This document shows positions 1-64,000 of a stretch of 64,000 bases of DNA, in pieces. Below the pieces are notes generated by a model. That model made no database searches and was not told the origin of the DNA. It saw only the letters and a list, made by a program, of their open reading frames with translations. Positions within the stretch are counted from its first letter, which is position 1. Each line of letters opens with the position of its first letter. Made by a program: the position numbers and the translations under genes. The DNA comes from Klebsormidium nitens. Taxonomy: Eukaryota; Plantae; Klebsormidiophyceae. The stretch spans positions 108,647 through 172,646 of the forward strand of contig DF236954.1 in the NCBI GenBank assembly GCA_000708835.1, written 5' to 3'.

Positions 1-827
1 TAAAATGAGCATGAGATATTGCTGTTGATTGCCTGAAGGATGTGAGTAATCCTTTCGAGTTGAGTTATTTGTTTCTGTCTCGGTTTTGATTTGTTTTGAC
101 GAGTTTGAAGCCCGGTCTTAGAGTTGACATCAGAAACGGGTTCGTCTTACTTGCATGCACGTGCGCTTGATTCCAATATGCATGATTGAGAGGTCACGAC
201 AGCCTTTTCATCAGGTTAGCAGCGCTCTTATTATGCCCTGATTGCTCCGAAAGAGTGGTTTTGTGAGGATTGCAGGGTCCATATCTGGCCCGTAAGAAGT
301 TCTAGCCGGATTGGCAATGAGAGCGAGCGTTGCTGGGTTCTTTCCAGCGGTTCACCCTCTGTTCTGAGCCATTGTGAGGCGCAGCGGGGTCACCACGTCG
401 ATTCGCTGGAAAGCGAGCTTTTTTGAGGGTGTTCTCGGTCTTTCATAGGTATCAGACCCTTAAAGTCTCAGACTAGCGAGGTGATCTTCAACAACAAGGA
501 ACTGTGTGTGGCTATGATGAGGCACCAATTGGATGAGTTTCCAATATGTAACCTGAAGCCACCACCGAAAATAATGCGTCTCCTTTTCTCCAGGAGAACA
601 CAGGGGGGTTTTACATCATTGTCTCCAAAACAAATCCTCCAGGCCAAATTTCGATCTGCTAGACTTAGCTGCCATCCGGATCAAGATCAAAGTTCGATAG
701 TGCAAGCTCATCCTATAGTTCCTGCCTTTCTCAAGGCGACCAGAATCAGTCTCAGCTATGTCCCATTTCAGCTCACCAAATATTCAGCACAAAGGCAACT
801 CGAGCTTCGTTTCTTTCCGTTCCGCAG

Positions 828-1628
828 CGCGACGTCCGGCTGGCGGGCGGCATCGAGCCGCCACACGATCAGAGCGACACGCCCCCGAATGTCGTCATCA
901 GTCTGATGTATTCTGACGTGCACGCGGCGTACCGTCACGCGGTGGCCAACGGAGCGCTCGGGATGGCGCCCCCGGAGAACAAGCCGTGGGGGATGACGGC
1001 AGGGTGCGTCATGCTTATGTCTGCAAGATGCTTGCCATTTGATTCTGTAAGAGCTTTCCCGTTCGCTGTGCCGAAGTTTGTTGATCGACGTTGGATTTCT
1101 GCTTAAGCTAGTAGCGTCTGTTCTGTCTCTTTACGTCGAAGTAACAGCGCCTGTGGTATGGGTCTGCCTCTGGCGATTGATGAAAGTCGTGAAGAAAGTT
1201 TGCGTTGAGTCTCTGCTTTGAATCGCCGTCTCTTTTAGGCACAGCTCTGGCTGAACAGCTTGTACTCCGTTTCTGAAGCATCTCGTGCATCACTCGCTGA
1301 TGGTCCGAACGAGATACGTCCGCAGACATCAGCCCATCAATTTCATTGGATCAAAAAATATCTGCCCTCGTCTTTCCTTTGACTAGCTCGTCTGTTGACT
1401 ATTGCAAAGCCAGTTCAAACTAGAATTTGAAGTCAGGTTTGGTTTCCAAAGTGTTATTCGACCTCTGAGCGCTTCCGGCCACTGCTATCGGGGTTGCCTC
1501 GACGAGACTGGGCATCCAGAGCTCCAACTGTTACTGAACAAGAAATCTGGTTTTCGCGGCGCAGGTACGTGAAGGATATTGACGGCATCCTTGTGCAGCT
1601 CGCAAGCCCTGTCCGGGGTCGCACATGA
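828..1628 (+). CDS. VOC-fold glyoxalase I-like (lactoylglutathione lyase-like) protein, 3' part only (last two exons)
   Basis: Exons 828-1003 (after TTCCGCAG, donor GTGCGT) and 1565-1628 join in frame: RDVRLAGGIEPPHDQSDTPPNVVISLMYSDVHAAYRHAVANGALGMAPPENKPWGMTAG/YVKDIDGILVQLASPVRGRT*. The D-V-x-A-A-Y...A-V-x-N-G-A...P-E-x-K-P-W-G...G-Y-V-K-D-I-D-G pattern is the C-terminal half of plant GLXI-like VOC proteins. The 5' exons were not identified and may lie upstream of the window. Confidence 0.85.
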
Positions 1629-2701
1629 GTAATTTCTGATCTGGCTATTGCTGCTTTCAAAGTAATTGAGTAATCTCTAATCCCTAAAAACGGTCCGAAC
1701 CTTCTACCGAGATGGGGGGTAGTTTTGTGTAAGCAGTTAAATGCTCAAGGCAACTTGTGCGGCAGTTCGCGACGAGCTGGCGTCTCGAACTTCCAAGATC
1801 AGTAGAGACGCCATCCGCGCCAATCGAGTCGAAAAGCTAGGAGGTTGAGATCTTAACACTAGGTATTTGAAGGGTGTCAGTGGGACGCTACTGAGGATTG
1901 ATGGATCAAGCGGCAGATTCAACATTCAAGGAGTACGTGATTCGCGAGAAGTGAGAATGATCTTGTTGCGTCACAAAGCTGGCATGTGCACGCAAGCAAT
2001 GCCATGCCAATATCCGAGAAGAGAAGGTACGTCGACCTTGGCAATCTGGCGCGTCCGGTCATGCAGGAATTTTCGGAGGCCGTTGGCCTGACGGTTGTTT
2101 AGTAAAGGAGTTCAATCAGATCTTTCCGGCCACTCTGTATTCAGTGACCGGCCAAGGTTCGCTGCCGCCTATAATGATAGCCTTAATAAATGAGGATGAC
2201 AATCACCTAAGTAGATTTATAACCTGGCCATGCAAGACCTGGAGCAACATGATGCAATCATGTAGGTTGCCACCAATCTGCGATACGCATGTCTGATGAT
2301 GCAACGCGCGAAAGTCTAACGTGCACAGCAGATGATTCTGGCTTAGATGATGTTCGACAATGCTTGTATTTGGACTCAGTGTCTGTCATGCAGCCTCCTA
2401 CAGTCTCGAGCAAGAAATGTAGGAGGCACATATTGGCCGTGCTGCCTTGAGCATTTGAGTACATTTACGGCCTTGCCTGACCCAGACTAGGATTGCAGCC
2501 ATCGGGGTTGGCTGGAGGAACTGGTCAGGAAGAGAGGTCTTTAGGAGCTTAAATGAAGAGTACCAAAACGCCCAGTTCTACAACATGCAGCGGCGTGTGT
2601 GATGTCGCGTTAGTGGGTGCCCCTTTTATCATATACACCTATGTTGATCTACGTGATCCCCCAGATCAGTCAAAACTAGGATAAGCTTCTCGTCCATTCA
2701 A

Positions 2702-5700
2702 TCAGTAAAAGTCCGCGTCCCAATAGTAGTCCGAGTTGTCGTCATCTCTCGACTTGCTCGCACCGCGCCCCTTGCGGCCGAAAAAGTCTTCCGGCCACTC
2801 GGAATCGAACGGCCTCCGCACGTTTGACCAAGAGCTCGCCCCCGAGCCCCGGCCCCCGTGAGAGCGCGAAAAGCCATGCGATCGAGACGAGCGTCCGAAG
2901 TTGCGCACGGACGACCGGAAAGTGCGGTCCTCTTCGTCCGCATCGTACGCCATGCGCTGCAAGAGAGATCGTAAAAATTTGTCAGCCAGCTAACGTGCTG
3001 ACGATAGGTTTGGATAATGAGCACACCGAGCGATATTACCCATCGCTCTGGAAGGGCATTCGGCGATTGCCTACACATGCGCACGCAAGAGGTAGAATGT
3101 CAATAAACTGGGTTCGCGTCTACCAGACCGACTCTGGCCAAAAGACTGCGACAGCCATATTCGAGAGATGGGGAATAGATCTTGGGAAAGGGCAGAGAAG
3201 ACTTGTTCCTCCAGGTTTCGAACTTCGGAGATCGCCTACCCGTTCCACGGATCCAGAGCACCGCTCACCTTGCTAGGATTTGACAGCACGTTGTACGCCT
3301 CGCCGATGATCTTGAACAGGCGCTCGGCTTCACTGTGGATCTCCTCAGTCACGGCCGCCTTCTCTTCTTCCTTAAGCATGCTCAGGAACTGCACAGCCTG
3401 CAAAACACGAAGAGTGCGGAGAACTCAGAAATGCATCAGGGTTTGAAAAGCAGGGCTGAAGAAGAAAATCCGAGCTACCAGGACACGGAAGATGAGCGAG
3501 ACCTTTCAGTACGCCAGCTTGGATGTCAAGGGTCGGCCAGAGAGACAAAACATATTGTTTCTGCTGACAATCGTTCTGCAATACGCCGAGAAGGCTGACG
3601 GATTCATTGCCTGTGTCCTTGGAGAGAGGAAAGGCAAGGCGATTGGTAAAACAGATTCTCAGAAGTACCAAAAACATGCTTGGTACTTGCAGCCGCTAGC
3701 TGTGAAGCACCGCAGCTCTGAGAAATAAACAGATCCAGCTGGCAAACTGCAACACTGCAAAACACTTCCATTGCCGCCTGCTTCCAGAAGATCCTCAATC
3801 CATAAGCACAGCAACATCTCATACCCTATACTTCAGCGCCGTACCTTATCCGGGTGATGCCGCAGCGCCGCCTTGCGGTACGCCTTTTTGATCTCCGCTT
3901 CGCCTCCCTCTTTCTCCACTCCGAGCACCTTATAGTGATCCACCGGGACGTCCTTTTGCACCGCTTCCTGAGCCTTCTTCTTGCGCTCTGCGACCCCCCG
4001 GATCTCCTGCGTGAGCTGCGGGTCCCGATGGGAGGCCTTCTGGCGTGACGTCAGGATTCCGGACAGGCGCTCCAGGTCGCGGACGGACTCCGAGTGGTCG
4101 CGGATGAGCTCGTGGAGCGTGGCGCGGCGGGACAGGGCCTGCAGAGCGAGGAGTAAATGGCGTGAGACGGAAGGGCTTTATCGTCTCCTTCGGCGGGAGA
4201 GCGCCTGCGAAAAGTCAAATTGCCTTCTCAGACTCCAGAGTAAGTGGAGTGCTTTCACTCCGCTCACTTTGGAGTAAGTACACTGCTGCAGTACTGCTGG
4301 GACAAGCGCGCCTAGATCCAGGAATTAAAAATGTGTCTTTGATGTCAGATGATCACCGCGAACCGAGAGCGTGAGATTGCAAAAGAAGTCACACATGCGA
4401 GTCTGCCGAAAGTAGCGACTGCAGATTAAACGAAAGCTGAGTAAGCTGAGTGACACCACAACGTTTCATCTCAAGACTTCTCTTCTTGTCCAAAGGGTTG
4501 TAAGCGCGCCCCTTCTCCCCTCAGTCAGGAACTCACAACGTTTGCAAGGGCAATACCGATCTTTTATCAAACCGCTTGTTTGGCCCAAGCCACTCAAATG
4601 GCTCCTACGAGATTCAGCTTCTTATCTCGCTCAGGCCTTTCACAATTGGCCCTTTTCCAATCAATGCAAACAGTCTCCAAAACCCCCCGCCGACCCTTAC
4701 CTTTGCATACCCGGGGTCGAGCACGACCGCCCGGCTGCAGTCTGCGATCGCCTCGGCGAAGCTCCCCAGGGCCTGGTACGCTGCCGCGCGGTTGGCGAGG
4801 CACACCGCGTTGAAGGGGCGGCTCGAGCTGTTGCACGCGAGCGCCGCCGAGTAGTGCTCGATTGCGACCTCGCGCTTGCCGGCCTGGAACGCAGCGTTGC
4901 CAGCGGCCTGGGAAAGGGAATGAACATGAGAAGAGCTCTGCATAGAGACTGCGGCAATTTGTTAATCAAGAGGTGGGCCGAAAGAAACAAGTTGCTTGTC
5001 CCCGAGTGGTCGGAAGCGATGGGGCTCTGCCGCTGCGGGGTCTTGCGGCACATGTAACTTTGAGACGACGAAAGCTGAACGGCGGAATTGTCAACGGAAA
5101 AGGGAAACCTCTCAAAATGAACACTTCCAGACACTCGTAGAATGAGGTCGGCTATGAGATCGCTTTACATGTCAACCTGTAAGGAAGGACTCAAGAAACA
5201 TCTTAAAAGATGCTTCCACAATAAATGAAAAACCCGATGGCGACTTTACTTACGAGCCGTGATACAATGAAACGCCGAGAGTCCGTAGATATTAGGCCCC
5301 ATTACAGTTGGTGCTCCTAAGTGCACGAATCAGATCTGACCTTACGAAGTAGATGAAAGAGAATCAAGAAATCAAGAGTTAATGCATCGCACCTTGTGTT
5401 TCTGCAGCTCCTTGATGAACGCTCGCAACCCCTCGAGAGTTTCTTCCGATGCAGCCGCCCTTCCCGCGCCCTTCTCGTTGACCGTTACCGCTTCCACCTT
5501 CCCGGCCAACTCGTCCGCCTCCTCTAGTTTCCCCAGGTGGTACTGCGCCAGAGCGCTCACACGCCACCGCCACGTTCGGACACTTTCTACCCCCGTTAGG
5601 ACCCCGTCCGAATCCTCCTCTTCGCCGTCCGCGCCCTCGCCGCGCGCCCGATTGAGCTCCGACGCGGCCAGACTCGACTCGCAGAACTCAATGACGTCAT

Positions 5701-8700
5701 CGAACTTGCGGAGCCAGAGGAGCGCGAGCGCGCGCAGCTCGTGGAGCGCCTCCGAGTGCCCTGCGACAACTAGGGTGGCGGACACGAGCTTCAGGGCTTC
5801 GGACGCGCGGCTTGCTGACACCTGGCGGAACGGCCGGGCTAGGAGGCGGGTCGTCTCGGGTGCAGAAACGTTTTCGGTGTCGGGCTGGGAAACGGAGGTC
5901 AGGAGATCCTGGCACTCAAGTAGCTCTGCCGCTTTGGTGACCGCTGCCAGCACCTCTTCCGTCCTCTTGAGGCTTTCGCACGCCTGCAGGGAACGAAGGC
6001 GAAAAAAATGTACACCACCGCTATGGGTCTACTTGAAGCTAAGCCTTTTGGGTCCTGACCGAAAGCAACAGCGCGACAGTACAGAACCAAGTTTGGTTAC
6101 AAGACCAAATGTCCAAGCACAACAACGGAACAACAGTCACAGACCAGCACATCCTTTCCAGCCTAGGCGACTCAATTCTCAGAGAAAGGTAAGGAGAGGT
6201 TCACCAATCTCTCACCTCAGCCCAGACCTTGATGCTCACGCCCCCTCCACCGGGGTTTCCCGCCTTGGCGCATTCTGCGTACCACGCCCGCGCCGCATCG
6301 AACTCGCCCAGCATGAGGTGGCAGTTCGCGGCCCGGAGCCGCACCTTCTCGAACTCGGGGTCGATTGCGCACGCCGTCAGACAGTCCGAGAGCGCCTCGC
6401 GGACGCGCCCGAGGGCCATTCGGACGGCGGCGCGGTTGCTCAGGCACAGCGCGGCCGATTTTGCACACCTGCATGGAAAAAACCCTTTTGAAATTTCCAG
6501 TCATTCGTCCGCATCTGTCCGAAAGTAGATGGAAGAAAACTAGAGCGACAGAATGGCCGCCTAAAGCGCCTATTGGACGCGCCCGCGGGCCATTCGGACT
6601 GCGGCAAGGTTGTTCAGGCACAGCGCGGCCGATTTTGCACACCTGCACGTGAGATGGAATGCACGGACTATTTGCGCATCTAAAGATCGCAGAGGGAGAT
6701 GGAAGAAACATAAAGCGGCATGAAGGCGGCGATCCGAGAGCGTCATTCAGGCACAGCACGGCCTCCTTTAGTATACCTGGCGATGGTGCAAACTCCCACT
6801 CGCTTCCAGAAGACACCCTCAGGAACGATCCACAATATCTCCAGACGGCCTCGACCTTACGTACGCCAGTGAATGACTTCAACTGAACATCGTTTGTAAA
6901 GCAAATTAGATTTCACTCGAATCTATCTACTTTGGTAGACGCTCGCTTCAAACACCCAACGAAAGTGAGCACTCTGTACCCGCTATAAACTCGACCTTCG
7001 AGTTGACTGCGCAACTATTGAAAGGACTGCGTCCGATGTCGGCAAATATTCTCACCTGTCGTACACGAGCCCGTCTCCGGTCGTCACAGCGTCGACGCCC
7101 TTGGTGTAGAGAGCCTCCGCGCCCTTGTAGTCCTTACTGGCATACGCCTGGTTCCCCTTGAGCCGCCACCGCTCACAGGTAGATGCGGCTTCCGTTGCCT
7201 GAGCGGTGCTAAACGAGACCTGCAGGTTGGACGGGAATGTCAAATGGGGAGCATCTGAAACTTACTCAAGAGCGTACGCGTGGAGCCTGCTCCATTACCT
7301 GAGCTGTGCTGAGCGAGACCTGCACGTTAGTCGGAAATGTCAGATGGGGATCTTTTGCAATAAATCCGGAGTGCTGGCTGAAAGTCAGGGCGAAGACGAG
7401 GACCGCCTGCTTTGGCTTGCAGGCATTGCGGTGGACAGTTCGCTCAAAACGCAAAGTAATCAATCAAGCCTCTGCACAGATGCACAGCAGCGGAGATAGT
7501 CTTATGGAGTTTCCAATATCAGCACCGCGCATAACAACAGGCGGCAGTCCCTTTTCTCAACATCGTCGCGACTTTGCAGCAAAAAAGACCAAGGAAAGCC
7601 GCTTGTGTAAGTGACCAAGTAGTCCGAGATGCAGGATTGCAGCAAGCAGACGTCTTGTCGGCCAGCAAAAAGCGCATGCGCAGCAAACGGTGTGGTAAGC
7701 CCCAGTCATCAACACCGGTCTCAGCAAGAGATAAAAAAGGCGGTCTGACATTTTTTGTGATGCGCCCAGAAACCCTCAACCCGCAGCCGAAACTTATGAA
7801 GCGTCTTGTCCTCAGCCTGTGCACTCACCACATCCGGAGGTAGATCGTCGAGACCACCTTCAACCTTCGGCGCACCCTCTTCGACTGGCGCGCCGCTGGT
7901 CGGATCAAAGTACTGAAAGTAGCTTTCCGAGCTTTCTGGATAGTACACTTGGTTTCGGGACGGTTTGCGGCCCCCTGGCCCCTGAACCTCCTGCCTCTTT
8001 CCGTTTCCGTTCTCCTCGTCCATGGCTTCCGGGCTTGCCACGTCATCGGCTGTCAGATCGATGTACGAAGAGGCCCCTCCGGAAAGAGAACTAGAGTGGA
8101 GCTTGTCCCAGCTCGCGCGGGCTCTGCTGGGGCCCACCCTGCGCGCTTTCCGGACCGGTTTTGGCGACTGCACCTGAGCAGCGCTTGTCGCTGCGGGATG
8201 GGGCATGGTGGACCCGGGAAAGATCGGGTTAGACGAGTCTGGGAACGTTGGCTTGCTAGGATCAGCGTACTCAGTACCTCCAAAGAACGGATTGCCGAAG
8301 ATTGGGTTAGGGGAGGTGGGGAAGGTCGGGTTAGGAGAGGCGGGAAAAGTCGGGTTAGGAGAAGGGGGAAAAGTAGGATTAGGGGAGGGAGAGAAAGTCG
8401 GGTTAGGAGAGTTGGGGAAGGTCGGGTTAGGTGAATCCGGAAACTGGCTGCCTGCAAAGGTCCACTCTGGAAGCGCGCTGCTCTTTGCTGCATCGGAAGC
8501 GCCATAACCCGGTGGTTCCGGAAACCTGCCCGCCCCTTTTGGCGCCCCTGGGGCAAAGCCCGGGCCACTAACCCCAAGCACCGTCTTCTCTGCTGACTGC
8601 CTCGGAGCCTTGCCTCGCTCCAGAGACCGCCTCCGGCCGCCTTCGGTCGAACGCCGCAGCGAGTCGCTTCGCTCCATGGACCGTCTCGAAAGGGACGAGC

Positions 8701-11700
8701 GCCGGGGCGACTTGGGCGACGTCGGGCCTGACGCAAAAACGAACGGCCCGGCCACCGGTGGCGGTCTGGGGGGGCTGCCCGGGGACTGGGCCTGGAAGGC
8801 AAACGGCCCCTCAGCAGCCTTTCCCGCACCGAAAATGAACGAACCTGCTGAAGTCTTTGGTGCAGCATCCGTTTTTATGTTCGCTGGAGGAACCTCTTCG
8901 GCTTTACTTGGTTCGTTGAACTTCGGTTCCGCTGGTCCGCCCCTTTCGCCCTCTTTGAAGCCCCCGAGCCTGCTAACCGGCTCGTCAATCCCCTCACTGA
9001 CGCCCTCGGCCGGCTGTGCACTGCTGCTCTCACCACCGTTTGGGGCCTTGGCTACGCTCTCCGCCTCGTCCTCAGCATCGCTTTCGGAACTCTCCGTCAA
9101 CTCTTTTTGATCCACCGAGCCCAAGTCCATCTCCTCGACATCAGCCCCCAGCGCCTCTACTCCTTCGGCTGCTCCTGTAGCAGATTCGCTCTCGTTCTCA
9201 ACCGCGCCAGCGCCATCTTCCCCCCCTTTGCCCACCTCTCGCGCCGTCTTTTTCAGCCGCTCTAGTTTCTCCTTCTCCCCACGGACCCAGTCCTTGTCCT
9301 GCGCCTCCGGGTTCACGTCATCATCGCTCTGGCTATCGCTCTCGCTCGAGTCGTACTCGTACGGCTCCTTAGGCGGCGTCCACCGACCAGTCCAAGCCTC
9401 GCCCCCTTTCGCCGTCCGCTTATCGCCCTCGCTCTCCTCAAAGCTGCTGCTGCCCTCTTCCAAGTCCCCATCGTACGACGCACTAACCCGGACCCCATTC
9501 ACGCCCGCCTTCCGGGGCCCCTTCACACCCGCCCTGGGCTTCCCTACCCCCGTCGCTGCGTAGCGGTTGTTGACAGTCGCTCCGAAGCCCTTGGCTTCTG
9601 CCGTCCCCGCACTCTGCTCTTCACCAAGGCCCTTATCCCCCCTTTTGGCAGCGGCCGGACTGGCGTCCTCTTTTCCGACCCGCTTCTCCGGCCCCGCACC
9701 ATGCACATCTCCATTTTCGAAACTCTCCCGCCCGGGGGAGATGTCCATCGGCTGGGGCGACTCAACCCTCGCCTCCTGCTCTTCTTCCATCGGTCCCAGA
9801 GGTACCCCGCCGGCCCCTGGGTTCGCGCTCCCGCTCTCAACAACCCCAGAAGCAGCAGAGGCTGGTTTGGGACTTGCGGGTATCGGTGGCTTCCCTACGG
9901 GAGTCCGCTGCAAGCTCCTGGTCGCCGTGAACGCGGTCTTGCCGGAGGGAGACGCCTTCTTGGCCATCTTCTGCTCTGACCGCCGCTTCGCCGGAGTCCC
10001 TGGGGACACCCCTCCACCGCCAAACGCCACAAACGGGGGCACTTGGGGGCTTCCACCAACCTCAGGACTCGAGTCCCGAGCTGCAAAGACCGGCTGACTC
10101 TTGCCGAACACCCCAGCGCCGAAGCTCTCTGAAGTCGTGTCCTCGTCTGGAATGGAGCCCTTGAAATGGAAACCCCTGAGACCCTCGAGGCTTGAAGCGG
10201 TGCCGGCAGCGGCTCCCTCAAATGTGACTCCCTCTTTCGACTTCGCCCCAGCTAAGTGGAGCCTCTCTGCGAAGCTCTGGCTGAATTGCGAGCTGTCAGC
10301 CTCGCCAATTTTCTTCCCCAGCGACTCGGGCTGATCGCGTGCGCCGCTCGCGCTGCCTCCGCTGCTCCCAGCACTGAAGACAAACGCATTGATGCCTTGC
10401 GGAGGGGCCGGTTTCGCCTTTTCAGGATCCGGCAGCGGCGACTGGACAAACGAAGGGGAGGGGAGATGCGAGCCAAAGCCTGGCGCAGCCGTTTGATTGG
10501 AGGGGGCCTGCGGAGGGGTCTGGAAGACGAAGGGGTTTTGGGCTGCGAGCGCCTTTGCTGATTGAGCACCGAAAACGACGAAGGCATCCCGTTCTGCTGC
10601 CTTGCTGGGCTGCTGGTTCTTTGCGCCTACCGCTCTCTCTGGAGGGAAAATCGAACTGAAAGCAAATGGTGCTTTGCCTCCAAAGAGCACCTCCGGGGCT
10701 ACATGGAATAAGGAAGCGCTCTCTTCGTTTGGCTGAGGCTTTGGAGCGGGCTTCTCCGCAGCCCGTGTGCTGCTTTGTGGCTTGGAGGGACTGACGGGGG
10801 GGGCTCTTGGCTTGGAGAGGTTTAGCTTGTCGAAGCCCTGAGCGAGGCCTTCCGCTTGCTGCTTTCGGTACATGGTGGCAAAGGGCCGCCGCCTGTCAAC
10901 CACTGGCTCTTGCGCCTCTCCCAAACCCTGTGCGCTTGTGGGCCCCTTCACGGGGGCTGGAAAAGCAAAGGGCTCGTCCGCGAACAGGGAAAACCCCTGG
11001 GTTTGCCCTGGCCCAATGCTCCCCTTGCTCTCATTGGACCTGCTCTGACGCTCTTCCACGGTCGGAGATGCTGCCCACGTTGTGTCCCCCAAGCCAGATG
11101 CAGCGTCGGCAAACGCATCGAAGAACGTTGCGTCGGCAGGGGGCGGGCTATTGAGGTCCAGGAAGGAGCTGATCCCAGCCGCCTCCGTGCGCTTCCCCGC
11201 GCCTTTGAACCCCGGCCTGTCTCCGTAATTGGCCCTTATCGAATCAAGCCCATCATACTGTGCACTGCTTCGGTTTCTGCTTGGAGCCACCCGCCCCTGG
11301 GGAGCACTGCTTGGGTTTCTGCTTTGACCAGGCGCTGCAAGCCCCCCGCCAGAGGCCAGCCCAACCCCTGACGGGCCTTTGCTCTGACTCTTGCCGCGTG
11401 TAGGTACTGCCTGGTCCCCGAAGCTCTCCCGCGACGTTGTTGAGCCCGACGTTGTTGGGCCCCCTAATCCTGCTGCCCCCCCAGCTTTCTCCCCAAGCAC
11501 GCCAACATCGAAGCCCCCCGGCTGTGAAACTGCAGGTGCATTGCTGCTACGACCAGGCGCCGGTGCCGCATACCTCGGCCCGGCTGCGTCTGGACCTCCG
11601 GTTTTAGGATTTGCAGCAGCCTTCACCGCCCCTGGGTTGCCCCTCCACGGAACATTGAAAGCAGCCGCTGCAGCGGCCGCCCTCTTCGACTGCAGGTTAC

Positions 11701-12150
11701 TGTCCGGCACGTCAGCCTTTTGAACCCCTGACCCTCTGACCCCTCCATCTCTCCATGCAGCAGGCGCCGGTTTCCCCTGGTGCGCCCCCCCAGTCTTTGC
11801 GCCGCTCTCCCCAGACCTGCGCTCCTCACGCTGGAACGAGTCCCTATTCTGGTGCTCGTCCACCATGCCGCTGGAGCTCCCAGTTGCATCCCGACCGAGA
11901 CCATCACTGTGTGACTTTTCAAAAGCCCCCAGCCCTTCTCTAGCTCCTGACCCCTTGACGGCGAACCTTGAGTTCAAGCGCCCGTGCCGAAACCCTCCGG
12001 CTGCTGGCTGTGTCGCCCTAGTTGCGAAGCTAGCACCCCCAGATCCTGCGTCCTTGTTCTGACCAGCTGATGCACCAGCTCCAGTTGATGACAAGTTGGT
12101 GTCATTCTTCGACGACACTGACGGGCGAGAGCCTGTGGTCGACGAGAACC
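2702..12150 (-). CDS. TPR-repeat + C-terminal J-domain co-chaperone (DNAJC7/plant TPR-DnaJ-like) with ~1430-aa low-complexity N-terminal region
   Basis: Exons in transcript order: ~12150-7829, 7219-7056, 6468-6228, 5983-5393, 4907-4701, 4138-3845, 3397-3269, 2956-2702, all GT-AG and phase-compatible. TPR motifs (RLKGNQAYASKDYKGAEALYTKG; CLSNRAAVRMALGRVREALSDC; AGNAAFQAGKREVAIEHYSAAL; CLANRAAAYQALG) and J domain (DHYKVLGV...IKKAYRKAALRHHPDK...RLFKIIGEAYNVLSNP). Start codon unresolved: an acceptor lies at ~12151 with an in-frame stop just upstream, so either an unfound 5' exon or a downstream ATG is used. Confidence 0.92.
6390..6650 (-). repeat. Tandem duplication of an acceptor plus first ~75 nt of a TPR exon (decoy exon with stop)
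   Basis: TGCAG|GTGTGCAAAATCGGCCGCGCTGTGCCTGA occurs at both 6642 and 6468. The upstream copy reads CAKSAALCLNNLAAVRMARGRVQ*; the real exon reads CAKSAALCLSNRAAVRMALGRVREAL. Confidence 0.9.
7195..7350 (-). repeat. Tandem duplication (~100 bp period) of intron end plus exon start in the TPR-DnaJ gene
   Basis: CCCCATCTGACATTTCCGACTAACGTGCAG|GTCTCGCTCAGCACAGCTCAG (copy ending 7299) versus CCCCATTTGACATTCCCGTCCAACCTGCAG|GTCTCGTTTAGCACCGCTCAG (real exon from 7219). Confidence 0.9.
8297..8443 (-). repeat. Coding 24-bp tandem repeat (~6 copies) encoding (x-S-P-N-P-T-F-P)n
   Basis: The plus strand shows GGGAARGTCGGGTTAGG-like units every 24 nt. The minus-strand translation is FPDSPNPTFPNSPNPTFSPSPNPTFPPSPNPTFPASPNPTFPTSPNPIF. 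Confidence 0.9.
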
Positions 12151-14302
12151 CTGCAGGAAATCGGGAGCCAGATCAAAGATTTTCAAAGCCCGCTTTTCAA
12201 AGCTTGCGATTTGGGAACCAGCAGTTCGATGTTGTGAGAGACCTTAAAGGATTGCTGAATAGATCTGACTGTGGAATGTGGTTGATCAATGCCACCACCT
12301 CCTATTTGAAGAGGCTTGACTGACTTCAACAGGACTTTCATGACTATCGCCGATCGTCTCTGCTCGCGATAGAAAAAGGGCAGTGATCCAACAAAGTGTA
12401 CACACTTCTGATGTGACAGATTCTGCTGACAGGCAACTGAGGCTTGCATGGAAGTTGTCCAACTTGAGCGTATCCACGATGTTTCAAAGCAAACAGTAAG
12501 AAGCGTCATGTTGTCATGCCTTACAAAAGAACAGACTGCAGGATACCGCGCGACTCGTACAAACAAAAATCATAAGCATGTCCAAATGCAGAGGGAGCAT
12601 GATCAGGATGTACACAAACCTGCGAACTCTCGGAAGCTGTCATCACCACCGAAGCCCAAACCGGAGCTGAAGTAAGACTGTGAGCCGCCTCCCTTTGCCA
12701 TATCAGTACAGCGTTCCCGACAGTCTTTGGTGCTGAATGACCACCTTTAGCCTCTGACCTGCAAGAAGCTTCTCCTGAGTAAGCACACAAGTGCTCCAAC
12801 ATTCCGATGCAAGATGACAACGACAAACTTCTGCACAGCATCAAACGGCAATCGAAGCATCCCAACACAACAACTTTTGACCTGGACACTCTCTACATAC
12901 GCCTAGGTTATCTGTGATCAGAATCGGAAATTGTTTTGCAATTCAAGAAAAGCATAGGCTGAACAGACGGTGCACCACCAAGCAACTTACTCAAACCTTT
13001 CTCCAGACCATCTCATCTGATTATCCCTGTTAAGAGAGCGTGCTGTATTGTTCAGTCCAAGTAGCAATCCTGCAGATACACACCGGGACACACCCTGACA
13101 TTCATGCATCCTGAAAGAGCAGGCTGCTATTCATTACGCATTCATTACGGGCCGGGGTCGCAGAAGGAGACAAACCTTAAGTCCTTGATGTTTCTGCGAA
13201 ACTCCGGGCCATAACCTCCTTCCTACAGGTCCTCTACAGCACTTGAATGTTTCCCTGATTGCCATCTCCGTCACCCTCCTCGTTCCCAAGGTCCAGTAAA
13301 GGAATCTGGGCTTCGTCTCCTCCGTTTTGACTTTTGAGAGTTGAGCTGCAGAACTGCGTGTTTGAAGCCTAGGTACTTGGCGCCAAAATGAGGTGCAAAA
13401 TTCATAGATCGAGACGAGACGCCTTGACAACATAACCACACACTTCCTCAGTGTATTTTGATTGTTTTTGCACATATACGTACCCTGAAAGCAAGCTGCT
13501 GCGGACGTATGTATCTGTCTAATATTTATTATATTGCGTGTTCAGTTTTTGCCACATGCAAACGACAGGATCGCGTATACCAAAAGAATATGTCAATATG
13601 GTTTGCTTCTAAGATACTAAACTCAACCAGGGGGACCTGTGAAAGTTGAACTTAAAACACTCTTGAAAGTCCAGGACCACAGGCAGCTGCTCTGAAGCAG
13701 AGCTGATCTGAGCGCCGGGCCATGGCGAGCTCCAGGGTGCATCCCCGTTGCAGGAATGCATCGAACCCGTATCACGAGTGCGTTGAATTCTGCTTTAAGG
13801 TTATTGCTCAACAGGACGAGCAAGGGGAGGCGCCTGGTGCACCTCAACATGGAGGTATACTTATGCCTTTACCACAAGGTCTTTGTGAATGGAAATCTTC
13901 CATTGTTGTTCCTTGGTTCTGGACGTGGTTCTCTGAATCTGCTTGCATTCACTGGCGCCAAAACGTGGATGATTAGTCTTTGTAATAAGGGGTTGATTCG
14001 CATGGTGATTGTCACCTCAGTGCACGGTGTTTAGCGCACCTGTTCTCTGTATGCAGAATTGTGTGGAATTTTATAGTGAAACTGCTAAGCTTTTGGAGGA
14101 TTCTCAAGCCTCTCCTTGTCTTTACAAGTGCCAGCAGCCGAGAGCAATTATTGAATGTAAGTTCATGAGGACCAGCCACATGGCCGGAATCTACACCTTC
14201 GTTGCGTAGCCAGTCTGCCTCACTGGCAAAATGAAAGTCGTTCCAGCGCAGTAAAACAACCCACAGTAGAACCCTAATCCTGTCGCATTGTTGTCTGTGC
14301 AG

Positions 14303-16851
14303 GCCCCGAACCCTCAGCCAACGAGCTGCCGACTGCTTTCGGAAGGGCAGCCAAGCGGCCAAGGCCGTACATGCAAAGAGAAACTGCGCCAGAACCTGCT
14401 TCAGAGGAACCGAAGCAGAATGACAGTCAAGCAGGCCCTGGTTCGGAAGCGCCTGGCCCGGGCAGGGGAGAAGACACTGGTCCGGGGGGCAATGGGGCGA
14501 GTGGACAGGATGCCGACTTTGGGGCAAATCCTACGGAGGGCATGAACGAGCGGCAGAAGAAGCTATTTGTGTTGAAGCAGAAGATGGTGAGCCGGACGCA
14601 TTTTTTGTCTGGTCTGAAAGTAGATAGAGATGCATCTTCTTACATGCTTGAATCAGAGACTCTTTGTTTCTGCGAGCTTCTTGTCGTTCTCAAGAGAGGC
14701 ATTGATCTGCTAGCAGATTGACCAGGAATCTGCCTGAGGTTTATGGCAGCCTGGAATCATTCGCTTGGGCATTGCAAGTTCAAACGGGGTTTCTATCCAA
14801 AACTTTTCGACAACAAGAGTATTATCGTGGACTCGCAAACCTCTCAAGCTTTTTACATCCTCATTTGGAGACGCTACTTCTGCATTTGTTTCCAGACATC
14901 TATACCCAAGGACTGCATTATAACAGCCCCCATCGGAAGTTATATTCAATAACTCTTCCCTCCCACGAAGAAGCAGAACTGGGTCAATCTTTTATAGCTC
15001 CAACTCTGCAGTAAACATTGTAGACTTTCCACCAGACAACCATGTTTCTGGACCATATTTGTGGAAAAATTCCCAGAACCTGAATCGGTAGCTCCGTTTA
15101 CCTGGCCAAACCGTGCCCCACGTCTGATGCAGAGGCTAGAGCTCTCCTTTATCAGCTGTCAAGGACCACGCTTAACCCTCCTTTTGACCAACTCTGCAGA
15201 ACAACGCCCGCAAGCTGAACCAAACGGCGGTTGTGGCGGAGAAAAAGCGCGCGGAGGCGCCTGGGGAGAGCCGGGGTGTGTCGAAGCAAAAGTGGTACGA
15301 CGAGAAGAAGAAACGGTTAGGGAAGGAACTAGAGGCGAGCGGGCTGGACATGAAGCAGGCGTATATGCTGGACACTGTGGAGGACGCAGAGGAGAAGTAC
15401 AAGAAGTGGGACAAGAAAGAGACGCCGTTTGGGTGGGATGGTGCGTGTCAATCGATGCTTTTCCTTCAGTTTGTGTCGTGTATGTGTCCGTTGTGTAGTC
15501 AGTCCTTAGCTGACCGAGTTAGCTTCTGAGCAGATGGTTTGAAGGTCGCATGACTTTGTGGGACGAGCTTTGTACATTCTGCCTGCAAAACAAGCAGACC
15601 GTAGAAGATTGTGTTTCAACCTGTCTGGTGTAAGGGGTGGTGACTCCGCTTGTAAAAGTCCTATAATTCCTTCACGGCGTAGCTCGATTTCTCCAGCATT
15701 CTGAGTCGATGGGAGGTGCCTTAGAACCAGTAGCGGCCACTTTGCTCTCTGACGTGCAAAATCAGCAGATCGCTCGTCAACTTTGCTGAAGATGGATTAC
15801 AAGTAGCTCTATGATCAGTCCAAGAGCATGATTTGTAACGAAGTAGCTGATATCGCTCAAAGGTCGATCTTCTGGACAGAGCGGCTCAAGGTAGGTGTCC
15901 TACAGTGTTCTCGTCAGAGCCTGAACGCTGGCTGTTTCGTGCAGTTTTCAACCAGAAGTCGCTGTACAACGCTTACAAGAAGCGGACAAACGACGTGCCG
16001 TACACCCAAGAGGAGTACGAGCAGGCCAAGGCGAACGACCCAAACTTCTATGCGGACGACTCCAACTTGCAGTACGGCCAGGTGGGACCGTCTTTCCGTC
16101 TTGTTTTCCTGTCTTGTTTTCGCTCTCCCACTCTGCAACAACCTGGTGCGGCAGAATTAGAAATAGGTCGTGAAGGTTCTCTTTGTCGCAATATGTTAGG
16201 TGGATGGTGGAGCGAAATTCGAATCCACAAGGTCTTACCGATTACGGACTGCCTGGTTGGCACTCGTGGTATCCTGCATCTCTTTCTGCTATTATTTCCC
16301 CCTATATTAACGGATGGTGCCCCTCTAGCCTGTCCTCTCCTTTGCTTTCGAACGCAAAAAAGACCGTTCTCTGCTTGAGAATCCTGTCTGGATCGACAAA
16401 TGGAGACTCCCGTGGGGACCGGCTCTTGTTCCACTCTTGGCTGACTCTGGGGTGTCCCTCTTCATCCCAGTGCGTTTCAAGAGACTTTTTTGGGAAGTCG
16501 GCGGTTTGTACTTGTCAATCCGTTTTGGCTTCCTGCTTATCCCGTCGCTTTAAGAACCTCCAGACTTACCGTCGACTGTGACGAGCTTCTTATCTCACCT
16601 CAATTCGTCCTCGCCCCGTGCAGTCCAAGGCGGTTCCGCAGGAAAACGTCGACCGCATGGTGGGCGAGCTTAAGGCCCGGGAGGAGAAGCGGAAGCAGTT
16701 CAGCCGGCGTAGGAAGTTCCATGAGGACAAGGATATCGACTCCATCAACGAGCGAAACGCGCACTTCAACAGGAAAATCGAGCGCGCATTTGGGAAGTAC
16801 ACGGTCGAGATCAAGAACAACCTCGAGCGCGGAACAGCGCTGCCTGACTAG
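14303..16851 (+). CDS. SYF2: Pre-mRNA splicing factor SYF2 (Prp19/NTC complex; p29)
   Basis: Exons 14303-14586, 15200-15440, 15945-16081, 16624-16851. They encode [27 protein letters not shown]...[27 protein letters not shown]...NLQYGQ/...[50 protein letters not shown], the characteristic SYF2 C-terminus. The start is uncertain (ATG 14371 or an upstream exon). Confidence 0.95.
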
Positions 16852-19615
16852 CCAGATGAGAGAACGGGTGTCGAGTTCCGTTGTACATACCCGAAGGTGG
16901 CAGGTAGCTGTCGCGGTCCCGTACTCCTCATTACTGATTTGTCAAGCTTCTTTAGCTACATGAAGCGCGCCTGCTGCTCAGTCGCAGTGTTTTGCCGATT
17001 TTGAGATTCGGCGTCCCTTGTCGTTCATTGTCGAGCACACTGTTTCCTCCTTATCAGAACGCAAGTATGCTGGCTTGTTGGACTCGAACTTTATTGAGAA
17101 GCGCGCTTGTTTCCTTTTGAGTACGAGGACCGCGATTTTTGCATGCGATGGTGGTGGTCATAAGTGATAATTTGCCTGCTGGATGTACGTTTTGCACGTG
17201 AAATCCTTACCATTTGGGGTACACTTTTATTGAGTTGTGTTCTCTTCACTATGCTAATCACCATTGGCCGAGCGTCCTCCCCTTGAGCAATGGGGTGGCG
17301 TGGTATTCCGCGAGGGAGGTATTTCGCGGCACACTTCGGTGTGACTGGTGAAGATGGACGGGCAGACTTGGCCGCTATTAGCCAGAAGTATGGCTGCTAG
17401 TGAGGTTCAGCCCCACATGGCTAACTGGCTAACTTGATTTTTAAAAGTTAACCCAATCATTAGCGGCCACTTGCAAGTGCAAGGCAAGAGGACGCAGGCT
17501 TGCCAGTTCAGACACTGCGAGCTTTGGTTTTGACTCCCTTACCCTGACCTTCTCGTCTTACTGTGCCTCATGCAGACCTGCGGTCCATTGACGAGGGACT
17601 TTGGATTCCCATGCCAGCGTTTGGGAGGGCTTGTCCATGCAACTTTCTATGAGTTGCACGTATGGGTGCACCTATCGACGATTTTGGAGTGGATTCAGAA
17701 GTGCAATGATGATTTGTTCCTGTTCACACTCGATTAGTACCAATCTCAGGGGTTCTTTGTGTCTTAATTGGTCCTGGCAGGGATTAAAGGCTAAATGATG
17801 ATCACAATATAGTTTCCGTAAGAACTAGAATGATCTACATGCAAACAGCCAATTGGCATGTTGAATTGCCTGATGACTGTTGTATCTCGGGTGGCATTCC
17901 GATTTAGGAAAAGTGCTATTGCAAAGGTTCGATCACGAGCAGCTCAGGCTACGGCCGCCATCAATGTGCGGCGTCATGGCGTCGTAGGCCGTGCATTGTA
18001 CTAAGAGAGGCTATATGATAGAGCGGGTTTCTATTGCGTATATCGCCTTTGTATAATCCGCCATTGATTGTTTAGCTTCGTATCGTGGCATCTATGTATC
18101 GTAATAGACGATTAGATATGCATGTGAAGTCTTAAAGATAATCATGCATCCTGGGTCCAGACTTTTAGCAAGTACAGTATAAGCTCATGACGGCCGCGGC
18201 CGGCGGCCGCTATTTAAATCGTGTATGGTCGACGTATCATTTAGTATAGGCGGTCGTACGGTACTCGACGATCGCCGTCCGCGCGTCCCACGGTCCACCG
18301 ATCGCGGCCGCCATGCCATGGTATGGCAGGGTTCTGACTTTTCAACATACCGTACGGTTCCGTACCCTCAACTGATGACGTATGAACGTACGATGTGCCG
18401 GTAGTAGGTAGTAGGTACTGAATTCATGCCTCTTAACCCACGCGGTCCAAGATGGCCGGAAGCGTGGAACGACCCACTTTAGCTACCGGGGAACTAAAAG
18501 CTCGGGTTTACACCGTAGTCTGAATCAGAGTGATCATTGATGGGTCGGATTCAAATCACACCGGGAGAAATTACCGGGTCGATGTAGAACTGGTTGAGGG
18601 TTTAACCCGTGTTTCTAAGTCAGTAATTTGTACGGTCAATCCAGAATTCTAATTCTTCTTCCGCCATACGCCTCGGTTCAATATTTCCCGGCGATTTATT
18701 AGGTACATTTTAACCAAAATATTCGCCCTAGGCATGCGTCCCGAGTAAGCATCTTCGACGGCTTATTGGAAAGGGCGTACAGTGTAGATTCCGATTGACG
18801 TCACAAGGTTCCGTCGCGAATTCAACAAATGCCAGAGCGCATGCACGGCACCGAGCCGGGCTGTTTCGACGGTATTTAAACGGGTTTTTATGAAGAACAG
18901 GGCGCAAAATTCGAGGTACAATGTGTGCCATGTGGCATGTGCACTGGAAGTTCAGGAATCAGTAGATATTCTTCGTCTGTTTGTATGTTTGCTGCCAGCT
19001 GTCAACACCTGACATCAACACCCATGTTAAAATGCTCGTTGCTGCCACGCATATATGCGCCAGAGGCCACGCCTCCTGCGCACTGCCATGCAGTGTGCCC
19101 AAGTACCTCTCCACGCATAATGCAGAACTGAAAGGGGGATGCCGCACTGCGCACGAGGACGCCTTAAATAGGTAGGTGCACATAAATTCTGTTGAGAGTT
19201 CATCAAGATTTCAAGTATCCTGCATGATGGTCCGATCAAGAAAGCCGGAGAAAGTCTGTGGGAACTTATAAGTCTGAATCAGCTAAGATATTTTCGACAT
19301 TTGCAGCTGGTTGTACTTGCTTGAAGCTTCCCAAAATTAAACTGATGCGAGACCGCCCTCCGTCGCCCAATCTCTGACATACTTGCATACCACAGCAGGG
19401 CGCTAGCCGAGACGCCGCAGCGTGCTGCTTACGGAATTGCTGTTGTTGAGCCTTGAAGAAACGAGGAGTTGAGAGACCGCTGCTGAATTGCTGCAGTTGT
19501 AGTCGGTATCACGTTTGTAACACCTCCTCGAGTCGTAAAGAGCACGGCAATCTGTGCCCTCCAAATAGGAAACAATGTGTTCATCTGATCAGCAAGCACC
19601 TTTTCTACCGCCTTG

Positions 19616-19648
19616 ATGGCTTATTCGATATTGCTGCGGAGTCTCTAG
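19616..19648 (+). promoter_or_regulatory. Candidate uORF (MAYSILLRSL*) ending 18 nt before the RLK-A start
   Basis: It lies in a 5' block homologous to the RLK-B leader, where the same ATG gives ATG GCT TGA (55377-55369, minus strand). Inclusion in the mRNA is not shown. Confidence 0.4.
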
Positions 19649-19666
19649 CTACCATCATCAGCCAGC

Positions 19667-22600
19667 ATGTTGCAGAGGATGAATAGAGCCTTTCACCACA
19701 AGAGGACCTCTGCCGGTTTCGCTCTTAGCCTTGTCCTGCTAGTATTCGTTCAGCACAGCAGAGCAGACTATGTAGAGACTGCGCCTAGACCTGGGGCTCC
19801 GCTTCCTCCATCCATCATTCCTGGAGAATGTCCCCTGGTCTTTCTGAAGGCAGACATCCAATATGCAAAGCAGACTGCATGCTCCTCAGGACCAGGTGAC
19901 TCAGGTGAGACTCACGTTGTAATGAAGTCAAACAAACCTCTTCTACTCGTGCCACCGTCTAGGCTTACAGGCTTGCTGCAAGAGCCGTCCGTGGTATTGG
20001 GTCGGATCTTATGTGTGACATTTGAAGGAGTGACAACTCTGTAACAAGGTGGGGCCCTTCATAGTAGACACTACAACCAGCATGCCAGCAATCAAGCTCC
20101 TGTAGGCAGCAATTGTCCTAAGCAGACTTCTTCGAGAACGCACAATATCCGTTGCTGGATAAAGCTTTGTAAATATAGCAACTCTAAGACCCGGATGTTG
20201 GCTTAGTTCCATGCTGTTATCTGCTTGCGAAGCTTAGACTTCTTTGAGAGAGCTGCATTCCTGCTCTCTGATGACGCACACAGGCAGGCGTCTCTGCAAT
20301 GGTACTAATGATATGTATTGTCCATCCTCGTACTGATGCCACATGGAAGATTTGCCACAGCAAGCAGCCCTTCCCCAACGAAGTTCCTGGATTCCCGGAT
20401 CCAAGCTCAGATGCTGTGTTGCTTCTCCTGAAACGAGCAATCGAAGAGCACGGTTTCATGACTTTCAAGCTGACAATCTGCTCCCTCCTTGCCTTACCTA
20501 GGCACGTCTAACGCGATCGCTGTAAGCGCAGCTGGTGCATTCAGCAACAGCTCAATTACTTCTTGCTGCATCCATATGAAGGCAGTTCTATGGCAGGCCC
20601 GAGTGCGATATGCCAATGAGACTGGTCGCCTGCTCCTGCCCCAGGCATCCGCTGACGCTTGTATCCAGGTATATATCTTACCCTGTTTTTGATCACCTGT
20701 TGGGGTGATCACCTGCTATGTTTGTTGGTTGCCCTGTCCTGGGGTAACATTGGTTGGCGCTCTCTACACCCAGCTCCCCGGTTGAGAATAACTAATAAGT
20801 TGGGGGTCCTTAAGCCAGAATTGTATCAGTGGGGAGTGCATTGCGGGTCAAGTTCATACGGCCGCCAGAAGTGCTAACCAGCATAATCCATGGTAGACGC
20901 GAACATTCTAAAGTCAAAATGGACCCCTTGCATCTGAGATTCAAGGCAAGGTACTTGGCTCTGAAATGTCTGTGCCCCATCCTGGCTCTGGTTTGCAGAG
21001 TTTGAACACTTCAGCAATAGCTGCTGGACTACCTGCTCTCGGTTGGTGCGACATCAAAAGTCAAATGCTCTCAGAGGATGCCGGCAAAGCCTGTGGAGAT
21101 GATCTCACAACCGTGTACGATTTCTGGTCGGCATCAAGTCGGACCTTTCCAGGTATGTTAGCGATGCCAGGACCATCAATTGTGAGCCTGCCATTCTTGA
21201 CAAGCTTCGTCTTTCTGCTTGTACTCAAAGAGAACAGTATAGTACTGGCATTGAAAGCGCGCTTGTTTGGCAGCCAAGGCAGATTCATATCACATTCTAT
21301 GAGACGATGCCACGATACAGGGCTGGCCCCACTTGTTTCGTTGCGAGCAAATTTCTGAATGTGAGTTTAGACCAACTCAACTCGTTATGCAGGAGTTAAG
21401 CTTCTTGAGCACCATCTGAAGTTCGAGGTTATTAAGTTGTCAGCTGAGTGCAAGAAGATGCATCCAAAAACTTGCTCCGGTGTGTCTCTTTGTAACACTT
21501 CGCTGGTACTTGCAGGAACGGTGGGTACCAGTTGCTATGGGGAAAATGCAGATTGCGGTCTCTGCACCACCCTCATCACAAACAAGATTATGTCACTAGG
21601 CAGCAGCACGCCGGCTTTGCTGGCAACGACGTCATGCCAAGGTGAAAGCATCACTCTCTCCCGCACCTGATGCCTTTGCTTGCAAGATCTGCTGTGAAGA
21701 AGGATCTGCTGTTAACAATCTTGTTTCAAACCGCTTGATTGAAACAAGATTGCTAAAAGTGCGGCAAGTTTCTTGGGGCCTTTGATGCAACTTTTATCCA
21801 GTCGACAGATTGACCACTCTGTCTTTCAGGGCGTCCAGGTCTCCAGGAATATTGTTGCCGATCGTCGCACACAGCACAAGCTGTCATGGAAGACCTCACT
21901 TCGAATCTTGTGCTGGCTATCCACTCACGTAACCTACTTTTGGTGAGCAACATTTACGTACGCTACAAGAAGGGTTGCTCAGCAAAGATTACAGAACATG
22001 CGCTCAAAGCTTCTGACATTTTCTTTTTTTCCTGCAGATCTGGCCCAGGTCGCAATGGCTGCGGCAGCGTACCCTGTCGCCATCGCTAACGGCATTGCTC
22101 GGTGCCTGTATAACGTGGACATTGAACCCATCCCTCAAGCAAGCAAGTGCACAGCGTATGACTGGTCGAGGCAGAACTGGACGTCCATCGTCCGCAGCTG
22201 CGGAGCAGAGAGTTATCGAGCGGATCGCTGCTGTCAACTCGTACACGGACAGTACCACTTTATGCTGGTAACCGCCCTGAACAAGACGCGTTATGGGATG
22301 GACCAGGTGAGACCAGCTTCGAAGAGATGTTTGCAGCGAGCCGGGGATTTGAGGCCGGAGCACATCGATTTTGTAAATGGGCTTTGTTGACGATCAAGAG
22401 GGTCCGATCATTTTCGCTTCCATCTACTTTTCGTTGCTTAATGGCTGCAGGTACGGTCTGATAAGATAAGGGCAACTTGTTGCTTTTCCTATCTCAGACA
22501 GGCGATATGTCCTGCTGCTACCTACCAATACAATGCCTACGAGGTCTCTCGTTCCAAAAGGATTTTCTCAAAGACGATCGGGCTTCTCGTTTCTTGAAGC

Positions 22601-25600
22601 CTCTCTTGACGGCTTCCTCGAGGGCTTCTTGCCTGCGCAAAGACGTTAATCGTCTGGACCTTTCTCAGCGTAGGGATTTGGCAGCTTTCGTTTCGGTGGG
22701 TTTTGTGTCAAAAGTGCTTGGCTTCCATCTGGTAACAATTCTGCGCAACCAGGAAATATGGTTGATCCGGTCAGGAAAGTACCGACTTTCGAAGAGAGGC
22801 CTGCCTCCACTCCATACATCCTTTTCTAGGTTAGTCAATTCTAAGGTTAAGTTGTGGTGAGGTTGAAGGTAACATCGAAAAAAGCGGATCGGAAAAAGTT
22901 CACGTGCTCCGCACCCGTGCACACCCTAAACCGCCTTCCTAACTCACCCCATCCCAGTAGTAGAGCTTGAACTCAATAAACCTAATCCTGGGACCAATTT
23001 CCAATATTTTAGGGGCAGGCCGAGGTGTGCTTCTCGGAGTACAAGGCCGGGCTCGCCGCGCATGGCGTCTCCCCAGCCACGCCGGAAAGTTGCCGCGTGA
23101 CCGCCGCGACCGCCCTTCTGAACATCGGCTGCTACAACTACTCCACGCTCCAGCAGCAGGTCTCCACGCGCTACTTCCACTACTTCGACGGCAACTGCAC
23201 ACACAGCGGAGGCGGCGATTGCAGCCACTGCTCGCAAACGCTGCTCGACGTGGGGAACGAGCTTGCGAACACCACAAGCGTCGCGTACCTGAACGCGTGC
23301 CAGCAACTGGTCGTGCACCAATATTACCTGTGGCTCGCCAATGTTGAGTCAGTCCCCGAGCGCGGAAACTGTTACTACCAGTTCCCCCCGGGGCTGGAGC
23401 TCACGATGGTCCCCTTACTCCCGAGCAAAAGCGCCTCTAACATCGCACTCATAGCCGGGGTTAGTTGTGCGAGCGCGGTCGTGCTCCTTGGGGTATTGGC
23501 GATTGTTGCATTCGTCCTATGGCGACGTTATCCGCTGTACAAGGCCGAGTGGGACGCCGAGAAGAAGACGCTCGGCCGCTTGTCGTCGATACAACAGCGG
23601 GTCGTGGGGAACCGGTTGCAGGTCTTCACGAAAAGGCAGCTGAGCAAAGCGACTCAGGACTTCAGCGAGAGCCGTGTGGTTGGCGTCGGGGGATCCGGGA
23701 AAGTTTACGTTGGAGAGCTGAACGGGGACATCGTTGCAGTAAAGGACTCCACGTTTGGGTCCAACAATGATGGAGCCAAGGTAAGAAAGAACTTATTTTC
23801 TCGGGATTGAGTTACGGCTCTACATTGAAGACACGGACAGCCACTCGCATTCTCGACTTCCCCTTGAAGCAGGTTCTTGATTGTTTTGAAGCGCTCTTGC
23901 AAGACTGCCGAAGTCAGACAACTGCTCTTTTTGAAGAAGGCGTTCTCGTAGAGAAGTAGCTTCGTAGCAAGAAACCTGGACACCAGCTTATCGGGATTGC
24001 GTAACAGCTGTACCGACATGAGGACCTTTAGAGTACCTGCTTGGGCGATTGCTATATGATGGTTTGATTCATAACTTGTTCATAATTCGCTCAACTCCGA
24101 TGATTCTCGAGCAGTCCTATCGTAATTTGCGTCTTGTCGGAACGCCACATTTTATCGTCAATCCGGAAACATATGACGCTCTTTCGTTCTCACAACCTGA
24201 CAGGTATTTCTTGCCATACCACAGACCTCTCTTGCAATGATCAGAAAGCGCACGGAGTACCGGTAACAGACCTTGTGAAGGGCATCAAAGCGGACGTGAA
24301 GCTTTCCCGACTTCGTCGAAGGGCACTTGATAAGCTACTAAACCGGGTTCTTAACCCATTGATCTACCTGTCTTTGTTGCAGGAAGCATGGAACGAGGTT
24401 GCGACTCTGGCCCAGTATCGGCACCGTCATCTAGTGGTCCTCAAGGGCTGCTGCCTCACTGGTTCAAACTCCTTGTGAGGCTTCCTTTTCAATCCCATCA
24501 ACTGATCTGCAAGCGGCCAGGCTGTCGGGGCTTTTGAGTTTCCGTAGCTCTCAGCTCTTCAACATGAATTGGACTTTCAGTCGCTCTTTCGTAGGTTGCT
24601 CTACTCTGTTCTGTTGAGATTGGCAGCTCGTAGGCCACACCTCTTTTGAATGCAGTCTGGTACGTTATCCCTAAACCTTTGTACGCTTCAGACCTAATCC
24701 CTTGTCGTTGCCAGATTTGCCAGGGCACAACAACAACCTGCACTGGTTGCCGTGCCAATTTTCTGCTTGCCCCTGGGGTTACGGAGCGAAGAGAGCAGTC
24801 TAGTATAGTTTTCTTGGTTGTCAGTCAGGGATTTCCCAACAGATTGGAGAGAACGACCGCTGAACTAAAAAGTCGCTTCCCCGGGTTTAATCAAACCCAA
24901 CCCCTGAGCCCGAAGCTAACATGCTCCGCACCCATACCCACCTTTAACCCCCACCTAACCCCACCTGTCCCCGGCCGTGACCTACAACATAGCCGGTAAT
25001 TCAGAACAAAATCAAAACTAAACCGCTAAACCGATCCTGTCCTCCCTTCCGCAGCCTGGTCTACGAGTTCATGGAGCAAGGCAGCGTCGAAGACCATCTG
25101 TGCCCTACGGCGGCCGTCTCGGCTGGCCGCGCCACTGAGAGCAGTGTGCGCGCGCAGTTTTTGAATTGGCCCACCCGAGACAAGATCGCCCTGGGGACGG
25201 CCAAGGGGCTTGCCTACCTGCACGAGGTGAGCCCCGTCTTACAGGGCGGTCACAATTGAGTTCTCAGGGAAGTGGGAAACGTTCTCTGAGGGGTTCCATG
25301 CTCCCCGAGAATCTGTTTGGTCGTATTTCCGTCAGGATGCGTGGCGCAGAAGCTCAAAAGCCTCGCGTGATTCGTAGTCAGACAGATTGTCCGGGGAGGA
25401 AGCGCCAACCGTTCCTTCGTGTTGATACCGGCGCTCGTAAGGCATAGTCGTGTCGAATTCCTGGGGGAGATTCCCCTTTTTCGTCCCTGAAGGACGGAGA
25501 GTCGGTGCGCCCCGGAAAACCTATTTGTGAACGCCCAATCAGACATAAGGAGAGGCTGCAGACCAGAACTTGCGATACACACAGTGAAGCTGGACTACGA

Positions 25601-28569
25601 TGTTGGATCGAGTGATATATTTTGCTGTTGCTGTACGGGGCTGATCTTTAGATCCGGGTTACCGAGGCCTGTTTTTTGCGATCTGAATCGTCAGCAGATC
25701 AAGTGTCCGCTGCATGGGCGAGCTTCACGAAAGGGGCTTCGAATTGGCGCACGCTTTTTTCAATCTGTTCATAGAATCGGATAAATTCTGCAGAACGCTG
25801 CAATGACAGAATTGTCGCACGTTACAACATCGTGGAACAAATCATGGCTTTGTTTCTGGGCGAGGAGCGGAACAAGGAAGCCGGGGTCGTCCCACCGAAG
25901 CCTTCCTCCTATGATCGCCTGAACTCTCTTAGCTTGCGAGTCCTGCAGCCGAGACGAAAGCTGTTAATCGAATAAAGAGCGGTCAAAGCGTAGACAATTG
26001 AAAATCTGGTCGGTATGGTTCCCTAAGGAAACTTTGAGTAGGGGTGTGCCCACCTTTCTCTTTGCGAGGAAAGAAAAAAGAAAAACAAGAGAACAAGTGC
26101 CACCTTGTCCTCCTCAGGAGTGCAAACCACGGTGCATTCATCGAGACGTGAAGCTGAGCAACATCCTGCTGGCCAACGATTTCGAACCCAAGCTGGCCGA
26201 CTTCGGACTGGCAAGGCGGACGGACCCACAGGACACACACGTCACCACAGGTCAGTGTCTCTGTCTTGAAGGTAGCACGCACAGTAGTCGGTGGTTCAGC
26301 TCGTCCAGCGCAAGCGCATCCGGCGCATTCCTTTCCGAGAGGTATGATGATGTAGGCATGATGTGAACCCGAATGTTTGCTTTCTACTCAATCATTCTCC
26401 GGCTTGTGCTAAAGAAAGAACTCCTGTGGGTGCAATCCAGATCTTTACCTTTCTAACCATGCTCTGCGAAGCTTCCCAAAAGGTTGAGTATTGCCCTTAC
26501 CAATTTGTCTTAGTCTCAGCATGTTTGATGCTGAGAAGCGCCGAGCGAATCACGCTTGATCTCTTTCCCCCATCTTTTTATTGGTCGTCACCCCCTGTCG
26601 CGCGCTTCTATCATCAGCGACCACTTTCCAGTGTATCTTGCTTCGTTGCCTGCAGCGATCGCCGGCACGTGGGGCTACTTGAGCCCCGAGTACATGGCCA
26701 CCGGGAAGCTCACCGAGAAGAGTGACGTGTACAGCTTCGGGGTGGTGCTGCTCTGCCTCGTGGCCGGGCGACGGCCCACTCAATCCAACGCACCAGAAGA
26801 GCAAGTACATATTTTGAAGGCACGTTCTTCGTCGTTTGCTCGAAAAGTATCTGAGTGAGGTTTATAAAGACGTCTTCTTTTGAGGATTCCACGCAATGCC
26901 CCTTCATTTGATTTGTACAAAAAGACCTAGGGTTGAAACGATGTACCTCCCGCTCATTCGAAGGTGATTGCCCTTTCACCCGAGTAGAAGATGCTGACTA
27001 AGATTCATTTCAAAGTCCGCAACACTGGCGGAACTTGTTCAAAGTTACTCACTTAGACCAAGTTCATGTAGTGCGCTGCAATTTAGCCCGGTGGAACCAT
27101 CTTTCAACAGGGTCTCGTTTTCGTTTCGTTTCCATGACGCAAGCATTCTCGGCAAGGGGATCCGGCTACCCCACATCTCCCCGCAGGGAAAAAGTTGTCG
27201 TCGGTCAACTTTAAGCCCCTTCCCGACTTCCATTTACCTCCAACAAATACGGTTTGCGAAACCAACAGAAGGTGACCCGGTTCTAAAAGCGCTACTTACA
27301 ATCCGCCAGATTCACCTGGCGGAATGGGCGTGGGCCCTGGCGGAACGGAGCGAGCTCGAGCAGCTGATCGACCCGCGGCTCGAGGGGGAGCGACACGAGT
27401 TCGCGGCGAACATGGAGCGCATGACTAAGGTGAGGAGTCGCTTCACCTTTTGCATTTTCCGTTCTGCACCACGTGAGAGCCAGCCGTGTGTCTGCTCTTG
27501 GAAGATGCGCAGGGAACAATTAAGAGTAACCCCGATTGCAAGGCAGTACTTGCCACATCGCCGCGGACGTAATCACGTGGCATCGGAGAAGCGCAATGCG
27601 CTGTTCTCTCTGTAGTCGCCGGAACAGAATCGGTCCCCCGACGCCGAAGTCGTCTTTGTTGTGACTTGAAGGTCACAGGTCGCTTTCAGTCTTGATCTGG
27701 GGTTGGCGCAGCTTTTGCTGTCGCCGAATTGGAGTTGCGTTGTAGGACGTTACGGAGCTCGCAAGTGAAGCTGGCTAAGAACTCATCGTCTCTGGAGCCC
27801 TTTAAACGGAGCCTTTTTGCCTAGTCAGGCCCTTTCTGACGTCTTTTCTCGCGTCCATTAAGCTGGTCGGGTGCTTTTGGTTCGCCAAGAGCTCGAGAGG
27901 CGTTGACATGGAATTTCCGCCGACATGTATAGAGGCAGCACTGCGTGCATTGCATTCGCCCTAAGATGTCTGTGTCAGCTTTTTCCGGGCGCTAGAAGTA
28001 TGGCTGGCGATTCCTGTTCCATTACTCTCACGTCCTGAGAATCGGCTAATCTAGTTTTTCAACTAAGAAGTCTCCTTTCAACTTTAAAGATTTCGGTGGA
28101 GTCTTCGATCCGCTGCGCAACGGACATGCCACGTCCTTCAAGCGAAGTCGGCGCCCATCCTCAATTTTGAATCAGATGAGGCCACAGTTCTGCAGCTCCG
28201 TTCCACTCGCCAATCATGCGCAAGCTGTAAGAATCTCCTTTTTTACTGTTCTTCTCCTTCCCGTCCTCGATACTTTCCAAGTCTGAACCTCCCGTGGTTT
28301 GCCGTCATCTGCAGGTTGCCCTGCTGTGCGTCCACACGGCGGCCAGCGTCCGGCCCAGCATGCGGCAGTGCGCGGACATGCTCATGGGACGAATGGAGGT
28401 CCCCCGACTCCCGAGGCGGCTTCCCTCCCTCTATACAGTCTCCTCGTTGGCATCGTCTGATCCCGAAAGTTCAGCGGGGCTCTCCTCGGGGCAACTGAGC
28501 TCGATCCTAAGCAGGGGCGCCGGGATTTTGTCCATGTCAAGTGACTACGACCCGAAAAGCGTCCCGTAA
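19667..28569 (+). CDS. Receptor-like Ser/Thr kinase RLK-A (RLK/Pelle) with signal peptide, two tandem 12-Cys SPARK-like ectodomains, TM and RD kinase
   Basis: 11 exons: 19667-19895/19904, 20502-20668, 20999-21152, 21516-21641, 22038-22306, 23013-23780, 24383-24474, 25055-25226, 26118-26250, 26656-26804, 27310-27429, then last exon 28315-28569 (12 including the last). Signal peptide [16 protein letters not shown]; [28 protein letters not shown]; kinase motifs [58 protein letters not shown]. Confidence 0.93.
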
Positions 28570-29760
28570 GGATTGGTTGCTTTTTCAATGGCCCGTCATC
28601 TGCGACTTCAAAACACCAAGAGGTGTTCACGGCTTCTGGCTTTCTGAGCGACGAGGCCACATAATTTCAAAGCTACACAAGTATAGGATTTGTCAAAAAG
28701 GTGTGTAATAGTGAGGATGGTAAAAGCACCACTCGGGTTGATATCAGGCGAGATAATATTACGATACCGTATTATAGTGTCTGTTTAGTTGCAATGGAGG
28801 AAACTCTCGAGGCGTCTTGATTTCCCGGGGCCAGGTAAAAAAAATGGTATTTATTTTCAGAAGTTCAATGCCGTCGATGGATCTTAAGCTGGTACGTGGT
28901 TTGGCCCAATTACAGACAGGTTTCAGTCTGCGACTGGGTACGATGGCGGTAAGCTAGCTGAGCAGATCAGTCTGGGGTTTCCCGGGTTACAATCAATGAT
29001 GTATACTAACACTGATCGGTGCTTGAAGTCAGACTTGCGGTATACGCACACAAACATGCATATGTGAAGTTGATAAGATTGACGCATAATTCGGATGCTT
29101 ATGATGTAGTACAAATGACATGGCACAGCGTAACATGCACACAGAGTTCAAGCTTGGATCAAGATGCACCTTCCAACCGATTCGATCTCACGTTAGTGCA
29201 TGCTGGTTGTGATACATGCGGGCCTGACCCATGTCCCCTTAGACAATTAGGGTCAAGTTTTGAACTGACAACCTGCTTCATTGGAGTTTACACTATAGTG
29301 GACAACATTCCTGGCGCATGTCGGTATAGTGATTCGATGGATAACACCAAATTCTTGACCTGCAATTCACGTAGCAAAGCAACGTGGCTGGTGTAGCAAC
29401 ACCGCCAAATGTGACTGCAGTCAACAGTGTTGTAGCTAGTGAGAATCGGTCACCTTGCCGATCTATGCATGGCCGGCTATAATCGATTAGAGAATCCGAA
29501 GAAGCAATATGCGAGCACTTCTTGACCAGAGACAAGTTCCGAAGTGACGCTATTGACTGCTCTAAGCTATGTTTTGGACAAGCTTTGGACGGAAATTGCT
29601 GTCTTATGTACATGCAAACAAAACTTGGGCGGAACTAGCGAAATAGGGACTCCGGGTAGGATATTGGCGGAACTCGGACTACACTCAACCGGTTGCGCCA
29701 CGATCTCTGGCAGCCTCTCAACTCAATCTTGGTGACGCAGGCTTATGGTACAGATAAGCT

Positions 29761-32700
29761 TCACTTCAACACACCAGGCAAGGGCGTCAGGTCCAGGGTG
29801 GACGGTCCTTCAATGTTTTCACCCTTTTTGTCGAAGCAAGACCCGTGGCAGGGACAGTTCCACTCCTTGTCCGAGGGGTTCCATTGAAGCAAGCAACCGA
29901 GATGCGGGCAGACCGCGCTGTATGCATGAGTCTGGCCCTGCAAGTAGCAGTCAATGCGTGTTATGGTCGGAAAGGACGTTGATGATATATCCCATTTGCT
30001 ATTAAATCTGCGGCCAAGATGATTGCGGAATGGTCGTCTCAAACCCCAAGATCATCGCAAAAACGGCAGGATTGCAGTTGTTCCAGCTTGAACAACAGGG
30101 CATGTATGGTCGCGGGGACCTCCGCCGTTATGGCTTTTGGCACAGCCCCCAGATTGCCATGCATCATATGGCAGCACTGCCTTGCTTATTAATGTCCAAA
30201 GCACACTCATCGCCCCTGGGAATCCATCTCCTTTGACTTGATCACGGGCATTCGCGGGATCAGGTGGGGTCAATCCTGGCACTCTTTACAACAATTGCAA
30301 AATACTTTTAAAAAACAAAAAGTTTGACACGTGACTTGGCTGGCCAGCCCACCTGTGGGTCCTTGTAGACAGCGACCTTGCGCAGGCCCTTCTGGATGGT
30401 GCAGCCCGAGTCTGGGGCCAAGTCCTCAATGTCCTGGTTGCGCAGCTGGGGCGTCACCTGGTTCACAACGCTCTGCATGCAAGCGAAGTGTTGTCACGCT
30501 TTGAACCCGAACCACCGCAAGTGCTTGCCGCAGGTGATGACTGATATGCAAATAGATGGCCGCATGCGAAATACCCACCAGCACAAAGCTGCCACCGCAG
30601 CACAATCAATGCCTCTCCAAGGTGTTTTGAGTGTCAAACAGAATTCTTGTAAGCCACATAACTGCACAGCTTTTGGCTACACAATCTCAGCTATACAATG
30701 TAACAAGTACCAAGGTGCTCACCTGTATTGTGTTCCACAGATACATGGGGTGCAGGGTCGGGATGAACGGCAGGCCCCTCAGCTTGCGCCCGGGGCTGTA
30801 AATGTCAGCGTACGGGTTGGAGCGGCCCAGCACAGCATCTGCAGGCCACAAGAGCACATCTTACCAACAGGACCTCGCCTCGCAGATATGCACCATCAAG
30901 CCAGAAGCCACAGACCGCATGCTTTGTCATCGAACTTGTGTTGCACGCAGTAGGGCGCAGGCAGGAGAGATGCCGCACAAAAGGTAAAACTGCTGCAACT
31001 TTGTGACTTTGAAAATCAGCATCAAGACAACCTTGTTTGAAGCTGAGTTTGGGTGGGGAGTGACGGAGGTTGTTCTCATTCGGGTGTCACTCAAGCTGCT
31101 TACATCTGTGACTCATAAACACCAATCGCGCCAAACTATCGCTTGCGAACCACCGTTACACCAGAAAGGCCCTTTGAACAGTAACACAGAGATTAGAGGG
31201 TAAGGGGGCGGACATAGATACGAGACTGGGCAGAAAGAGCTCATTCCAGCCGCACCTGCGATGATGGTGCCACCCAATGTGCCGCCAGTCAGGACCAGGC
31301 CACAGTCACCCGTCCCCACGTAGACGCCGCTGAAGGGAACCGGGTCTTGGCCGTACATGCCCAGCTTCTCGATTGGCACAGTGATCTGCATAGCAGCCAC
31401 AGGAGCCTTTCAAATCATGCAACAGCGGTTCTGTTCACTATCGAATCAGTTTTGAGTGCTGTGAGGCGTCAGTATGGTTTGTTCCGCATGAACAAGGTTC
31501 ATGCAAGATGCACAGTTAGCCTTTCCCAGAAGCCTGGCCCGTCAGCGCAGATGGTTCGGAATCAGAGGTTACCGACATGCCCACCAGCCCACCACCACCG
31601 CATAGTCTTAGTTGCAAGGTTTCTGTTGTAAGTCTAGCTCCGAAGGGCACTGTGGGCAATATACTGGATATGTCCTTCTGTGAACATGGTAAAGCAGCCA
31701 GTCACTGTCAGAGACACAGTGCCTCACCAAGTAGCGCCACTGCTGCGGGCTGTCTCGCATCTAGAGCCAACGCTTGCATATGCTCGACCTATTCTGCTGC
31801 TGACAGGAACATCGGGCCTCACCGTGTAGCTCCACTGGTGCAGGCGCTCCTGCACCTGGGGCCAGCGTGCGCGCGCATACCGCTCCAGCAGGCCAAATGG
31901 GTCACCATACTCGCCCGGCTTCTTGCCCTGGTCCGTGTCCTGCCCGGCAAAGACGAACTCAATGTTCGAGACAGCGCTTTGATCTAGTAGCGCTTCAATC
32001 TACTAACAGCCAGTTTCATCCCGTTAGCCCGGCAAAGACAAGCTCAATTTTGGAGACAGCGCTTTGATCTAGTGGCGCTTTGATCTAGTGGCGCTTCGAT
32101 CTAGTAACAGCCAACTTCATCCCATTATCCCAAATAGGTCGCCGTGATCGCTCGGCTTTTCACCCTTGTCTACGTTCTGCCAAGCAGTGAATCAACTCGT
32201 AACAGACAGGCGCATACGTCTGATATGACCGCTGAAACCGCAAGTTGCCATACAATCATCCGCAATGACCCTACGTCCCCGATCAGTTCTGTGTCTGGAC
32301 GGGACAACAGAACGCACCGCATAGAGCAAGCAATAAATCTGGAAAAACGGCCTGGTGTACCAGTCTGCACAAGACACCAGATGCCATCGTTGGACAATTC
32401 TTGATGCCCGCAACCGCACTTCGGGCGCTGTAAGGTACCAGCACCTGGCCCAGATCACAATGCCATATCTGCCTTGGCTATGTAATTCCCCACATACCTG
32501 CCCTCCGACGATCATCACGTCATGGGTGCGTCCGCCGTCTGCCAAGTGGACTGTGTGGGGTGGGGACGCGGTGTCGTAGAATATGGCGTCCTTCACAGAA
32601 CCCTTGGGCACCTTCAGCCCGATTGCGAACCTGCAGCCGCATTACGCAGGTGTCATCGCCTAGCCGCAACATGCATCTCGAAAAGTCTTGCAACACGCTT

Positions 32701-34929
32701 GAAAGGAACGGGGATGTCTGCAACAAGCAAGGTACCAGAGGATAAAGGATGAGGCCATCAAGCTGCGCCCAGTTGCTAGCAGCGCAGTGATCCAGCATCT
32801 GAACGGATCAGGTTGATCATGGTACTCCAGCGTTGAACCCCATGCTTGAAACATTCCTGTGGGGCTGCATGGCGCTCAGTCGTAGGCTTCATGCACTTCA
32901 CTGACTGCAATGCGCGCTTACCTCCGTTGAATCCCATGCTTAAAACATTCCTGTGGGGCTGCATGGCGCTCAATCGTAGGCTTCATGCACTTCACTAAAA
33001 GGAATTACGCGCTTACCTCCGGCGGACCACCTGCTTCCCATGCAGTGCAATGGCATGCACTGCAGAGTCCACAAGATTGCTGGTGATGGGGACGCCGGTT
33101 GCCACGACCACTGCCTGCCTGGCTGCCACGCGCTGTCCGCCCATGGTCGTCAGGTTGTTGCTGCTGTACTTGCGCACACGCGTCTTCTCAAAGACCTGTG
33201 CATGTGCACAATGACAAGTCCGTTTTGCGGGGTCGGAGCAGAGGGCCTGCTGGTCAGGATCACATGGTGCATTCCGAATTGGAAAGCAAGAGAGGAGAGA
33301 GAGGAAGCTGTAAATAGAGCGAACTTCTTAGGCGACAGATGCAGCCTGCTGTTGAGGGAGTCTTCAGGCCTACCTCCTCACGAGTTTGGCAACCACCGCA
33401 GCCAGGCATTGGGGCACTGCGAAGGGCCTGCCGCCCCATCAACCGTTATGATGCAAACAAAGCACCGCAGTTGCCTACCTGCCCCCCAGCCTTGACCACT
33501 GCTCCGGCAAGGCCGTTCAGGTACTCCACTGGGTTGAGGACTGCCTGGTTGGGCATCAGCAGACCGGACTTAACGCCACCAACAGCCTGGTTGCCCTCCA
33601 GGTCAACCTGCGGTGCACAGCAACTTGTTCACTGGGGGGGTGTTGACAGCAACCTTGCATGCATGCAGGCAGTTGTGCATCATGTCAGCTTGACCGAGAA
33701 TGAGCTTAAGAAGGCAAGGCTTTCTGAATGCACATATGCAAGTGCTTTGGAGGCCACAATTACTAGCCTCCGCCATCTGGCGCAACATGTCCGCACCTGG
33801 GCGCAATCTCGCAGGCCTGCATTGTGCATCGCTTGCAGCTCGCGCCCAAAGTTGGCGCTGGGGCTGCTCTTTGAGATGATGTACCCATCCACCTCACGGT
33901 AGCTGCAGTCAATGCGCTCCTCCTTGATAATCTGTGGCAGAACATCAAATGGAGCGTATTTGATCTTTAGCTACGATGATGCTGATTGCTGGTAACAAGT
34001 TGGCATACATATATAGGACACCACATGTTTGAGGTGCAATGAGGCAGGTACCAGGCACTGAATCACAGCCAAGCCATGCTAAGTGCATGCTAGAGAAGAC
34101 ACCAGCTACCCCAAGGCATAATGCCATGCAGTCTTGGCCTGTCCCGTGCCATACAGCCACTTTTGAGCCGCAATTGCCCCAGAGGCGTATGCTACAAGGG
34201 GGGGAAGAGCAACTTTTTAGCTGCAATCTCACCTGCTTGACGTGCGCCAGCGCAGCGACCTGGCTCTGGGCCACCAAGCGGGCCTTGTCTGCCCCATACA
34301 TGCTCTCCAGCTTCCCATAGGTGGTGGGGTTGCCATATGTCACGTCACCAGAAGCACGTCCAGTCTGGCCGGCAGCCACAACGCGGCTCTCAAGCACCCC
34401 CACCTTCTTGCCTGCCAGCATGAAAAGCGCAAGGTCAAAGACAAGGTGCTGACACAGAGGTTTAACCGACGCCCTTGCACACACCAGCTATACACGCCAC
34501 CGCAGCTGAGCACGCTGGCGCCTATTTGCAAGGCTATGACGGCTATCAGTAATAAGAGCAGCAATGACACGGAATAGCCACCTCGTGCTGAACAAGGGGC
34601 ACCGTGGCCAATGTAATGCAGGTCCCGCATGTGCCTCTTCAGCGACACCCACCTGCTTTTGCCAAAGCCAAGGCCGCCGTCAAGCCCACCACACCAGCGC
34701 CCACAACGACGACATCGAAAGATGCATCACGGTCCAGGGAGTCGAACCGCATCTGCTGCTGCTGCTGCTTCCAAGGGTTGTCCACCAGACCCGGCAGGCT
34801 GCCTGATCTCTGCTGAGGAGGTGCAACACCCGCCATCACAACAAACCTTCGACCACCCTGTGGCAATCTAATAGCTGCTGACTGCAAGAGCCTAGGCGTC
34901 CCTGTCGTGAGGAAGGTACTAACCAGCAT
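29761..34929 (-). CDS. FAD-dependent oxidoreductase (DadA/PuuB-like) fused to C-terminal Rieske [2Fe-2S] domain, YhfW-like architecture; probable organellar transit peptide
   Basis: Exons 34929-34653, 34411-34233, 33931-33797, 33607-33479, 33195-33017, 32630-32498, 31939-31823, 31385-31256, 30838-30723, 30472-30353, 29937-29761, phase-compatible. FAD motif DVVVVGAGVVGLTAALALAKAGKKVGVLE..GQTGRASG; Rieske boxes VCPHLGC and WNCPCHGSCFD. Confidence 0.92.
31940..32135. repeat. Intronic ~85-bp tandem duplication with nested 16-bp units (GCGCTTTGATCTAGTG), abutting an acceptor
   Basis: CCCGGCAAAGAC..CTCAAT..GAGACAGCGCTTTGATCTAGT..AACAGCCA..TTCATCCC occurs twice. The GCGCTTYGATCTAGTR unit occurs 4-5 times. 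Confidence 0.85.
32830..33020. repeat. ~105-bp tandem duplication that copies a splice donor of the oxidoreductase gene
   Basis: CCCATGCTT(G/A)AAACATTCCTGTGGGGCTGCATGGCGCTCA(G/A)TCGTAGGCTTCATGCACTTCACT occurs twice. The donor context CGGAG|GTAAGCGCG (minus) is at 33016 and again at ~32920. Confidence 0.9.
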
Positions 34930-37252
34930 CAGCTTGCTGGGCTTGGATGAAATGGTGATTCTGTTCAGGTTGCAGGCAGGCAACGGAACCGAAGCCTTTG
35001 TGGCGTGCCGTGGTTCGTGGCCTACTTTGGCCCAACCCAAACGCCTGCAAACGCCTGCCTGCATTTTGATCACAGCAGGACAAGATTCTACATGCAGCTT
35101 TCGGAGCTTCAAATTTCAAAACCTCAAAACTTCCAAAGGCTCTTCAAAGTTTCTTCCTGGCATGCAGAGCCTCATTCATTCGCCACATCACCCTTCAGCT
35201 CGGGGGGGCTGCCGCCCCCCAGAGTCCACCCACTTCTTCCTCTTCTGGCCAACCCACCTAGCTTCTGCACGTAGCGATGGGTTCGATCCATTTGGCAAAC
35301 ATCCGAAACGTGGCTAGCTTTGGCTTCCCACTGCAAAATCTCCTCCGTTTTGCAGTTGAGACGTGGTTTGGAGTTCCTCTTCAAGTTCGTAGCGTTTGGC
35401 GTCCTTCAGTCATTAATCGACGGCTTCCGGCCCATCCTTCTAAAAGAACACCGACATTGCCGTCCTTTTTGCTTGGGTCCTTGCATGCACCGTCAATTGT
35501 AACTCGCGAGAATGGACGGTGTAGATTTCATCTTCTGCGCTGTCCCCCGGGCCCCTCAGCCTTATCCCGACTGCTACCTACAATGCGCTCAATCATGTAG
35601 AATAGGTAGTTGCCTTCATATATTCGTCCGAATCTACGATGCTTTCTGTCCTTTGACGTCGCCAGACTCCAGAGGATTCCAAAAGTTGGAAGTATCAGTT
35701 TATGGTTACTGATTCTCGATGTTCTCGATCTTTTTCAAACGCCGTAGCCACATCATCATTGGGCCATACCGTACTAGGCTTCCATGGCGTACATGGGAAT
35801 TGTTTTGGGTTTTGTTGAACGTCTAGCTACCTAGTCAAAGTCAAAGTGCCGCACATGGTCTCATTTCGCGACCGACCGTTTTACCGGTACGGCATTTACA
35901 AGGTTTTCGAGCACGAAGTATTTCGATTACCTACCGAAATGAGAGGCAATCCTGACTTATGTGTTCGTAGCGTTAAATGGCTGCACAACCTAAGCTGACG
36001 AGATACACCTATCATGCAGAATCTTCATGATAAGTTCTCACTTAGGCTAGTCTTCTGCCCAAAGTCCTACATCTTGGCTAAATGTCTAGATACGGATATC
36101 TATACACAGCTTCGCGAGCACCATTAAAAACCCCTCGAGGGTCCCTTGGCTTTTTAGAATGGGCCCGCCTTTTTCCGAGGGGGAAAAAAGGTATACTCGC
36201 GGCAGCTTCGATGTAGGACAATGGAGAAGACCCGAGGTGCGCCTTGATCTGCAGGGAGAGAAAGATAACACCACAGTACCATAACAATAGTAGCACATTG
36301 GATCAGTCGAAAACTTCCTGCGACCCTGGTCAAGGAATTCAGGATTACATTTTGACGGGTACTAGACATCCCCTGCGACGGGTTACACTGTCGCTAGCAA
36401 GCCCCATGCCTTTTATGGGTACGGGCTTTAATAAGAGATTGAAGGCCCGAGATTAGTACACGAGTTGGAATGAAGCACGTCATCAACATTACCCCTATAT
36501 CAAATAGACATCCTATGCATCATTTCTGACCTCCTTCAGCAACCCTAATGAAGTTTCACAAGAGTGAAGTTCTGGCCACTAGAGGTTGCCATGTCATTGA
36601 CAGCCCCCCTCGGCGGTCCCGCCATACCCGCCGATAGGGGTAGGAGGCCATCATTTCGGCACCGACGAGCTTGGTTCAACCCCTGAGGTACGACCACCGG
36701 CTGCCCCACCCATCGGAGTCTACATGGTATATAGCTGCCCTGCGGCCGACCACAGTGTTAGAGCGAGGCTGCAGCATTGCCCACATGCAGCATGACGCCG
36801 GGTCCTGAAATTGCGCTACCTTCCGTCTACCTTGACACCTTGACAGCCGGCGATGCGTGCACTTGATTGATTCAAGCCCGCCATGTCTGATGGGATACCC
36901 GCGGCATACAGTCGCTAATTCGATGCTGACCAGCCCGCATCTGATAAGACATGTAAGCCGGTGGTACTGGCGTCCAACTGCTTCAGCCGCTTAGCGCCAC
37001 CATAACTAGCTTGCCAGGCTGGCCGGCCAGCCAGGTGCATCCAAGCTTGCTGGCAGCTCCGGCCGGGCAAGCTTTACAGCATTCACTGACCATCCAACAT
37101 GTGCAACTAGGTACATGCTTGAAGAGACGACATTTCCACTGCCAATAGGACGAGGTGACCATCACCTCACAGAACCGCATTCGTGACGTCAGTCTGGAAA
37201 GGATGTCCATCAAGCTGTCGTCTGCAGAGAACCTTGTCTGAAACAACGCACC

Positions 37253-40200
37253 CTACTTCTTGGACGGCCAAAAGCCGCTCCACGTGTGACCCCAGGCCCC
37301 TGCGGCGGGCGCGCTCGGCCGTGCTTGCTGAGACGCTTGCCACTGATTCTGCACCCCCGGTACAAAGTGCTGCTGAGGCGTATAGAAGGTTTCTTGAGGG
37401 GACCCGTAGCTCGGGTATGGGGGCGGAGTCACGTCCCGAGGGGCTTCATAGCCCGGTGGAAGAGGGGGGGGACTGTATTTCGGGGGTGGGGGTGGGGATG
37501 GAGTGTACGAAGGAGGGGGGGGAGGCGAAGGACTGTAGGAGGGGGGAGGCAGGGGCTGGTCATAGCGGGCTGCCGATCCACTTTGGGGCGCTGCCAAGAG
37601 GGAAAGGTCAGGTCAGACCACAGTTCTTCAAGTATACCGTGTACGGTACCGCTGATTGATTTTGTCGGTCTGGGTGCCAAAAGATTGTTTTCTATTAAGC
37701 AGCCAATTTCGGCGAAATTTTCCTTTTTTCTGACATGTCATTTATGTAGCAAATCAGCTTCAAGCACTACTGGCCTTTACCGGGCAAATATACATACCAC
37801 CTTTTCGTCGCCAAAGGAAAAACATCTTCCAAAACTTTCGGCAGCCAGAACAACGATTCAGTTTGAAACCAAAATAAAAGGCTGGTACGGTTATTGAACG
37901 AATGTCTGTTGCGCAGCGCTGCACAGTCAGACTGCTCCAGAGCACAAGCAGACAGCAGGGAATGAAAGGAAGGACTGTTCCTGGACGGCAGGGGGAGGGG
38001 ACCCCAGTCGCTGGTTGCCGTCCAATCGGGCAGCCGGCGGTTGGCCTGCTTTTTGAGGATTGGTGCCCCCATTCCTGTCCATTCTGAGCGGTGAAATCTT
38101 ACTGCCAATTATTGCCTCGGAGTGAGATCGGGAACACGCGGCAAGGCGCATTCAAGAGCAGAAATGACAAGCGTTCCTTCCCGCAGTCCATCAGGACCTA
38201 CAACCCAACTTCCTCACACCGGAACATGTGGTGCGAAGATCCGGATGCAATCTCAAGCTTTGGCAAAGGAATTCTGAGAAACTTCGTTTGACCAAACGAA
38301 CGGGCGACTCGGAACTCGAAGCTTCTGACTCGCTGACAGCATTGAGCCCATGGATCCCCACGTAAAACAGATTCCGAGTTCCCAGCGACCCTCTCGCACT
38401 CAATCCTTCTCACCTGATCCATGCTGGTACGCAAACGCAGGGCCGCCCCGCCACTGTTGTTCATTCGCATACCCCGGCGGAAAGTCGTCTGCCCCGAGGT
38501 CCATGTCCGCCTCTTCCGCACTTCCCCCCACCTCGCGTACCCCCCCATTTTCCAACCCATTCGTTCCCCCTGCCATGTAACCAGCCGATTCAACTACCCC
38601 CCTTCTTTCCTCCCGTCTCTGCTGCTCGATGATCCCTTCCAACCCTGACGTCCCTGGCCAGCTTCTGCTGACGTCAGCCGGCTGCGCCTCGTGCGCATCC
38701 CACCGGCTGGCCCGCCTCCGCCCACCTGGAATCTCCACCGGCCGTCCGTTCGCCTCCGAGAAACGCGTCGCCAGCGGCGCACCCGGAGCTGCCACCTGTC
38801 GCCCTGGTGGGCTTGCCACGTAACCCTCCCGGTAGTCCCAACCGTAATTCGCCATCGCCGCTCCCTCCCCGCCGAACACTGTGACGCTCGTTGACTGCGT
38901 GACGTGCTCCGAGACCACAACCCCGGAACCCCCGCGATCCATCTCCGACCAACTTCTGAAGACTTGCCAGTCCGGAGGTTGGACTGCTCTCCGCCGGTCT
39001 TCCCACTTCCGCGGATCCGCCCCCTCGGGGATTGGTGCGTTGACCCCCGGGAAAGCCACGAGCTCCCGGGGCAGCTTCTCGCTGACGTCAGCAGCCCGGT
39101 TTGTGCTGACGTCAGCGGAAGGGGCCGGCTCAGCTGCGGTGGTTCCTGGAGCCCCCAGATCTTCGCCCTCGTCTAGGCCGACGACCTCGATGCCTGAGGC
39201 CGACTCAGAGCCGTCCTCGGTCGCTGTGGGCAAAAGAAAGTCCGTCGTCTTCTACAGGTCGTGAAATGGGAGTGCGCGAAGCGTTCACAAACAACAAAAA
39301 CTTCTTTTTAAGAAATGAAAAAACAACGGCAGCCCTACGACTTCACGAAATAAAAGACCAGACGCTTCACTCTCCTTTGGGGAAGGCAAAAAGCCTTTCG
39401 AAAGGTGTGCTACCGTTATACAGGGGGCGATAGCCCCTTCACAGATTGCTTTGATGAGGCTGTCGTCCTCGTGACAACGGAGAGCGGAGAAGCTTGTCAT
39501 TCCTACCAAAAGCAGGTAAGAGAGTCTTTTACTTCTCAATCCATGCAGAACAAACGCTTTGAATCTATGAAGCAGGCGCTGAGGACGGACATTGAACTTC
39601 TTACATCGTCGAAGTCGGTCCTTCACTAGGAGGCAGAGCTTTTCTCATTCCAGTCTGGTCGCTTGCGAAATGCTCTTACGTGATCAGAGGCTTTCCAAGC
39701 CGAACTCAAGCATACAACATAGTGACGCACGGACTCACCCAGGTAAGCGGGCGGATACCCGAGCTCTCTCATCCTGTGCAGCCAGGGAGGCGGGTCGTCC
39801 GGCTGCCAGAGAGGGAGGCAAAAAAAAACGTGTCAGCTTTGGCGCCGAACTGACCAGAGAGGCCCGTTGCAAAACGTGTCAAGCCTAGATTGTGCTGAAA
39901 TCATTGAGCTCTCACGGGTTGCTTCGTTCCAGAACTCTGAGGTGGCTCGTCAGCAGTCGACCTGTCTCCCATCTTCTTTCAACCGTGATCGCCTCAATGT
40001 GCAGGTTTCGAGATTGGCAAATATACGCAGGCTTGGACATGGCGACTTGAAGTGGTTGACTACGAAGTCTCAAATGCAATCAAATTGACGATGCAGCACG
40101 TTCAGGTCACGAGAATAGTCCTGACCTGAATTCCCAAGGCCTCACGGAGGGGGCCTGTCAACTGGCCTGGCTTGAGGTCATCGTACCGCCCCCCTTCAAA

Positions 40201-42174
40201 GTAGCGCCGCTGAGAAGACTCGCCCGGCCGGATCCCCCTCATGGCCTGAAACTCGTCTCTGGCAGCATTAAAAGCTGCAATGAAGGACCAGCAAGGTGAT
40301 GCAAGCACGTGAGAATGTTTATGACCAAGTAGGAGGCACGTCCCTTCCTCTGGGGCCCCAACTGAGCATTTGCGCACTATGCTCGACATGAGGTCGTGGC
40401 CGAGGGACGTTCCCAGACTCAAAATCTTTAGGTTCTGTCGGTTTTACGGCTTGTAATTGAAGCACGGGAGCCACTTATAAATGATGCTGCCATTGTTTTC
40501 ACGAATTGCATAGGCCACGCTATTTTTCACCTCTGTACAGGAACTCATGATTCCTGCAGCAAAGAGACGCGCCCTAATTAACCTGGGGGATCCACCAGCA
40601 AACCCGTGTCTCCCCCAACACAACAAAAACAATAATGGCAGCTCACACACTCTAGCCTAAGTGTCACGGATGAATTACTGTCACCACCCATCGATCCGTA
40701 TGCCTCCCTTCTCAATGTCTCTCCAACCTTTTACGACAAGTAAAGCCAGTACATACTCACTTGACCCATACTGCTAGGACCACTCCTCACCTTGCTGATC
40801 CCTTGGTTTCGGACAGTCCCTCGCAGCGTGCGTATACGACCCACAGTTCCAGCACCTGGGGGCGTCTTTCTCGATCCAAAGATAAACGCCATCCCCAGCC
40901 CCGTTTTCCCGCTCGCTCTCTGAGTCAAGGGGGGCGTTTGTTCCACGGTCGTATTGGGGCACTTCACTCTCTTGCTCATACTGGATGTTGAACTCCTTTC
41001 TGAAGGCTTCTGGCTCAGCTGAAAGGGACTCCTGGGGGAGACGAGGCTTGTCGACCCAGAAAAAGGAGTTGCTGCTGTCGTCAGGAGGAAAGTAAACGAC
41101 GGTGCCGCTCTCGGTTGCGGTGTTGGAGGGGGGCTGGCAAGCACAAAAAATGACAAGCATTTTATAGTTGCCCAAGCATAGGTTCTGTACCCCAAGTTAT
41201 TTGGACACAGCTTTGAGTTCATCCCTGGAGGCAGCTACTATGCAAACCTTATGAGGATTGCCTGAAACAGTTGACTAGTTTCCTTTCCTCTGGTTCAGTC
41301 AAGCCATTGACTTGGAAGGTTGAAATTTTGCAGCTTCGCAAGACGAGTCTGCGGGTGCAGATTCCATCAAGCTGTCAAGTGAATGGACCTCAGAGCCCCA
41401 AAGGTTCTCCAAGAGGATGCCTCGATCGACTTAGCTTCTAACCAACATGAAAACCCACTGGTAAAAGGTTCAAGCCTGTTTCAACGTATGTTTATGAGTT
41501 GACGAATGCCTGAAAGAGACAGGGGCGCCAAACTGATTGCTTTGAAAGTTACCTGATTTTGAGCATGCCACTGCGCCCAATACTTCAGCAGCTCCGTCAA
41601 CTTCGCCTTGCTCTCCCTGCGGCAAACATCCCCACGTATCACTTGTTGGGGGGCCTTTTCGTGACCTGTCCCCACCATGTATTTAGCATTCCGCTCCAGA
41701 GTTCGGTAAGAGTCGAATAAAGTATCTGCAAAGATTAGAAAGGTAACTAAGCTATCTGCAAAGATTGATCAAGTTACCTGCTCAACCGCTCATATGTGAC
41801 CTGAACCAATGGACCTGACCCTGTTATCTCAACTGGAGCGCTTCGCCTTCTCTTCGCCGGCCTGATTGCACCCAACCGCACTGCTGTAATCTCAGTCAAG
41901 GATTGCGCTTATGCACTTACCACATGATTTTGGCACGGAAAGAGAGAATAAACATCTTTCAGCAATCAAGTATCTTTCCTGAAAGCAAGAACTCAGATGA
42001 GCACAGCAAGATAGCGTAGATTGCACGGATACTGGTGGCATCGTCAGTAGACTCCAGCTCCCCTTCCTCCCGCCCTCGTTTCTGACCAGAAGAAAGGCCG
42101 TTAGCTTCTGCATGATCACCAATTGGAGATGCGGCGCATATCGCTTCTTTCAAAGCTGCGGCCGTCATTTGCAT
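37253..42174 (-). CDS. ZCCHC8-like zinc-knuckle / PSP-domain protein (putative NEXT complex subunit) with Pro-rich C-terminus
   Basis: Exons ~42174-~41995 (5' end and first donor uncertain), 41616-41553, 41133-40791, 40274-40126, 39802-39739, 39223-38414, 37590-37253. Motifs: SKAKLTELLKYWAQWHAQ, VPQYDRG, CCHC knuckle CWNCGSYTHAARDCPKPRD, and PSP domain RRYFEGGRYDDLKPGQLTGPLREALGIQPDDPPPWLHRMRELGYPPAYL. Confidence 0.88.
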
Positions 42175-42590
42175 CCGTGAGATGGCATCAGCAACGAAGC
42201 GCTCTTTGCTGCTGTTTACCAATTTGAAGCTACCTACTTTAGTGCCAGAAGGATCCGTAGGTGGGGAATGCAGCAGCCATCCCAGCGTCAGTAGGAGGGG
42301 TTGCTGCTCAGAAAGTTTCAGCTCTCCAGCTGTCTGTTCTTGGTTGAATTTACGAACTGTCGATCAATGCCATGCAACCTCACTTGCCATGCTTATCACG
42401 TGGGCCGGTTTTGTCTCCTCACCAAGTTAAGTTATGGGGTATTATATGCCGTGCGGTTCCAAACTTGCAATGTTGCCAATGCTGAATTATGCATCTCTGT
42501 TCTCTGCTTTCAATGGCTATCTGATAGGCTGATCAGTGTTTGACTTCAGAGCGGCCAGGAGAGGCTAGGGCCTTGGAGCGTCTCACGATC

Positions 42591-45500
42591 ATGGCGCAGT
42601 GCCGAGTCAGCACCATCAGACCTCACATTGCTGCACCACCACCCCCCCATCAAGCCGCTTTTGCAGACACGCAGCGCCAGAGACTTTCGCTGCAAGCGCA
42701 TACTTCTTGGCTTCAGTGGGCAGCAATTAGACATGTCCTGGGTGGACGGAGACGGTGCATAAAACTTGGGGGACGCAGGTGGCTAGATTGCAGGCAGTTG
42801 GATGGTGGAAGTAAAGAAGCGCAGAGGCAATTTTCCACTTTGCAGGGGCCTAGGAATGTGCGAGCATGCGCGGTCAGAGTTGACGCTCTCTGTGAGAGCA
42901 GTCTGCCGTCAGAAGTGCCCGATGGTGGTGGTGTCAAAGTTGCAAACCTGGAGGAACAGGTGCTCAACAAAGCGGCTGACAGTGAGCCTTCTTTGCACAA
43001 GAGAAGGAGTGTGCAAGCTGAGAGATCAATTGATATTGTATCAAGTAGCCTTCCAGCAGATGTGCTTGATGCAATCAGGCGGCATGATCCAGCGGTGGTT
43101 ATTGAGGATGCAGACAACGTCCTAGTCATGGAATGTTGGAGGATGCGCAAGCAACAAAGTAGCAAGGAGGCCAATGACCTGGGGGACTCGACAGTGGCCC
43201 TGGTTGGTGTCAGGACCCTCCAGTAAGCCCCAAACAAGGAATACTGCTCATGATGTTTCAATCATTCTCTTTGGATAAAAATGTGCGGCGCGGGCTGCTT
43301 AGTCTGAGTCAGCTCAAAGGCCGTCCTGATCCTAAAGCCGCAAATCAAAACTGCGCACCCACCTGCTATGATCCTGTATTTGCATGTTTTCTTCACTTGG
43401 TTCTGGATGTATTGATAATACACTGCACGTAGTGTCACTCTTCAGAAGTCCCTTTGCAAAACGAACGATGCTGTCTTCCCAAATATAGAATCCCTGTACC
43501 AAGGACTGGGGCCTAACTTAATCATGGGGATGAGTTTGATTGAAGGGATTGAAGTCATGTCCTCCCTCTCGCAATAACACTTTGATTTTGATTGGAGCAT
43601 CCGCCACCTTCTACGTGCGCTCCCCTTACTGCCACATTAGCAAACTATCTGCAATTGAGAAACTCTCGAAAGGAAATTTTGCAAATACTTTCATGTCTCG
43701 AGATTGTTCTTCCACTGCAGGCACCACTGCAAAGCTACTGCAGGGCAACCTTCAGAACCTCCGATTGAGCTCTTGTTCGTCACCAAAGGCACCATCGTGC
43801 CTGAGGACGTCAGAGCGAAGCACGTTTTCGTGACGAGCCCTACAGCCATGCGCAAGCTGGCTGGCCTGCAGGTGGTTTCCGGTGCGCAGTTTGTGAATGT
43901 CATTGAAGTGCAAAAACAACGAGAGCTTTTTTTTTTTTTTTTTTGCCGCTTGAGTTCAAGGGAGCGCAACTTTGTTGCTTTCGAGGTTGCACGTTTAATG
44001 AGATAAGCACAATAATAGTGCTGCCCTGACTCTTGGATTTATTTTAATCACAGAAAGGTCTTTCCAGAATGCGAGTTTAAATTGTTGTAACAATAGATGT
44101 CTGAGGGCATCTTGGAAGAAGATGCTCAAAGCATTCTTCGCTGCAACCTTTGTCATTATTGGCAAGAGCTGAGTTTTCATCGACATTTGTGCTTTGAGCC
44201 AGACGTTCCCGGTATCTTTGCACAATTGCAGACATCGAAGAAGAGCATCAGACGTCCGAAAAGAATCTATGTCGTCTATCAAGTGTTTGAACTTCAAATC
44301 TTGCTCATTTCGTATTAAAGCGTAATGACCGATGGCTTCATCAGCTCTTGTCGAGGAAGAAATCTTTTCTCAGCAATTGTGGATAGTCCGTACCTTGACA
44401 TCCGCAGATCAACGTTCTTTATTTTTGACGATCCTGAGCTGCTGTTCGGCTAATCGAAGGATTCTGACAAAAGAATAATATGCCGTCAAAGAAGGGCATT
44501 CCGATAGATGGTGAAGACTGGACATTTTCGTTCTTCGTCACCAGGAGACGAGATGGTAGGGTTTGTAGCACGGGAGAACGTCATCAGGTCCCTGAGCAGC
44601 GGTGACGACAAGGAGTCTGACGTCTGGCTTCCAGACGCAGAGCGGGTTTTAGTCCTGGACGCGATTGAGGTACGCACTTCCTTAAAAGAGCGGGGGTTTC
44701 TGTTATCTGGCAGCTCTTTCGGAGGCACGCCGAGCAGAAGTGCAGGAACTTGGCAGCTTGAGAAGTGCTGTGCAGGTCTGTTCATATATCATGAGCCGTT
44801 CTCGGTTCTAGAGCATACGAACTTCAGCCGGAATTGAAATCTAGACATGCTCACCCAACAAAGAGATAACCCGACGCTTGAGGGCCATGAAACCTGTTGC
44901 GATCCGAGAGCACCTTATTGAAGAGCCAACGCATCTGGCCATGCACTCCGCTGCTTTGTTCGGGGAGATTGGCCGGCGCAGGATTCTGTACTTGCACCTT
45001 CTCATCCCCCCTTATCCTCCTTATCGTTAGAGTTCTCAACGAAGCTAATCTTCTACAAAAGTCGATGCCTACCACTCTCTTTTCTACACCGTCCGCACTT
45101 GAAATGAAGCGTGGTTTGTGACATCAAAACAGACGACCTCGTCCGTTGTCAGAAAGAAACGCTGACTGACACCAGCAGACGCGACGGATTTCACAGAAGC
45201 ACGAAGTTCTCACGCTCCAGACGTGTCCTCTGCAGGATCCTGGCAACATGGGCGCTCTGCTTCGGAGTGCGTCCGCCTTTGGCTGGGTAAGTCCGAGACC
45301 CCTCATTCCCCCCAACGTCTGCGACGTGGCTCCGATGCAATCTCTTTCCTGTTGTGGGCCGTTTCTCATCGTGTCCCTGTGCTGTGAGAAGCCGTCTCTG
45401 TCCTCGGGGCCCCGGCCGTTTGTCGGAAGGTCTCTCACTCTCAAGGGATAGATGACCAAGTCTCCTAGGCTCTCGCACCCCAAAACGGTTGTCCAGGTGT

Positions 45501-46279
45501 CACAATGATGCTGAAGTTTCCGACCGGTTTAAATCCTGGATCGTTTCTGAACTTCAATCCCGGTTTTAACGACTCGAGCTCTTTTGGAGTTGTTCAGCTG
45601 CCACAGCACCTCTCCCGTACGGCTTATGGTCGTCTATTGTAACTTGGTTTACCCTTTGCCTCTCGACTGGAAAGTAGCCTTTACGTCGCCAAGTCCTGTG
45701 AGACGTCAGCACATCCTCGAAAGCAAACGGTAAAACTCACCCCCCGCTTATTCAAAACTGATTTCGACAGCGTACCATCCTGCACGCAGCAACAGATGTT
45801 TCATTTCTCGGATCCAGAAAGGCCACGAGCATCAGTGAGCACTTTCATTCTGCATACAGGACTCGGTCGTTCTGCTGCCGGGCTGCTGCAATCCGCTGAT
45901 GAAAAGGGCCTCCATTGCCAGCCGCGGGGCGCATTTACACCTGCCGATGGCGCAGGCTTCCGTCAACCAGCTTCGAGCTTCTGCTCGGGCACATGACATG
46001 CAGCTCATATGTGCATGCGCTGCTGACTTTACTTCCCAAAGTTGTGAGGGTACAGTTTCTTGGGATGCACAACAACAAGCGTTGTGGAAAGAGGTAGCGG
46101 TTATACGAGAAAGGAAGCAAAGAATCTGCTTGGTACTAGGGAATGAAAGGTCAGGGATAAGCGACGAAGTCAAACGGATATGTGACAAGCGGATATGCAT
46201 ACCGATGGTCGGCAATATGGAATCATTGAACGTGAGCGTTGCTGGCGGGATACTGCTTTATCTTCTGGCAAACGGTTGA
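42591..46279 (+). CDS. SpoU/TrmH-family (SPOUT) tRNA/rRNA 2'-O-methyltransferase, probable organelle-targeted
   Basis: Exons 42591-43222, 43721-43881, 44545-44669, 45236-45286, 45860-46279. SPOUT motifs VLVLDAIEDPGNMGALLRSASAFGW, LVLGNERSG, IPMVGNMESLNVSVAGGILLY. The N-terminal extension is basic and Ala/Ser-rich. Confidence 0.93.
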
Positions 46280-47168
46280 CAATAATTTTGGCTCGATCGA
46301 TTTGATATTATCAGACACACAGAGCAAAGTTGGCACGCATCATGACATGTGAATTGCGTAACGTGCAGTAGCTCGAACATGTCGATCCTTAACACACAAT
46401 TCAGATCGTCACTTGTGATCGAACCTCATGCATGATAATTTGCCAGGTCGACGTCGATCCTTATTTAATTTCTTCTGACCCCTATTACTACTTACCCGTC
46501 CAGTCACCGTTCACTGGGCTAAAACAATTCCCCCTGAACCGATTTGGGATAAACATGATGCAATGATTGCGTTGTGATCGAATCCTAAAGATTCGCGATC
46601 ACGTGCAACTCGACCGGATGCTGTACGCCGATCGTCACGTTTGATATAGGACTACTGCTTAGTCTTGCCAGTCGATGCTGATCGGATTGTTCACGTACAC
46701 ATGGATTACCCCGTGAATCTAATGTCGGACGCGATTAGAAGCATCATGATGTGCGCTTACACACAGTTAAGATTGGGTTGATATAAGCGGGTTGATACCC
46801 AAGCTCAACTTTGTTCAGGCCTAACACTCGGGTCAATCACCAATCAATCTACCAGCTCTGTACAGTAACGCAATCCTTATGGCATCCTAGGCTAGACCAG
46901 CTATTTGACCATGTCATAAGCCCTGACGTGCTACGTACTCTTTTGACCCCGTCGGTTGCGACAGTCGCTGTATTGCAGTACGGTATCATCCTACCAGCTC
47001 TTTATCCACTTCTATTGATACACTTACTAAACGTCGCTCTGCACGACCCAAAGACTGATCATGCTGTTTTAAGTGGCTTGGAGTGGATCAGCATACTTTA
47101 AGCGGTATAACACCTTCTGATAACCTAGACTCAGCAAACCCCTAACCGAGAGACACATGCAACCAAAC

Positions 47169-50100
47169 CTAAGGGATACTTTTCGCATCCTGGTCGCTCG
47201 AAATGGAGAACGCTCCGGCGCCCCCAGTGCTCAGGCTCGAGCTCTGTTGCCCCGAGGAGAGCCCCGCTGAAGTATCGGGATCGGAGGACGCCAACGAGGA
47301 GATTGTATAGAGGGTCGGGGGGCGCCTCGGAAGGCGGGGCACCTCCATCCGTCCCATGAGCATGTCCGCGCACTGCCGCATGCTGGGCCGGACGCTGGCC
47401 GCCGTGTGGACGCACAGCAGAGCAATCTGGAGAGCAAAGAAGGGGTCAGGAAGATTGATTGCACTAGAAAGCGGAGTCGAACGGCAAGAAACAGGGACGG
47501 AAGCGAACCTTTTAGGTTGGTGAGCAACCAATCCGCCATATGGTTCTGGTGCCCTCGATCTGCGCGCACTTCCTGATCGGGGCGGGCCCCGCCTCTCTTT
47601 CTCGATTGGGAATGTGAAAGCTATTGCATAGAAGTGATCAATAAACCGGCACGTGATTCACAGCCTTGTGAAAGTTGCGTTGAATCGAGTCGGCGGAGTG
47701 ATACGAAGGTGCAGAACGCTGGCCCAATCGAAAACGAACCGAGGATGCGACGGGCCCGCCTTCGCTGTTCTCAGTAACACCAGAACAAGGCAGTCTTCGT
47801 CAAAGCAAGGAGGCCGAGCCGATCGGAAAGACAGAGATACTTACAACAAGAGGACACTTGAATTGGTAGGAATCAATCTTGAATGACGTCGGATGCTGGT
47901 GGTATACGAACCGTCAATTATACTACAGGCGCCCGTGAACACTTTGCCTAGAACAACCATAGGGCGACTGCAAAGGTCGCAGTATTGCTTCCAGATTGCC
48001 GAGTACTCAAGTTGCTGTTGGTGATCTGAAAGCACCGGGGCCTGCTTCAAGATGGACGCCGGCCGAAAGTTCGTAATACAACGCCGTTCTGAGGACTCGG
48101 AACATTCCGAGACCCCTGACGAACCCCGACACCAAAATACTCTTCCTCGCAGCTCATATTGGAAGCGGCGAAGAACTCTACCACCTGACCTCGTTTGCAG
48201 CGACAGAGGTCATAAATCTGTTTTCATGGCGCTGTGAAGCCGCTATAGCTTGGTAATTGTGCGTCAGGGGACTTATCATTTTCAGTGACAGAAACGGGGG
48301 TATGCGTAGGTACGTGGGCGCCATTCTTCAGTGCGACATGATCAAATCTCCTCGCGACCGTGACCGCGAAACCCCTTCTTGACGTCGCCGGCCCATCCCT
48401 TTCCCGCCGCCCTATGGAGAGCTGAAGTACGCCCTGACGTACTCTGAGAATCAAGAAAAAGGCGACTTCTCACCTTGGTCATGCGCTCCATGTTCGCCGC
48501 GTACTCGTGCCGCTCCCCTTCGAGCCGCGGGTCGATCAGCTGCTCTAGCTCGTTCCGTTCCGCTAAGGACCACGCCCATTCTGGTAGGTGGATCTGACGG
48601 AATGATGACAAGGACGATATAAGGTTTTCAGATTTAGATCAACCTCTGTTGGGCTTGCAGAATTGTGCTTCTTTTTGAGACGAAAGGCAACCAACGAGGA
48701 AGCGATGGCGGGTTCTTGCTTGAAAGACTCTCTGAAAAACCGTGCACCTTATTAACGTTGTGGCAGCCTGCGACTTCGAAGCGGTGGAATTTTTAAGGTA
48801 CGAGACGAACTAATGCTGTTGAACGACCAGGCTTTTAGCAGGGCAACACGATTCCGATCTGGTTGACAAGGTTGACGGCGAAGGTCCACCAGTGCCGTGG
48901 TATCCGCCTGAATGGACCGCGGATTGCGGAAGCATTTCCGCAACCGTCCCCCTTCGCAGCTGTTGTCAAACAGAGTGGAGGTAATCAAATGAACATCTGG
49001 TCAAAGAGGATTGTGAATACCAGGCGCCCAGCTATGCCTTGCCAGCGTCAGTCCTTGGCTCAAGAACTAGAGCGGAGAGAGTGCCGTTTTGAGCGCTTAC
49101 TTGCTCTTCTGGTGCGTTCGGTTGGGTGGGCCGTCTCCCAGCCACGAGGCAGAGCAGCACCACTCCGAAGCTGTACACGTCACTCTTCTCGGTGGCCATG
49201 TACTCGGGGCTCAGGTAGCCCCACGTGCCGGCGATCGCTGCGGGCAACGGAGCAAGGATTGAGATTCATAAGAGCTTTTCATTAATGAGAAAGAAGTCTA
49301 TCGGGCTGACGAACGAGTGATCAGGCGGATGAGATGGAATCCAGGTGAGCTGAAGCAGGACTCGCTTAACCCGTTCCAGCATCGACACGAGGAAACTCGA
49401 GGCAACTTAGTGAGAGGAGTGCTCGACGGATTGTGAAGCTCAGGAAGATGTCGAAAGTGCCAGAATCTGCCGGTATGTGTCTTGAAGAACCAAGCACAAA
49501 GGAGAAAGACAAGATTTACTGAGTATCTACTTTCGTGGAACTTCTTGTAGTGAATCCGCCGAGAAGCGAGTCCTAAACCCTTGCCAAGGACAAGCCACCC
49601 ACCTGTGGTGACGTGTGTGTCCTGTGGGTCCGTCCGCCTTGCAAGGCCAAAGTCGGCTAGCTTCGCTTCGAAGTCGTTTGTTAGCAGGATATTGCTTAAC
49701 TTCACGTCGCGGTGAATACACCGCGGCTTGCACTCCTGAGGAGACAATTTGTAGCTTTTACCGTCGGACCGTTGTTGGATCAAAGGAAAAGCATTTGCTG
49801 TAGGACCCGCAAACAAATGCTCAGGTGAAACTTAGAAATGACTGAGAGCAGAGAATCTGACATGGTATCATGTTCTGCTTGCAAACATTTGTATAGCTTC
49901 AAACCACTTCTCGAAAAAGGATGCAATGAAAGAACGAAGCCAATACACCCTCATTAAGGAGTGTGATCGGTAAGAGTCAATGTCAGCGGACAGTGAGGCG
50001 GGCCACCCGGCCTCGAAACTCCAAAACATAAGCTCAACCTCACGACGTATCAGCAGATTGTTCACTTCTCCTGAAACGTCTTTTACCTTCCTCAATACGT

Positions 50101-53100
50101 TCAAAAGTTCGAAAGGTACCAGCCTCTCCCGACAATGAAAATCGACTCACCTCGTGCAGGTAGGCAAGCCCCTTGGCCGTCCCTAGGGCGATCTTCTCGC
50201 GGGTGGGCCAATCCAAGAAGTGAGCGCGCACACTGTGCTCAGCGGTGCGGCCAACCGGGGCTGCCGGGCACAGGTGGTCGTCGACGCTGCCTTGCTCCAG
50301 AAACTCGTAGACCAGGCTGCAATAAGAAGAAAATTTGATGGTCCAGGAACTGCCTCCGGGTTGTTCTCTCGTCTATAGACATGCCGAATACCGCTGAAAG
50401 ACTGCAAAGGCGAGCATTGCAAGGTGTTGTTGGACTATGACGGATACGAGGGGATGCGGCTGACGTTGTGAGGATGAGAAGTAAGAACGACACGAGGAGA
50501 TTCGAAAGAGATCTGACGTCGGTATTTCTACGAGCCACCAAACGTGACCACCAAAAAGCGGGTAGGAATTACGACTTTGTTAACGAGCTGAAAAAGCGGG
50601 AATGTGGGGGCGCGAAGCCAGACAGTTTTGCTGGTTGCAACTATACAGATCAATTGATACAGTGGCAGAAGGAGTGCCAATCTTACAAGGAGTGCGATCC
50701 GGAGATGCAGCAGCCCTTGAGAACCACCAGATGACGGTGCCGATACTGGGCCAGGGTCGCAATTTCGTTCCATGCTTCCTGCAGTAAGCACAGGTAGGAA
50801 TCAAGCACTATCGAACCAGCTAGTGGCCAACGAGTGCCCTTCGACCAGATTGGAAATGGTTCATCTGGTTCAATGCGTTCTACATGGACGGGACATAGAC
50901 TGTTCTCGACCCCGTGCAGGGACGAGTTGTGCTACTGCAAGGAGACGACCTGTCAAGAAGAAGTTGAACAGCCACGAAGCGTCAACGTTCACGGAAGGAC
51001 TGAAGAAGGGGAGGAAGCCAGCCGATTGATAAGGATGCGATAGCAAAGACATTGGTTTGAGCAGACGATGAAATGATCGAACTTACACCTTAAAGCTGCA
51101 CCTGCTCAAGCAGGACAAGTTGCAACTTTCTTCCGTTTCTGGCTATCCTGCAACCACCCCCATGAGCTAGTGGCTTCGCATCCTCAGCTGCCAAGCCGGC
51201 TTCACCAAAAAACGCCTCTTAAACGAATAATTGCCATCCACAGCCCTGCAGGACGCTTCTAAGCATTGAAACCAAGCCAGTCGAGAAATAAAACGAGCTT
51301 TGAAGACGACGTTTGCGTCCTCTCGTTTCAGAAGCTTTTAACTCAACCTTTTGTAGAGCTGGCCTCGCACGCGTCTTACCTTGGCTCCGTTCTTGTTGGA
51401 CCCAAACGTGGCGTCCTTCACCGCAACCACTTCCCCGTTCAGTTCTCCGACGTACACTTTCCCGGAGCCCCCGACGCCCACCAAACGGCTCTCGCTGAAG
51501 TCCTGGGTCGCTTTGCTCAACTGCTTTTTGGTGAAGACTTGCAGGCGCGATCCAACAAATTTTTGGCGCAGCGACGACAGGCGGCCGAGCGTCTTCGTCC
51601 GAGCATCCCACTTGCCCTTGTACAGCGGATAACGCCTCCAGAGGAAGAAGGCAGCACCCGCTAGTACCACAAGAAGCACAACCGCAGTACTAAGCCCGGC
51701 TATGAGCATAATGTTGGACGGACTTTCGCCCAGGGGCAAAATTGTGACCTCTATCCCCGGGGGCAACTGGTATCGACAATTTGCTAGCTCGGGGGCTAAC
51801 TCAAGTCTGGCCACCCACTGGTAATACTGGTGCACGGCCAGCTGTTGACACGCTTTGAGGTACTCAGAATCGGTGTTAATTGCGAGCTCGGTTCCAACGT
51901 CGAGGAGCGTTTGCGCGCAATGGCGGCAGTTGTCTGGTGACGCTTGTGTGCAATTGCCAGCAAAGTAGTCAAAGTAGCGGACGGGAATTTGCTGTTGGAG
52001 CGTGGTGTAATTGTAGCAACCGATGTTCAGGAGACCGCTCGCCGCTGTCACGTCGCAAATCCCTGACCCTGACCACGGTATGTAGATCACTTTAGCTTCG
52101 AGGGCGGCCATATACTCCAAGAAGCAGATTTCCGCCTGGCCCTGCAAAAAAGAACAAATTGACTATAATCAGAACCCCTTGTAAGGGTGGCTGTACCAAC
52201 GATGTCTGGATAGAACTAGACGTTGGCCTGCCCCTGAGCTGGAGGAAAAACAATTCAACCAAACAGATGATCGCAGACTCTTCGCAGACCGGTTTCGATC
52301 GGCTACAACAAGGGGTGCATGTTGCAGAGAGCCGTACCAAAAAGATTTGGTAGCCAACAAGAAGACCGTGCGGAAAACTTATATTGAGAAAATGTCCGGT
52401 ACATCTGACATCTTTCGGCAGAGAAGCCTCTCCAAAAAAGATGATAAAAAATGAGACCTTCACGTTTTAGACCACTGTCTGGTGGTATAAAACCTCGTAG
52501 TCATGTTATGGTACGTAGCAGTACTCAAAGTAAATGGTGTCTTATTGACATGTGGAAAGGATGGAAGCCCCATCAATCTGACAAGCCCACCTGCAATCTT
52601 AAGCAATCTCGTGCATAGGTGAGTTGGGAGCCAATAAGTCAGATCCTAATGTCAGACAATGCCCACAACGCTTGTGCATGTAGCCGCTTGACAAGGGCCA
52701 GTCGCAAACCCTCCGATTGCTCTTGACATCCGTGCAAAGGTCGTCTCACCTGGTCCAAAACATGATTCGTCTTATTTATGCTGGCTGCCAGCATCATTTG
52801 GTACTGTCCGGCTATCAGATTACAACAATCAGTTCCAGACTCCCCCGGCCCAGTGCAGCTGTAAAGCATCGACGTCCAGTTTTGCCTCGACCAATCGTAG
52901 GCCGTGCACTTGGGTGCTTGAGGGATGGGTGCAATGTCCACGGTGTATAGGCACCGAGCGATGCCGTTTGCGATGTCGAGGGGGTAAGCGGCCGCGGTCA
53001 TTGCGACTCGGGCGAGATCTGCAGGAAATGAGAATGTACAAAACTTTTCACGCATGCTTCCGGTGGTTCTAACAAGCCAGTCTCCTCTCGGCGCAGGTGT

Positions 53101-55328
53101 GTGCTGCTGGACAGAAGCATGTTTCTCAAGTGGATAGCCAGCACAATGATGAGGATCCGCCGCATAGATCATCATTTCGGATTCAAATACCAGGAAAATT
53201 GCACACAGATCTGAATCATTTTCATCAGGCGCAAGGAATCTAGTGGTCATTTTAAGAATACAAGCCCAGTGCAAATGAGCTGCAGATCTATCAGATGGGA
53301 GGACTGTGCATCAACTTTGGAGGCAAGGCCCTTCGCCTGTCACACGCATTGGTGGTATACAGCCATCTATTTGCTTTCAGTTTCCAATCGCTATTGCCAG
53401 CATGGAGGGGCACGTACCGGCTCAATGCATCCCTCGTTGTGAATGCGTTCTGCGAACTCAAAATCGCCTTGTTCCATTTCCGCGCATAGGATAAAAAGAA
53501 TTCTCTGTTTCGAATCTTAGCAACCGACATCTTCTGCAAGAAGCAATCTACGCACTCATGGAGCTTACCTTGACATGACGCCGTCGCTAACAAACTAGTG
53601 GTGCTGCTGCTTAGTGACATAGTCTTGTCTGCGATGAGGGCAGTGCAAAGACCGCAGTCTACATTCGCCCCAAAGCAACTGCTCCCCACCGTTCCTGCAA
53701 GTATGAGCACTTGGAGGTGCTTCAGGATACACAGCGACACAATAAAGCAATGTTTTTGACGCTTCGTCTTGCCCGCAGCTGCCAGTAGGACTACAAAATT
53801 CTTGAAGTTTGATGAAGCCCTTTCTAGCCTGACTCCCACAGATATCTTTTGAGTAGATGCAAACTTCGAAACACTTGAGATGGGTAAACTATTTCCAGCG
53901 TATTCAGCCTGTCCTCACTGGCATCCTCTCTTAGTGTCTGAGACAAGAATAACACCGCCTTGGCAAGATGAATTGCAAACTCTGTCCTTCACTAGGCACA
54001 AAATTGGCAAGCAGAAGACACACCTCCGAGCTTGGCAGGCTTCACAAATATCAGTCATGGCAGCGCTGACATACCTGGGAAGGTCCGATTCGATGCTGAC
54101 CAGAAACCGTACACAGTTGTGAGATCATCTCCACATGCTTTCCCCGTGTCCTCTGAGAGTATATCGCTCGTACTTTCGCACTTGCCAACGGCAGGCAGCT
54201 CAGCAGCTGCTGCCGAACTGTTCAAATTCTGCAAAGAGAGCCGCTTAGGAATCAGTGCACAGAAAGTTTTGCGCCGAGTGAGATGCCGGTTTTGTCTTTC
54301 GGGACTGCTCATCTTTATCATGGGCTTTGTGATTCGAATCATGGGCTACCAATTTGAACCCTGACCTGGAATGCACTCCCACAGATACTGGAATGACTCA
54401 AAGAACCCCTGCTCTCCCCGTCAACCTAGACCCTGAGCCTAAGGAGCGCAACTATGTGGCATCAGAACCGTGCAACTAAAACGTAAACGAGCCAGTATGC
54501 AACCAGTAGTCGAGTGAGATCAATACCTGGATACAAGCATCGGCAGATGCCTGAGGCAGCAAAAGGCGCCCAGTCTCATTGGCATACCGCACTCGGGCCT
54601 TCCAAAGGACTGCCTTCATTTGATCGCAGCAGGTGGTACTTGAGGGACTGGCAGTTGTGACAGCTGTGCCTAGAAGGCCCACGACAGCATTGCCTGACAG
54701 CCGAGGAGCGAGCCAATGTCAGCTTCAGGAGTATTAGTTGGCACAGAAGCCTGTCACTGCAATTCTTTCAGAATTGAACGAATCCACCTCTCTATACAGT
54801 AAAATTAAGTTTTTTGAGGAGGTGTGCGGGTGAGACCAAGGCAACCCTCAAACTTGAAATGCTCAATGTGGAAATCTCCATTGAGCAATCAGCATTTCCT
54901 ATTCTCAGACTCTAAACAAAAAAGCTCAAAAACGCTTGCTTGCCATCCAGACTGTAGTCACATGGACGTGCATGACCTCATGTCACATGTTAGAGCATGA
55001 CTTAGTCAATTACCGCGGAGGATTTGAATTTCAAAGTTTGAAAGAGGAACTATTCGAAACCACTAATAGCAGAGTTAGGCAATCTGAACACGACTTCCAG
55101 CTCACTTGTGGAGCATGCAGTCAGCTTTGCGTACTGGATGTCTGCCTGCAAAAAGACCAGGGGACATTCTCCAGGGGAGATGGGTGGAGGAAGAGGAGCC
55201 CCAGGTCTAGGCGCAGTTTCCACATAGTCTGCTCCGCTGTGCTCAATAGATACCAGCAGCAGTAAGCTAATAGCGAAGCCAACAAAGGTCCACCTGTGGC
55301 AAAAGGCTTCATTTAGCCTCTGCAACAT
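47169..55328 (-). CDS. Receptor-like kinase RLK-B, inverted paralogue of RLK-A (double SPARK-like ectodomain; 4-aa deletion after subdomain VIII)
   Basis: Exons 55328-55106, 54693-54527, 54228-54075, 53694-53569, 53018-52750, 52141-51380, 50778-50687, 50316-50151, 49735-49603, 49237-49101, 48593-48474, 47426-47169. Intron positions and phases match RLK-A, with equal exon sizes of 167, 154, 126, 269, 92, 133 and 120 nt. The reading frame is intact throughout. Confidence 0.92.
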
Positions 55329-55871
55329 GCTGCCTAAATGATGGGAGCTAGAGGCTCCACAGGATTGTTCAAGCCATCGGGGCGGTACTGCCCTGTACTG
55401 GCGTGCACGTGGACACTCTAAACTTCATGAAGAAGGCATCAAAGCCGTGCTCCTTACGACCGTATAGGTGTTGCTTCATGATGAAAAATATGTCCAAGAT
55501 CCGTCCAATTCAGCTTTTCTCTTCAGTAATCTTGAAGGCTCAAGCAGCATCCATCTGTGGCCCGCTGCGGCGTCGGTAACATGCTCTGGTGGACTACGGT
55601 TATCTTTGGAACTGTGGCGTCATGAACTCAACAAGGCTCTTCTTCCTAATTGTTAGGACTTTTGGAGGGCGCACCAGCAAGAGGTCCAGCTAATGAGCAA
55701 TTCTTGGTTGCACAATGCGTACTTTCTGCGTCCATCACAAAGCTGATGCCCCATGGGCCATATGGCGGCTGCTGGAGCTGCCTTCAACTTTCCGAATCTG
55801 CATTATGGCGGCCGCGGCTCCTTCCAATGCGGCATGAGATGCATTATGCACGAACTAGGATAGGTAGCTCA

Positions 55872-55903
55872 GGCCCTGCCGGGGCCTGCAGGCCCGCAGG
55901 GCC
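55872..55903. other. Nested GC-rich inverted repeat (hairpin) within a very GC-rich palindromic patch (~55800-56030)
   Basis: GGCCCTGC-cg-GGGCCTGCAGGCCC-GCAGGGCC has 8-bp arms around a perfect 14-bp palindrome. It is followed by the hairpins CCCGGC-gcc-GCCGGG and GCCCGC-g-GCGGGC. Confidence 0.75.
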
Positions 55904-56219
55904 TGGCCGGGCCCTGTAGGCTTAGGTGCCCGGCGCCGCCGGGCCCACCGCCCGCGGCGGGCCGCGCCCGGGCGTCGCGTGTCAAATATGCCAGTGGCGC
56001 GGGGCCGCAGCACCGCGGCCGCCAGCTGCTGTAAGCACGCTTATTCGAAAAAGCTGATTACTCAAGCTGATCCAACCCGCTCACGATTGGTTCACCCAAC
56101 CGGCCGTCTGCTACCAGTAACTCGCAACGCAACTCACTTCTAGGTAACAGCCCAACTAGTCTACTTGTTGTCTCTCAATCACGTTCTTCGGTCACTCCGC
56201 CCGTTGACGGCCAATCCTC

Positions 56220-59200
56220 TCATGCCATGTCAGGTGCGGTGCCGTTGACATACGTCATGAACTTGTCATACACCAGCTGCCCGATCGGGGCGCACAGGTT
56301 CCGGCTCTCCGTGATCGCCGCCTGGAAATGCACCCCCCCCTGCAGCCGGCTTTGGCCACATGCCGCCGCCCAGTCGCTCCACGTGGCCCAGCTCAGCGTG
56401 AGGTTCTGCCCGGGGGTGATCCCCGGCTCGACGGCGGAAGAACCGGCGGGTTTTGCGTACGGCGTCCCCAGCGCGTCGGAGCCGTAGAACGCGCGCGCGC
56501 TCGCGGCGACGGCCGCGCAGAAGCACGCGGAGCCGGAGGTGTAGTCGGAGTGGGCCTGCGTGCGCAGGTACGACTGCCACTCGGACCCGTTCACCTGCAA
56601 AGGTCAAGTCGTATTTTTGATTTGGAGCGTGTCTTGGTAAGAAAAGACAGCATGAACCGTGAGCGTTGGCGCCAGAACGCAGAGGCCACTCGGACCCGTT
56701 CAACTAGTGCAAAAGGTCAAGTCTTACTCTCGATTTGGACCAGCGAGTCTTCGGAAAAAAGACAGCATGAACCGTGAGGTTTGGCGCCAGAGCGCAGAGG
56801 CAACTGCCACTCGTACCCGTTCACCTGCGAACAGCAAGCAAACTGGTTTTGGTTGAAGCTTGGATAGACCAGTGAAACGCGGGCGCGCGCCAGATTGTCT
56901 CCTTGAATGGGCACAAAATATCAGAGATCGGACACGTTTGACTCATATGGAAAGCAAAAGGTTTCGAAGTTGCGGCCAGAGTGAGATAAGTACGTGGGCG
57001 GCTTCGCTCCGAAGCACGGACAGCACGACTGGAATTTGGACCCGTCCGTTTTGACTAGCAACCCGGAGCGTGTGCGAGATTGCGGCCATCTGAATGTATG
57101 TAGTGAGACGTGGATTGAAGTTTCACCCGGATCCGATCAACTCGCTAATGGCAAGAAAACGACGTGTAAGAGTCGTCGAGGGGTAACAGAAGGCGGGTGC
57201 GCCTTCTCTCTAAAGCGCGAACACGAAAATAATTCGGGCCGATATGATCAGAGTTAGCAAACTCATGGTCGACCTCTGAGTTGCAGCAAAACAAGACTAC
57301 GACGTTGACGGAAGAGATTCGAACAGGGGCTTGTTGCTTTGTGAAAGTCGGTGCCAGAAGATTCGATGCCAGGCCGATCTATGGAGCCGTTCCACAAAAG
57401 GGCTGTAGACCAATAACTTGCTTAGATAAAGGTTGTCTTTCTAACTGGCCAATGTATTTCTAGCTTGCATCGAAGAAGACACGAGCTCAGGTGATGACGG
57501 AACTTACCTGAGTAGGTCCAAGGCCCGGACCCCCCCAGGCAGTGACAAACTCGTTCTGGTACAGATACCTTATGGCGGTGGTCGGCCGTACGCTATCGTA
57601 CTTGGTCTGCGAGAAGAAAGCAGCGCAAGTCTGAGACTTTATAGTTTGCTGAAGCTTTCAGGAGCTTTAAAAGAAGATCGTAGATGCAGAAAGAACTTTC
57701 AGCGTGCATTTGGAATCATGCAAGGAAGAAGTAAGGCTGGCAATGGCCGCTTGAACAGTCGACGTCATGGCAAGTGTGACGTGAGCACACAGCATAAGAA
57801 TCCTGAGCGAGCTCTGATGGAAAAGAACAGAAACGTTTTCCCCTTTGCAATGCGGATGTCGAGGACCTCTTTCTCGAATCATTCCATTAAAAAACCGAAG
57901 GACCTGATTATTATCTCAGTCTGCTGTCGACTTCACCAAACGAATGCATCGGGATTCGCCCTCACCTTCTGGTACCAGACCGCGATTAAAGCATCCGTCA
58001 GCGTGAGGCCCGTTAGGGCTGTGATTTTGATGAAGTCGTCGAGGTTGTCCTTGCCATACTTGGGCCCCAGGTAGAGTACCGAGTCGAAGCCCAGGGAGAG
58101 CAGCTTGTTGTCGAAGTGCTCCACCGTCATCTTCTGGGCATCTGCATTCGACGTCGGCTGAAACTCATCAGAGTAAAGTCGAGCATTGGTGAAGAAAGGC
58201 GTCGAACAGGACCGTTCTTCAAATGGTGGCCCCACGTCAACGGGGCAGAATGCCTTAAGTCGGCTTCGCGTCGCAGCCAAAGCGCCTTGTTGTCAAAACA
58301 AACGACTTCAAGCATTCACAGGAAGGCTTGGCTGCAAACCAGGTTCGATAACCGGAATTCAGTCTGGTTCTTTGACCAATAACCGCGTCATAGCCATGTT
58401 GAAAACCTGGTTACTGCTCGGGTCTGGTCATTGGACAGTTAACCAGCTTCGAACCAGCCCGTAACCGAATGTGGTTAACCGCCAAAAAACCCTGTGATTA
58501 AAGTAAGCGAGATTGATAGACGGAGTTCCTTCAATGCACGTCAGTATACAGCAAGTCAGTTTCGAAGAACCATCTCCTTTCGTACTTCGGCACGGAGCGT
58601 CTTGGTTCCGAACCGGAGCCAAAACAGGAGTCTCCACCGGAGCCTTCATTCTCTCAAGTTTGCACGAGGAGAACCGGATTTCTTGCCGCAACGCCTTTTA
58701 CAAAGTGGAAAGCTCCGGTTTGTCCGCCACTGTATACAAACGAGGGGTCCAGTCCGGTCAGCTTTGGGTCCAAGACGCCCAATGACTCATTTCCAACGGA
58801 CCGCTGAGCGTAAATCTCACCAGTGAGGTTCCGGGAAGCCGCAAGGACTTCGTCAGCCTGATCCTTGTAAGCGGGGGCGCTCGCGTTTTGGCTGGCAACG
58901 GGCGGGGGGACCGAAAAATTGGACGCTCTGCTGTACGAAAAGGGCGTGACGTGGCCCCCCTGCGGAGTCAGGTGCTGCTGTTCGACGAAGAACCCGAGGC
59001 CGAAACGCGCGTCGACCAGAGGCTGCCACCTTAAGATGCAAAAGGAAGGGGGAGGAAACCTTGCAGTTTTTGCGCACGTACGAGTAAAGCCCGGTTCTTG
59101 ATGCTGCCTACGGCCCGAATTAGCCGAGTGTCCGGACAGAGCGGTTTTGGCTTCTGATTCTGGTCCTTGATAAAGAGAGCCAGGAAGCAATCTTCAAAAC

Positions 59201-62200
59201 GGCGAAGTACATTCAGAAATTCTCCGTCTGCTGTTCAACTCAGAACTTTTCGCGATCACGACCTCCTTGCAACCTCCCTCTGCACGATCCGGGTGGCCGT
59301 AACAGCTGTCTCAGGAATGTCACTGATGCGGACTGCTTATTTAGAACATCGATAGCAGGGTGACTTAATCTAATATCCGACCATGACCTGATGGACTTTA
59401 GTTGCAAACTAGGTACCTGGACTGTATAAAATCAGTTGATTGAAATGATTCCAACTCTTAGTTGAAAAGCGCTCCAATCAGGACGGCATCGGTTAATGTC
59501 TACGTCTGATGCGAACAAATTTTCTTGGTTGCTCTGACACGTACAAATGGCTCACCTCGTTGGGTCTTTTAGTTCGTGAGCCGTGTTCACGGGAACGTTT
59601 CCCGTGTAGTCTGAGTAGTTGCTGCGGAAACTGCCCACTTGGCCAGGAAGGGACCCCGCTTGGTTGAAGCCGTCCTGTAGCCTGGATAAAGTATCGGACA
59701 CGCTTTTTGGTTCAGAGAGTATGCCGAAGCTTGTTGAAAATGAGCAGAAGCCCGAGCGACCACGTCTACCAGAGATTGGCGGTGAGCTGATCAGGACCGC
59801 GCTGATCGATTGTCGTTTGTCAATCGATATCAGCAATTTGTTGACTCCTTTCAATTCGTCAAAGGTGCTTAGGAAAGTTCAGAATGGACAATGTACCTGG
59901 GCGGCGGTTCCGCTTTATGAAGAGATGCCTAGAAAGTATCCATATTTCGTGCTTTTAAAACTTTTCTGGAGTTGAAGCTTCTCTCCTTGCTTTCAAACTG
60001 CACCATGGCCTTGCAAAAAAAGAAGTCCGCTTCATCGTAGACATATGGCACACTTCCTTTAAGATTATTTTTAGCAAAATTGGGCCAATACAATGACCCA
60101 GAAGAAACCATTCATATGCCAGGATATGTGATAATTACAGATGTGATCTGGCAAGCGACCAGCCTTTTCAGTGCGTCAGATTGAGAGGACCGTGTTTGCT
60201 GGAAGAGCTCACAAGTATGCTGTGACAGCAGCGGCCGCCAAGTTTCCCACGCCAACAGGCGATGTCGGATCTGTGCTAGTATTGTTGGGGTCCAGGCCGG
60301 CAGCAGTCATCCCAGCAGAAGCAACTGCGAGAGAGAAAGCAGATTGCTTCAGATTTCTGTCGACGAACGAGGAGTTTTTATAGGATTCTGGAAAGCAGAT
60401 TCTTTAGCGCGGACATGCTTGTCTAGATCGAATCAGACACGATGATCAATGAGCTGGCTAGCTGCTTGACGGATCAAGAACCAAAAGCTTCGTGCTTCGG
60501 ACTGCTATTTTGTGAATCTGATACTGAAACAACTGGCACGGCCAATCATTATTTCCACAACCTCTTTCATCGGTCTCTGAAATATATCAGTAGCTCAAAA
60601 GGTTGCCTGAAAAATGGTCTCTCAGGACCCACCTTTCGCTCCTTGTGGGAAGAGGCTCTGCAGGACTCGGAAAACGGAGTACACGCATGCCAGGTTTTTG
60701 TTCTCGTCCGTAAACTCGGAAGACGGTCGCCGGAGTTTGCTTCCCAAGAAGAGTCCCAGAGAATTCGGCGTGTACGCAACCCAGGCCTGACATAAAGGGA
60801 GAGGGATCCCCTTCAGCAATGATAGGACGAGGATATTTGGTCGAGATTACCCTGATCTTCCAATTCACGTGATGCTTATTGCCAGAATTTGAGAGGTCTT
60901 ATCACGTTCCGTAAAGGTATCCGTCCACAAATTCACACTTCTTCACTCGCTATCCCGGAAGAGATTCTTCGGTCGAAGGAAGAAGAAGGGAATAGAAACT
61001 CTTGATTGAAGGGACTTTGTCTCGCATCTTGGTGGGCACCAGGAACAATTCGCGAGCGAGGTACTCTTTACTACAAAGAAAAGGAGTCCAGAAGAAAACA
61101 GATGTCTACACCAACCAGCAGCTTACCTCGTACAGAGCAATGTCGATCGCTCCCGTCACGCGCAGCAGCAGGGGCACTTCCAAGGTGGGGAGCACAGTCC
61201 GCACGGGGCCGAGAATCGTCAGGATGGTTGCGTAGTACGGGCGCGGTGCTGCTGGTGCCGGCGCCGGCTGTGGTGCTGGGCATGGTAAAGAGAAAGGACA
61301 GGTAGTCTCGATTCTACGAAGGGTTAAAGCGCATGAAGGGTAACGGCAACACCTAACTAAAAATCTAAACCCAATGGTTGCACGCTCCCCACCCGTACCC
61401 ACCCTAACCCCCAAGCTAACCCTACCCGTTCCAGTTACCCTTCATGGACCTTTCCCTTCATGAACTCGAGCGGAATAGAAAGGACAGGTAGTCTCGATTA
61501 ACTGTTGTGTTTCCGCTATGGTGAATTAAAACGTGCCCGGGGAGCGGGTGAGATTAGATTAAGGGGAGGGGTACGGAGCCTGTCGACTTTAGTCTTGGGT
61601 TTTCTGAGGCCGGGGAAGTTGATCGAAAGGCCTGCCGCCTAACTCCAAGCCTAATCGAGACTTGGGAAGGAAGATGTGGGCTGTATACGTAAGCAAATCT
61701 CTGTGTTTGAAACCTTTACCGGTGGAATCAGGAGCAGAGGTGTCGTGGAAGTGAAGAGGCCTTGTAGTGTAGGAGAGTAGAATAAGATCCAGGTCTGTAG
61801 AGCATATCTCTGGAACCAGCACATACTTCAAGGTATTGAAGTAGATCTGAACGAATGGTAGAAGCGGACAAAGGCAACTGATACTTGACGTGAGGTGACG
61901 AGAGATCGTGACGAGGGCACTAATAGCAGTACATGCTAGTACCATATGAGACACTCGAGCAGAGTTATTTGGTGGCTTTTGAAACTGTTGCACGGAGAGT
62001 GAGCAAACAAGACACAGCGGGACTGCGCTTTCCAGGCCAGTTGCATCCAGAGCAATCTCAATCCTAGCAAGCTAAGTTGCTCGAGGGTTGAAAACAGATG
62101 TTCAAGTAGACTACTAGCTGCTCTAGGGGTCACTTGCATCAAACTCACCCATCTGGTGAAGCTTTCTGTGGCTAGCCACAGTACTCGTAACTACCTCATC

Positions 62201-62296
62201 GGCAGAGACTGGTATGGCAGTGTTGCTCAAAAGGCACATTCCCGCCAGCAGGAAGAAGAGCAGAGTGGTGGAGGACTTTGAGGATCCCATCTTCAT
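56220..62296 (-). CDS. Secreted vanadium-dependent haloperoxidase-like protein (PAP2/VHPO fold; NapH1/DUF6851-like type)
   Basis: Exons 62296-62149 (signal peptide), unresolved small exon(s) at 61850-61320, then ~61318-61127, 60786-60633, 60324-60213, 59681-59556, 59029-58821, 58141-57966, 57606-57508, 56594-56220. Motifs: LLLRVTGAIDIALYEAWVAY, RRPSSEFTDENKNLACVYSVFRVL, GLDPNNTSTDPTSPVGVGNLA, QDGFNQ..NYSDYTGNVPVNTAHELKDPTRWQP, and the vanadate-site motifs DALIAVWYQK-x6-RP, HSDYTSGS, SRLQGGVHF. Confidence 0.88.
56575..56830 (-). repeat. ~115-bp tandem triplication of the last acceptor of the haloperoxidase gene
   Basis: CACTCG(G/T)ACCCGTTCA(C/A)CT occurs at 56578, ~56689 and ~56809. AAAAGACAGCATGAACCGTGAG..TGGCGCCAGA occurs twice. 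Confidence 0.9.
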
Positions 62297-62314
62297 ACAG
62301 AGAATTGGTGGCGG

Positions 62315-63370
62315 CTGCAAGGAAGAAAACAGTACTCGTTGGTTTACTTGAAAAGCTTGGTGCATTGCCGAACACTTCGCAATCTCTAGAGGTCTTTTCG
62401 CATTTGAAACTTTGGGTAATTGGTGAGAAAGAGTTTTTTTCGTTTACAGGCTGGCATTGATTGGAAGCAAGTAAAAGGGTCTCTAATTAAATCTAATAGA
62501 TGGTTTTGGAGCATGTATGCGTGTCATACTTACCGAAAGCATTGCAGCCAACTTCTGAGAAAGGGACACTGCGACTAATTCAACCAATCCAGAGATTCTA
62601 AGGGAGTTAGAACTGCTTAACAAATAGCATTGGCATTGCATGCATGGTCCAGCAGAAACTGAATCAACTGATAGCATGACTACTCTCGAGGGCCCCAGTA
62701 GGCAAAATACAGCCATTGCTTACCTTGCAAACAATCACAACCACAGAGGAAGGTGATGTCTTGTTCTCGCCTGGCAATGCTGCAAGCAGCAGGCAAGTCG
62801 GCACCGCAAGCCAACTATGAAGCTATTCGTGACCCCTCACAAGTTTTCGCTACTTACCTTTGCCAATTGCGACACCCAGAATTTACTTCAGGGCTGATCA
62901 GGGTTGAGGGAGTCGGCACCAAGTCAGTAGGAGTCCCTGTGAAAGTGGACGTTGTGGAAGAGGCAGTCGTGAATGCAGTTGGGAAATTGGACCTTTGTGC
63001 GACGAGTTGACTGCACAAATAGAAGGAGGTGATCAACTGAGAACTGGATCTGGGTTGCTGGATCTTGGTTGCGGAGAATGAGCGCTTTCCAAGGCGGAAG
63101 CACTGAATCCCTTATGAGTCTTTGCTGAAAAGCTCGTCCGAGTGACTGTTACTCGAAGTGCTCGGAGATCCTGTAAGATTCTGAGGGTTTTGATTTCCTG
63201 CATGCAGGACTCCTGCTATACACTTCTCTGATGCACTGGTGATCTAGAATGCCCAAAAGTCGTTGTCAAGAATTGAAGTGCACTGCAAACAATCATCATT
63301 GGTCCTTAATCAGTACAGCACAGATTTCCAGTACAAAGGTTGCAGCTTCCTTGCTGATGTACCTAACTTA
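62315..63370 (-). other. Probable spliced multi-exon 5' leader of the haloperoxidase gene
   Basis: Strong donors (GTAAGT at 63370 and 62857, GTAAGC at 62723) and pyrimidine-rich acceptors (63011, 62780, 62315) define candidate exons 63010-62858 and 62779-62724, upstream of the acceptor 18 nt before the ATG. No join in frame with the signal peptide was found. Confidence 0.5.
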
Positions 63371-64000
63371 CGGTACGTCTAGGTAGTATCATGTGTGACA
63401 TCAGCTTGTTGACTTATTGACTTCTTGCTCGTCGAGAGAATGTGGCCCTGCGACGTTGTCCGTACTACGCTGTGGCCGGTAGTACGTCATATCGTGATTT
63501 GCCACCCCCCCCGAGCGGCGACTCGCGAGTCATACATAGAAGCCAATCATAGCGCATTAGGTCATACCTGATTGACGTCCATAATGACCATGACGTTGTA
63601 AGAAGCACGTGCAGGCTGGATATGTCGGATCGTGCCAAAGTGACCACTTTCCGACCGTCGATAGGGGTCAATAGGGATATGAACTGACTGAACCGGGATC
63701 TGGGGCCCGGTTGGAGCAATGATTGCATGATTGAAAATCATCCAATGAAGCTACGTCACTGTCGTACGTACAAATATTCGTTTGTCCTTAGTCAACAGAG
63801 CGGGCAGAGGCGCGGGGATCTTCGAAAGCTTCTCGTCGAATGAAATGCACGGTTCGCCTTATCTCCAGGACCTCCATCTATGTAGTTTTAAATTGTAGTT
63901 TTAGCTCGTAAAACTACATTTTGCTGATGTCAAAACTACATTCGCCTTACGTCATCAAATTTGTGGTCGCCGCGAAATAATACTATATTTTTTTAAAAAA

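Follow-up and report, generated by a model that had tools for sequence, protein, structure and literature searches.

The gene that we designate RLK-A lies within a window of 64,000 nucleotides of contig DF236954.1 from the streptophyte alga Klebsormidium nitens, and all positions given here are those of the window. It very probably encodes a single-pass type-I receptor kinase and represents one member of the double-SPARK expansion already published for K. nitens. The annotated K. nitens protein GAQ77883.1 (P0205, 885 aa) is the exact translation of the 12 exons of RLK-A.

Structure of RLK-A and its tandem SPARK modules

We read splice sites and reading frames across 19600-23900, and the exons encoding the ectodomain were found to have consistent phases. 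The annotated acceptor of exon 6 places the exon start at 23013; a second AG is present 6 bases downstream, and its use (exon start 23019) would remove two residues (GQ). The scaffold that carries RLK-A and its inverted paralogue RLK-B is 514,841 bp long. When exon 6 was used as a query of representative sequences, mostly exon-sized fragments were retrieved, and the full-length copy of RLK-A was not among the matches. The features of both genes are given in Table 1.

Table 1. Features of RLK-A and RLK-B, in window coordinates
Feature	Position	Strand	Content
RLK-A whole gene	19667..28569	+	12 exons; exon map fits P0205 exactly
RLK-A layout			Signal peptide, SPARK, SPARK, transmembrane helix, RD kinase (Pfam: SPARK twice and Pkinase)
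RLK-A exon 1	19667..19904	+	Start codon, signal peptide, Cys1-Cys2 of module 1 (CPLVF ... ACS); donor GT at 19905, phase 1
RLK-A exon 2	20502..20668	+	CC pair of module 1, a sequence motif, Cys5
RLK-A exon 3	20999..21152	+	Cys6-Cys7 of module 1
RLK-A exon 4	21516..21641	+	Cys8, CxxC pair and Cys11 of module 1
RLK-A exon 5	22038..22306	+	End of module 1 (Cys12, ARCLY), short linker, Cys1-Cys4 of module 2; register from hhalign
RLK-A exon 6	23013..23780	+	Cys5-Cys12 of module 2 (until about 23372); then the transmembrane helix (around 23430-23530), the juxtamembrane region and the glycine loop of the kinase, including VAVK
RLK-A exons 7-12	24383..28569	+	Remaining RLK/Pelle kinase domain (HRD, DFG, SPEY motifs) and Ser-rich tail; stop codon ends at 28569
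RLK-B	47169..55328	-	Inverted paralogue, 12 exons, intron positions as in RLK-A; identical to GAQ77887.1 (P0206, 868 aa)

A preliminary description of this DNA had placed two consecutive modules with a shared cysteine grammar at 19667-23400 of the plus strand, and our analysis bears this out. The region is made up of six exons whose translations contain every string that had been quoted, and NCYY was found in the translation of module 2 and ARCLY in that of module 1. Each module holds 12 cysteines at near-identical spacing, which runs 17,29,1,31,19,15,26,7,3,24,24 in module 1 and 17,10,1,30,21,13,22,8,3,23,24 in module 2. This is the arrangement of 12 conserved cysteines that forms the SPARK signature (Montero et al., 2021). 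Several N-glycosylation sequons are also present in the SPARK modules of RLK-A.

Comparison of P0205 with the Pfam SPARK profile (PF19160) gave a score of 58.0 bits (E 1.9e-15), where the gathering score is 25 bits. As the preliminary description had predicted, the match was divided into two stretches, each passing a threshold of E 0.001 on its own, and the best of these spanned residues 53-210. The RLK-B protein, P0206, scored 53.4 bits against the same profile.

Kinase domain, paralogues and selection

The kinase region of P0205 matched Pfam Pkinase with an E of 5.4e-41 and PK_Tyr_Ser-Thr with an E of 4.7e-38, and the conserved kinase residues are found at K562, H670-R671-D672 and D690-F691-G692. 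Across the family, little or no variation is seen in the glycine loop and in the VAVK, HRD, DFG and PE motifs. The top structural matches of the kinase were plant RLK kinases and IRAK4, of the IRAK kinases, with Z values of 15-18. RLK-A therefore has an RD-type kinase of the RLK/Pelle (IRAK-like) class, with all catalytic motifs, following a single transmembrane helix. From the retained motifs and the structural matches, the kinase is predicted to be active.

We then considered the relatives of RLK-A. The claim that all 24 cysteines are conserved in RLK-B was confirmed, as this minus-strand paralogue has two SPARK modules and keeps every one of them (24/24), and the same complement is kept in 13/13 family members having both modules. 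Members in which a given module is present always retain its 12 cysteines. Nine further K. nitens paralogues gave the same Pfam outcome as RLK-A. This is a large family with local duplications, and three of its copies sit on one scaffold. Some K. nitens gene models with a single SPARK domain seem to be truncated. The models P0003 and P0155 begin within module 1, and P0208 ends in the N-lobe of the kinase.

The dN/dS ratio between RLK-A and RLK-B, estimated by the Nei-Gojobori method, was higher in the ectodomain (0.36) than in the kinase (0.14), at a dS of 0.4-0.6. Purifying selection acts on both genes, with faster evolution in the ectodomain than in the kinase, a pattern expected of receptors that diversify in recognition. 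Among the many copies of an expanded and locally duplicated family, RLK-A, RLK-B or both could in principle be functionless duplicates in decay. We consider this very improbable, however, since each gene has 12 intact exons free of stops and frame breaks, the cysteines and all catalytic residues of the kinase are kept, and dN/dS lies at 0.14-0.36. Taken together, RLK-A and RLK-B are recent local duplicates that have been retained by purifying selection.

Relationship between the modules and predicted fold

Alignment of profiles of module 1 and module 2 with hhalign brought their cysteines into register over 115 columns (probability 93.5%, E 2.2e-7), and an HMM made from either module matched the other. 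In contrast to these profile methods, a plain pairwise Smith-Waterman comparison of the two modules within one protein remained at noise level (z 1.3), from which we conclude that the repeat is old and has diverged. Scanned singly against Pfam, exon 2 matched SPARK at 24.7 bits (E 3.4e-5, profile positions 29-71 of 162), and exon 6 matched it weakly (E 0.014, profile positions 67-149, residues 322-403). SPARK was not found in single Pfam scans of exons 1, 3, 4 and 5, which are too short alone, and was not listed for a shorter cut of exon 6.

The pairwise score, together with the outcome for exon 5 alone and for the short cut of exon 6, would fit a module 2 that is an unrelated cysteine-rich module, sharing its cysteine count with module 1 by chance. 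Such a coincidence is extremely unlikely, since the whole protein contains two independent SPARK stretches and the profiles of the modules recognise each other with their cysteines aligned. Moreover, module 2 matches SPARK itself in other family members: in P0003, module 2 alone spans profile positions 9-151 with an E of 2e-8, and in P0160 module 2 is the best SPARK stretch. We conclude that both modules derive from one ancient internal duplication, which took place before the family radiated.

That the doubled ectodomain is an artefact, produced when annotation fused a secreted or GPI-anchored SPARK gene to a downstream gene for a single-SPARK receptor kinase, gains some colour from the clearly imperfect K. 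nitens models of this family (P0003, P0155, P0208), but its probability is close to negligible and it is already largely refuted: module 1 ends and module 2 begins within exon 5 in one open frame, the stretch between them is free of stops, hydrophobic anchors and further signal peptides, the intron phases are continuous, the exon layout of RLK-A recurs in two metagenome loci, and independent transcripts of Klebsormidium subtile (complete Trinity ORFs of 877 and 884 aa) hold both modules and the kinase.

The two halves had been expected to be equivalent in an AlphaFold model, and in the model of P0205 both modules, which are all-helical, indeed show the same helix order around the same cysteines, at a moderate model confidence for the ectodomain (pLDDT about 65-90 in blocks; the paralogue P0208 has a mean of 75.5). 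The transmembrane segment corresponds to a helix that spans residues 458-488. The modules are probably extracellular, and each probably forms six disulfides. As a pair they would bind an extracellular ligand or a wall-derived cue, and the kinase would pass the signal on by phosphorylation.

Neither a sequence search nor Foldseek matched the ectodomain to an entry of the PDB, and VIA-align with the 885-residue model of P0205 returned kinases only. Among the searches made, a solved structural counterpart of the SPARK fold was not found. In the ESM Atlas, the structural neighbours of module 1 include clusters of GPI-anchored SPARK proteins.

LLG/LORELEI co-receptors present RALF peptides to FERONIA. 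LLG1 and LLG2 (PDB 6a5d, 6a5e) were the only ectodomain matches among 48,161 chains when the predicted model of P0208 was compared by VIA-align, and the match covered the N-terminal half of module 2. The alignments extended over 70-71 residues with an rmsd of 2.7-3.3 Å, at Z values of 5.1-5.3, which are too low to stand out from the noise among helical folds. What is shared is the character of small, helical, disulfide-rich extracellular proteins of plants; a search of PDB sequences and Pfam at E up to 10 gave no link between the ectodomain and LLG or lipid-transfer-like families, and Foldseek was likewise without a match. The predicted model might suggest that the N-terminal half of SPARK (Cys1 to about Cys6) shares its fold with the GPI-anchored LLG/LORELEI co-receptors, which we think unlikely. 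If it did, SPARK receptors, including the mycorrhiza kinases ARK1 and ARK2, might recognise cysteine-rich peptides, and the algal double-SPARK form might be a built-in pair of receptor and co-receptor. We treat the resemblance as a lead and not as a relationship.

Comparison with known SPARK proteins

The SPARK domain was defined, and its tandem arrangement in K. nitens reported, by Montero et al. (2021, PNAS 118:e2105281118, PMC8237591). In K. nitens they counted 17 receptor kinases that bear SPARK, amounting to >10% of its RLK repertoire, and found these to form a monophyletic group of their own (PMC8237591). The main text of that study is without per-gene detail, and the gene for GAQ77883.1 is likely to be among the 17, because all SPARK-bearing RLKs of K. 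nitens were used (PMC8237591). The published receptor kinases agree with RLK-A in organism, annotated proteome and architecture, with no difference of substance. To this published account we add the exon structure, the estimates of selection, the profile statistics between the modules and the fold searches.

The preliminary description had also put forward that a double-SPARK receptor may be an algal or ancestral architecture of relevance to the origin of symbiosis-related RLKs, which implied novelty. The architecture itself stands, as this streptophyte alga does have a receptor kinase with two SPARK domains in tandem, but the novelty does not, since double-SPARK receptors were already common and described in K. 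nitens (Montero et al., 2021; PMC8237591) and the gene was annotated as GAQ77883.1. A word search with profiles, an insensitive method whose outcome is not evidence of absence, gave only Klebsormidium proteins when double-SPARK kinases outside Klebsormidium were sought.

As a discovery, RLK-A matters little, being already known both as an annotated gene and in its unusual architecture, which was published with the definition of SPARK. It is nevertheless a clean, intact example of an algal double-SPARK receptor with a close paralogue adjacent to it. It could serve questions on the ligand that SPARK binds and on how the six disulfides of each module are arranged, and could also help to ask if the land-plant ARK, SPARK1, RKF3 and URK-1 kinases inherited their single SPARK domain from one half of an ancestral pair of modules. 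As no solved structure with the SPARK fold was found, the structure of an ectodomain of this kind would be new.

Arbuscular mycorrhiza symbiosis is absent from Klebsormidium. In land plants, ARK maintains this symbiosis (PMC8237591, PMC11287157). The land-plant SPARK-I kinases (ARK1, ARK2 and SPARK1; formerly URK-2) share with RLK-A an ectodomain with the 12-cysteine SPARK pattern (CPL.F ... CC ... RYANxTG ... CxxC), a single transmembrane helix and an RLK/Pelle kinase. However, SPARK occurs once in these proteins and is missing from monocot ARK1/ARK2, as against two copies in RLK-A, in agreement with the earlier statement that SPARK is normally single-copy in land plants. Since the SPARK receptor kinases of K. 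nitens form their own monophyletic group, RLK-A is not filed under SPARK-I, and the published monophyly argues against genes of the RLK-A type being direct ancestors of ARK1/ARK2.

The land-plant subfamilies RKF3 and URK-1 likewise combine a SPARK ectodomain with a kinase (PMC8237591), and differ from RLK-A in having a single SPARK domain. The HMMs of both modules match angiosperm SPARK kinases of 670-684 aa (P0031, P0150). GPI-anchored SPARK receptor-like proteins, such as rice SEMI-ROLLED LEAF1, have the same extracellular domain, in one copy and without a kinase, and OsSRL1 has been tied to cell-wall formation (as cited in PMC8237591).

Gene structure and integrity of the two receptors

The window is eukaryotic and intron-rich, and the ectodomain introns of RLK-A, the double-SPARK receptor kinase gene, were placed on the plus strand (19600-23900) as GT/AG introns that keep the open reading frames unbroken. 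Exact exon mapping gave 12 exons each for RLK-A and its inverted paralogue RLK-B, with identical intron positions. Their products correspond letter for letter to GAQ77883.1 (P0205, 885 aa) and GAQ77887.1 (P0206, 868 aa), which were recovered by word searches seeded with paralogues; exon 6 used as query against a representative protein library had yielded K. nitens paralogues together with numerous fragments of exon size. In the annotation both proteins are called 'Protein kinase superfamily protein [Klebsormidium nitens]', and their 514,841-bp scaffold also carries a third paralogue outside the window (P0204, GAQ77876.1). RLK-B is 64-81% identical to RLK-A per ectodomain exon.

Positions of RLK-A and RLK-B in the window, with the evidence used for placement
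Feature	Position	Strand	Basis
RLK-A whole gene	19667-28569	+	exact exon map to GAQ77883.1
RLK-A ectodomain exon 1	19667-19904	+	GT/AG sites, frame continuity
RLK-A ectodomain exon 2	20502-20668	+	GT/AG sites, frame continuity
RLK-A ectodomain exon 3	20999-21152	+	GT/AG sites, frame continuity
RLK-A ectodomain exon 4	21516-21641	+	GT/AG sites, frame continuity
RLK-A ectodomain exon 5	22038-22306	+	GT/AG sites, frame continuity
RLK-A ectodomain exon 6	23013 (or 23019)-23780	+	GT/AG sites, frame continuity
RLK-B whole gene	55328-47169	-	exact exon map to GAQ77887.1

The alternative starts of exon 6 reflect two acceptor AGs six bases apart (tag/gggcag/; 23010-23019, plus strand), and RLK-B has an equivalent pair near 52141 (minus strand). 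The annotated choice is the upstream AG, which adds Gly-Gln; the downstream AG would also preserve the frame.

All exons of both genes were intact. Comparison of RLK-A with RLK-B by the Nei-Gojobori method gave a dN/dS of 0.36 (dS 0.62) for the ectodomain and 0.14 (dS 0.42) for the kinase and tail; the two genes are under purifying selection, with the outer part evolving faster. A fusion artefact as the origin of the doubled ectodomain is very unlikely, since exon 5 of RLK-A runs in a single frame from the last part of module 1 into the first part of module 2, both modules stand together with the kinase in complete ORFs from the Klebsormidium subtile transcriptome (P0154, P0217), and more distant genes on two metagenome contigs (L001, L002) repeat the exon layout of RLK-A.

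Elsewhere in the window, an uninterrupted ORF of 1465 codons (7721-12118, minus strand) lies in a 63% GC stretch amid intron-rich DNA. Ala, Gly, Ser and Pro abound in its low-complexity sequence, which also has numerous FxF/FG-like motifs and an SPNPTFP repeat run that corresponds to a 24-bp tandem repeat at 8304-8431; no Pfam match was found for this ORF.

Homology of the two SPARK modules

The RLK-A ectodomain contains two sets of 12 cysteines, spaced 17,29,1,31,19,15,26,7,3,24,24 in module 1 and 17,10,1,30,21,13,22,8,3,23,24 in module 2. Every string quoted for these modules in the preliminary description was present in the exon translations, and cysteine comparison confirmed its claim that all 24 are kept in RLK-B. 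Two Pfam SPARK matches had been predicted for the spliced protein and were found: P0205 scored 58.0 bits and P0206 53.4 bits (cut-off 25), each with two stretches passing E 0.001, and nine further K. nitens paralogues gave the same outcome. Single exons also matched the profile (PF19160), exon 2 at positions 29-71 of 162 (E 3.4e-5) and exon 6 at positions 67-149 (E 0.014). By sequence, module 2 is a genuine SPARK domain, most clearly in two paralogues: in P0003 it alone spans profile positions 9-151 (E 2e-8), and in P0160 it is the stronger match.

Profiles of module 1 (P0205 residues 50-256) and module 2 (261-443), cut from a 15-sequence family alignment, were aligned using hhalign with a probability of 93.5% (E 2.2e-7, 115 columns), placing the CC pair, Cys5 to Cys8 and the CxxC pair in register. 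An HMM of either module matched the other in most paralogues. Plain pairwise alignment of the two modules inside one protein was at noise level (z 1.3), indicating that the internal duplication is old. Throughout the family, each module aligns with its positional counterpart in the other members, first with first and second with second, and the duplication therefore predates the family radiation. Introns lie at non-equivalent sites in the modules, four within module 1 and one within module 2.

Predicted fold and kinase domain

The AlphaFold2 model of P0205 (mean pLDDT 61.8; ectodomain blocks mostly 65-90) is predicted to be all-helical outside the membrane, with helix 458-488 as the modelled membrane span. 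Both modules show an identical helix order around equivalent cysteines: one helix ends at Cys2, a long one bears the CC pair, another contains Cys5, short helices occur at Cys6 and Cys7, a further helix begins at the CxxC pair, and the last two bear Cys11 and Cys12. As modelled, the two halves proposed to be equivalent agree in helix order and cysteine placement.

We also examined the ectodomain fold using a model (mean pLDDT 75.5) of P0208 (GAQ81555.1, KFL_000830370), a paralogue from outside the window in which both SPARK modules and the transmembrane helix are present but the kinase domain breaks off in the N-lobe, after 60 residues. Foldseek found no match to this model in the PDB at E 0.001 or better, and a PDB sequence search matched the kinase stub and nothing in the ectodomain. 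Among 48,161 chains, VIA-align matched the model only to the N-lobe of kinases and, weakly, to two other structures, LLG2 (6a5e_D; Z 5.3, rmsd 3.3 Å, 71 residues) and LLG1 (6a5d_B; Z 5.1, rmsd 2.7 Å, 70 residues), with Z values under the chance level for helical models. Both covered the N-terminal half of module 2 (model residues 227-303), and no SPARK-LLG link was found in Pfam. The resemblance of the model to these plant RALF co-receptors is too weak to count, and is a lead only, if a biologically suggestive one. Structural neighbours of module 1 in the ESM Atlas were land-plant SPARK kinases and GPI-anchored SPARK proteins.

The kinase domain of P0205 matched Pfam Pkinase (E 5e-41), and the kinase part of RLK-A had structural matches to plant RLK and IRAK kinases (Z 15-18). 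Across the family there is little or no variation in the glycine loop, the VAVK lysine or the HRD, DFG and PE motifs, and an active RD kinase is therefore expected.

Family members and known SPARK receptors

In K. nitens, the P0003 (GAQ84805.1) and P0155 models, both from outside the window, open with only the final 45 and 22 residues, respectively, of module 1. Together with the premature end of P0208, this suggests that at least some 'single-SPARK' or kinase-less models may be truncated annotations of double-SPARK kinases, a small addition beyond the main text of PMC8237591. Divergent double-SPARK receptor kinase genes, with 25-45% ectodomain identity to RLK-A, occur on L001 (4800-15600) and L002 (4200-14700), eukaryotic contigs (109 kb and 65 kb) in JGI metagenomes 3300060285 and 3300060284, and the architecture therefore extends beyond the K. 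nitens reference proteome. Three SPARK stretches (212 bits) occur alongside two partial kinase stretches in an angiosperm protein model, P0021 of Liquidambar formosana (KAK9292329.1, 820 aa), which probably merges tandem SPARK kinase genes into one and does not represent a true multi-SPARK receptor.

Domain order, module homology, intact catalytic motifs and selective constraint are read directly from these genes, and general plant RLK behaviour suggests how such a receptor might act. A glycosylated, disulfide-locked double module would lie outside the cell and bind a ligand or wall cue, and it would activate the RD kinase, probably via dimerisation or a co-receptor.

The SPARK domain was defined by Montero et al. 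(2021, PNAS; PMC8237591), who found it in 17 K. nitens RLKs, more than 10% of the RLKs of that alga; our literature search found no other paper combining SPARK and Klebsormidium. The tandem SPARK receptor of the preliminary description is borne out by Pfam and hhalign, but its implied novelty is not, as the double-SPARK architecture was already described in that paper; RLK-A is a correct re-discovery, in an annotated gene, of an architecture published for K. nitens. For ARK, a 2024 study names no ligand and reports that Marchantia ARK can rescue rice ark1 even when its SPARK domain is missing (PMC11287157). The algal SPARK RLK clade was published as monophyletic (PMC8237591), which argues against a direct ancestor-descendant tie between the algal receptors and ARK.

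Follow-up and report, generated by a model that had tools for sequence, protein, structure and literature searches.

Structure and expression of the gene

Within the window analysed here (64,000 nucleotides of contig DF236954.1 from Klebsormidium nitens), nine minus-strand exons join into an open reading frame of 1548 nt, which encodes a protein of 515 amino acid residues related to vanadium-dependent haloperoxidases (VHPOs) (Table 1). A sequence-only reading had described the gene as intron-rich, with exons that splice into a protein carrying all three vanadate-site motifs and with the K-x6-RP motif divided between two exons. Our reconstruction agrees with this description, except that the introns, put at about nine or more, number eight; all are GT..AG introns.

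Table 1. Features of the VHPO gene (positions in the window; residue numbers of the 515-aa product)
Feature	Position	Strand	Content
Whole VHPO gene	56220..62296	(-)	9 exons, 8 GT-AG introns, 515-aa product
Exon 1	62149..62296	(-)	Start codon(s), signal-peptide-like segment (about residues 1-32, 62201-62296), linker
Exon 2	61127..61275	(-)	Pro/Ala-rich linker, beginning of N-terminal helical bundle
Exon 3	60633..60786	(-)	DUF6851 profile positions 9-57
Exon 4	60213..60324	(-)	DUF6851 profile positions 64-94; GLDP...GN motif
Exon 5	59556..59681	(-)	DUF6851 end; YSDYTG..PVNTA..DP motif
Exon 6	58821..59029	(-)	Interconnecting region; short beta-hairpin as in esVHPO, not the enlarged NapH1 hairpin
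Exon 7	57966..58141	(-)	Haloamine Lys, tunnel, pocket residues, vanadate Lys
Haloamine Lys K312	58104-58106	(-)	Exon 7
Tunnel residues L316/G317		(-)	Exon 7
Pocket residue T340	58020-58022	(-)	Exon 7
Pocket residue T343		(-)	Exon 7
Pocket residue G344	58008-58010	(-)	Exon 7
Vanadate Lys K358	57966-57968	(-)	Exon 7, last codon
Exon 8	57508..57606	(-)	Vanadate Arg within TKYDSVRP
Vanadate Arg R365	57586-57588	(-)	Exon 8
Exon 9	56220..56594	(-)	H406, S-G-S, V420, R474, H480, stop codon
S411-G412-S413	56529-56537	(-)	Exon 9
Pocket residue V420	56508-56510	(-)	Exon 9
R474	56346-56348	(-)	Exon 9; R474-x5-H480 motif
Vanadate-ligand His H480	56328-56330	(-)	Exon 9

The gene lies on a 515-kb scaffold and is flanked by eukaryotic genes, its neighbours being a SPARK/protein-kinase receptor gene and a Mutator-like element. 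GenBank has it as the last part of a 1496-aa chimera annotated as "hypothetical protein" (GAQ77888.1), of which residues 982-1496 are the 515-aa product; the first 981 residues belong to the neighbouring Mutator-like region, and KFL_000050250 should be split. Should the fusion to the 981 upstream residues prove genuine, the signal peptide would come to lie inside the protein; no RNA contig covered 62150-62340, the stretch that bears on exon 1 and on the fusion. The product of exon 1 showed no homology to bacterial VHPOs. The N-terminus, in which residues 10-24 form a hydrophobic core and VSA|DE comes after it, is signal-peptide-like, in line with the secretion signal proposed earlier, and the protein would be secreted. 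It has nine N-x-S/T sequons, where several had been noted.

Spliced contigs from K. nitens sequencing runs confirmed introns 3, 4 and 8 with zero mismatches; a single contig spans both introns flanking exon 4 (intron 3, 60325-60632, and intron 4), and an RNA contig confirmed the exon 9 acceptor at 56594. Expression looks low, since these contigs were few and short. Transcripts of K. subtile are 93% identical to the K. nitens VHPO, and the K. subtile Trinity ORF is continuous across the junctions of exons 4 to 9. The orthologue in a third Klebsormidium-like assembly (Logan contig L092) keeps all eight intron positions and an intact ORF, with a 21-nt insertion in exon 1; it gave a dN/dS of 0.084-0.096 (dS about 0.46, 465 codons), and the Klebsormidium gene is under purifying selection. 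This orthologue has Val at the position of Gly412, a change that is probably tolerated because 4 of 80 bacteria have Val there.

Protein family, fold and catalytic residues

The 515-aa protein matched the Pfam families DUF6851 (8e-38) and VCPO_2nd (1.6e-36), scoring 130.4 bits for PF21167 and 126.5 bits for PF22778 against a cut-off of 27 each, and no family in an NCBIfam search. In a phmmer search of PDB sequences, the best solved match was esVHPO of Enhygromyxa salina (PDB 9PTR/9PTS; 6.7e-100, about 430 residues), followed by XhnO11 (2.8e-95), NapH1 (3.7e-84) and NapH3 (2.2e-79). An AF2 model (pLDDT 80.8, pTM 0.81; pLDDT <50 at residues 1-49) was compared by Foldseek, which gave target-normalised TM values of 0.84-0.87 and an rmsd of 2.4-2.8 Å to 9L8X, 8CXL and 3W36. 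The top match was XhnO11 (PDB 9L8X; E 1.9e-34, 40% identity); NapH3 (PDB 8CXL) gave E 4.2e-33 with 36% identity and NapH1 (PDB 3W35/3W36) a TM of about 0.85 with 35% identity, whereas the Curvularia enzyme CiVCPO reached only about 1e-9 with 15-16% identity. The Pfam and PDB sequence matches, together with the spliced RNA, uphold the earlier assignment to a NapH1/DUF6851-type VHPO in a nuclear genome of the green lineage.

The vanadate site is complete (K358, R365, S411-G412-S413, R474 and H480). K358/R365/S411-G412/R474/H480 align with K373/R380/S427-A428/R490/H496 of esVHPO; in CiVCPO the site consists of K353/R360/S402-G403/R490/H496, with H496 as the covalent His. The residue after S-G is Ser (S413) and not the His404 of CiVCPO, as the sequence-only reading pointed out. 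The haloamine Lys-Ser dyad, K329/S429 in esVHPO and K324/S427 in NapH1, is present as K312/S413 and is kept in K. subtile and L092, and L316 and G317 correspond to the tunnel Leu L333 and the pocket-entrance Gly G334 of esVHPO, both of which are kept. The columns of K329, K373, R380, S427, S429, R490 and H496 are invariant in 80/80 bacterial loci, and the Klebsormidium residues match them. At the position of esVHPO Glu327, Klebsormidium has Asp, which is also found in 68 of the 80 loci. The roles of the esVHPO residues were established by mutagenesis (10.1101/2025.10.24.684477).

K. nitens VHPO resembles esVHPO and the other alkyl-quinolone VHPOs (AQ-VHPOs: HZ11-VHPO, raVHPO, omVHPO and lpVHPO) in its DUF6851 + VCPO_2nd architecture and in standing outside a biosynthetic cluster, and it may also have an N-terminal secretion signal as they do; the vanadate ligands, the dyad, L333, G334 and a short interconnecting hairpin are the same as in esVHPO. 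It differs from them in its pocket (see below) and in being encoded by a eukaryotic gene with eight introns that falls outside the bacterial clade. NapH1 has the same fold, S-G-S and Lys-Ser dyad but carries 4+5 extra residues after RWQP, where K. nitens has a 9-residue gap; this enlarged beta-hairpin of the interconnecting region is said to separate VCPO from VBPO alignments, and K. nitens matches the short form of XhnO11 and esVHPO. Unlike the genes for the Streptomyces meroterpenoid VCPOs (NapH1, Mcl24 type), the K. nitens gene is not accompanied by a meroterpenoid cluster. The classical eukaryotic VHPOs (CiVCPO, the Ascophyllum and Corallina VBPOs and the brown-algal 'bacterial-type' vHPOs) belong to the same superfamily and have vanadate chemistry, but they are very distant; CiVCPO and the two VBPOs carry S-G-H and have neither a DUF6851 bundle at the N-terminus nor the logic of the Lys-Ser dyad. 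A classical algal VBPO was rejected as an assignment (Foldseek E 0.1-0.3, TM about 0.2; no phmmer match at E<=0.01).

Phylogenetic position and origin

Among the matches listed, the nearest proteins by identity are bacterial (46-49%; alkyl-quinolone-type VHPOs from Acidobacteriota, Myxococcota and Gammaproteobacteria), compared with about 35% for Streptomyces NapH1, and the special likeness to the actinobacterial group suggested earlier is not borne out. We reconstructed an unrooted maximum likelihood tree (LG+C20 PMSF, 65 rows x 501 columns), with a bacterial sampling biased to the best matches of the query. This tree separated 51 bacteria from Klebsormidium and 12 other sequences with a support of 100/100; the 12 include Willaertia magna, Pharyngomonas kirbyi, two Balamuthia mandrillaris paralogues and another EukProt transcript. 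Klebsormidium was placed just outside the sampled bacterial clade on a stem of 1.4-1.7 substitutions/site, a position in which long-branch effects are possible, and an AU test rejected its union with the nearest bacterial clade (p = 0.0062). That the gene is foreign and goes back ultimately to bacteria is likely, as the sequence-only reading proposed, but the direct bacteria-to-alga transfer that it envisaged is not supported by these results, in which Klebsormidium is on the protist side of the split and is not nested in bacteria. No bacterial sister group with support emerged from a quick tree or from the one built without eukaryotes. Searches that used the 515-aa protein or a eukaryote-enriched profile of 12 sequences yielded almost only bacterial and metagenomic homologues, with no further EukProt or Viridiplantae sequence among the best 120 of up to 8000 candidates; within that range, a broad distribution across Viridiplantae was not seen. 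The gene was probably acquired before the sampled Klebsormidium species diverged and would be foreign to the green lineage. Brown-algal vHPO genes, which are thought to be bacterial acquisitions, offer a precedent (10.1101/2024.02.19.579948).

The protist homologues (Balamuthia KAL6072155.1, annotated as 'Vanadium-dependent haloperoxidase', and a second paralogue, Willaertia KAL9649587.1 and the Pharyngomonas transcript) are eukaryotic nuclear genes with DUF6851 and VCPO_2nd in which the vanadate-site residues K, R, S, R and H and the dyad Lys are preserved. Their identity to K. nitens is no more than 31-37%, they contain at most one intron (0-1), placed elsewhere than in K. nitens, and several have Thr for the dyad Ser and lack G334.

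The gene may not have been taken directly from bacteria but may belong to an older or laterally spreading eukaryotic NapH1-like clade with Heterolobosea and Amoebozoa, a reading that we hold to be a serious possibility, albeit short of an even chance. Besides the 100/100 split and the AU test, a one-residue insertion at K. nitens position 113 argues for it, being present in 9 of 11 eukaryote-like rows and in none of 55 bacterial rows. However, all rows on that side of the tree are long-branched (1.4-4 substitutions per site), so that attraction is a real risk for the eukaryote grouping; when these rows were removed, Klebsormidium joined the next longest branches on the bacterial side, and the biased bacterial sampling also has to be borne in mind. 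In a 110-row FastTree the eukaryote groups separated and Klebsormidium formed a lone deep branch, while in BLAST bacterial proteins were closer to each eukaryote than any other group of eukaryotes was. No intron position is common to K. nitens and Willaertia or Balamuthia (the Willaertia intron is a phase 1 intron at codon 144, which corresponds to residue 182 of K. nitens, and the Balamuthia intron is at codon 324). That the sequence is a bacterial contaminant in the assembly, or that the gene is a dead pseudogene, might be suspected from the bacterial identity of the nearest proteins and from the chimeric public annotation, but either is extremely improbable: the eight spliceosomal introns, three of them confirmed by RNA, the scaffold context, and the orthologues in two more Klebsormidium data sets, with introns kept, an intact ORF and a dN/dS of about 0.09, rule these readings out, and the GC3 of the CDS is 0.75 compared with an intron GC of 0.48.

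Substrate pocket and possible function

The pocket positions D355, N359 and H436 (esVHPO numbering) are occupied by T340, G344 and V420 in K. nitens, and both K. subtile and L092 have the same three residues. Among the bacterial loci, Asp355 is found in 66/80, Asn359 in 65/80 and His436 in 64/80. D355 shows strong conservation across the AQ-VHPOs, which need it for every C2-alkyl quinolone, and H436A nearly abolishes bromination (10.1101/2025.10.24.684477). Because all three AQ-type residues are replaced (D355T, N359G and H436V), the substrate of the K. nitens enzyme is probably a different one, i.e., probably not a 2-alkyl-4-quinolone but another extracellular or cell-wall compound.

By analogy with esVHPO and NapH1, vanadate would form a covalent bond with H480 and be kept in place by K358, R365, S411 and R474 and by the backbone of G412/S413. 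H2O2 would then generate peroxovanadate, which would oxidise a halide, and the electrophilic halogen would be trapped as a haloamine on K312, in its dyad with S413. From there, a tunnel that is short and hydrophobic (L316, G317) may lead it to an organic substrate in a separate pocket, predicted to be neutral and hydrophobic (T340, G344, V420) in place of the Asp/Asn/His of alkyl-quinolone VHPOs. The short interconnecting hairpin, which resembles that of bromoperoxidase-type relatives, hints weakly at a preference for Br-/I- over Cl-; bromide is scarce in freshwater and soil habitats, a point against the reading preferred here. On balance, we judge with moderate confidence that the locus is a functional nuclear gene for a secreted, 'selective' VHPO of the NapH1/esVHPO type, one that is not native to the green lineage and was gained before the sampled species split.

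Other functions were weighed against this one. The protein could be a non-selective VHPO that releases free HOBr/HOI/HOCl into the wall or mucilage for antimicrobial defence, H2O2 detoxification or wall cross-linking, a role of the kind proposed for brown and red algal VHPOs. A complete vanadate site suffices for halide oxidation, the protein is predicted to be extracellular, and the remodelled pocket would be compatible with such a role, since esVHPO pocket mutants still make diffusible HOI (10.1101/2025.10.24.684477). We nevertheless consider it unlikely, as K312/S413, L316 and G317 are retained under purifying selection and the pocket shows no sign of decay, its residues being the same across the Klebsormidium species. 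Rather less probable still is a true AQ-VHPO, i.e., a secreted quorum quencher that brominates 2-alkyl-4-quinolones (HHQ/HQNO) at C3 and protects the alga from quinolone-producing bacteria. The best PDB match is esVHPO, raVHPO of Rubrivivax albus, HZ11-VHPO of Microbulbifer and omVHPO of Thalassolituus are 45-47% identical, and the subfamily is typically secreted and encoded outside biosynthetic clusters (PMC11312541), as would apply to the Klebsormidium enzyme; against this stand the three pocket replacements, the position of Klebsormidium outside the bacterial clade that holds the AQ-VHPOs and the AU rejection of a union with the nearest bacterial subclade. That the protein is no halogenase at all, but a PAP2-like acid phosphatase or a NapH3-like non-halogenating re-use of the fold, seems very unlikely. 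VHPOs and PAP2 phosphatases have a common fold and K/R/S-G-x/R/H motif set, acid phosphatases were among the weak Foldseek matches, and NapH3 shows that halogenation can be lost in the family. Yet K. nitens has lost neither a vanadate ligand nor the haloamine Lys, and it keeps S-G-S and G-G-V-H-F where NapH3 has S-G-F and A-G-A-H-F. A PAP2 phosphatase was rejected on the motif-2 residue, which is His in phosphatases and CiVCPO and Ser in K. nitens, and on the sub-threshold Pfam PAP2 score of exon 9 (14.3 bits, cut-off 27.2); no PAP2 match was reported for the full-length protein at E<=0.01.

Selective VHPOs carry out regio- and stereocontrolled halogenation through a lysine haloamine and, according to published surveys, have been characterised from bacteria only, with secretion signals as a mainly bacterial VHPO feature. 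An intact, expressed and constrained member in K. nitens, a soil and freshwater streptophyte near the base of land plants, offers a testable case in the green lineage, and together with the uncharacterised amoeba and heterolobosean homologues it widens the known host range of the enzyme family. Searches of the literature library covered here found no paper linking Klebsormidium to any vanadium haloperoxidase (the single match for Klebsormidium and haloperoxidase concerns unrelated HGT genes) and none on DUF6851 or XhnO11. We suggest, tentatively and with some doubt, that Klebsormidium, Heterolobosea and Amoebozoa might represent an unrecognised eukaryotic branch of Lys-Ser-dyad halogenases, with its own Thr/Gly/Val pocket and a regioselective extracellular halogenation of some algal or microbial metabolite; if true, selective halogenase chemistry would for the first time be on record for streptophytes. 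The changes in the pocket point to a new class of substrate and are of interest for biocatalysis.

The Thr and Val at two of the Klebsormidium pocket positions are also found in Actinomadura alba; we treated this likeness as convergence, because the A. alba sequence (L048) sits firmly in the actinobacterial clade.

Protein class, active site and substrate pocket

The sequence-only reading had taken the minus-strand gene at 56220-62296 to encode a NapH1-type vanadium haloperoxidase (VHPO), and the domains, solved-structure matches and predicted fold of the 515-residue product bear this out. Pfam placed DUF6851 at residues 93-233 (8e-38) and VCPO_2nd at residues 348-510 (1.6e-36), with PAP2 under its threshold. 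The solved relatives matched by sequence were esVHPO from Enhygromyxa salina (9PTR, 6.7e-100), XhnO11 (9L8X, 2.8e-95), NapH1 (3W35, 3.7e-84) and NapH3 (8CXL, 2.2e-79), the next being the Zobellia iodoperoxidase at 1e-3. The AlphaFold2 model (pLDDT 80.8, pTM 0.81; residues 1-49 and 196-210 disordered) had target-normalised TM scores of 0.84-0.87 against XhnO11, NapH3 and NapH1, and Foldseek E values of ~1e-9 against the Curvularia chloroperoxidase and 0.1-0.3 against red and brown algal bromoperoxidases. This places the protein with NapH1 and esVHPO, remote from the classical algal enzymes.

We aligned the K. nitens protein with 80 bacterial loci, a set from which 160 further GTDB loci were left out, and took over the residue roles that cryo-EM and mutagenesis had assigned in esVHPO (10.1101/2025.10.24.684477). 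The vanadate ligands (K358, R365, S411, G412, S413, R474 and H480), the haloamine lysine K312 with its dyad partner S413, the tunnel residue L316 and the pocket-entrance residue G317 are all present, and the equivalent columns in the bacterial loci are invariant or almost so. The protein retains the S-G-S and G-G-V-H-F motifs that the non-halogenating relative NapH3 has lost, and it lacks the enlarged hairpin of NapH1, matching instead the short form of the bromoperoxidase esVHPO, which is a weak hint to its halide preference. Elsewhere in the family, P0111 (L090, 1375-2886) and its relatives P0079 and P0117 form a DUF6851/VCPO_2nd subgroup that has lost the haloamine lysine; these proteins are likely non-halogenating derivatives. 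P0111, on a compact, bacterial-looking contig, has also lost the vanadate histidine.

The closest characterised relatives (45-47% identity) are secreted alkyl-quinolone (AQ) brominases (PMC11312541), those of Rubrivivax albus, Microbulbifer sp. HZ11 and Thalassolituus maritimus. In AQ-VHPOs, D355 is strongly conserved and essential for C2-alkyl quinolones, and the H436A mutation of esVHPO nearly abolished bromination (10.1101/2025.10.24.684477). The K. nitens protein differs from AQ-VHPOs at three pocket positions, with T340 for D355, G344 for N359 and V420 for H436, whereas the bacterial loci have Asp in 66/80, Asn in 65/80 and His in 64/80 cases. Because these three residues are replaced, we do not class the protein as an AQ-VHPO. 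It would probably work in a similar manner, passing a halogen trapped on the lysine to a bound substrate, yet a substrate other than that of AQ-VHPOs. The Thr/Gly/Val set is kept in all three Klebsormidium sequences (K. nitens, K. subtile and the Logan contig L092). Among the 80 bacterial loci, only that of Actinomadura alba (L048, 1001-2281) has both the Thr and the Val; it lies firmly inside the actinobacterial clade, so that this likeness is probably convergence. What is new here is a VHPO of the selective kind with a distinct pocket in an unexpected host; the searchable literature gave no report of a VHPO from a streptophyte alga, Klebsormidium included.

At its N-terminus the protein starts with a basic stretch, continues with a hydrophobic core at residues 10-24, where Kyte-Doolittle values reach 2.8, and has a VSA|DE site; it carries nine N-x-S/T sequons. 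The same N-terminal layout, with a 7-residue insertion, is found in the L092 orthologue. These features suggest that the enzyme is secreted.

Gene structure, expression and selection

Nine joined minus-strand exons give a 1548-nt ORF, and 8/8 introns are GT..AG.

Coordinates of the VHPO exons and of nearby features in the window
Feature	Position	Strand	Remark
VHPO exon 1	62149-62296	-	
VHPO exon 2	61127-61275	-	
VHPO exon 3	60633-60786	-	
VHPO exon 4	60213-60324	-	
VHPO exon 5	59556-59681	-	
VHPO exon 6	58821-59029	-	
VHPO exon 7	57966-58141	-	
VHPO exon 8	57508-57606	-	
VHPO exon 9	56220-56594	-	
Contig matches, intron 1	61380-61426		deep
Contig match, intron 5	59227-59450		224 nt
Contig matches, intron 6	58430-58496		deep
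Tandem duplication	56576-56805		intron 8/exon 9 boundary
Receptor kinase, SPARK + Pkinase	47169-55328	-	868 aa; L001 25524-33683
Other SPARK-type gene	19667-23400		

Contigs of K. nitens sequencing runs, aligned over 56350-62340, contained three exact exon-exon joins with zero mismatches (introns 3, 4 and 8), and one contig spanned exons 3-4-5. Since the intron segments are skipped, these contigs derive from spliced RNA; their coverage of the gene is sparse, and expression therefore appears low in those samples. The contig lying wholly in intron 5 (one run, 0 mismatches) could stem from unspliced pre-mRNA, from carried-over genomic DNA or from a separate transcript, and the stretches in introns 1 and 6, matched by RNA-run contigs whose flanks are foreign to the locus, look like parts of a dispersed, transcribed repeat. 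In the tandem duplication (period ~115, 2.1 copies, 83% match), the upstream duplicate near 56830 retains an acceptor-like site, cag|GTGAACGGGT, whose use would end the reading frame prematurely; in the RNA contig, splicing is to the true acceptor at 56594.

The gene lies on scaffold DF236954.1 (assembly GCA_000708835.1). Its product matches residues 982-1496 of GAQ77888.1 (KFL_000050250, "hypothetical protein", 1496 aa) exactly; there it is fused to 981 upstream residues (10001-18612 of L001, which reaches beyond the window; window 62297-64000 and beyond). No Pfam domain was found in these ~975-981 residues, the first ~975 of which map to window-equivalent 65422-70851, inside a neighbouring Mutator-like element. 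The joining 'intron' of ~3.1 kb (window 62317-65421) is the longest in the model, its acceptor precedes the VHPO start codon by 20 nt, and none of the K. nitens run contigs over 56350-62340 crosses the fusion junction. A signal peptide midway along a 1496-residue protein is implausible, and the public model is probably a chimeric annotation.

A K. subtile Trinity ORF (EukProt EP00243) has 93% identity over 273 residues and is continuous across the exon 4-9 junctions. L092, a 9.3-kb Logan contig from a third Klebsormidium-like sample, carries an orthologue with an intact ORF, in which exons 2-9 are equal in length to those of K. nitens and the eight intron positions are the same, all GT-AG, with diverged intron sequences. 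The dN/dS of 0.084-0.096 (dS ~0.46, 465 codons; third-position differences 119/162) indicates strong purifying selection. The GC content of the CDS is 0.61 (GC3 0.75) versus 0.48 in the introns, and the adjoining gene, on the downstream side, encodes a SPARK/protein-kinase receptor, the second SPARK-type gene in the window. Taken together, these observations exclude both bacterial contamination and a pseudogene.

Origin of the gene

Among the matches listed, the nearest by identity (46-49%) are bacterial or metagenomic, the best two lying in compact prokaryotic gene contexts, and 240 GTDB genomes of at least nine phyla have relatives. No further Viridiplantae or EukProt homologue occurred among the best 120 matches per homologue search. 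The exon 9 search returned some low-identity eukaryotic representatives, namely Willaertia magna, Pharyngomonas kirbyi, Balamuthia mandrillaris (two paralogues) and one more EukProt transcript. Of these, the genes of Willaertia and Balamuthia have 0-1 introns and genuinely eukaryotic surroundings.

It is very likely that the VHPO came from a source other than the green lineage and was gained before the divergence of the sampled Klebsormidium species. The proposed actinobacterial affinity was not supported, and a direct bacterial donor and a path that runs via other eukaryotes, or that they share, are about equally open. In the unrooted maximum likelihood tree (LG+C20+F+G4 PMSF, 65 rows x 501 columns), a branch with 100/100 support separates 51 bacterial rows from the Klebsormidium and protist sequences, and the AU test rejected the grouping of Klebsormidium with the bacterial clade nearest to it (delta lnL 47.8, P = 0.0062). 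At position 113, K. nitens also has an insertion of one residue in common with 9/11 eukaryote-like rows, which all 55 bacterial rows lack. These results favour a eukaryotic VHPO clade; however, the Klebsormidium and protist branches are all very long (1.46 substitutions per site for the Klebsormidium stem), and when the long eukaryote branches were taken out, Klebsormidium went with the next longest ones. Moreover, BLAST brings each eukaryote nearer to bacteria than to other eukaryotes, no intron positions are shared, the eukaryote groups stand apart in a 110-row FastTree, and the bacterial sample is skewed to the best query matches.

The DUF6851-type loci of the free-living protists Willaertia magna and Balamuthia mandrillaris lie at L086 3001-4465, L087 3001-4655 and L089 3001-4590. 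The Balamuthia paralogues are 41% identical to each other, and the dyad Ser is replaced by Thr in several amoeba and heterolobosean VHPOs.
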